A DNA stretch of 32,000 nt from Sinorhizobium meliloti (GCF_017876815.1 NZ_JAGIOS010000003.1:1410001-1442000); one strand, 5' to 3'; shown: positions 1 to 32,000, numbered from the stretch's first letter. Notes: a model not told the origin generated them from the letters alone. A program made the numbers and translations.

Positions 1-11
1 ACATCATAAAG

Positions 12-1040
12 GTGCAGGAATCGTGGCAGAAGGTCGCCCTGGCGGGTGGTGATCCTCAGACCGTGTCCTATGCCACGCAGCATCGAAAGTATTTAGAATC
101 AAGCGTTTCGACAGCACAGACGGAAACGAGCGGCACTATCATACGCGCGGATTTTGGATCGAATTTCCGCATCAATTTAGCTACGTTGCAGGAGATGGTT
201 TTGGAGGGTCAGGAATTGCGCGAAATATCACGGACAGAGTTCGAGGCTTACGAAAAGAAGGTAGAGACGGCCTTGTTCAAGTTGGAGCGATCGGTCACGG
301 CAGACGATCGGGCGGACTTTGACGAAATAGCCAGCCTGGCCCGAGATTTCGTCAATCAGAAGCGTGAGCTGGTGGACCTTTACGAGCAGCGCAAAGAGGC
401 GTTGGCGGAACAAGGTGGCGAAGCGTGCAGCGAGCTGCGTGATCCGGCCAACGACCAGTGGGACGCTGCGATCGCCAAGCACGGCGAGGGTGTTGTCGAG
501 GCCGGCAACGAGGCAATGATAGAAATCGAGCACTACCGAGAGGGAAATGATAGGGTCGAGGCCGGCGAGTTTTCGGCCGACCGCAAGGAAGGAATGCAGG
601 CCGGGCTCAATCGAGCTCTGGAGCGGGCTGCGCTGTTGGCTATCGAGGGAAACAGTTACGTTCGGGACGTTGCCGAGCAGGATCCTGGTTTAAAACGGGC
701 CATCGAGCAGGAGGAGAACAAATCCGATCGCCCGGAGGAAGTGAAGGACAAGGCGGCCTCAAATGCTGAGACAGTCGACGACCAGCAACATGATCTGCGT
801 GCCCACGAAGAAGACCGGCAGCCAATTGACGGCGGCGCGCGAGCCGCTCACGAGCTGGCCTCCACCATCGATGCTACAAATCGCCTGCAAGATCGTCTAA
901 ATAAGGATAGGGAAGCCGTTCAACGCGGCGGAGAAACGACACGTACAGACCCTGCACAACAGCATATTCCTCGACTCGAGGAGCTTGAGCGGGAGCAGAT
1001 TGAACAGAGGGAACGCGACCGCGACGACCGGGATCGTTAA
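12..1040 (+). CDS. hypothetical acidic, coiled-coil-rich protein (possibly 5'-truncated at window edge)
   Basis: 342-codon ORF. The reported start at 12 is GTG, and the frame stays open back to nt 3, so the true start may lie upstream of the window. Very D/E/R/Q-rich, ending ...EQIEQRERDRDDRDR. No family recognised. Confidence 0.5.
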   Translation: MQESWQKVALAGGDPQTVSYATQHRKYLESSVSTAQTETSGTIIRADFGSNFRINLATLQEMVLEGQELREISRTEFEAYEKKVETALFKLERSVTADDRADFDEIASLARDFVNQKRELVDLYEQRKEALAEQGGEACSELRDPANDQWDAAIAKHGEGVVEAGNEAMIEIEHYREGNDRVEAGEFSADRKEGMQAGLNRALERAALLAIEGNSYVRDVAEQDPGLKRAIEQEENKSDRPEEVKDKAASNAETVDDQQHDLRAHEEDRQPIDGGARAAHELASTIDATNRLQDRLNKDREAVQRGGETTRTDPAQQHIPRLEELEREQIEQRERDRDDRDR

Positions 1041-1046
1041 AGGGAT

Positions 1047-1427
1047 ATGCTGAACGATAACCGCCAACAATACGTCATCCAGAGCAACGATCCCAAAGGC
1101 GACGAAGGGTTCGGGAAGTTCTTGGGTGTAATTATCGTGTTTGTGATGTTCTTGGGCGCCGTCCAGGTCGCCTATGACTCGGCTACGGCCTGGTATCGTG
1201 GCATGATCATCTGGCTAAATGCGATACCGCAACCTATCTTGCCGGCTTCTGGCCCTACTAAAGCTCACTTTTTTGAAGATCGGCGTCAAATCGCGCCGAT
1301 CTTATTCCCCGGAAATGCGTCATTGCCCGCAGATAAATGGATGGCGCAAGCACCCAAGTCTTCAGACATCGGGCTGAGCGACCAGAGTCAGTCCTTTGAC
1401 GTTCATCTCGGCCTTCAGAGTAGCTGA
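1047..1427 (+). CDS. hypothetical small membrane protein
   Basis: 126-aa ORF starting 7 nt after the preceding stop, with AGGGA just upstream of the ATG. One clear hydrophobic helix (FLGVIIVFVMFLGAVQVAY). No family recognised. Confidence 0.4.
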   Translation: MLNDNRQQYVIQSNDPKGDEGFGKFLGVIIVFVMFLGAVQVAYDSATAWYRGMIIWLNAIPQPILPASGPTKAHFFEDRRQIAPILFPGNASLPADKWMAQAPKSSDIGLSDQSQSFDVHLGLQSS

Positions 1428-1560
1428 ATCGCGCACCGGCTCGCTCAACATCTCCGTTTGGGCGACAAAGCGGACGTCCTTGGGATACTCTTGAGTGGCC
1501 AGCTCCGACCTTTCGTCTCCACATCGACCGAAAATTCTGCAATACCCTGATCATGCTCGC

Positions 1561-1782
1561 TCAATCAGCCCGTGTGGTCCGGGGTTGCGCAGGCAACTGT
1601 TGCCTTGCTGCTGGCGTGGCCGCAAGCGCGCGAAGCCGGGCGGCTTGCACCGGATCGCCATAGAAGCGGACGAGTCCGAGTTCCTCGGCACGCTCCCAGC
1701 TCAGGCGATGCGACACGATCTCTTCCAGCGCCGCCTCGGCGGTGACGACAACAAGGTCACCCCGCTGTGGGCCTTTCACGTG
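1561..1782 (-). pseudogene. 3' fragment of a secreted-protein gene split by the IS21 insertion
   Basis: Reading frame abuts the IS end. Deleting 1790-4394 joins it in frame to the 5' fragment at 4388-4771. The 'GTG start' at 1779 in the ORF track is an artefact of the truncation. Confidence 0.75.
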
Positions 1783-1789
1783 AGTTGAT
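1783..1789. repeat. target-site duplication AGTTGAT (copy 1)
   Basis: Identical 7-mer directly flanks both IS termini (1783-1789 and 4388-4394). Confidence 0.85.
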
Positions 1790-1870
1790 TGCCGATTCCG
1801 ATGAAGCCGCCCCTTTGTTCCGAGATGATTGCGCCCCCGGTTTCCGGGATGATCTCGCCCCCTGTTTAGT
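1790..1870. repeat. IS21 right terminal inverted repeat with about 3 internal repeat units
   Basis: TGCCGATTCCGATGAAGCCGCCCC / TTTGTTCCGAGATGATTGCGCCCCC / GGTTTCCGGGATGATCTCGCCCCC. These mirror the units at 4284-4387. Confidence 0.8.
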
Positions 1871-1915
1871 GGGGTCTGCAGGCGATGATTGTTGTCAGTT
1901 CATTCAGGCGAGGTG

Positions 1916-2653
1916 TCAAGCTTTGCGCGGTAGATTTCGGCGCAGACTATCGCCGCTCAATTCGATGCGGTGGGCATTGTGGACCAACCTGTCGAGTATG
2001 GCATCGGCGTAGGTTGGGTCGCCAATGACGCCGTGCCATGCGGACACGGGAAGTTGGCTGGTAATGATCGTTGATTTGCGTCCATAGCGATCTTCGAGGA
2101 TTTCCAGCAGGTCGTGGCGGGCCTGTTCGTTGAGCGGCTCGAGCCCCCAATCATCCAGTATCAGGAGCTGAACATGGCCCAAGGTTCGTTGCAGGCGGGC
2201 GTAGCGGCCATCACCACGCGCGAGCGCAAGCTGGGCAAACAGCCTTGGGACACGCTGATAGAGAACTGAGCGATCGTCTCGGCAAGCCTTGTGGCCGAGA
2301 GCGCAAGCCAACCAACTCTTTCCGACACCCGAGGGTCCGCAAATGGCCAGATTGTCATGGGCGTTGATCCAGTCGCCACCGAGCAGCTTCATGAAGAGAG
2401 CACGGTCGAGGCCGCGGTCGGCGCGATAGTCGACATCTTCTGGGGTGGCCTGGTGGCGAAGCTTGGCAAACCTGAGGCGTGCCGCAAGCTTCCGATCGTA
2501 ACGGGAGCTCCACTCCCGTTCGAGCAGCAGTCCGAGCCATTCGGCGTGCGAGAGATGTTCGGCTTCGCCGTTGGCAACAAGTTCGCCAAAGGCCTTTGCC
2601 ATGCCGGCCAGGCCCATGGCATTCAATTTATCCAGTGTTGGATGGGCAAGCAT
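1916..2653 (-). CDS. istB: IS21-family helper ATPase IstB
   Basis: 245 aa. Walker A is GPSGVGKSW and Walker B is LLILDDWG. Typical IstB N-terminus (LDKL..MGL.GMA.AF). Lies 12 nt downstream of istA. Confidence 0.95.
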   Translation of the reverse strand: MLAHPTLDKLNAMGLAGMAKAFGELVANGEAEHLSHAEWLGLLLEREWSSRYDRKLAARLRFAKLRHQATPEDVDYRADRGLDRALFMKLLGGDWINAHDNLAICGPSGVGKSWLACALGHKACRDDRSVLYQRVPRLFAQLALARGDGRYARLQRTLGHVQLLILDDWGLEPLNEQARHDLLEILEDRYGRKSTIITSQLPVSAWHGVIGDPTYADAILDRLVHNAHRIELSGDSLRRNLPRKA

Positions 2654-2665
2654 CTTTCGTTCTCC

Positions 2666-4216
2666 TTAGTGGTAATAGCGAGGTCCGCGGATGTTGGCGT
2701 GATGGATCGGTTCATGCGGCGCCGCTCCATTTGAGGCAGCCGTCCGGTCAAGGTGATTGTCGAGGATGGATCGCACCGAGCCATAGGTTCGTGCGCCAAT
2801 CTCCAACGCACGGCCGCAAGCGGCATTGACCCTGTCGCGGCCGAAGCTCTTGTTGAGGCGGATGATGCCGAGGCAAGCTCGAAAGCCCTGCTCGGGATGA
2901 GGCCTGTCGGCAAGAATGCGCTCGCACAACAGCGCAACATCCGGCCCCATCGCAGAGGCTTCGCGTTGAATCCGTTCAATCGTCCAGTCGGCAAAGCGGC
3001 GATGCGCAGAGGGCATATGATCGGGGATCGTCGTGTGCTTGCCGTTGCCGCTGGAGCGCCGGTGAGCGGCAATTCGCTCGCCCTTGTGGAAGATCTCGAT
3101 CGTATTGGCGGTGATACGAGCCTCGACCTGCTCGCGGGCAAAGCGATAGGGAACGGAATAATAGTGCCGCTCGATCTCGACGTGATAATCCAGCCCGGCG
3201 CGCCGGATACGCCATTCGGCAAAGACATAACGTTCGACAGGCAGCGGTCGCAAAGCCGGACGATCAAGCTCCTCGAACAATTGGCGGCGCGTGGCGCCGA
3301 CACGGCGCAGAACGCGCTTATCATTGAGATCATGGAGCAATTGGCCAATCGCCGCATTGACCTCGGCCAAACTATAGAAGATGCGATGGCGCAGCCGGCC
3401 CAACAGCCAACGTTCGACGATACGAACCGCAGCTTCCACTTTCGCCTTGTCCCGCGGGCGTCGCGGCCGCGTCGGCAAGACGGCGCTGCCATAATGGGCC
3501 GCCATCCCGCAATACGTCCGGTTGACCTGGGGATCGAAGTGGCAGGCCTTGATGATCGCTACCTTGGCATTGTCGGGAACCAGCAAGGCTGGCGCACCGC
3601 CAAAGAACTCCAGCGCCAGGATATGGCATTCAATCCAGTCGGGAAGCGTCTCGCTCCAACGTGCCTGCGCATATGAAAGGCTGGATGCTCCCAGAACCGC
3701 CACGAACAGGTGCGCCTGCCGTGTCTTGCCGGACAGCCGATCAACGACAACCGTGACCGTGTCGCCGGCGTAGTCGACGAACAGCTTGTCGCCGGCCGCG
3801 TGATCCTGCCGCATCGTCACAGGCAACTTCATCGCCCAGCCGCGGTAGAGGTCACAGAAGCGACTGTAGCGATAGCCCTCCGGATAACGGCTGATGTATT
3901 CGTCCCAAAGGATCTGCAGCGTCATATGCTTGCGCTTCAGCTCGCGGTGGACCTGCGCCCAGTCCGGCTCAGGGCTCCGACGATGACCCGTCTTCGTCCC
4001 GGCTGCCTTGTAAAGCGCCGCTTCCAGGACTGCATCGCTGATGTCGTCACCCAACGGCCACGATAGCTCCGCAATGGCCGCACGCCGAAGCGTCTCGCGC
4101 ACCGTCGATGGCGCAGCTCCAACCCGAACCGCGATCGACTTGTGGCCAAGTCCTTGTTCGAAGCGATATCTCAATATCTCGCGGACACGCCGCATCTCCA
4201 GTCTCTCCGCAGGCAT
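2666..4216 (-). CDS. istA: IS21-family transposase IstA
   Basis: 516 aa. N-terminal HTH (MRRVREILRYRFEQGLGHKSIA), then a DDE integrase core (..LFVDYAGDT.., ..VPDNAKVAI..). Confidence 0.95.
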   Translation of the reverse strand: MPAERLEMRRVREILRYRFEQGLGHKSIAVRVGAAPSTVRETLRRAAIAELSWPLGDDISDAVLEAALYKAAGTKTGHRRSPEPDWAQVHRELKRKHMTLQILWDEYISRYPEGYRYSRFCDLYRGWAMKLPVTMRQDHAAGDKLFVDYAGDTVTVVVDRLSGKTRQAHLFVAVLGASSLSYAQARWSETLPDWIECHILALEFFGGAPALLVPDNAKVAIIKACHFDPQVNRTYCGMAAHYGSAVLPTRPRRPRDKAKVEAAVRIVERWLLGRLRHRIFYSLAEVNAAIGQLLHDLNDKRVLRRVGATRRQLFEELDRPALRPLPVERYVFAEWRIRRAGLDYHVEIERHYYSVPYRFAREQVEARITANTIEIFHKGERIAAHRRSSGNGKHTTIPDHMPSAHRRFADWTIERIQREASAMGPDVALLCERILADRPHPEQGFRACLGIIRLNKSFGRDRVNAACGRALEIGARTYGSVRSILDNHLDRTAASNGAAPHEPIHHANIRGPRYYH

Positions 4217-4283
4217 CCCGTTCCTTCCTCGTCACGTCGAAGGAAGAAACTTCACACCAGCAGAACACCCACGCCAGATGCTT

Positions 4284-4387
4284 TCCGATGGGGGCGGCAT
4301 CATCTCGGAATCAGGGGGCGACTATTTCTCGGAATTGGGGGGCGAGATCATTTCGGAATCAGGGGGCGGATTGCCTCGGAATTTGCA
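4284..4387. repeat. IS21 left terminal inverted repeat with about 4 internal repeat units
   Basis: TCGGAAT(CA/TG)GGGGGCG at 4305-4320, 4329-4344 and 4353-4368. Terminal TCGGAATTTGCA at 4376-4387. Confidence 0.8.
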
Positions 4388-4394
4388 AGTTGAT
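4388..4394. repeat. target-site duplication AGTTGAT (copy 2)
   Basis: Identical to 1783-1789 and immediately outside the IS terminus. Confidence 0.85.
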
Positions 4395-4771
4395 ACGCCG
4401 ACTGTCCCTTCGCCGACCGCGTAGCGGCTCCACAACATGGGCTCGATCAAGACCAGCGTAAAGGCGAATTCGTCGGTATCGCCGGGCTGCAGTTCCGAGC
4501 CAAACTGATTGAGCCTGTTTGCTGCGCTCCGAAAGCCCGAGCCGAACAGATCCTTTTTCCTTGTTGCGGCGGGGGGCTCAATGGTGCGGTCGAGGATCGC
4601 CTGTGTGACGGCACCCTGCACGTAAAGCGCATTCGGGTACGACCAGTTGAGAACGCCACGCTGAAAAGTCGCGGAGTTCGGGTCCTCGTAGCCACATGCC
4701 TGCGCAACCGGAGGAGCCAGAAGAAGCGCGACCAAGCCTGTGGCGCGAAGCGTGCCTCGGGGCGCGTTCAT
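4388..4771 (-). pseudogene. 5' fragment of the secreted-protein gene split by IS21
   Basis: ATG at 4771 overlaps the upstream gene's TGA (ATGA). Signal-peptide-like N-terminus MNAPRGTLRATGLVALLLAPPVAQA. The frame runs into the IS at 4387. Confidence 0.75.
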
Positions 4772-5790
4772 GACACCAACCCCGTGGTACGGTCGATCAA
4801 CCAATAGGCGGCCATCGCGCCGATTGCGTAGGCAGCGAGCACGCCGAGCCGCGCTGACGCCACTCGCACACCTCCAGGCTCCAGGATTTGCGATGCTGTC
4901 CACTGCATCATCCAGGCGAGCGTCATCACGACTGCCACGAAGGCCAGTTGCCCGACCTCAACGCCCAGGTTGAAGAACAGGAGCGCGATCGGAATCGCAT
5001 GCTGCGGCAGTCCGACTTCGGCGAGTGCGCCGGCGAAACCCAAGCCGTGCAACAGTCCAAAGGTGAACGCCACGAGCCAAGGTAGGCGGGCTGTGAGACT
5101 CGGTTGCCCTCTCCGGGCGTTGACGATTTCGGCAGCGACGAAAACGATCGAGAGCGCGATCGCCGCCTCGACAGGCGGCCCCGGCACATGCACGAGACCG
5201 AGTGTGGCGGCTGCGAGCGTGATGCTGTGCGCTATCGTAAAAGCCGTCACGGTGATGGCCACGCGCCGCCATTCACGCACCAAGATGACCAGCGCCAGCA
5301 CGAAGAGCAGATGGTCGAAGCCGAACAAAATGTGCTCGACGCCGAGGCTCAGATACGTGAGAGCCACTTTGCCGGTGCCCGGCGCTGCCTCGATCGTGAA
5401 GGACGTTCGCGCCGGTGTGAGTCGTTCGGTTTGGGTCGTCCCGGCAAGGTCCTCGACGCGCACGAGCACGTCGGTCAACGTCGCCGACAGGCCATCGATC
5501 GAGATTGGCTGGCCGGTTAGTCCTCCTGGTCGCCGGATGGTACGCCGCTCGACATGCGCGCCGCCCGCAAAGACGGCTCGTGGGGCGCCGACATCCTGCG
5601 TGCCCGCCGGTAAGCTCAGATAGAGCCCAAGCCTCAGTTCCTCGCCGAGCGCCGGAACCTTGAAGAGCACATCGTAAGTATCGGAGGCGGTCTGGCGCAG
5701 TTCCAGATAACCTGGGCGCACCTCGTGCGCCTGGACGGCGGATGAGAACATCACCGCAAGAAGGCCGACGAGGAACAGAGCGCGCCTCAC
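4768..5790 (-). CDS. HupE/UreJ_2-type membrane protein with N-terminal periplasmic extension
   Basis: 340 aa. Signal peptide ends ..AVQA|HEVRPG, followed by a soluble part of about 150 aa. C-terminal polytopic region has HupE/UreJ-like motifs (GVEHILFGFDHLLFVLAL, FTIAHSITL, FGLLHGLGFAG). GTG start overlaps the upstream stop (GTGA). Confidence 0.8.
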   Translation of the reverse strand: MRRALFLVGLLAVMFSSAVQAHEVRPGYLELRQTASDTYDVLFKVPALGEELRLGLYLSLPAGTQDVGAPRAVFAGGAHVERRTIRRPGGLTGQPISIDGLSATLTDVLVRVEDLAGTTQTERLTPARTSFTIEAAPGTGKVALTYLSLGVEHILFGFDHLLFVLALVILVREWRRVAITVTAFTIAHSITLAAATLGLVHVPGPPVEAAIALSIVFVAAEIVNARRGQPSLTARLPWLVAFTFGLLHGLGFAGALAEVGLPQHAIPIALLFFNLGVEVGQLAFVAVVMTLAWMMQWTASQILEPGGVRVASARLGVLAAYAIGAMAAYWLIDRTTGLVS

Positions 5791-6656
5791 TGCACCGCTC
5801 CAGCCGCATCGGCCCGCGCCTCGCGTTTGGCCGGCGGCGTTTCCACCACGACGTCGTAGCGGCCGCGGAGTGCGCGATAGAACTCATCCAGCTTTTCGAC
5901 GCGACGGGCGTTCGCCCATTCCCGCGCAACCGCCTCGCGGACCGCGGCGAGCTTCGGCAGACCACCCTCGGATCGTTCGCTTACGAACACGAAATGTAGA
6001 CCGAAGGCGGAGGCAAAGGGACCCTGCCAACTATTCGTGTCGGAGGAAAACAACTCCTCGGCAAAGCTTTCGCCAAAGTCGTTGACGACCTCACTTCGCC
6101 GCACAGCATTGAATTCGCTGCCCAGCAGCAAACCGTCGCCGAGCGAGGCCCCTTCCGTCCCGTTTGCATGGGAGAGCGCTGCGGCAATCTCCTGGACATC
6201 CGCGTCCAGCGTCTCTCCTCTTTTCGAGCTCAGGAAGACCTGGCGGAACGACACGCTCTGCTCCATCCGGAACTGTTCCGGATGCGCGGCGAGATAGGCG
6301 TTGAGTTCGCTGTCGGTCGGTTCGGCAGCCGCGATGTCCTCGGCAAAGAATTCCATCTTCTGCCGGATGCGGCGGCGAATGACGATATCGTCCCGATCGA
6401 GTTCGAGTGCCTTGCCCTCGCGATAGTACACTTCGTCGCGGACATAGTCTTCGACGAGACCCTTGAGCTCTTCGGGCGCCGGCTGGCGCTGCCACGTGCG
6501 GGCAAACGTTTGCTCCAGATTGGCGATTTGCGCGGCGGAAACAACGATCTTCTGCGGCACCTTAGTTTCCGTGCCGACGAAGACAGCATTGAGGCCGAAC
6601 AAGGCAGCGCCCAGGATCAGGAAATGCAGCAGCGGCTCCCGGAGCAAGCGCATCAT
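5787..6656 (-). CDS. PpiC/rotamase-like (peptidyl-prolyl isomerase family) membrane-anchored protein
   Basis: 289 aa. N-terminal TM helix (LLHFLILGAALFGL), then a SurA/PpiC-like region (..QVFLS.., ..WQGPFASAFGLHFVFV..). ATGA overlap with the DUF3604 stop. Confidence 0.65.
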   Translation of the reverse strand: MMRLLREPLLHFLILGAALFGLNAVFVGTETKVPQKIVVSAAQIANLEQTFARTWQRQPAPEELKGLVEDYVRDEVYYREGKALELDRDDIVIRRRIRQKMEFFAEDIAAAEPTDSELNAYLAAHPEQFRMEQSVSFRQVFLSSKRGETLDADVQEIAAALSHANGTEGASLGDGLLLGSEFNAVRRSEVVNDFGESFAEELFSSDTNSWQGPFASAFGLHFVFVSERSEGGLPKLAAVREAVAREWANARRVEKLDEFYRALRGRYDVVVETPPAKREARADAAGAVQ

Positions 6657-8554
6657 GGCGTGTACCAGATGGGCGAGGTATAGGCCCGCTCCTGAGTGGA
6701 CATGGGAACGTCAGGCGACATCTTAACCCCGAACCGCTGCGCTTCGTAGGCGGTCCATCGCGGTGTCGGTATTTCTATCACGCGGGCATAATAGAAGGCG
6801 GGTTCTGCTGGATCGAAGTCCGGATCGCTCCACACGCCCTCGAGCTCGGGAGAACCGATCGTGTTCTTCCACGTCGCGTTCACCACATCGACGGTGTCGC
6901 CGACTGGGGGCAGCTTGCCCTCGTCACCGGGCTTCCGATCCCCGCTCCACACAACATCGTAGACTTTTTCTTGGGTCTTGCCGTCTTCGCCAAGCCAACC
7001 CTTTACGATCTGGATCCGGTCCAGGTTGCCGCTCAGTGGGTCCTTCATTGCTGCGACCAAGAAGGAGGGTGGCTTGCCCGTAGTACGCTTGGGTAGATCA
7101 CCTCCCATCGGAACGCCCTTGGCGTAGCCGGCAGTCGCCGGAAGACGCGACAGAGCGTCGTCCTCGTTGAATTCCCATCCACCGAAGAAACGCACCGTCA
7201 TTCGGGAGCCGGTCGTGGCGTAGGTTTCCTTGCGCTTCATGGCGTCGAAAATCGCTTCACGCGTGTTGTCGGTGGCCCAGACCCCCGCATATCCTCCAGC
7301 GGCTTGCTGCCACCCCTTGATGGTGAACTTTGGGTCCGGCGCCTCAATGACGACGTGTTCCCACCGATGAGGCTCGGGCTCGACGCCCGAGTGCTTGCCG
7401 AAGAAATTCTCCTCCTCGACGGCAGCCAGGGCGGTATGGGCATCTGTGCTGCCGACCATACCGAACTTGTAGGGGTTCACACCGAGCTTCTTCTCCAGCA
7501 TCAGCCCGTTCTTGAGGGCTTCGCGGGCGTATTCCCATTGCAGCATATCAGGCGTCTTCGCCTCGGTGCCGTTGAGGTTGGACTTGTCCCATTTCTCATA
7601 ATTGGCGAATTCGTCGTTCGGCGAGAGCATGGGGTGCGCTTCTCCGTCGCCCTTGATCTGGGTGACTTCCACAAGCGGTTCGAACCTGACGCGCATCGCT
7701 GCCAGCTCTGCAGTCAGAGGCTTGCCCTCGAAGGTCTCAACCGTGAACATGCGCCCGTTGCTCAGATTGCCATTGTGAGGAATGGCCAACACGTCGGCTC
7801 CGGTCTCATTCTCGAAATCGGCGAGGTGGTTCCAGAGGTCCTCCGGGTTCTTGCTGTCAAACTGTGAGAAGGGAACAGTTCGGTTGGCCACGGTCGAATC
7901 CCCGCGGAAGATCACGTTCCGATGCAGGTTGTAACCGCCGATCGCGGTCCATTCGTAGCCGATAAGGGCCGTAAACCGCCCCGGCTCGTTGTATTTGTCG
8001 GCCAGGGCCGTGTAGGCCTGCCATGCGTTCTGCACGGCTCTGTCGCTCTTGATGGGAGGCACATCGCCTGAAAGCGAACCGACGATTTCCATCGCGGTCG
8101 CGAACACCGCCTCGTTGTTGCCACTCGTCAGTGTGTCGTACCAACGCTTGCCGGCCTCGGTGGAGAGGATTTCCGGATCACCGCTGAGCAACTGCGGCAT
8201 GAGGCCGTACATCTCGGCGTGGTCCGAGATCACAAGGAAATCGAGTGGCCGGGAGAGTTTCGCGCGCAGTCCATGGGTGGTTGTGATCTCTTCCCCGCGT
8301 GCGAAACGATACGCATCCTCCTGGCCGATCCTGCACATCGTGCCCGCATCGACAGAGACGGCAGTGTGCAGATGCGTATCGCCGAAGTAGACGCGAGTCG
8401 GGAAGTTTCGGCCGGCGTAAGGTGAAAACTGCGTCTTGGCTATGTCCGCAACGCCCTCCTTCGTGGGTAATTGATCAGCCCAAGCCGCTGTTGCCACGAA
8501 GCAGCCAGCAAGCAGTACGACCCGGCGAAGGGTCGGAGACGTAACGGACATCAT
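6653..8554 (-). CDS. DUF3604-family metal-dependent protein (intact copy)
   Basis: Signal peptide MMSVTSPTLRRVVLLAGCFVATAAWA, PHP-like motif GDTHLHTAVSVDAG, conserved C-terminus ..ERAYTSPIWYTP. GGAGGAG precedes the ATG ATG at 8554/8551. The longer ORF-track start at 8626 is rejected. Confidence 0.85.
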   Translation of the reverse strand: MMSVTSPTLRRVVLLAGCFVATAAWADQLPTKEGVADIAKTQFSPYAGRNFPTRVYFGDTHLHTAVSVDAGTMCRIGQEDAYRFARGEEITTTHGLRAKLSRPLDFLVISDHAEMYGLMPQLLSGDPEILSTEAGKRWYDTLTSGNNEAVFATAMEIVGSLSGDVPPIKSDRAVQNAWQAYTALADKYNEPGRFTALIGYEWTAIGGYNLHRNVIFRGDSTVANRTVPFSQFDSKNPEDLWNHLADFENETGADVLAIPHNGNLSNGRMFTVETFEGKPLTAELAAMRVRFEPLVEVTQIKGDGEAHPMLSPNDEFANYEKWDKSNLNGTEAKTPDMLQWEYAREALKNGLMLEKKLGVNPYKFGMVGSTDAHTALAAVEEENFFGKHSGVEPEPHRWEHVVIEAPDPKFTIKGWQQAAGGYAGVWATDNTREAIFDAMKRKETYATTGSRMTVRFFGGWEFNEDDALSRLPATAGYAKGVPMGGDLPKRTTGKPPSFLVAAMKDPLSGNLDRIQIVKGWLGEDGKTQEKVYDVVWSGDRKPGDEGKLPPVGDTVDVVNATWKNTIGSPELEGVWSDPDFDPAEPAFYYARVIEIPTPRWTAYEAQRFGVKMSPDVPMSTQERAYTSPIWYTP

Positions 8555-8622
8555 GCACTCCTCCGTTATTTTGGCGACCACGTGGCCATCCGAGCGGGCG
8601 CGTAAGAGGTTCCGGGAGCGCC

Positions 8623-10551
8623 TCACGGCGTGTACCAGATGGGCGAGGTGAACGCCCTTTCCTGTGTCACCATCGGCACGTTGTCGGCCATCTTCACGCC
8701 AAAGCGCTTGGCGTCGTAGGCCGTCCAGCGCGGCGTGGGAATTTCGAGGACGCGTGCGTAGTAGAAGGCGCGCAGCGCGGGATCGAATTCCGGATCGGTC
8801 CAGACTGTGATCAGCTCGGGATCGCCGATCGTATTCGTCCAGACGGCGTTTGCGACATCGACGGTATTGCCGACCGCCGGCAGCTTGCCGTCGGCGCCCG
8901 GTCGGCGCTTGTCGGCGTCGCCCCAGACCACGTCGAAGATCTTCTCCTGCGTGTTGCCGTCCTTGTCGACCCAGCCCTTGATGATCTGGATGCGGTCGAG
9001 ATTGCCGCCGAACGGGTCCTTGAGCGCCGCGACCAGGAACGTGGGCGATTTGCCCTCTGGAGCCTTGTGCAAGTCGCCGCCCATCGGCACGCCCTTGCCG
9101 TAGCCGACCTCCGCCGGGGTTCGGCTATCGGCGTCGGCGGAAACGAAGTCGAAGCCGCCGAAGAAGCGCACGAGCATGCGAGAGCCGCTCGTCGAATAGG
9201 TTTCCTTGCGCTTCATGGCGTCCCAGAGCGCCTCTCGCGTATTCTCCGTCGCCCAGACGCCGGTATAACCGGCCGCGACCACCTGCCATCCCTTCATGGA
9301 CCGCTCGCCGAACTTGATCGCGTCTTCGCTCCAGCGTTCGGGGCGCGGCTCGCAGCTCACGAACTTGCAGAAGTAATTGTCCTCCTCCATGGCGGCCAGC
9401 CCGGTGTGCGCGTCGCTGCCGGAAGCGAGTCCGAACTTGAACGGGTTGACTCCGAGCTCCGCTTCTAGCTTGAGGCCGTTCTTCAGCGCCTCGCGCGCGT
9501 ATTCCTGCTCGATCATGCCCGGTTGCTTGCGCACGAGTGCGAGGTTGCCGATATCCCAGAGTTCGTAACCGACGGCGAACTCGTCTGTCGGCGACAGCGA
9601 GGGATGCGACTCGCTCTGGCCCTTTGTCTGGATCGCCTCGACTAGCGGCTCCCATCGAATACGTGCCTCCGCCCACTCCTTAGTCAGCGGCCCCCCGGTG
9701 AAGGTCTTTAGCTCGAACATTCGGCCGTTGGAGAGGTTGCCGTTGTGTGGGATGGCAAGGAGCGAGCCGCCGGTCTTGTCCTCCCAGTTGGCCATCCACT
9801 TCCAGAGGTCCTCCGGATTCTCGCTCTGGAAGGTGGTGTAGGGGATCATCTGGTCGCCCTTGTCGCTACCGTCGCGGTAGATGACGTTGCGATGCAAATT
9901 GTTGCCGCCGCCCGCGTTCGACGTCCATTCATAGGCTATGAAGGCGGTAAACCGCCCAGGCTCATTGTATTATTCCATGATCGCGCTGTTCTTCAGCCAG
10001 ACGGACTTCGCGAATTTGGGATCCATAATGCTGGCCGGAAGCTGCTTGTTGGCCTGCGCGTTGATCAGCTCCATCGTCGCCGCAGCGGCCTGCTCCGGCC
10101 CCGCCAGCATCATGTCGTGCCAGCGCTTCTGCACCGGATCGGCCATCAACTCGGGATTGCCGGCCTTGATCTCGGAAATCACGCCCATGCCGTCAGAATG
10201 GTCGGTGACGGCGATCCAGTCGAGCGGTCTGCCGAGCTTGGCTGGCTGGCCGGTACTGGACAGAACCTCTTCGCCGCGGGCGAAGCGCACCGCGTCCTCC
10301 GGCGTCAGCGTCGCACCGGACATGCCGGCGTCCACCGACCAGCCGGTATGCACATGCTCGTCGCCCCAGAAGACCTGGGCCGGATAGTTACGTCCTGCAT
10401 AGGGCGAGTAGCCCGGCTTCTTGAAAAATTTCTGCACCGTCGCGGGATCGATCTGGCCCGCGTCCATCAGGGTTTCTTGCCCCATGGCCGACGAGGAGAC
10501 GACAAGGATAAGCGCGGATACAGCGCTGCACGAAAGACGTGATTTCAGCAT
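8623..10551 (-). pseudogene. DUF3604-family paralog interrupted by an in-frame TAA at 9970-9972
   Basis: ORFs 9970-10551 and 8623-9897 are in the same frame. The reading is ...[38 protein letters not shown]..., which aligns with ...[29 protein letters not shown] of the intact copy. The stop replaces a Lys codon. Confidence 0.8.
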
Positions 10552-11254
10552 GCCCGATCCCCCAACAAGAACCCACGGCGTACCGGAAGATTAAGGTAGC
10601 CGCCAAAATGCCCGATCCAAAAGTTCGAAAACGGCGCGGCCGTTAGCCAGCAAGAGGGAGCAGCATATCACTCGGCCTCCTCGATAGCACGCGGCGACGC
10701 CCAGAAGGATGATGGTAGCCGAATGTCTCACGGAAAGTTGACGCTGCGATAGTTGGCGATCCGCCCGCCAGAACAACGTCAGGCCGGCCTGGTGGCGCGG
10801 ATTTGCTTGCTTGTCGCTCAGCTTTCCTCTCCCTGACTGCTCTGAATGAATGCACATGCATGGTGACGGCATCACCCTCTGGTGTCCGAGCCACTTCGGT
10901 CGGAACAGGCCGTTCGTTAATGAATGCAGATTTGCCGTCACTCTCTCTTTGGCGCCTCGGCTGTTTTTCTAATGGCCATTCTATGAAGTTCAAGTCGCGG
11001 CGATATTGTACTTTGGGGAAGAGTACGTCCTGAATGCGTGGACGGGCAAATGATGGGGACGATCCAACTTTCAATCCGAAGCATTCCCCACGAGCTCGCA
11101 ATCAACGATCCCAAGGGTCAGGAGTTCTGGTCCGGCCGAAGGGCTGCTACCTGGTGGAGAATTGGGCTCATGAAAGGCAGCTTAGGGTCCATACTTTGCC
11201 ATAGCTCTTCTCCGAAACGAAGGGCAGAGAAGGGTCGGAAGCGGTCTCCGCAAG

Positions 11255-13354
11255 CTATTCGGCCGCCACGCCAACTTCGACGGGATCAGGCACCGTCGCG
11301 CTGAAGATGTCCATGATGTTGCGCCGCTTGGTCGGAGACTTGTCGCCAAGCTTCTCGGCCTTCATCTCGACCACCTCCCTGAGCTGCGCGGCCTTTGGTT
11401 TGAGACCTTCCTCGATGGCCCTTATCCGGGCTTCCATTGCATCCAGGCTTGGAGATGCTTCCGCACCACCAGTGTTTGCAGCTGTCGCCTTAGCGCTCGG
11501 GCGCAGCGCCTTTCTATTGACGGTGCGCTTGGCAGGCGTTGACGGCATATCGTCTGCTGCAGGCTCTTCCTTGACCGCAGCCGACTGGATAGCCGCGGCC
11601 GCCACTGGCTTTTCTTCCTTTTCTATTGCTGACGAGGGAATTTCGACCGAAGGCTCTCCCCCCTTGGCATATTCCGGAGTTGTCGCCGGAACGGGTTTCG
11701 GTGATAGATAATCAACTTCCGGCACCCGCGGAATGTTGGCCTGAGAAAACGCCTCGGCTGATTTGAAGGGCTGCGTCTGGAAGAAGCGAAGCTTTTCACC
11801 GAAGATCGGCCGTTGTCCTTCGATGAGCAGGATCATCTTGTTCTCTGGCATTTGCCGGACCTCCTGCGGCATCATCAGATCGCGTTCGCGAATCTGCTCC
11901 ACCTTCGTGCGGCGAGGCAGGCCCATCAATTCGATCGTGCGGGATTCCGACTGGTAGCGGATGGTGCGCTTTCCGAGCGCGCGTGATGCATACTCGGCCG
12001 TGGCCTGATCGTTGGCGCCGAGGACGAGCTGATAGCCACAATTGCCGAGCAGGGAATGCCGGGAGGTTTCGCCATAGATCTCATCGAGGTTCTTCAGATC
12101 CTGGATGATGAAGGCGAGCTTGATATTATAGCCAGCCACATAGGGCAGCTTGGTCATGATCTCGTCCATTCGCTTCAACTGCCGGAACTCGTCGAGCAGG
12201 AAGTAGACGGGGAGCGAATTGGGATCGTGCTCAAGCGTGAGAATATCCATCACCTGCTGCACGAAAAGCGTGAGGAGAGGGCGCAGCAGGGTGATGTCGG
12301 TGATGTTCGGCGCCAGGTAGATCGAGATCGGCCGGCGCTTCATTGCGCGAAGATCCATGTCCGTGACATTGGTCGCGGCAACAATCCTCTCGTTCTTGAA
12401 AGGCCGCATCGCCTTTTGAATGTCCAAGAGAGCAGACGCGGCGGCGCGTTCCGATAGAGCGATGTAGGAATTGAAGCTCTCGACTGTGAACTTCGAAAGG
12501 TAGGGCTCTTTCTCCTTGATGTATTTCATGAGCGCCTGGAGATCGACGCCGCTATTAAAAAAGGAATTGACCTCGGCGAGGTTGCGCCGGTCTTTGTAGA
12601 AGGGGCTTTCCGTGATGTAGCTGATGGCGCCGGCAAGGACCTGTTGCGCGGTCGCTTGCCACACGGAATTTTCCGATGCCGTGTTCTCGGGCACAAGAAT
12701 GCTGGCGATGTTTTGAATGTCGGTCGTGCGATTGCCGCGCTGCGGCCGGATAAAGTCCAACGGGTTATAGCTGCTGGTCTTTTCGGAGCCAGGCGCGAAT
12801 AGGAAGACTTGGCTGCCGTTCTCGCGGCGATAACCCGCGGTCGCCTTGAACACTTCGCCCTTGAGATCGGTAACGATCATTGAGCCTTCGTGCATCAGCG
12901 CATTGGGGATCACATAGCCCGCGCCTTTACCGGAGCGTGTCGGGCCAATGATCAGATGATGCCGATCGTCCCTGGTGCGGAGTATGTTCCGCCCGACCCG
13001 GCCGAAGATGTGTCCCTGTTTGCGGAACCATTTTCCCCGCCGTAGCGAAGCCATGTCCTGAAACGCGGCATCCCCCAATGGGCTGCTCGTCGGTTTCAGT
13101 CCGATGCAGGCGACAAGGCCCGCCACCAGCATCGCCGGTACCAGCGAACCAAGCGCGACCTTCTGCAGGGCAGGGCTGGTTTTGTAGTGCCAGAACTGTT
13201 GAATCGGAGCGAAGGGATTGCTCGTGATCGTCGTTTCGAGGATCCGACCGTCCTTATAGAAGAGCTGAAGCCCCAGGCCGTACCCGAGCATCCAGACAAC
13301 GAACGCTATCCCGACGCAAAAGAGCAGGTAGAACGCCTGGAGCTGCTTCGTCAT
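11255..13354 (-). CDS. virD4: type IV coupling protein VirD4/TraG
   Basis: 699 aa. Two N-terminal TM helices, Walker A GPTRSGKGAG, Walker B-like VYFLLDEF. Ala/Pro/Glu/Lys-rich C-terminal tail of about 140 aa. ATGA overlap with the virB11 stop. Confidence 0.93.
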   Translation of the reverse strand: MTKQLQAFYLLFCVGIAFVVWMLGYGLGLQLFYKDGRILETTITSNPFAPIQQFWHYKTSPALQKVALGSLVPAMLVAGLVACIGLKPTSSPLGDAAFQDMASLRRGKWFRKQGHIFGRVGRNILRTRDDRHHLIIGPTRSGKGAGYVIPNALMHEGSMIVTDLKGEVFKATAGYRRENGSQVFLFAPGSEKTSSYNPLDFIRPQRGNRTTDIQNIASILVPENTASENSVWQATAQQVLAGAISYITESPFYKDRRNLAEVNSFFNSGVDLQALMKYIKEKEPYLSKFTVESFNSYIALSERAAASALLDIQKAMRPFKNERIVAATNVTDMDLRAMKRRPISIYLAPNITDITLLRPLLTLFVQQVMDILTLEHDPNSLPVYFLLDEFRQLKRMDEIMTKLPYVAGYNIKLAFIIQDLKNLDEIYGETSRHSLLGNCGYQLVLGANDQATAEYASRALGKRTIRYQSESRTIELMGLPRRTKVEQIRERDLMMPQEVRQMPENKMILLIEGQRPIFGEKLRFFQTQPFKSAEAFSQANIPRVPEVDYLSPKPVPATTPEYAKGGEPSVEIPSSAIEKEEKPVAAAAIQSAAVKEEPAADDMPSTPAKRTVNRKALRPSAKATAANTGGAEASPSLDAMEARIRAIEEGLKPKAAQLREVVEMKAEKLGDKSPTKRRNIMDIFSATVPDPVEVGVAAE

Positions 13355-14379
13355 GACTCATCCCGGGCGAAGAAGATCTCAGAGACGCCGCGCTTGCCGC
13401 CTTCACGGCGCAGCTGTATGACGATCGGGATGACCATCTGGATATACGACATCAGATCCTGCTTCGAAAAACCCGCCGACATACCGGCTTGCTGCATCAT
13501 CATGGCGAGCTGTTCATAAGCACCCATCGGCGTATCGGCGTGAACCGTCGACATGCTGCCGGGATGGCCGGTGTTGATTGCCCGGAGGAAGGAAAAAGCC
13601 TCTGCACCCCGAATTTCACCGACGAACAGGCGATCCGGCCGCATGCGTAGCGATGACTCGAGTAGGCTTTGAATGGTCACGTCCGCTGTGCCCTGGTCGC
13701 CCTTCGACGCGATCAGATGAACGGCATTTGCTTGCGGTGGGAAGAGCTCACGCGTGTCCTCGAGCGTGATGATCCGCTCATGCGGATCGACGCTCTTCAG
13801 GCAGGCATTGAGGAAGGTCGTTTTGCCGGAGGAAGTGCCGCCACTGATCAGGATAGAGACCCGCTTGGTGATGGCGGTATGGATGAAATCGTAAATCCGA
13901 TTGGCGCGCAGATGCCTTATCAGCTCGCGATCAATGTCGCTGAGGCCGCCGACGGCCACAGAGACCTTATCGAGCGAACCGTTGTCGCGAAACTCCTCGA
14001 GCGTGAAGTTATTGACCACCTGCTTCCGGATCGAGATCGAGCCACCTTCGGGTGCCGCCGGCGGCAAGACGATCTGGATACGCTCGCCGGTCGGAAGCGC
14101 GGCGCTGAGGATTGGCTTCGAGCGGCTGATGAACTGGTTCGTGGCAGCCGCAACACGCTCGCCGATGTTCTGGATTTCATCACCCGTCAGGGCGTTGATT
14201 AGATGATGCTCCATGTAATCGGCGCCAAACCGCTCCACATAGACATGGCCCGGTTTGTTGACGGCGATTTCCACCACCCTCGGATCGTCGATAAATTCCC
14301 TGATCGGTTCGAGAGCGCGGTTGAGGAAATAATGGGGATCGCGCTTGATCGTAGTGGCGTTACCTCCGGCGACGTTCAC
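13351..14379 (-). CDS. virB11: VirB11 secretion ATPase
   Basis: 342 aa. Walker A GGTSSGKTT and the RPDRLFVGEIRG..E motif. GTG start 7 nt after AAGGAG, overlapping the virB10 3' end. Confidence 0.93.
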   Translation of the reverse strand: MNVAGGNATTIKRDPHYFLNRALEPIREFIDDPRVVEIAVNKPGHVYVERFGADYMEHHLINALTGDEIQNIGERVAAATNQFISRSKPILSAALPTGERIQIVLPPAAPEGGSISIRKQVVNNFTLEEFRDNGSLDKVSVAVGGLSDIDRELIRHLRANRIYDFIHTAITKRVSILISGGTSSGKTTFLNACLKSVDPHERIITLEDTRELFPPQANAVHLIASKGDQGTADVTIQSLLESSLRMRPDRLFVGEIRGAEAFSFLRAINTGHPGSMSTVHADTPMGAYEQLAMMMQQAGMSAGFSKQDLMSYIQMVIPIVIQLRREGGKRGVSEIFFARDES

Positions 14380-15571
14380 GTTGGATCTCCTTCATCGCTT
14401 TGGTGACCGGGTCGTCATACATGGCACTGAAATCGAGGTCCTGGCGTACGTAGACAAAGATCCGCTCGCCCTGGCTGACGCTGATGGTGGGAGGAATGCG
14501 CAGGTTTTCGCTCAAGGCCTGGTTCGCCATATCCGAGAAGGTCTCGGCGATGGTTTCGCGGGCGAGCTCCTCGCCACGTTGTGCCTCTCTGTTGTTGTCG
14601 CCGAACGCCTCGTCGCTTCCGTAGCCGGTCAGGAAGCTGGCGCCGGCGCCGACGACGGAAAGCATGATTGCGGAGCCGAACCGCTCGCGCCATTTGTTGT
14701 CGACGTGGCCGGTCAAGCCCGAGCGCCCCAAGCTATCCGTGCCGATGGAGTTGAGGCGCACCGACACGCCGTCGTCGCGAATGAGCCGGGTCCAGATAAC
14801 AAAAATCCGTTTTTGCCCGCGGGTGATCTCGGACTGGTATTCGCCAATGAGGCGCGTTCCAGTCGGAATGAGGATGCGCCGCCCGTCAAAGGAATAGACG
14901 TCCTGCGACGTGATCGCACGAATCTGGCCGGGGAGATCGCTGTTGATCGCGGTCTCGAGGATGCCGGAGATCAACGTCCCCTCCGGTATCAGGGCGTCGA
15001 TGCGTTCGATTTGCCGAGCCTTTGCGCTCCGATCGGCGAGACTCGAGGCCGCAGCCAGGTACTTGCTGTTGCGGTCCTCGCCAGCGACACTCAGCCCGGA
15101 ATCGTCCTCGCCTGGAAATCCGCCGTTGCCGTTCCCATTGCCTTTCTGATCAAGCGAGATCAGGCCCGACTTATAGCGTTCGGGAAACTCTTCGACGGGC
15201 GCAGCCTCAGGCGTGTATTCAACCACCTCCGGCGGGGGAGGAACCTTGAACTCGGTTGTATCAACGGGCGTTTCTTGAACCGGCTCAGGTGGCGGCGGCA
15301 GATTGATGACTGCAGGTTCTATCTCCGGCTTCGGCTCTTCTTGCTCACGCACGAATGACGGCGGCCGGAAGGTGGTCGTCTGAAATTCTTCGTCGCTATC
15401 GACGACATCACGCGGCTTTTCTCCTGCCGTGGCAAGCACGAAATAGGCGGCGACAGCGCCCCCCAGGAGCAGGGCAGCCATGCCGATGGTTTGATTGCGT
15501 CCAGCGTTTCTGTTGCTGACGGCCGTTTCATCGGCCGCCGTCATGGCCTCAAGTTCGGGACTGCGCTTCAT
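14360..15571 (-). CDS. virB10: VirB10/TrbI
   Basis: 403 aa. A TM helix, a Pro-rich linker (PPPPEPVQETPV..PPPPEVV), and a TrbI/VirB10 C-domain (GTRLIGEYQSE.., DSLGRSGLTGHVDNKW). TAATG junction with virB9. Confidence 0.9.
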   Translation of the reverse strand: MKRSPELEAMTAADETAVSNRNAGRNQTIGMAALLLGGAVAAYFVLATAGEKPRDVVDSDEEFQTTTFRPPSFVREQEEPKPEIEPAVINLPPPPEPVQETPVDTTEFKVPPPPEVVEYTPEAAPVEEFPERYKSGLISLDQKGNGNGNGGFPGEDDSGLSVAGEDRNSKYLAAASSLADRSAKARQIERIDALIPEGTLISGILETAINSDLPGQIRAITSQDVYSFDGRRILIPTGTRLIGEYQSEITRGQKRIFVIWTRLIRDDGVSVRLNSIGTDSLGRSGLTGHVDNKWRERFGSAIMLSVVGAGASFLTGYGSDEAFGDNNREAQRGEELARETIAETFSDMANQALSENLRIPPTISVSQGERIFVYVRQDLDFSAMYDDPVTKAMKEIQRERRRR

Positions 15572-16380
15572 TAATTGCCGCTCCTCCTACGTTTCGTCGC
15601 CTTGGCATCAGGAGCCGGACCGAGAATGGCAGGATCCGGAGCGCCGAAGTCGGGCTTGCGAAGGTTAAAGATGCAGGTCCATTGATTGCCCTCGCGCAGC
15701 GTGTATTGCGTCGCGACACCATCGACGACGATGTATTCGCCCTCCTTTCGGAAATTGCGCAGCGTCTCGGAAAAGTCGGCCTGGACGGCAAAAATCGCCG
15801 GGACCCGGCTGCCGAACTTGAAGAAGGTCTTTTTCCCGTCGTCGAAGATCACCAAGGGCTTCAACGCCGGATCACCGGAAAACGAATAGTCGATGTTGAT
15901 GTTGGCCTTATCGACATTCGACATGTTCGGGTTTGCCGCCCGGTACTCAGCTTCCTTGCGAAGCGCGGCATTTAGATCCTTCTCCGGATAGACGAAACGG
16001 ATTCCGAACACCTGCTTGCCATCGGACGGAGCATGGTCGTTGAGCTCGAGGAAATAGATCCTCTTGCTGGTCACAACATTCATGTTGGTGGCGACGTTCT
16101 TTGCGATCGGCTTCACGAACAGAATGTTGCCCTTCTCGGAAGGGGCAACCTGCCAACTGTCGGTGTCGCCAAGTGAGATCGTTTCGAACTTTTCGTCCTC
16201 ATCAAAGATGATCATGGTGGAGATGCCGTAGGTGGCAGCGACCTTCACCACGTTATTGGACTGATAGACGACGCTGGTTACGCGCGAATCGAGGTTGCCC
16301 GGGCGAGGTGCCTGCGCAGCATGCGCGTGAGTCATCATCGCGGCCGCGCAGGCCGCGGAAAGCAGGAGGCGTTTGATCAT
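15571..16380 (-). CDS. virB9: VirB9/TrbG
   Basis: 269 aa. Signal peptide and a VirB9-like beta-rich sequence (..VVTSKRIYFLEL.., ..DDGKKTFFKF..). ATGA overlap with virB8. Confidence 0.9.
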   Translation of the reverse strand: MIKRLLLSAACAAAMMTHAHAAQAPRPGNLDSRVTSVVYQSNNVVKVAATYGISTMIIFDEDEKFETISLGDTDSWQVAPSEKGNILFVKPIAKNVATNMNVVTSKRIYFLELNDHAPSDGKQVFGIRFVYPEKDLNAALRKEAEYRAANPNMSNVDKANINIDYSFSGDPALKPLVIFDDGKKTFFKFGSRVPAIFAVQADFSETLRNFRKEGEYIVVDGVATQYTLREGNQWTCIFNLRKPDFGAPDPAILGPAPDAKATKRRRSGN

Positions 16381-17072
16381 TCTTCACCTCCAGGCGTAAC
16401 CGTTTCTTGATCGCGACGGTAGTTGTAGACCTGAAAGCCCAAGGGGTTCTCAAAACGCCATTCGTTGGTCGCCGGCGTGTCCGTATAGCGATAGCGAACG
16501 ACTGAAATGTAGTGACGCACGATCGAATCCGTGTCCGATTTCTCGGTCGTGGAAAAACGGACCAAGGCCGTGCTCGCATTGGAGAAGGTGACGGACTTTA
16601 TGTCGACCGTGACCTTCTTGTTCTTGCCGAGGACTTTTGCGGGATTGCTGGGATTTGCGGCGCTGTAAAGCTCCTGCAGCTCGCGGGCTGCATCATCAGT
16701 GGAGAGTAGGGCGGCGATGCCGAAATTCTGCTCGATCGCGAAGGGGTCGTAGCCTTCGCGAGATCGGATATAGCGCACGACGTTCGCCTGCGTGACCGCC
16801 TGTTGGTCAGTCAGCTTGGCAGACCTGGTTAGACCGGTTTTTACCTCCATATAGCCGGTGTTCTTATCGACCTCGACGATGTAGGGCTCAAAGCTCTTCA
16901 GCGGAACGAGCATCACCAATGCGGTCAGCGACAGCAGGGTAATTGCGCCGAAAATCAATGTGACGAACCATGCGAGCGAGCGCGATCGCTTGGCCTTTTT
17001 GACGATCTCCTGTTCCCAACGATCGCCGTCCTGAAAGTAGCTCCGAAGAGCTGCGTCATTCGTTTCTGCCAT
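16377..17072 (-). CDS. virB8: VirB8
   Basis: 231 aa. One N-terminal TM helix (WFVTLIFGAITLLSLTALVMLV) and a VirB8 periplasmic domain (FEPYIVEVDKNTG.., VVRYIRSREGYD). Confidence 0.9.
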   Translation of the reverse strand: MAETNDAALRSYFQDGDRWEQEIVKKAKRSRSLAWFVTLIFGAITLLSLTALVMLVPLKSFEPYIVEVDKNTGYMEVKTGLTRSAKLTDQQAVTQANVVRYIRSREGYDPFAIEQNFGIAALLSTDDAARELQELYSAANPSNPAKVLGKNKKVTVDIKSVTFSNASTALVRFSTTEKSDTDSIVRHYISVVRYRYTDTPATNEWRFENPLGFQVYNYRRDQETVTPGGEE

Positions 17073-17075
17073 TCG

Positions 17076-17101
17076 ATCTAGCCCTTACATCTAGCCCTTA
17101 A
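17076..17101. repeat. 13-bp tandem duplication ATCTAGCCCTTA(C/A) x2 in the virB6-virB8 spacer
   Basis: 17076-17088 and 17089-17101 differ only at the last base. On the coding strand the sequence reads TTAAGGGCTAGATGTAAGGGCTAGAT-CGA-ATG(virB8). Confidence 0.9.
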
Positions 17102-17111
17102 ATTCGCGTCC

Positions 17112-18140
17112 TCAGCGAGGCATGCTGTTGCTGCTAATGCGGTTCTGCATCGCCTCCGCAGCGGCGTTGCGAATATTGGTTCTCATGCCTTCCTGGGTAC
17201 GTGCCCTGGCTTGCATCCCGGCGTTGCCAATTGATGCCGCCAGTCGTTGTCCGCCCGACAGGGCGGATACTGGTCCTGATATGCCTGCAAATCGGCCGAC
17301 GGCGCGCGCAACGTTGCCAATCCCGGCGGCCACGCCACCGGTAATGCCCTGCGCGAGAACCTGAATGTTGAAGAGTACAAATGCGCCCGCGGCGCAAAGC
17401 AGCAGGAAAGCGGAAATGTCGCTAAGCTGAAGTTCCCGTTGGTTTGCAGCGCTCGTGACCTTTGTCAGTTCCGGGTCCATGGCTGAGATCAGGAATGCAG
17501 CCACGACGTAGACGAATAGCGGGATTAGCGCATACATCAGCACCTGCTGGAACCAGGCGACGCCCATGCCTCTTGTCTGTTCGAAGAGCATGCAGCCGAT
17601 GAAGATCGGTGCGGTCCCGATCAGCACCCACATCATCACCTTGGCAAGGAGTAGGATCGCCAGAGCCACTGCAATGAAAACCGCCACCGCAAGCATGATC
17701 AGAAAACCGATCATGGACGGCAGCACCGCAAAATAACCGGACTGTTCCGCAAAGGCAGAAGCGGCCTCGTTTGCCGTCTTCCAGATCATCGAAAGGCCGT
17801 TTGTCGGCTCTGTGATTCCGGTGCCTGTGGCGGTCAGGATCGCCCGGCCGACGTCCTCTGGCGTGTTGTTCAGCCAGGAATAGAAAAGCGTGTTGAAATA
17901 GTTCCACTCCCTGACCAGCGCCAGAATGATCAGCATACGGGCTACGCGGCCAATGATCTCGCTGACGCTGACGCGAGCCGTTCCCATGAAAAGCTGGAGG
18001 CCGTAGTAGCCCACATATGCAATGAACATGATGGTGAGCAGCGGCACGATCTCATCGCCGACAATCCCATAGGCCCGGGAAGAAAAATTCGCGCCGGTCT
18101 GTTCAATTCTGTCCAGCAGATCGCCTAGAAAATCGTGCAT
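17112..18140 (-). CDS. virB6: VirB6/TrbL polytopic inner-membrane protein
   Basis: 342 aa with at least 6 hydrophobic helices. Lies in the VirB6 position of the operon and has a Gly/Ala-rich C-terminal tail. Confidence 0.85.
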   Translation of the reverse strand: MHDFLGDLLDRIEQTGANFSSRAYGIVGDEIVPLLTIMFIAYVGYYGLQLFMGTARVSVSEIIGRVARMLIILALVREWNYFNTLFYSWLNNTPEDVGRAILTATGTGITEPTNGLSMIWKTANEAASAFAEQSGYFAVLPSMIGFLIMLAVAVFIAVALAILLLAKVMMWVLIGTAPIFIGCMLFEQTRGMGVAWFQQVLMYALIPLFVYVVAAFLISAMDPELTKVTSAANQRELQLSDISAFLLLCAAGAFVLFNIQVLAQGITGGVAAGIGNVARAVGRFAGISGPVSALSGGQRLAASIGNAGMQARARTQEGMRTNIRNAAAEAMQNRISSNSMPR

Positions 18141-18155
18141 CGTTGCAAATTGTCC

Positions 18156-18383
18156 TTATTCAGCCGCCGTCGCCTCAATGGCAGCGAAGGCGGCCGCTGC
18201 GTCACCGTTGACGCTCATCATCGGGCCGCATTCTTGGTGAGGATCCGGCACGTAAGACGTCAGGTTGGCAGGTCTCTTGCAGGGGGCGGTCTTCTCCTTC
18301 GCCGCGGTACCGCAGCCGGCCAGGCCGGCCGCGATCAGGACGAGAAACAGAACCTTTGCGGTCGTGGTGTTTTTACTGGTCAC
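18156..18383 (-). CDS. small lipoprotein (VirB7-like or entry-exclusion-like)
   Basis: 75 aa. Lipobox LIAAGLAG|C. C-terminal ..ECGPMMSVNGD.. resembles the P-x-x-x-[LV]-N motif of VirB7 as I remember it. GTG start overlaps the virB5 3' end, and the SD is weak. Confidence 0.6.
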   Translation of the reverse strand: MTSKNTTTAKVLFLVLIAAGLAGCGTAAKEKTAPCKRPANLTSYVPDPHQECGPMMSVNGDAAAAFAAIEATAAE

Positions 18384-19074
18384 TGTAGGTGAGCGCCTTC
18401 TTCGAGTTGGAAATGTCCGTCAGGAGTCGCTGGTTATCGGCCTGAAGCGAAGACACGGCGCCGTTCATGACGCCGATCAATTCGTTGATCGTCAGGCCAG
18501 CTTGCACCTGAAGCTGAGTGTTCTGATCGATCGATCCTTTGATGTCTTTGGCCTGGCCGATATTTGCGCCCGCCTGCTCGAAAGAGGTGCGGCGAGTCTG
18601 GACGGCCTGCTGCGAGCCAGTCACGAGCGCCGCGACACCGAGGACGGTGTTGACCATCTCTTCGTAAGACTTGTCGCCCGAAAACGAGCTGCCCGCCTGC
18701 CCGGACAGGTTCTTCACCAGTTGCAGGCCGTTGATGAAGGTCGTTGCGACCTTGGCAACATCGCCGCCCATGCTTCCGAAGTTCGGAACGCCGCCAGACA
18801 TCAGGCTATCGAAGGACGGCATTTGAGAGACGCTGAAGCCATTGCCGACGGCAAGGTTCTGCATCTGATTGGCGTCGCTACCGCGATCGCCAGTTACCGC
18901 CTGTAGGGTCTCCTGCACCGTTTTCAGGACTTCCTTGTTGGTGCCGAGAATGTCGTCTGTGGTTTTCGACGTTCTCTGCGCAATCTCAAGATTGGCAGCG
19001 TCGATGACCGGGACTTGCGCGAAAGCTGTAGACGCAAGGGCTATCGAACACGCCGACAAAATCGAAGGCTTCAT
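18373..19074 (-). CDS. virB5: VirB5/TrbJ-like minor pilus/adhesin component
   Basis: Start taken at the ATG at 19074, preceded by GAGGAG. Signal peptide MKPSILSACSIALASTAFA|QVPVIDAANL. Helical, Q/N/T-rich mature protein in the VirB5 position. Confidence 0.8.
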   Translation of the reverse strand: MKPSILSACSIALASTAFAQVPVIDAANLEIAQRTSKTTDDILGTNKEVLKTVQETLQAVTGDRGSDANQMQNLAVGNGFSVSQMPSFDSLMSGGVPNFGSMGGDVAKVATTFINGLQLVKNLSGQAGSSFSGDKSYEEMVNTVLGVAALVTGSQQAVQTRRTSFEQAGANIGQAKDIKGSIDQNTQLQVQAGLTINELIGVMNGAVSSLQADNQRLLTDISNSKKALTYSDQ

Positions 19075-19085
19075 GGCAGTTCTCC

Positions 19086-20174
19086 TCATTGAGCGGTCAA
19101 CATCAGATCTACGTTGGCTTCGCGTTCCCGCTTCTGGACGCAAGCCTTCTCAGTCGGGCTCCATTCAAGCCCCTCGCGAGGATCGCAAATGCCAGTCGTT
19201 TTGCGGTCCGTCTCATCGTCATCCTTCTTGAAGTCGCTCGTACGTGATGCGCCTGAAAGATTGCCCACATCGACCGCACTTCGAGAATTCATGAGGTCCG
19301 CCATCGTCGTGCCGAGGCGGATGACCTGGTTCATCATTTCGAGGTTGGCATTTCGCGCGCCGGAATTATGGTCCCAACTGTCCTGAATTCTCCCGCTGGA
19401 CATGGCGCCCAACTGCTGCAGCCAGGAGGCAACATTCCCGCTGCTTTCCCCGATCGCCTCGGACGTCGCCATGGAGTTGATGGTGGAATCCCGCATGCCG
19501 GTGAAGGCTGTAGACCCGCCGCCATAGTTCAAAGGGATGTTGGCAACGTCGGAGCCGCCGAAGGCGGGGAGCCACTTTTGGGTGATGTTTGCGACATACC
19601 CTTGCGTTTCCTTAAATGGCGGAATGCCGCCATATTTCTGGACGTTGCCAGGTCCTGCGTTATAGGCAGCCAGTGCGAGATTCGCGTTGCCGTTGAAGCG
19701 CCGGAGCTGTTGTTTCAGGTAGCGCGCGCCGCCACGAAGATTGTCTTCCATGTCAAATGGATTGACCCCGAGATCCTTTGCCGTACCCGGCATGAGCTGA
19801 GAAAGGCCAATGGCGCCGACCGGCGATTTCGCACAGGGATTGAACCGGCTTTCTTGGTAGACGAGCGCCATGAAGAGGCTTTCGTCGACGCCCTCTTCCT
19901 GGGCCACTCGCTTCACGAGGCCGGTGATTTCCGGGTTGGCCGTTGCAGCGGAAGCGGCATCACCGCTGCGACCTGGACGATACAATGAGCAGGTCACGCT
20001 CTTGCTGACCGTATGACGGTCACTATCCGTCTTCTCGATTTCCGTCGTCGTCTGGTCGCGTTTGGTGTCGGTCTCGAGCACCTCGCCGTCAAGCACCGGC
20101 ACCTGAGGGTGCGCCGTTCCGAAGGCACCAAGCCACAGCGCAGAAATCACCCACAAAGCAGGACTCTTCCTCAT
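19086..20174 (-). CDS. second lytic transglycosylase (SLT domain) with VirB5-like N-terminus and long C-terminal extension
   Basis: ATG at 20174 makes an ATGA overlap with the virB4 stop and is preceded by GGGAGAAGG. SLT motifs are VYQESRFNP (catalytic Glu), [10 protein letters not shown] and [10 protein letters not shown]. The mature N-terminus [11 protein letters not shown] matches the virB5 product. Confidence 0.85.
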
Positions 20175-22630
20175 TCGGCCTTCTCCCATCCGCAAAATTT
20201 AGCCAGCCAATTTTCAGGCTCGCCGCCATATTGTTCCCGAAGCGCCGCGCACTCCTCGACGGTCTCCTTGCGGCCGGAGAGCACCTTCACGAGATCGGGC
20301 ATGGCGGAGAGATCGAGCCGAGCGATGACCGAGTCATTGCCGTGCTTGATCAGGAAAGTTCGCTTTTCGGGTGGAGTGTTCTTGATGAAGTTGAATTCCT
20401 TCACCGTCAGGCCAAAGCGCTTGATGTAGCTCTCTTCGTCGGCCCGCGGGTTCGGAAAGTGAATGTTCGTCGCCGACTGCTCGATCAGCGTATGCGAGGC
20501 TTTTGCCTTGGCGATATCCGCCGCGGACTGGGTGCCGAAGCCAACAATGCCGTTGAGCTTTCGGATGGTTTTCATCTTGTCGACGATGAACGCCGAAAAG
20601 GTCTCGTCCATAAGGAGTTGCCAGCCCTCGTCCATGAAGAACATGACCGGGTTCCCGTCGAGCAGCTCGTCAAGACGATGATAGAGGTACATCAGCGCCG
20701 GCGTGCGGAGATCCTCATTGCCGAGGATGTTCGTCATGTCGAACCCAAAGACGCTGCGACCCGAGAAAGAGAGGACGTCGTGCTGAGCGTTGAAGAGCCA
20801 CGCCTTTTCACCTTCGATCCAAGGACGAAGGCGAGAGTGAAGGTCATTGGCATCCGCCCGCGACCGACCCACAAGCAAGGCGGCCAGGTTCGCTAGGTTC
20901 CGTTCCGCCGCAGGTTCCTGCATCAGGCGGACGATCGCCCGCTCAAGCGTATCCTCGTCTTCCTGAGTGAAGTCACTGCGATCACCGGAGCGCAGCATTG
21001 CCTTCAGGAGGCGAAGGAGAAATTCGCGGTTTGGGCCGGTATTTTCGAGCTGCAGCGGGTTAAAGCCGGTTGGCGTTCCCGGTGACAGCACCTCATATGA
21101 ACCGCCAATCGCCCTTACGAAGATTTCCGCGCCGCGATCCTTGTCGAAGAACACGGCCTTTGGCGTCGGTGAAACGCGCATCGCCTGTGCGAGCAGGAAG
21201 GTCAAAGCGACCGTTTTACCGGAGCCGGTTGGTCCCGTGACGAGGAAGTGCCCGATGTCGCGGCGATGGAAGTTGAACCAGTACGGCGTCTGCGACGTGG
21301 TTTCGAGGATCGTGATCGGCAGTCCCCAATGAGTGCGATCGGCCTGGCCCGTCGCGAAATTGTGCATGGAGGACAGGCCGGAAAAATTCGCGCTCGACAA
21401 CATCGCTTTGCGAGCAATGTAGCTGTGATTGCCGGGCAGTTGCGCCCAAAATCCCGCTTCGAGGTTCAGATCCTCGCGAAGCCAGGTGAGGTTCATGTCG
21501 GTGAGGCAAGCACCGAGTTCGGAAACGGTGCGGCTAAGGCCCGGGAGATCGCGGGAGAGGCATAGGAGCGAAAGATGGTGGAAACCGAAGACGGCTTCCT
21601 GGTTCATCAGGCTATTGAGCGCATAGTCGATATCCTGTTCAACTGTGCTACCGGACTCGTCCGAGGCTCTGATCTGCCTCTGCAATCGACTAATACGTTC
21701 TTGAGCGATCGGCTTGTCGGCGATGGTGAAGGATTGCGTCAGAATGAATTCGTGGTTCACCTGCAGCAGGCCGTCCAGCATTCCCGGCCCGGTGAAGGGC
21801 GGATATTCCTTGATGGACAGCAGCGCCCCAAAGCGGGTGTCTGCATAGACGGCCGCTTGAGCTTGCATCGTCCGCTTGCTGAAATGCAGTCGCGACGTTC
21901 CGACATAATTGCGAATGCCCATGCGTGGCAGGCGCATCTTGCGCGGCACACCGCAGCTCAGGATCGCATTGAAGAACTCGCAGGGTTCCGAGTAAGGCTC
22001 GCCTTTCTCCTTCTCTTCATGCACTTCAATGTTGGCTTCGTCGTCATTCCTGCGACGATAGGTAATTCCGAGCGCCCGGGCTCCATACTTGTGCAGATCG
22101 CGGACGATGTTGCCGATCAGCTCCTCGAGCTCTGTAACATCTTCGCGCGTTCGCTGGACCCGAGCGTCCCTGTTTGCCTTGTCAAAGAGCCTCTTCAACG
22201 AGTCGCCGACGCCGAGGGCGCCCCGCATCCCAGACCGAACGATCGTCAAATATATTTCATTCGTAAACATGCGCTTGTGACGCAGTTGCCCCATGTAGCG
22301 CTTGTTCAACAGGTCGCAGAATGGTTCATCGAACGCGCCACCGATCTGCGTTTCGACCTCTCTCCGGATCACGGTCGACCAAAGAGAATAGCGGCTCGAC
22401 CCCAAAGCACGGATCATCGTGTTTTGGACGACCGAACGCATGTTGAGCTCAGCCTGGTCCTCCGTCTGAAAGAACAGTCCATCGAGTTTGATCACGCTTA
22501 GAAGCGAGCCGTTTTCCAGCCCGATCACTGTATCGGCGACGTGTCGGAGATACGGAATATGAGTCGACATGGGCCGCTCGTTACTGGCGACCCGGCCGAA
22601 TCCAAGCTCTTCTTTGACGACTTTCAGCAT
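20171..22630 (-). CDS. virB4: VirB4 ATPase
   Basis: Start taken at ATG 22630 (MLKVVKEE..), 2 nt after the virB3 stop. Walker [10 protein letters not shown] and Walker B FFMDEGW. The ORF-track extension to 22861 overlaps virB3 and is rejected. Confidence 0.93.
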
Positions 22631-22632
22631 GG

Positions 22633-22932
22633 TCACGGTCCGTAGGAGTTGGTGCCCCAAAAGCGCTTGTTGGGCGTGCGGGGCGTCTTGCGGGAAGTCA
22701 CCTGCATCACATCGAGGATCCTGTTGTCCCAGGTGCAGAGCGAGAACAGGACAAGGTAAGCAACCGGCGCGATCAGCAACGCCAGGAGGTCGTTCGTTGC
22801 AAGCCAGCCGATAATGGTGACGCCAACGATCAGCACCACCGCCATGTAGGGGACGCCCCAAAGCGTTGGGGACCGGGTTAACCCGATCACCAACGGCGTC
22901 AAAGCTGGCTTTTCGTCCTGAAACTCACTCAT
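22633..22932 (-). CDS. virB3: VirB3
   Basis: 99 aa. Motif LTRSPTLWGVP followed by two hydrophobic helices. Lies immediately upstream of virB4. Confidence 0.88.
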   Translation of the reverse strand: MSEFQDEKPALTPLVIGLTRSPTLWGVPYMAVVLIVGVTIIGWLATNDLLALLIAPVAYLVLFSLCTWDNRILDVMQVTSRKTPRTPNKRFWGTNSYGP

Positions 22933-22935
22933 CGG

Positions 22936-23274
22936 TCACTGACCGACCGCCGAGATCATCTCGTCGACGATCGCCGGTGCACCAAACACCAGACCGATGC
23001 CCATCACGACCGCGCCGGCCGTGAACCACGATAGGCGTCCGGCGAATGTCAGAAACCCAAGGCCGATAACGGCAATGGTCGCGAGCAGGCGACCGAACGG
23101 GCCCGTGATGAAATCGACGATCATCTGCACCGCCGTCTGCAACGGCCCGAACGCGCCGCCTGCGCTCTGCGCTAGAGCCACATCGGCCCCGGCGATCTGG
23201 ACTGCAGCCACGATGCCGAGCGTCGCTGCGAGCTTGAAAGCCTGAGACTTCCTCGTTTGCATTTCAAATTGCAT
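22936..23274 (-). CDS. virB2: VirB2/TrbC-type pilin precursor
   Basis: Start at ATG 23274, preceded by AAGGAGAG. Long leader ending ..ADVALA|QSAGG, then two hydrophobic helices. Confidence 0.85.
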   Translation of the reverse strand: MQFEMQTRKSQAFKLAATLGIVAAVQIAGADVALAQSAGGAFGPLQTAVQMIVDFITGPFGRLLATIAVIGLGFLTFAGRLSWFTAGAVVMGIGLVFGAPAIVDEMISAVGQ

Positions 23275-23285
23275 GTTTCTCTCCT

Positions 23286-24251
23286 TCAAAAGTGCATGAC
23301 ACCGCCGACAAACTTGCCGGTCTTCTTCACGGCGATGACACCGGCGTCGCCGCTGTCACTCGCATCCGAGACCGCCTGCGGAGCGGCGGCCGGCCTCGCC
23401 TTGCCTTTTGCCGACGGCATTGGCAGCCCGAGTTGGTAGTTCACCACCTTGGCGACGTATCCGACTGTTTCCTGGAACGGCGGGATGCCGCCGTGTTGGT
23501 AGATCCGCTGTTCGCCGCTGTTGTAGGCAGCCGCGACCAGGAGCGGGTTCTGAAACTCATCAAGCAAAAAGCGCAGGTACTTCATCCCGCCCTCGATATT
23601 CTGAGCGGGATCACAGATGTCCTTGACGCCGAACCGCGCAGCCGTCGCAGGCATGAGCTGCATCGGTCCGCGCGCGCCCTTTGGGGAATTGCGGCTTTGG
23701 TCAAAGCCGCTCTCTGCCCAGGCGATGGCCGTCGCGAAGACTTCATCGACGCGATATTTGCGCGCCGTCTGTACAACCAGAGACTTAACCTCTTCCGAGC
23801 TGAGCGGAGACGGACCGCAGTCTTTGGTGTTGTCATCGATCTGCCGAACTGCACCAAGTTGCTGTATTGAGCCCGCGGGAACTTGCGGTTCATCAACCCT
23901 GTTCGGCACGTCGTTGGAGGAAGCGAAATTGCTCAAGACTGCATCAATATGATTCATGCCCCCAAAATCATGGGGGCTTTTGTCAGCTTTGTACTGAACC
24001 GCATTTTCCTGCTTCACAACGCCATCAGCGCCTAGCACGAACTCCTTCTCTGAGCCGCGCCAGTGCTCATCGAAGTTCGTTGCAAGATCCGCCTGGCGCT
24101 CGATCGTCCAAGTGCCTTTTTTTGTTATAATATCTGCAGATTTCGGCCCATCTTGGGCGTAAGAAATCTGAACCCAGCTCGTGCACAAAAGGGCGCTCCC
24201 GGTAAAAGCGGTCCAGCTCACAACGCCTGAAAATCTAGCCCTTTTATCCAT
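23286..24251 (-). CDS. virB1: VirB1-like lytic transglycosylase
   Basis: Start at ATG 24251 (MDKRARFSG.. signal peptide). SLT motifs IAWAESGFD, GPMQLMPATA and AAYNSGEQ. First gene of the operon. Confidence 0.85.
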   Translation of the reverse strand: MDKRARFSGVVSWTAFTGSALLCTSWVQISYAQDGPKSADIITKKGTWTIERQADLATNFDEHWRGSEKEFVLGADGVVKQENAVQYKADKSPHDFGGMNHIDAVLSNFASSNDVPNRVDEPQVPAGSIQQLGAVRQIDDNTKDCGPSPLSSEEVKSLVVQTARKYRVDEVFATAIAWAESGFDQSRNSPKGARGPMQLMPATAARFGVKDICDPAQNIEGGMKYLRFLLDEFQNPLLVAAAYNSGEQRIYQHGGIPPFQETVGYVAKVVNYQLGLPMPSAKGKARPAAAPQAVSDASDSGDAGVIAVKKTGKFVGGVMHF

Positions 24252-24410
24252 CGCCGCGCGCCTAACTTGCGGTGTTGTGATCGAAACGAAAACCAACTAA
24301 GCTGGTGAAGATGTCGCATCGATTTGGTTCATCGATACAACTTTTCGAGGCAGACTTAAACCCCCTATTGCAGGGGAACGATCGGAAGCAATATGGGTAA
24401 GGGCTAGAAA

Positions 24411-25019
24411 ATGAAACGGACCATCATCGCCGCACTCGTAAGTTGTGCAACCGCAACACCTGCGTTGTCCGTCTCGGACATCAACAAGGATTACATCAAA
24501 TCGCTCGCAGCGCCGGGCAAGACGGTTCTCGTGCTCGAATATTACGACGGAAGCGGAAAGGTCGCCGATCGGAAGGGCTATGCAACAACGGCCGGATTTA
24601 AGGCCGTTTCACCGACCGACTTTCGCGTGGATGACAAGACAACACTGCACCTTTTTGGCCTGGAGCCATGCAAGGGCGAAATGGTCAATCGCAGTGAAGA
24701 CTTCGCCGGGAGCTGCACCGATTATGCGCAGCAACAGCTTCAGATCCTGTTACAAAATCCGAAGGTCGTGTTTTGCCGTGCCTTTGTGAGCGAGCAAGGT
24801 TCGCCCGTCCAGAACGCCACCTGCTACGGCTACTATAATTTCCCCGGTAGCCTCGACTCCGTCGATATGTTCGAGGAGCAGCTTCTGTCGCTCGGCGCGC
24901 TCCGCCTCGCAAAAAAGCGAGATGGGACTCCCGTTCGTCCGGATCTCTCCAAAGCTGAGGAGATTGGCCAGAAGGGGTCATTCGGAATGTGGGCCGATCC
25001 GAGGGTGAAGGGTCAATGA
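24411..25019 (+). CDS. secreted staphylococcal-nuclease (SNase)-like protein, catalytic residues degenerate
   Basis: 202 aa with a signal peptide. SNase-fold landmarks are LHLFGLEPCKGE (in place of RLxGIDAPE) and a C-terminal ..AEEIGQKGSFGMW. Four Cys lie at positions shared with the next two genes. Confidence 0.7.
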   Translation: MKRTIIAALVSCATATPALSVSDINKDYIKSLAAPGKTVLVLEYYDGSGKVADRKGYATTAGFKAVSPTDFRVDDKTTLHLFGLEPCKGEMVNRSEDFAGSCTDYAQQQLQILLQNPKVVFCRAFVSEQGSPVQNATCYGYYNFPGSLDSVDMFEEQLLSLGALRLAKKRDGTPVRPDLSKAEEIGQKGSFGMWADPRVKGQ

Positions 25020-25552
25020 GAAGGGCTCTTTCCCTTCTGTCGGCTCTCTTGCCGACATCCGTATCCGCAGCGCCCGCAGGCTATTTCGATCTTCTTCCTG
25101 GCGTCACCCTGGAAACTGGCGAGACGTGGGTTTCCAATGGTGAAAGATTCCGTCTCTACGGCGTCCAGTCCTGTTTGCGCGGCACTGCCTATACGGACAA
25201 GCACGGGCAGAAACGTGACTGCGGCGAGGCGTCCCTTGCCGTGCTGGCGGCCTATATCAAAGACACCAAACCTGTTTGCGCCCCGGTGGTGAAGAAAGAC
25301 GGTATCGCTTACGTCGTCTGCTACGCCACAGTTGGGAAGGAGCGGCTTGATCTGGCAAACGTCCTGATCACGAGCGGATACGCCTTCGCGTCCCTCAACG
25401 GTGAGGGCATGCCCTATCACGTCCCCTATGCCGTGGCTGAGAAACTTGCGCGCGATAAGCGTGCCGGCCTCTGGCAGTTCGAAGACGTCCAGCATCCGGC
25501 CATTCTCTTGAGCCGCGAGGTGAATGCGCGAACCAAGAAGGCAGATCAATGA
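25016..25552 (+). CDS. secreted SNase-like protein, catalytic residues degenerate
   Basis: ATGA overlap with the previous stop. Signal peptide MRRALSLLSALLPTSVSA. Landmarks FRLYGVQSCLRG, CGEASLAVLAAYI and EKLARDKRAGLW. Confidence 0.75.
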   Translation: MRRALSLLSALLPTSVSAAPAGYFDLLPGVTLETGETWVSNGERFRLYGVQSCLRGTAYTDKHGQKRDCGEASLAVLAAYIKDTKPVCAPVVKKDGIAYVVCYATVGKERLDLANVLITSGYAFASLNGEGMPYHVPYAVAEKLARDKRAGLWQFEDVQHPAILLSREVNARTKKADQ

Positions 25553-26250
25553 AGCGATACCTACTTGCAGCCGCCGCGCTCGCTACGATCCCCCAGGCAG
25601 CGACAGCCGCGGATCTCATCAAGACTCCGGCCGCGGCGGCTCGGCCACCGCAGAGATTGAGCGAAGCTCCAATCTACCAAAATCCGGTCTACAACGGCCA
25701 AGTCGCCGTCATGGACGGCCGCACCCTGTGGTATCCGCAATATGCGCAGCGCGTTCGCCTCGTCGAGATCGACGCGTGCGAGCTCCCACAGTGGGCGATT
25801 GATCCGAAGTGGGTGGATCGCGAGCGGCAAAAGGCGCCGTCACCCGTTCCGTGCGGCCCACTTGCGAAGGCTTGGCTCAAGAGGACCATAGGCAGCAGAC
25901 CGGTCGAATGTACCGTCGTAGCGTATGGCAATGACGGTATCCCCCAGGCCCGCTGCACGTCAGCCGGCCGCGATATTGCGGTCGAGATGCTTCGTGTCGG
26001 ATGGGCGCGTGTCGCGTCGCCCTATTCATACAACAGCCAATACCTGGTCTATCAGCAGAACGCGATGGCGGCTCGCTATGGCATGTGGGCCACTTACGTC
26101 CTCGACATGAACGAGTGGCGTCGCAAGGCCGTCGACAAGACGCTAGACCGCGAGCCGATCGCTGATTTCAACCTGCTTGTCGAACGGGAAAGAGAAATAT
26201 CGCCTCCCTTCATCGACGCGCGGAAAAAGCCCAAGAGGACAGACCGATAG
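25549..26250 (+). CDS. secreted SNase-like (thermonuclease family) protein retaining Arg/Asp/Glu of the active-site motif
   Basis: ATGA overlap with the previous stop, plus a signal peptide. VRLVEIDACE aligns with SNase FRLLLVDTPE. Also DGRT, CGPLAKAWLKRTI and ..AARYGMW. Confidence 0.8.
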   Translation: MKRYLLAAAALATIPQAATAADLIKTPAAAARPPQRLSEAPIYQNPVYNGQVAVMDGRTLWYPQYAQRVRLVEIDACELPQWAIDPKWVDRERQKAPSPVPCGPLAKAWLKRTIGSRPVECTVVAYGNDGIPQARCTSAGRDIAVEMLRVGWARVASPYSYNSQYLVYQQNAMAARYGMWATYVLDMNEWRRKAVDKTLDREPIADFNLLVEREREISPPFIDARKKPKRTDR

Positions 26251-26297
26251 TTGCCAGACTTCGCACATATTGCGAGCTCATTCGCAACCGATCCGCT

Positions 26298-26316
26298 GGC
26301 GAGCTTAATGCTCGCC
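26298..26316 (+). terminator. candidate hairpin terminator after the SNase-like trio
   Basis: GGCGAGC-TTAAT-GCTCGCC, a perfect 7-bp stem, followed by ATTCCCTTATCGTTT. A second hairpin, TTGCGA-GCTCAT-TCGCAA, lies at 26270-26287. Confidence 0.4.
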
Positions 26317-26654
26317 ATTCCCTTATCGTTTGCGCTCATCGTCGTTTCGGAACAAATCTGTGGGTGCACGGTCCGTTCGCCCTGGCGCTCCTGATCCTTT
26401 CGATCCTCTTTCTCGATCGACGTCATCTGGCGCTGGACAGCTTTCTTGTCGGCTTATTCGCCTTTGCACCGCTTTGCCGGGACATTCCCAACCAGCCGAT
26501 GCTTTTTCGGATCGGGATTCTCTGGTTTTCAGCCTTCGCGCTCGTTGCCGCCATCATCTACGCAGCAGGCGGTCGAGTGAACCATGCCACACCGCTCGAC
26601 AAGCTATTCGTCGACCACGCGTCTCCAGCCGCAACCATCATGAGGCCAACTGAC

Positions 26655-27248
26655 ATGAAACACCTGCTTTATGCTGCAGCCGGTCTTGCTGCACTTGCCT
26701 TCGCCCCCACAGGAGCGGAGGCAGAAGATGCTTCCTGGGGCTGCCAGGTCCTCCTTTGCGCTGCTTCACAAAATCCGTCATGGCAGGGCGTTCCCTATTG
26801 CGTGCCCCCGATGAAGAGGCTGATAGCCGCAATGTCGAAGCCGGGATTTGATTGGCCCATTTGCCACGATGCGAAGGCCGGCGAGCCAGGTCGGCAAGAG
26901 TTCGAGGACTGCCCTGCAGGGTCGCGCCCCACCTCTAGCAATGATGGGAACGACAACGGCTTGCGCCGCCGCAACGAGGAGGAGCAATGCGTCCGGGTCG
27001 TGGACAGATGCGAGAACCGCGGCGAGTACAACCGCCTCTATGGTGACGAGGACGCCAACCAGCGTAATGGCGTGACCGTAAGGTCCATCAGCGGCAACAG
27101 CGACGATTTCGGGAATCGCGACAATCGCTACAACGGCTGCAAGGTGCAGGTAACTTCCCCCCGTCCGCGGCGCGCAAATCCCTGGTTCTTCGACATCCCA
27201 AACGACAAGGGCGTCAAAGAGCGCTTCTGGTTCAATCTACGCACCTAG
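26655..27248 (+). CDS. secreted Cys-rich protein (possibly TrbM-like)
   Basis: Signal peptide MKHLLYAAAGLAALAFAPTGAEA, then WGCQVLLCAASQNP..PYCVPP.. and further Cys. The same frame is open back to GTG 26364 and there encodes 3 hydrophobic helices, so the start is uncertain. Confidence 0.6.
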   Translation: MKHLLYAAAGLAALAFAPTGAEAEDASWGCQVLLCAASQNPSWQGVPYCVPPMKRLIAAMSKPGFDWPICHDAKAGEPGRQEFEDCPAGSRPTSSNDGNDNGLRRRNEEEQCVRVVDRCENRGEYNRLYGDEDANQRNGVTVRSISGNSDDFGNRDNRYNGCKVQVTSPRPRRANPWFFDIPNDKGVKERFWFNLRT

Positions 27249-27271
27249 CCCTTGCCTAAGAGGAAGAATCT

Positions 27272-27688
27272 ATGCACCAGAACGCCATAATCGCGATCGC
27301 AGCCACCCTCGGTATAATGGTTGGCGCCGGCGGCACCTACATTGCAACCTCTGAGCCGAAAGTTGAAGCTCAGGCCATCTCGAAAGCAGAGCTGGTTGCG
27401 GCTATCTCCGCTGATCCATCGCTTTGCCCTATTCCGACTGTTGAAGCGCCGACGGAAGCCGAAGCATTGGCCGCCTACCGCAAAGCACATGCGGCGTCTC
27501 CTCTCGTTTGGGATCGGAATAATCTGCCGGAAATCTCTCTGGCGCTCGGCCAATGTGACAAGGCCGGGGCAGGGCCAGGCGTCGCTTGCATGACCTCAGT
27601 CAAGATGGGACCCGAAGCGCGGCCTATTGATCGAATCGTCGGCTTCGCAAAATCAGCATCCGGCGAGTGGATCGCCACCATCAACTAA
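27272..27688 (+). CDS. hypothetical membrane-anchored protein
   Basis: 138 aa. AGAGGAAG lies 6 nt upstream of the ATG. N-terminal TM helix (AIIAIAATLGIMVGAGGTYIA). A strong terminator follows. Confidence 0.6.
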   Translation: MHQNAIIAIAATLGIMVGAGGTYIATSEPKVEAQAISKAELVAAISADPSLCPIPTVEAPTEAEALAAYRKAHAASPLVWDRNNLPEISLALGQCDKAGAGPGVACMTSVKMGPEARPIDRIVGFAKSASGEWIATIN

Positions 27689-27693
27689 GAAAG

Positions 27694-27722
27694 AAGCCGC
27701 CCAACAAGGCGGCTTTATTCTT
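27694..27722. terminator. bidirectional rho-independent terminator
   Basis: AAGCCGCC-CAACAA-GGCGGCTT, a perfect 8-bp stem, followed by TATTCTTCT and preceded by AAGAAAG. Sits between convergent genes. Confidence 0.75.
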
Positions 27723-27769
27723 CTGCCCTTTACGCTCGACCCAGCACATTGCCGGGCCAGGGCAGAGGC

Positions 27770-28105
27770 CTACTCCATAGGCTCGGTCGTGCTCAAGACG
27801 GCATCCATTTCTTTCGGCTTGAGCGAGCCTCGCGTCGCGAACAAATACGCGGCCAAGTGCGTCAACTTTTGCCATCCTTGTTGATCGTTGCACGGCCGGT
27901 GGTTCACGATCCTTAGCCTGGCGGCCTCTTCCTCTTTCGTCACCTTGAGCAGAGCCTTTGCGTAGACCACGTTGGTTACATCGCCAGCCGCGCGGCGTTC
28001 ATCCCATTCGTGCACCGCCTCAGAAGTCGCCGATAGCGCCGCTATATGCCGCTCGATCATCGTATCCAACGACACGGTGGCTTCCATTCCAAAATCCTCT
28101 GTCAT
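27770..28105 (-). CDS. conserved hypothetical protein, paralog A of the 31616-31972 product
   Basis: 111 aa from ATG 28105, with GAGGG upstream. About 55% identical by eye to paralog B over about 92 aa (ERHIAA..WDE.RAA..VTNV.YA..LL.V..EEA.RL.I.N.RP...KL..AAYL.ATRG.L.P..M.AVL). Confidence 0.7.
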   Translation of the reverse strand: MTEDFGMEATVSLDTMIERHIAALSATSEAVHEWDERRAAGDVTNVVYAKALLKVTKEEEAARLRIVNHRPCNDQQGWQKLTHLAAYLFATRGSLKPKEMDAVLSTTEPME

Positions 28106-28375
28106 CGCACCCTCAATCCCAGGTTCCGCGCTAACTGCTGGACCTCCCAAATCGAAGGGAGAGCAGGCCCGCTCCTGCTCCCGAGCTCGTGCGGAACAGC
28201 GGAAGAGAGGGGGACAAGCGCTAAACCGGAGGGGGATCACCCACCCGCCGGGCCGTGTCGGCGCAGCCGTCCGGTGCTGCAGGCCATCGGGCCGAAGCAT
28301 GGGGAGACCGGTTTAGTGCTTGTGGGGGAGAGAGGGCAGGGCTCTCTCTTCCCCTCTCAGAAAGTTCAAAATATG

Positions 28376-28396
28376 CGGCCTTCGGCCGTTATTTCG
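28376..28396. terminator. candidate bidirectional hairpin terminator
   Basis: CGGCC-TTC-GGCCG is followed by TTATTT on the + strand. On the - strand the same stem is followed by CATATTTTG. Confidence 0.35.
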
Positions 28397-28443
28397 GTGC
28401 AATACGGAGAGGTAGTTTTCTCTCTCAACATACGGCGATCGTA

Positions 28444-28565
28444 CCGAGCTAATGGGCTTGCCTCAATGACAGACGGTTCCCCCAATTTTGCCGCGAGCGA
28501 CAAAATCGGCTCCCCCATCTGCCCTTCGGGCCAGCGCGATCATTGACACAAGCCCATTAGCTCGG
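28444..28565 (+). promoter_or_regulatory. 122-nt palindromic or structured element (17-bp perfect inverted repeat arms)
   Basis: CCGAGCTAATGGGCTTG (28444-28460) pairs with CAAGCCCATTAGCTCGG (28549-28565). The stem is extended by TCAATGA/TCATTGA (28463-69/28540-46). Internal hairpins are ATTTTG..CAAAAT and GCCC-TTC-GGGC, and two unpaired (T/C)TCCCCC motifs are present. Confidence 0.6.
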
Positions 28566-28568
28566 GGC

Positions 28569-28598
28569 TCAGCCTCTGTTTTGAATCAGAGGAGCTGA
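28569..28598 (+). promoter_or_regulatory. hairpin sequestering the Shine-Dalgarno of the 54-aa ORF
   Basis: TCAGCCTCTG (28569-78) pairs with CAGAGG-AG-CTGA (28587-98), giving 10 bp with a 2-nt bulge. The SD GAGGAG (28589-94) lies inside the 3' arm, and the ATG is at 28601. Confidence 0.55.
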
Positions 28599-28600
28599 CG

Positions 28601-28765
28601 ATGACCACTTACGAGCACATTGAGGAATTGCGGGCCGAGTTGGCGGCATCCATCGACGCCGGCGAGCGTCAGCAGATCGCGGCCGAGCTGGAGCGCGCCG
28701 TCGCGCAGCGCCAGCAGGAAGAGGCCGCATTCGACGCGCTGATCAGCGTTGAGCCGCCTCACTAG
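28601..28765 (+). CDS. small hydrophilic helical protein (54 aa), not in the ORF track
   Basis: MTTYEHIEELRAELAASIDAGERQQIAAELERAVAQRQQEEAAFDALISVEPPH. GAGGAG lies 6 nt upstream, and a hairpin spans the stop codon. Confidence 0.55.
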   Translation: MTTYEHIEELRAELAASIDAGERQQIAAELERAVAQRQQEEAAFDALISVEPPH

Positions 28766-28772
28766 GCGGCTC
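28751..28772 (+). terminator. hairpin overlapping the stop of the 54-aa ORF
   Basis: GAGCCGCC-TCACTA-GGCGGCTC, a perfect 8-bp stem, followed by GCGATCTTTCC (weak T-tract). Confidence 0.45.
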
Positions 28773-28834
28773 GCGATCTTTCCTGAGTATCACTGTAACG
28801 GCGGCCGACGCCAACTGCATATTCGCCGGGCCGA

Positions 28835-29959
28835 TCATTTGTCCGCACACGATAGAAACCGCTTCAAGCTCAAACCCGCCAATAAAATGTAAGGCGGCAT
28901 GGCGAGCGAATAGTGACCGCAGTTCAGTTCCAAAACATTCGGCCTGACTCCGACGTCCTTCAGCTTCTGAATGAGGCGTCTGGATAGGGCGGGCAACACC
29001 ACCTTGTCCCGCGTAGCCAACACGACGTGAAGTTCGAGATCGGGCCGTGCCAGATTATGCGCGTAATTCTCTAAGTTGAGCGGACCCCATGCCCTTCGGA
29101 GATCGGTAAGCTCAATTACAGGCTCAAGGCTATCGCGTATCGATCGGGTCGCGCGCCCCGTCCAAACCATGTCTGCGAGACTTCCCGCCGTCAAAAATAA
29201 CGAGGCCTTCGATACGGCCGGATCATGCGCAGCGATCAATCCCGCAACCCAGGAGCCAAGGCTCATGCCGAGAACCGAGACCTCTCGATAGCCTTCGCTC
29301 TTCAGCCAGCGGACGAGCTTTCGCCCATCCCATACGGCCTGCCTTACAGACTGGATCGTTCGGCCGAGATTCGAACTAAGCATATAATCGGCGTACAGCG
29401 AGCCGGGACGGCTGCGCTCGAAGTGATAAGGCATAGCAATCTCGACAACCGTGATTCCACGCTGCGAGAAAAACTTGGCAATCTGACGATTTCGGGTGCT
29501 GGCATTCCAGTGATGAAAAATCACCATTGCCTGATCGAGCGAGCCGCTCTCGGTGATTTTTGCCCAAACGACGTTGTTCTCTTCGACGTCAGTAGAAATG
29601 TCTGATGGAAATTTGAGCCACCCATCGTGCCTTTCAAAGCCCTGACCGCTCCCGCTCGGCGGTTCGAAGAAGCTTGGATCGGACACGGCCTTGTCCGCCA
29701 GGACACAAAATTCATCGAGTGTTTCGACCTTCTTCGCGCTTGGAAAGGCGCGACCGGCGTCAAGGACGAAAGCGGTTGTTTTCTTCGCTTCCTCACCGCG
29801 TCGGGCCCGCCGCTCGTCCCAACGATCAAGCCAACTATGATACACTTTGATTGCTTCCCAACTCGTCTGCGCGCCACCGCCCGAACTCTGGATCAAAGAG
29901 GCCGTACGTCGCGAGCAGCGTTCCAGTGCCCAGGAGGATCGAAAACCCGTCAAATGCAT
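28835..29959 (-). CDS. alpha/beta-fold hydrolase (possible RcgR-like lactone/ester hydrolase)
   Basis: Nucleophile elbow VLGMSLGSW (G-x-S-x-G), acid candidate VLATRDKVV, His candidate LNCGHYS, and oxyanion-region HHWNAS. Start is uncertain. ATG 29959 overlaps the upstream gene by 125 nt. GTG 29845, with GGGAAG upstream, would overlap by only 11 nt. Confidence 0.75.
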   Translation of the reverse strand: MHLTGFRSSWALERCSRRTASLIQSSGGGAQTSWEAIKVYHSWLDRWDERRARRGEEAKKTTAFVLDAGRAFPSAKKVETLDEFCVLADKAVSDPSFFEPPSGSGQGFERHDGWLKFPSDISTDVEENNVVWAKITESGSLDQAMVIFHHWNASTRNRQIAKFFSQRGITVVEIAMPYHFERSRPGSLYADYMLSSNLGRTIQSVRQAVWDGRKLVRWLKSEGYREVSVLGMSLGSWVAGLIAAHDPAVSKASLFLTAGSLADMVWTGRATRSIRDSLEPVIELTDLRRAWGPLNLENYAHNLARPDLELHVVLATRDKVVLPALSRRLIQKLKDVGVRPNVLELNCGHYSLAMPPYILLAGLSLKRFLSCADK

Positions 29960-31406
29960 CGATCAGCAAGTAGCTGGCAAAGAGTAATGCTACGACCGCC
30001 GACATCTTCCACAAGGGCGCATGAAAGCGCTTTCCGAACCGGATGGAGCCGTACAGAAAGCCAACACAGGACGAAATAGCGACAAGGAGACTGCTGTAAT
30101 GGGTCGGCATTCGATAGCTGAAGCTGTTGCTATCGTTTCTCTGCCCGTTCAAGACTGAAGACATATCGTTGGCTAGCCAGGTCAGGATATCTTCGCCGTT
30201 CGAGGCCAGGTAAGCGCTTTGAGCCTTCATGCATATGGCGACTAGAACACCCAGGACCGTACACCGAAAGATTCCCCGCATCACCCTGAGGCCGATTTCG
30301 CCGCCCGCGCGTCGATATTCCTCCAGGCGCATCTTCGATCCCTCTTCAATTTTCCCAAGATCATGGAGGATCGTATGAAGCAGGATGAGGCCCGCGAAGA
30401 GCAGATAAAAGCAAAGACACATGTAGAGGTAAGCGAGACCAGTGAACACAACGGTCATCGGCACCGATATGACTTCAGGGCGCACAATGGCTAACTTGCC
30501 CCAATCTACCGCATAGTTGCCACCGCCGTTGATCAACGGGATCAAGCACACGCCGATCCACTGGAAAAGACCGGCGAACAACACACAGATCAGAAAAACG
30601 GCCCAGTATGTATACGAAGAAGCCTCAACGTTGCGCGCCCAAGCATCGTCGCTTTCCATCTTCTCGCTATACCCTGTCAGCCTGAGGCGTCCTTCGTCTT
30701 TCCAGAAGACCAGCAGCTCCGTCACGAGCGCAAAAAACAGGGGCAAAAGCACCATGAAAAGGAATGTCCAATTCGGCGCCCAAAGAAACCCAACCTGCTT
30801 AACGACACCATCCGCGCGGCCATAAGTGGCGCTGTGGATCCCCACAATGTACGACAAAAATCCAAGCGCGGAGGCACCGGCAAATACCGAGGCGGGCAAG
30901 TTCAAGGGCGATCCACGGGTGAAAAGCGCCTCCGATGTTCTTGCCAAGTTGAAACCCTGTCGGCCCGCAGGCCGTGTCTGATTATCGACCATCACAGGCG
31001 GCGGCATGTCTGGAACCCGCAGCGCCGTGCTGCTACCCGCCTTCTTTGAATCTCGCCTCTTGGCGGTTAGCCGTAATTGCGCCGCGCTGAGCTCCATCTG
31101 CCATTCGCTGGTCGCTTCGGGATCGTCGCACCCAAAGATCCGCGCCAGCCAACGAATGTTGGAGGTGCTAATCCCCTTCTCGTTCTGTTGAAACCAGAGC
31201 TGGACCGTCCGCAAATCGACCCCGATCCGGTTGGAGTCGATCTGTGAAATCGCCTCTGCCAAAAGCTCCGGCGTCCATGGGCCTTGGGGAAACCCGTCAC
31301 TGCCTAATGGCCGGCCTGCTCCCGCAGCGGCTAACTGCTTGAACAGTTCCTTGAAATCGCTCCCGTCCTTGGGCGGTGCGACAAAAATCTTTCCGTTCTT
31401 TTCCAA
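29835..31406 (-). CDS. HTH-like N-terminal domain fused to a polytopic membrane domain of about 8-9 TM helices (possible RcgA-like)
   Basis: 523-aa ORF with a TTG start and no in-frame ATG for about 100 codons. The N-terminus WTPELLAEAISQIDSNRIGVDLRTVQLWFQQNEKGISTSNIRWLARIFG looks like an XRE-type HTH. Many hydrophobic helices follow. Confidence 0.7.
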   Translation of the reverse strand: MEKNGKIFVAPPKDGSDFKELFKQLAAAGAGRPLGSDGFPQGPWTPELLAEAISQIDSNRIGVDLRTVQLWFQQNEKGISTSNIRWLARIFGCDDPEATSEWQMELSAAQLRLTAKRRDSKKAGSSTALRVPDMPPPVMVDNQTRPAGRQGFNLARTSEALFTRGSPLNLPASVFAGASALGFLSYIVGIHSATYGRADGVVKQVGFLWAPNWTFLFMVLLPLFFALVTELLVFWKDEGRLRLTGYSEKMESDDAWARNVEASSYTYWAVFLICVLFAGLFQWIGVCLIPLINGGGNYAVDWGKLAIVRPEVISVPMTVVFTGLAYLYMCLCFYLLFAGLILLHTILHDLGKIEEGSKMRLEEYRRAGGEIGLRVMRGIFRCTVLGVLVAICMKAQSAYLASNGEDILTWLANDMSSVLNGQRNDSNSFSYRMPTHYSSLLVAISSCVGFLYGSIRFGKRFHAPLWKMSAVVALLFASYLLIDAFDGFSILLGTGTLLATYGLFDPEFGRWRADELGSNQSVS

Positions 31407-31410
31407 AGGC

Positions 31411-31566
31411 TTATAGGCCCAAATTTCGTTTCGGTTCGTATCCTATCGTGCCTTCAGCCTCAATCAATGGTCTTAACGCCCGCAATGCAACTTGATCGGT
31501 GAGGCATTCCATCATGCTATTGTTGTCGTCATCCAGTTCGCGTTCGTCCCGTGACACCGGCGACAT
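31411..31566 (-). CDS. possible small leader ORF (51 aa) upstream of the membrane protein
   Basis: MSPVSRDERELDDDNNSMMECLTDQVALRALRPLIEAEGTIGYEPKRNLGL. GGAGAA abuts the ATG, which is too close for a good SD. Ends 2 nt before the TTG of the next gene. Weak call. Confidence 0.25.
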   Translation of the reverse strand: MSPVSRDERELDDDNNSMMECLTDQVALRALRPLIEAEGTIGYEPKRNLGL

Positions 31567-31615
31567 TTCTCCGAGCCCGAGCGCGGCTTTGAGTGCGTCA
31601 GCGCCGGATCGCAAG

Positions 31616-31972
31616 GTGGGACAAAAAGAAGAGGGCGGGGCGGAAACTGCGATTTCCCTTTGCGAGTTGATGGAGCGGCATATAGCGGCACAACTCGCGA
31701 CCGCGGACGCCGTTCGTGCGTGGGATGAACCCAGGGCGGCCAGCAAGGTTACGAACGTAGCCTATGCAAACCGACTGTTAGATGTTGCGCGGGATGAAGA
31801 AGCCTGCCGGCTTGCGATCATCAATTACAGGCCGCGGGGCGATCGGGAATCGAGGCTGAAGCTGGCCTATATGGCAGCTTACCTCATCGCGACACGTGGC
31901 ACCCTGCAACCCAGTCAGATGAATGCCGTCTTGGAAGACACTCGCGATCGGCCAAGCACATCGGTTTCCTGA
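31616..31972 (+). CDS. conserved hypothetical protein, paralog B of the 27770-28105 product
   Basis: Homology to paralog A begins at ..AETAISLCELMERHIAA... GTG 31616 is chosen as the start, with ATG 31670 as the alternative. The upstream part of the ORF-track call (31499-31615) is low-complexity Ser-rich and is probably not coding. Confidence 0.65.
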   Translation: MGQKEEGGAETAISLCELMERHIAAQLATADAVRAWDEPRAASKVTNVAYANRLLDVARDEEACRLAIINYRPRGDRESRLKLAYMAAYLIATRGTLQPSQMNAVLEDTRDRPSTSVS

Positions 31973-32000
31973 GTCTCCTTTACGCCGGATTGCACAATAG

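What the first reader, a model, noticed from the sequence alone, without database searches (positions are those of the whole stretch)
28835..31406. Two-gene module next to the T4SS: HTH-polytopic membrane protein plus alpha/beta hydrolase, a candidate conjugation-control system (rcgA/rcgR-like?)
The sequence shows a minus-strand pair whose ORFs overlap.
- The first is a 523-aa protein. It has an XRE-like HTH segment, a linker of about 60 aa, then about 8-9 TM helices. That combination is unusual for a DNA binder and suggests a membrane-tethered sensor/regulator or a transporter.
- The second is a 374-aa alpha/beta hydrolase with a GMSLG nucleophile elbow and plausible Asp/His residues.

The pair lies within 5 kb of a VirB/D4 conjugation operon and is bracketed by paralogous small genes.

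From memory, a gene pair called rcgA and rcgR was described between conjugation genes of a Rhizobium favelukesii plasmid. As I recall, rcgA is required for transfer and transporter-like, and rcgR is inhibitory and annotated as a putative quorum-lactone hydrolase. I cannot verify homology here. Either way the mechanism (ligand, substrate, DNA target) would be largely unknown.
Basis: partly seen in the sequence, partly recalled or inferred. Interest (0 to 1): 0.7.

Follow-up and report, generated by a model that had tools for sequence, protein, structure and literature searches.

The report
Known rcgA/rcgR conjugation-control gene pair
The two overlapping genes are rcgA and rcgR, a published pair that controls plasmid transfer in rhizobia, here in the traR-less "group Y" arrangement beside a VirB/VirD4 secretion system on a Sinorhizobium meliloti pSymA-type megaplasmid, so the finding is correct but already known.

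Summary

- **Identity.** The 523-aa protein (29835-31406, minus) scores 1039 bits against NCBIfam NF047336 RcgA (cut-off 325). The hydrolase scores 632 bits against NF047337 RcgR (cut-off 182).
- **Gene models.** RcgR most likely starts at a GTG at 29845. That makes it 336 aa, not 374, and it overlaps the rcgA stop by 11 nt.
- **Source.** The DNA is 100% identical to S. meliloti SM11 pSmeSM11c and RU11/001 pSymA. Castellani et al. 2022 explicitly place both plasmids in rcgAR "group Y": virB/virD4 downstream, rptA upstream, no traR.
- **Flanking genes.** The two small paralogs belong to the rptA family.
- **Linkage.** rcgR follows rcgA in 78 of 80 other genomes.
- **Possibly new points:**
  - The Ser195-Asp280-His311 triad is invariant.
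  - In some Rhodobacterales plasmids a bona fide RcgA is paired with a lysophospholipase-L2-like hydrolase instead of RcgR.
  - An (A)CGAAA-repeat leader and a TTG start precede rcgA across both orders.
- **HTH.** The N-terminal helix-turn-helix is only weakly supported.
- **Mechanism.** It remains unknown, and published genetics exist only for homologs.

Novelty: already known. Interest: low to moderate.

The parts
29835..31406 (-). rcgA: 523-aa inner-membrane protein with an N-terminal soluble domain, a variable linker and 7-8 TM helices
   Evidence: The ORF is. NCBIfam NF047336 scores 1039 bits against a cut-off of 325, covering residues 1-523. PGAP gives the same coordinates on identical DNA. 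Hydropathy is and the AlphaFold2 helices.
31122..31280 (-). Codes for RcgA residues 43-95, the HTH-like segment (PWTPELLAEAIS...RTVQLWFQ...NIRWLARIFGC)
   Evidence: This is the most conserved part of the N-terminal domain; R66 and W71 are invariant in 84 diverse members. hhalign aligns it to XRE HTH helices 2-4 at P = 0.013. Pfam and PDB matches are weak. Coordinates were checked. DNA binding is not shown.
29889..30902 (-). Codes for RcgA residues 169-506, the polytopic membrane domain
   Evidence: Hydrophobic segments lie at 169-189, 212-229, 266-285, 319-346, 378-395, 438-454 and 468-502. AlphaFold2 pLDDT is 70-90 over this region. Foldseek gives only non-significant hits, topped by insect gustatory and olfactory receptors (E 0.06-2.7, TM-score at most 0.33).
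28835..29845 (-). rcgR: 336-aa alpha/beta-fold serine hydrolase, starting at a GTG
   Evidence: NCBIfam NF047337 scores 632 bits against a cut-off of 182, with model positions 1-332 aligned to ORF residues 39-370. PGAP uses the same start.
29835..29845 (-). 11-nt overlap of the rcgA stop and the rcgR start (GTGTATCATAG), suggesting translational coupling
   Evidence: The sequence was read directly. rcgR sits at a constant offset of +1579 to +1603 from the rcgA start in 78 of 80 loci. Co-transcription was shown for pLPU83a only (PMC9601222).
29255..29269 (-). GMSLG nucleophile elbow (Ser195 codon at 29261-29263). Asp280 is at 29006-29008 and His311 at 28913-28915
   Evidence: Coordinates were checked. 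All three residues and both glycines are invariant in 81 RcgR sequences. They also align with the triad of the non-RcgR hydrolases that partner RcgA in Roseobacter and Phaeobacter.
31424..31438 (-). Conserved (CGAAA)x3 repeat in the rcgA leader, about 17 nt before the TTG start (window variant CGAACCGAAACGAAA)
   Evidence: It occurs at a fixed distance upstream of rcgA in 63 of 79 loci. That compares with 13 other matches in 1.53 Mb on both strands. It is present in traR-type loci too (L018, L026, L076, L079). ACGAAA repeats also precede rcgA in Phaeobacter and Leisingera plasmids. Its function is not shown.
31440..31467 (-). Promoter-like hexamers upstream of rcgA: TTGATT (31462-31467), a 16-nt spacer, then TAGGAT (31440-31445)
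   Evidence: These are conserved blocks in a consensus of 61 unique upstream regions. Coordinates were checked. The generic sigma-70 scan did not call it. No transcription start data are available.
31670..31972 (+). rptA ortholog, divergent from rcgA (the ORF can extend upstream to the GTG at 31499)
   Evidence: It is 64% identical to RptA of S. meliloti (P0462, named RptA by UniRef and nr). The family lies divergently upstream of rcgA in 26 of 80 loci. The 2022 paper places rptA upstream of rcgA in group Y.
27770..28105 (-). Second rptA-family paralog, downstream of rcgR (the ORF can extend to 28300)
   Evidence: It is 57% identical to the upstream copy and 48% identical to RptA. The same two-copy arrangement is seen in L003.
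11255..24296 (-). virB-type mating-pair-formation operon plus the virD4 coupling protein, the T4SS this module accompanies
   Evidence: ORFs are. PGAP names on near-identical DNA are VirB2, B3, B4, B9, B10, B11 and T4CP. Pfam finds SLT and T4SS domains. PMC13274422 classes the SM11 pSymA Mpf as rhizobial type IVb.
24989..26250 (+). Two staphylococcal-nuclease-like genes in the operon divergent from virB, between the T4SS and rcgAR
   Evidence: Pfam SNase matches and NCBIfam matches. A homolog of the first gene lies within 10 kb of rcgA in 46 of 80 loci. In pLPU83a a thermonuclease-family gene is up-regulated when rcgR is deleted (PMC13055273).

Best explanation
**What it is.** This is the rcgA-rcgR operon of a 'group Y' rhizobial conjugation module. 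The gene order is rptA <-> rcgA-rcgR, a second rptA paralog, nuclease-like genes, then virB1-11/virD4. It lies on a pSymA-type megaplasmid of Sinorhizobium meliloti.

**Shown by sequence here.**
- RcgA is a 7-8 TM inner-membrane protein with a conserved cytoplasmic N-terminal domain.
- RcgR is an alpha/beta hydrolase with an intact Ser195-Asp280-His311 triad.
- RcgR is probably translationally coupled to rcgA through an 11-nt overlap.

**Shown by experiment on homologs only** (pLPU83a; the group Y proteins of pSmeLPU88a complement).
- RcgA is indispensable for transfer, sits in the membrane and does not change expression of transfer genes.
- RcgR lowers transfer frequency.

**Inferred for this locus.**
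- RcgA acts after transcription, as an accessory of the VirB/VirD4 machine (assembly, or recruitment of substrate or coupling protein).
- RcgR restrains transfer through its catalytic activity on an ester or lipid-like molecule at or near the membrane. It probably does not bind a traR promoter, since this replicon region has no traR.

I put the identity and the opposite genetic roles at about 0.9. I put the 'catalysis-dependent, TraR-independent' step at about 0.5.
For: **Identity.**
- NF047336 scores 1039 bits and NF047337 scores 632 bits.
- The source collections name the homologs RcgA and RcgR.
- The DNA is 100% identical to SM11 pSmeSM11c and RU11/001 pSymA. PMC9601222 lists both in group Y.

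**Arrangement.**
- virB/virD4 lie downstream, the rptA ortholog lies upstream, and there is no traR.
- rcgR follows rcgA in 78 of 80 genomes.

**Genetics of homologs.**
- An rcgA deletion abolishes transfer and an rcgR deletion raises it.
- S. meliloti LPU88 (group Y) genes complement both mutants.
- RcgA is membrane-localised and its deletion causes no expression changes. RcgR is found in both cytosolic and membrane fractions.

**Catalysis inference.**
- The triad and the GxSxG motif are invariant in 81 sequences where only 21% of columns are invariant.
- In the Roseobacter, Phaeobacter and Leisingera plasmids examined, a true RcgA (384-566 bits) is followed by a lysophospholipase-L2/Hydrolase_4-type enzyme instead of RcgR. 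That enzyme keeps the same triad.
- An RcgR from a traR-less plasmid restores repression on a traR plasmid. This argues for a target that is not plasmid-specific.
Against: - No experiment has been done on this locus or on any group Y plasmid in its native setting.
- In LPU88 the pLPU83a rcgR deletion had no phenotype.
- The authors favour models in which RcgR acts on the traR promoter or on TraR itself. The only measured molecular effect is traR transcription.
- No substrate is known, and no catalytic mutant has been reported in the two papers.
- The hydrolase swap could be coincidental gene neighbourhood in one Rhodobacterales clade; only four plasmids were inspected.
- 100 of 231 PLSDB plasmids carrying rcgA are typed non-mobilizable, so the pair is not always beside a complete transfer system.
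Confidence: 0.8

Rival explanations
1. RcgR is a signal-quenching lactonase, as its NCBIfam name suggests ('putative quorum lactone hydrolase'). It would hydrolyse an acyl-homoserine lactone or related lactone that otherwise activates transfer. RcgA would import or sense that signal.
For: - RcgR has an alpha/beta-hydrolase fold with an intact triad.
- Dienelactone hydrolase is among its structural matches (1din).
- The 2022 authors raise this hypothesis.
- From my own knowledge, unverified here: alpha/beta-fold AHL lactonases exist (AidH, AiiM, DlhR).
Against: - TraR of pLPU83a does not respond to AHLs and the plasmid lacks the AHL synthase gene.
- This window has no traR or other LuxR-type gene.
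- There is no significant match to the Pfam dienelactone hydrolase family or to any lactonase family.
- The best structural matches are acetyl-xylan esterases and an uncharacterised protein.
- The replacement partner in Rhodobacterales is lysophospholipase-like, not lactonase-like.
Confidence: 0.15
2. RcgA is a membrane-tethered one-component transcription factor, BcrR-like (an HTH fused to TM helices). It would bind the rcgA/rptA intergenic region or the virB promoter and switch transfer genes on. RcgR would remove its ligand.
For: - The conserved N-terminal segment aligns to XRE HTH helices 2-4, with weak HTH_3 hits.
- The predicted topology puts the N-terminus in the cytoplasm.
- A conserved repeat element and promoter-like boxes lie just upstream of rcgA.
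- rcgA transcript levels fall when rcgR is deleted.
Against: - Deleting rcgA in pLPU83a changed no conjugation gene at the RNA or protein level and did not affect traR expression.
- The HTH evidence is statistically weak: E 0.07-0.2, hhalign probability 3%, and an 8-residue insert in the turn.
- The model is unconfident in this region.
Confidence: 0.12
3. RcgR represses by a non-catalytic route, as in the authors' models. It would either bind its own promoter region (transcriptional interference) or sequester an activator protein. In this locus the target would be the rptA/rcgA divergent promoter or RptA, rather than traR or TraR.
For: [quoted passage not shown]
- rptA occupies the position that traR holds in group X, divergent from rcgA.
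- The conserved leader/promoter element is shared by both groups.
Against: - RcgR has no recognisable DNA-binding domain.
- Strict conservation of the triad, and replacement by a different serine hydrolase, are hard to explain for a pure binding protein.
- RptA-family proteins have no detectable domain, and an activator role for them has not been shown.
Confidence: 0.2
4. The module is an inactive relic of an accessory plasmid that co-integrated into the megaplasmid, and it has no current role in transfer.
For: - The region sits in a 1.6-Mb pSymA-type replicon, next to an IS21-family element and a split DUF3604 gene.
- No relaxase or oriT lies in the window.
- Many rcgA-bearing plasmids are typed non-mobilizable.
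Against: - All virB/virD4, rcgA, rcgR and rptA reading frames are intact.
- The region is 98-100% conserved across many Sinorhizobium plasmids of different sizes.
- The related pSmeLPU88a Mpf is reported to be functional as a helper.
Confidence: 0.08

Closest known systems
RcgA/RcgR of Rhizobium favelukesii pLPU83a ('group X', rhizobial group I-C; Castellani et al. 2022 mBio, 2026 Microbiol Spectr)
   Same: - Same two protein families, with full-length matches far above the cut-offs.
- Same gene order and overlap, and the same location inside a conjugation region.
- Same conserved (CGAAA)3 leader upstream of rcgA. This was seen here in traR-type loci L018, L026, L076 and L079, which resemble group X.
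   Different: - pLPU83a has traR divergent from rcgA, a Trb-type Mpf and adjacent Dtr genes.
- This window has rptA in that position, a VirB-type Mpf with virD4, and neither traR nor Dtr genes.
- The only known molecular read-out (repression of traR) therefore cannot apply as such.
RcgA/RcgR homologs of S. meliloti LPU88 plasmid pSmeLPU88a ('group Y')
   Same: - Same group in the published phylogeny, with the same virB/virD4 plus rptA context.
- These homologs complemented the pLPU83a rcgA and rcgR deletions, so the activities are conserved.
- The literature groups the SM11 pSymA Mpf with that of pSmeLPU88a (type IVb).
   Different: - I could not retrieve the LPU88 sequences to measure identity.
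- Here the module sits on a 1.6-Mb symbiotic megaplasmid rather than a small accessory plasmid.
- No native-context mutant has been reported for either.
RptA of S. meliloti (Pistorio et al. 2013; UniProt I6QLD4)
   Same: - The gene divergent from rcgA is 64% identical to RptA, and the gene downstream of rcgR is 48% identical.
- RptA is reported to participate in conjugal transfer by an unknown mechanism.
   Different: - There are two copies here, in inverted orientation around rcgAR.
- The annotated lengths (100 and 111 aa) are shorter than the 173-aa RptA entry, although longer ORFs (157 and 176 aa) are open.
- The 2013 paper was not available to read.
TraR/TraI/TraM quorum-sensing control and rctA/rctB control of rhizobial plasmid transfer
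   Same: Each is a plasmid-borne control layer placed next to the Mpf genes and keeps transfer low under laboratory conditions.
   Different: - There is no LuxR-type, LuxI-type or TraM gene in the window.
- No annotated regulator lies divergent from virB. The divergent gene is a 202-aa protein with no family match, followed by nuclease-like genes.
- RcgR is an enzyme-fold protein, not a DNA-binding repressor or anti-activator.
BcrR-type membrane-bound one-component regulators (XRE HTH fused to TM helices); comparison from my own knowledge
   Same: The architecture is similar: an N-terminal HTH-like cytoplasmic domain followed by TM helices.
   Different: - RcgA has 7-8 TMs and a 50-70-aa variable linker.
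- The HTH is only weakly detectable.
- Published RNA-seq shows no regulatory phenotype for rcgA.
CE7 acetyl-xylan esterases / cephalosporin-C deacetylases and PDB 4z8z (structural neighbours of RcgR)
   Same: Alpha/beta-hydrolase fold with an N-terminal helical extension and a Ser-Asp-His triad. Foldseek E-values are 3e-12 to 1e-8, and the 4z8z sequence-profile E-value is 8e-4.
   Different: Sequence identity is only 10-15%. TM-scores are 0.5-0.6 on a model with pLDDT 73. No carbohydrate context is present, and substrates are unknown.

Membership tests
RcgA family (NCBIfam NF047336 conj_memb_RcgA; Pfam PF28285) | Full-length sequence match above the curated cut-off | tested here: met
   1039.3 bits against a cut-off of 325, with residues 1-523 on model positions 1-537. 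All 120 closest database relatives carry PF28285 and many are named RcgA.
RcgA family (NCBIfam NF047336 conj_memb_RcgA; Pfam PF28285) | Polytopic membrane protein with a separate soluble HTH-like domain | tested here: met
   7-8 hydrophobic segments with N-in charge bias and long TM helices in the AlphaFold2 model. The soluble domain is N-terminal and conserved. Its HTH nature is only weakly supported.
RcgA family (NCBIfam NF047336 conj_memb_RcgA; Pfam PF28285) | Encoded immediately upstream of, and co-oriented with, rcgR in a conjugation region | tested here: met
   There is an 11-nt overlap in the window and the same order in 78 of 80 loci. virB/virD4 lie 4.5 kb away.
RcgA family (NCBIfam NF047336 conj_memb_RcgA; Pfam PF28285) | Essential for conjugative transfer; membrane localisation | not testable with these tools
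   This was shown for pLPU83a RcgA and by complementation with group Y and Shinella homologs. It has not been shown for this locus.
RcgR family (NCBIfam NF047337 hydrolase_RcgR) | Full-length sequence match above the curated cut-off | tested here: met
   632.3 bits against a cut-off of 182, covering model positions 1-332.
RcgR family (NCBIfam NF047337 hydrolase_RcgR) | Alpha/beta-hydrolase fold with a Ser-Asp-His triad | tested here: met
   AlphaFold2 model with pLDDT 73 and Foldseek probability 1.0 to esterases. S195, D280 and H311 are invariant in 81 sequences.
RcgR family (NCBIfam NF047337 hydrolase_RcgR) | Represses transfer by lowering traR transcription | tested here: not met
   This applies to the target only. 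No traR-like gene is in the window (best tblastn E 0.3), and only 4 of 80 related loci have one upstream of rcgA. Repression of transfer itself cannot be tested here.
RcgR family (NCBIfam NF047337 hydrolase_RcgR) | Lactone (quorum-signal) hydrolase activity implied by the family name | not testable with these tools
   No biochemical assay is reported in either paper. There is no significant match to lactonase or dienelactone hydrolase families.
'Group Y' rcgAR arrangement (Castellani et al. 2022) | virB-type Mpf with virD4 downstream, rptA upstream of rcgA, no traR and no Dtr genes in the region; Sinorhizobium plasmids | tested here: met
   The virB/virD4 operon is at 11255-24296. The rptA ortholog is at 31670-31972. 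There is no traR. The DNA is identical to pSmeSM11c and RU11/001 pSymA, which the paper names in group Y.
XRE-family helix-turn-helix (Pfam HTH_3) | Significant profile match of the N-terminal domain | tested here: inconclusive
   HTH_3 matches 3 of 24 members with a best E-value of 0.068. hhalign against six XRE domains gives P = 0.013 and probability 3.3%, with an 8-residue insertion in the turn. The PDB profile's best hit is a homeodomain helix 3 at E 0.22.
Seven-TM ion-channel fold of insect odorant/gustatory receptors | Significant structural similarity of the TM domain | tested here: inconclusive
Known anti-phage defence systems (PADLOC) | Match of any of the five proteins of the module | tested here: not met
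   No hit at E <= 0.01.

The most novel reading that the evidence does not exclude
The conserved unit is not 'RcgA + RcgR' but 'RcgA + an interchangeable membrane-proximal serine esterase/lipase'. That partner is RcgR in Rhizobiales and some Rhodobacterales. In other Rhodobacterales plasmids it is a lysophospholipase-L2-like enzyme, there next to a FadL-type outer-membrane transporter.

On this reading the pair gates T4SS activity through a lipid or hydrophobic ester, independently of TraR and quorum sensing. The deeply conserved ACGAAA-repeat leader with its TTG start would be the point at which the module's own expression is set.
Probability: 0.2. Interest if true: 0.6.

Novelty: already known. 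Interest (0 to 1): 0.25.

Why it matters
rcgA/rcgR form a third control layer for plasmid transfer in rhizobia, alongside TraR quorum sensing and rctA/rctB. The copy in this window sits on a symbiotic megaplasmid. How it works therefore bears on the spread of nodulation and nitrogen-fixation genes.

The literature states that group Y (traR-less) systems have not been studied in their native context. This locus is such a case. The known read-out, traR repression, cannot apply here, so it would force the underlying biochemical activity into view.

- the invariant catalytic triad;
- the replacement of RcgR by a lysophospholipase-like partner in some Rhodobacterales plasmids;
- the conserved ACGAAA-repeat leader.

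None of this changes the fact that the gene pair itself is already described and named.

Tried and rejected
1. **Pfam-A (local copy) on RcgA.** No hit. The family (PF28285) is newer than the copy.
2. **Structure of the RcgA N-terminal domain.** The AlphaFold2 model built from a 76-sequence, >=70%-identity alignment has pLDDT below 55 for residues 1-150.
3. **Foldseek of full-length RcgA against PDB.** No match at E <= 0.001. The insect-receptor resemblance cannot be confirmed or excluded.
4. **Sequence-profile searches of RcgA and its N-terminal domain against PDB.** Nothing significant.
5. **The search for related loci with the diverse alignment A3.** It failed because no stretch was conserved enough. 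The close alignment A1 was used instead, so the 80 loci are biased towards relatives at 66% identity or more.
6. **Fetching pLPU83a by accession.** HG916853 is not in the collection, and the rptA paper is not held. Direct identity to the founding RcgA and RcgR was therefore not measured.
7. **Linkage of rcgA to a MocR-type regulator plus an FMN-binding protein.** This was seen in L001 and L082 only, with no further case among the 80 genome loci or the other plasmid loci fetched. Rejected as coincidence.
8. **Extending the rptA family to other small divergent genes.** Iterative HMM search converged at 29 loci, including the window. The Mesorhizobium small-gene clusters were not reached, and a relationship is unproven.
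9. **The 26-nt inverted repeat at 28444-28565 as part of the rcgAR module.** Rejected, because it travels with the 54-aa ORF and not with rcgAR.
10. **Other screens.** The generic sigma-70 promoter scan found nothing in 27600-32000. Rfam found nothing in the window. PADLOC found no defence family.

Full report

Yes.
- The ORF listing gives a 523-aa ORF at 29835..31406 and a 374-aa ORF at 28835..29959, both on the minus strand.
- The longest-ORF model of the second gene is probably too long.
  - The RcgR family model aligns to residues 39-370.
  - The consensus of 55 homologs begins MYHSWLDRWDE.
  - PGAP annotates identical DNA from the GTG at window 29845 (window = locus L001 + 7699).
- The hydrolase is therefore most likely 336 aa. 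The overlap with the rcgA stop codon is 11 nt, GTGTATCATAG, a typical translational-coupling junction.
- GMSLG is at 29255-29269. The Ser195, Asp280 and His311 codons were verified.
- Family-averaged hydropathy of the 523-aa protein shows six clear hydrophobic segments plus a long one (468-502), so 7-8 TM helices.
- Lys and Arg are concentrated in the N-terminal domain and in alternate loops, consistent with a cytoplasmic N-terminus.
- The pair lies 4.5 kb from the first virB gene.
- It is flanked by two small genes that are 57% identical to each other.

**2. What is it?**

- NCBIfam gives NF047336 'RcgA family putative transporter' at 1039 bits (cut-off 325, end to end). It gives NF047337 'RcgR family putative quorum lactone hydrolase' at 632 bits (cut-off 182).
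- The closest database proteins are named accordingly.
- Window 27700-32000 is 100% identical to S. meliloti SM11 pSmeSM11c (NC_017327.1, 219310-223610) and to RU11/001 pSymA.
- Window 1-25000 matches the same records at 100%, apart from about 2.6 kb that is missing at this place in those records. IS21-family genes lie in the part of the window where this gap falls.

The literature on the pair:
- Castellani et al. 2022 (PMC9601222) defined rcgA as essential for transfer of pLPU83a and rcgR as an inhibitor.
- They described two phylogenetic groups.
  - Group X has traR divergent from rcgA and a Trb-type Mpf.
  - Group Y comprises Sinorhizobium plasmids with a virB-type Mpf plus virD4 downstream, rptA upstream, and neither traR nor Dtr genes.
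- Their discussion names pSM11c and RU11/001 pSymA as group Y members.
- Castellani et al. 2026 (PMC13055273) add three results.
  - RcgR lowers traR transcription and, through TraR, all transfer genes.
  - RcgA is membrane-localised and does not affect expression.
  - RcgR is found in both cytosolic and membrane fractions.

The window matches group Y point by point.
- The virD4-virB11...virB1 genes lie at 11255-24296 on the minus strand.
- No traR-like sequence is present.
- The gene divergent from rcgA is an rptA ortholog. It is 64% identical to the protein that UniRef and nr call RptA of S. meliloti.
- The small gene downstream of rcgR is a 48%-identical paralog.

**3. Independent tests of linkage**

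A scan of one genome per species found 266 stretches encoding RcgA relatives. The 80 best (66-84% identity) were fetched.
- rcgR lies directly downstream in 78 of 80. One exception is cut by the contig end and one (L070) lacks it.
- VirB4-like genes lie within 10 kb in 31 of 80. A nuclease-like gene is present in 46 of 80.
- An rptA-family gene sits divergently upstream of rcgA in 26 of 80. A TraR-type gene does so in only 4 of 80.
- In PLSDB, RcgA is encoded on 231 plasmids of Rhizobiales and Rhodobacterales. Of these, 123 are typed conjugative and 100 non-mobilizable.
- Across 1.84 billion representative proteins the family comprises 285 clusters at 50% identity. The full-length architecture persists in members down to about 25-30% identity.

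**4. Anatomy and what it suggests**

*RcgR*
- The AlphaFold2 model (pLDDT 73) is an alpha/beta hydrolase.
- The triad and the GxSxG glycines are invariant in 81 sequences at 60-92% identity, where only 71 of 336 columns are invariant.

*A swapped hydrolase partner.* This point is not in the parts of the two papers that I read.
- It concerns plasmids of Roseobacter litoralis, Phaeobacter piscinae and Leisingera aquaemixtae.
- Their RcgA homologs pass the NF047336 cut-off at 384-566 bits.
- There the downstream gene is not an RcgR. It is a lysophospholipase-L2 / Pfam Hydrolase_4-type alpha/beta hydrolase, 18-22% identical to RcgR, whose Ser, Asp and His align with those of RcgR.
- In two of these plasmids a FadL-type outer-membrane transporter gene is adjacent.
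- Rhodobacterales RcgA at about 50% identity (Pseudosulfitobacter, Paracoccus, P. inhibens) still pair with true RcgR.
- I read this as evidence that the functional partnership is 'RcgA plus a serine esterase/lipase'. Catalysis would then matter, and the substrate may be lipid-like rather than a homoserine lactone. This is an inference from four plasmids, not a demonstration.

*RcgA*
- The TM domain is modelled with pLDDT 70-90.
- It has no significant structural or sequence relative in PDB.
- The N-terminal domain holds the most conserved motif of the family...GvDLRTVQlWFQdN.kGIS..NIRWLARvFGC....
- It aligns to XRE HTH helices 2-4 in hhalign. The statistics are weak (P = 0.013, probability 3%) and there is an 8-residue insertion in the turn. 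Pfam HTH_3 and a homeodomain helix give E-values of 0.07-0.2.
- The 2022 text places the HTH-like domain at the C-terminus. In this protein, and across the family alignment, it is N-terminal.

*Upstream of rcgA*
- A (CGAAA)x3 repeat lies at a fixed distance before the start codon in 63 of 79 loci, including the traR-type ones. Only 13 other matches occur in 1.53 Mb.
- ACGAAA repeats also precede rcgA in Phaeobacter and Leisingera plasmids.
- The repeat is preceded by conserved TTGATT-N16/17-TAGGAT boxes. It is followed by a TTG start with no Shine-Dalgarno sequence.
- This is a candidate control point for the module's own expression. The 2026 paper reports that rcgA transcripts fall when rcgR is deleted. 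Its function is untested.

**5. How it most likely works**

- *Shown by experiment on homologs:* opposite genetic roles, membrane localisation of RcgA, no expression phenotype for rcgA, and cross-complementation by group Y proteins.
- *Shown here by sequence:* family membership, architecture, the intact triad, the coupling overlap, the group Y context and the absence of traR.
- *Inferred:* RcgA is a post-transcriptional accessory of the VirB/VirD4 machine. RcgR restrains transfer through hydrolysis of an ester or lipid-like molecule at or near the membrane. Because an RcgR from a traR-less plasmid restores repression on a traR plasmid, the primary target is probably common to both contexts rather than a plasmid-specific promoter.
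- *Rivals* (scored in the rival explanations): an AHL/lactone quencher, RcgA as a BcrR-like membrane transcription factor, non-catalytic repression by RcgR, and a decayed relic.

**6. Comparison with the known, and verdict**

- The locus is a member of the RcgA and RcgR families, in the published group Y arrangement, on replicons that the founding paper already lists. Novelty: already known.
- What remains open is the mechanism, especially in traR-less systems. The authors flag this themselves.
- The hydrolase swap, the strict triad conservation, the N-terminal position of the HTH-like domain and the conserved leader repeat are modest additions that make specific experiments possible.
- Interest is 0.25. 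A specialist would not be surprised by the locus itself.

Noticed in passing
window 28444-28565 (+ strand fold), next to the 54-aa ORF at 28601-28765: A 26-nt inverted repeat (92% complementary, 70-nt loop) folds far better than shuffles (-62 kcal/mol, z = -4.5). A short hairpin and a T-run follow it. It occurs as a single copy in 62 plasmids of Rhizobium, Sinorhizobium, Labrenzia and others, with nothing annotated. In L003 and L081 it travels with the 54-aa ORF, not with rcgAR. It could be a small RNA, a leader or an operator; Rfam has no match.
   Followed up: partly
window about 1900-4300 (ORFs 1916-2653 and 2666-4216, minus strand): IS21-family element (IstB-like ATPase plus a Mu/rve-type transposase). 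About 2.6 kb of the window is missing at this position in the otherwise 100%-identical SM11 and RU11/001 records, and these IS21-family genes lie in the stretch concerned. The window therefore comes from a very close relative or another assembly carrying an extra IS copy.
   Followed up: partly
window 6653-10551, minus strand: Two DUF3604 genes lie in tandem. One is intact (657 aa, 6653-8626). The second is split into two ORFs (8623-9897 and 9970-10551) that cover different parts of the Pfam model, so it is probably a frameshifted or interrupted copy.
   Followed up: no
window 24411-27688, plus strand: An operon divergent from virB1 encodes a 202-aa protein with no family match, two staphylococcal-nuclease-like proteins, and 197-aa and 138-aa proteins with no family match. 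A homolog of the first nuclease-like gene accompanies rcgAR in 46 of 80 loci. A thermonuclease-family gene of pLPU83a is reported as up-regulated when rcgR is deleted.
   Followed up: partly
L025, L030, L063 and 8 other loci, about +2720 to +2870 from the rcgA start, opposite strand: Just after rcgR, on the other strand, lies a second copy of the rcgA leader (ACGAAA repeat plus TTG). It is followed by about 10 rcgA-like codons and a stop (MIQNRKFFMDA*). This is a remnant of another rcgA 5' end. The resident rcgA in these loci has a different upstream region, which points to cassette replacement or rearrangement.
   Followed up: partly
L083 3599-4699 and L086 9900-10994: In Phaeobacter piscinae and Leisingera aquaemixtae plasmids, the rcgA plus lysophospholipase-like hydrolase pair is followed by a convergent 'outer membrane protein transport protein' (FadL/TodX-type) gene. 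In L086 the module lies next to an F-type T4SS (TraL/E/K/B/V/C) rather than a VirB or Trb type.
   Followed up: no
L070 (Mesorhizobium sp. M0571): This is the only full-length locus of the 80 in which no RcgR-like gene was found downstream of rcgA. An rptA-family gene is still present upstream.
   Followed up: no
window 31406 and the rcgA starts of the other loci: rcgA uses a TTG start codon with no recognisable Shine-Dalgarno sequence in almost all loci examined, including Rhodobacterales (L083, L086, L087). This suggests deliberately weak or specially controlled translation initiation.
   Followed up: partly
PMC9601222, Results, versus window 31122-31280: The 2022 paper describes the HTH-like domain of RcgA as the C-terminal portion. 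In this protein and in the 84-member family alignment, the conserved HTH-like segment is N-terminal (residues 43-95) and the C-terminus is hydrophobic.
   Followed up: yes
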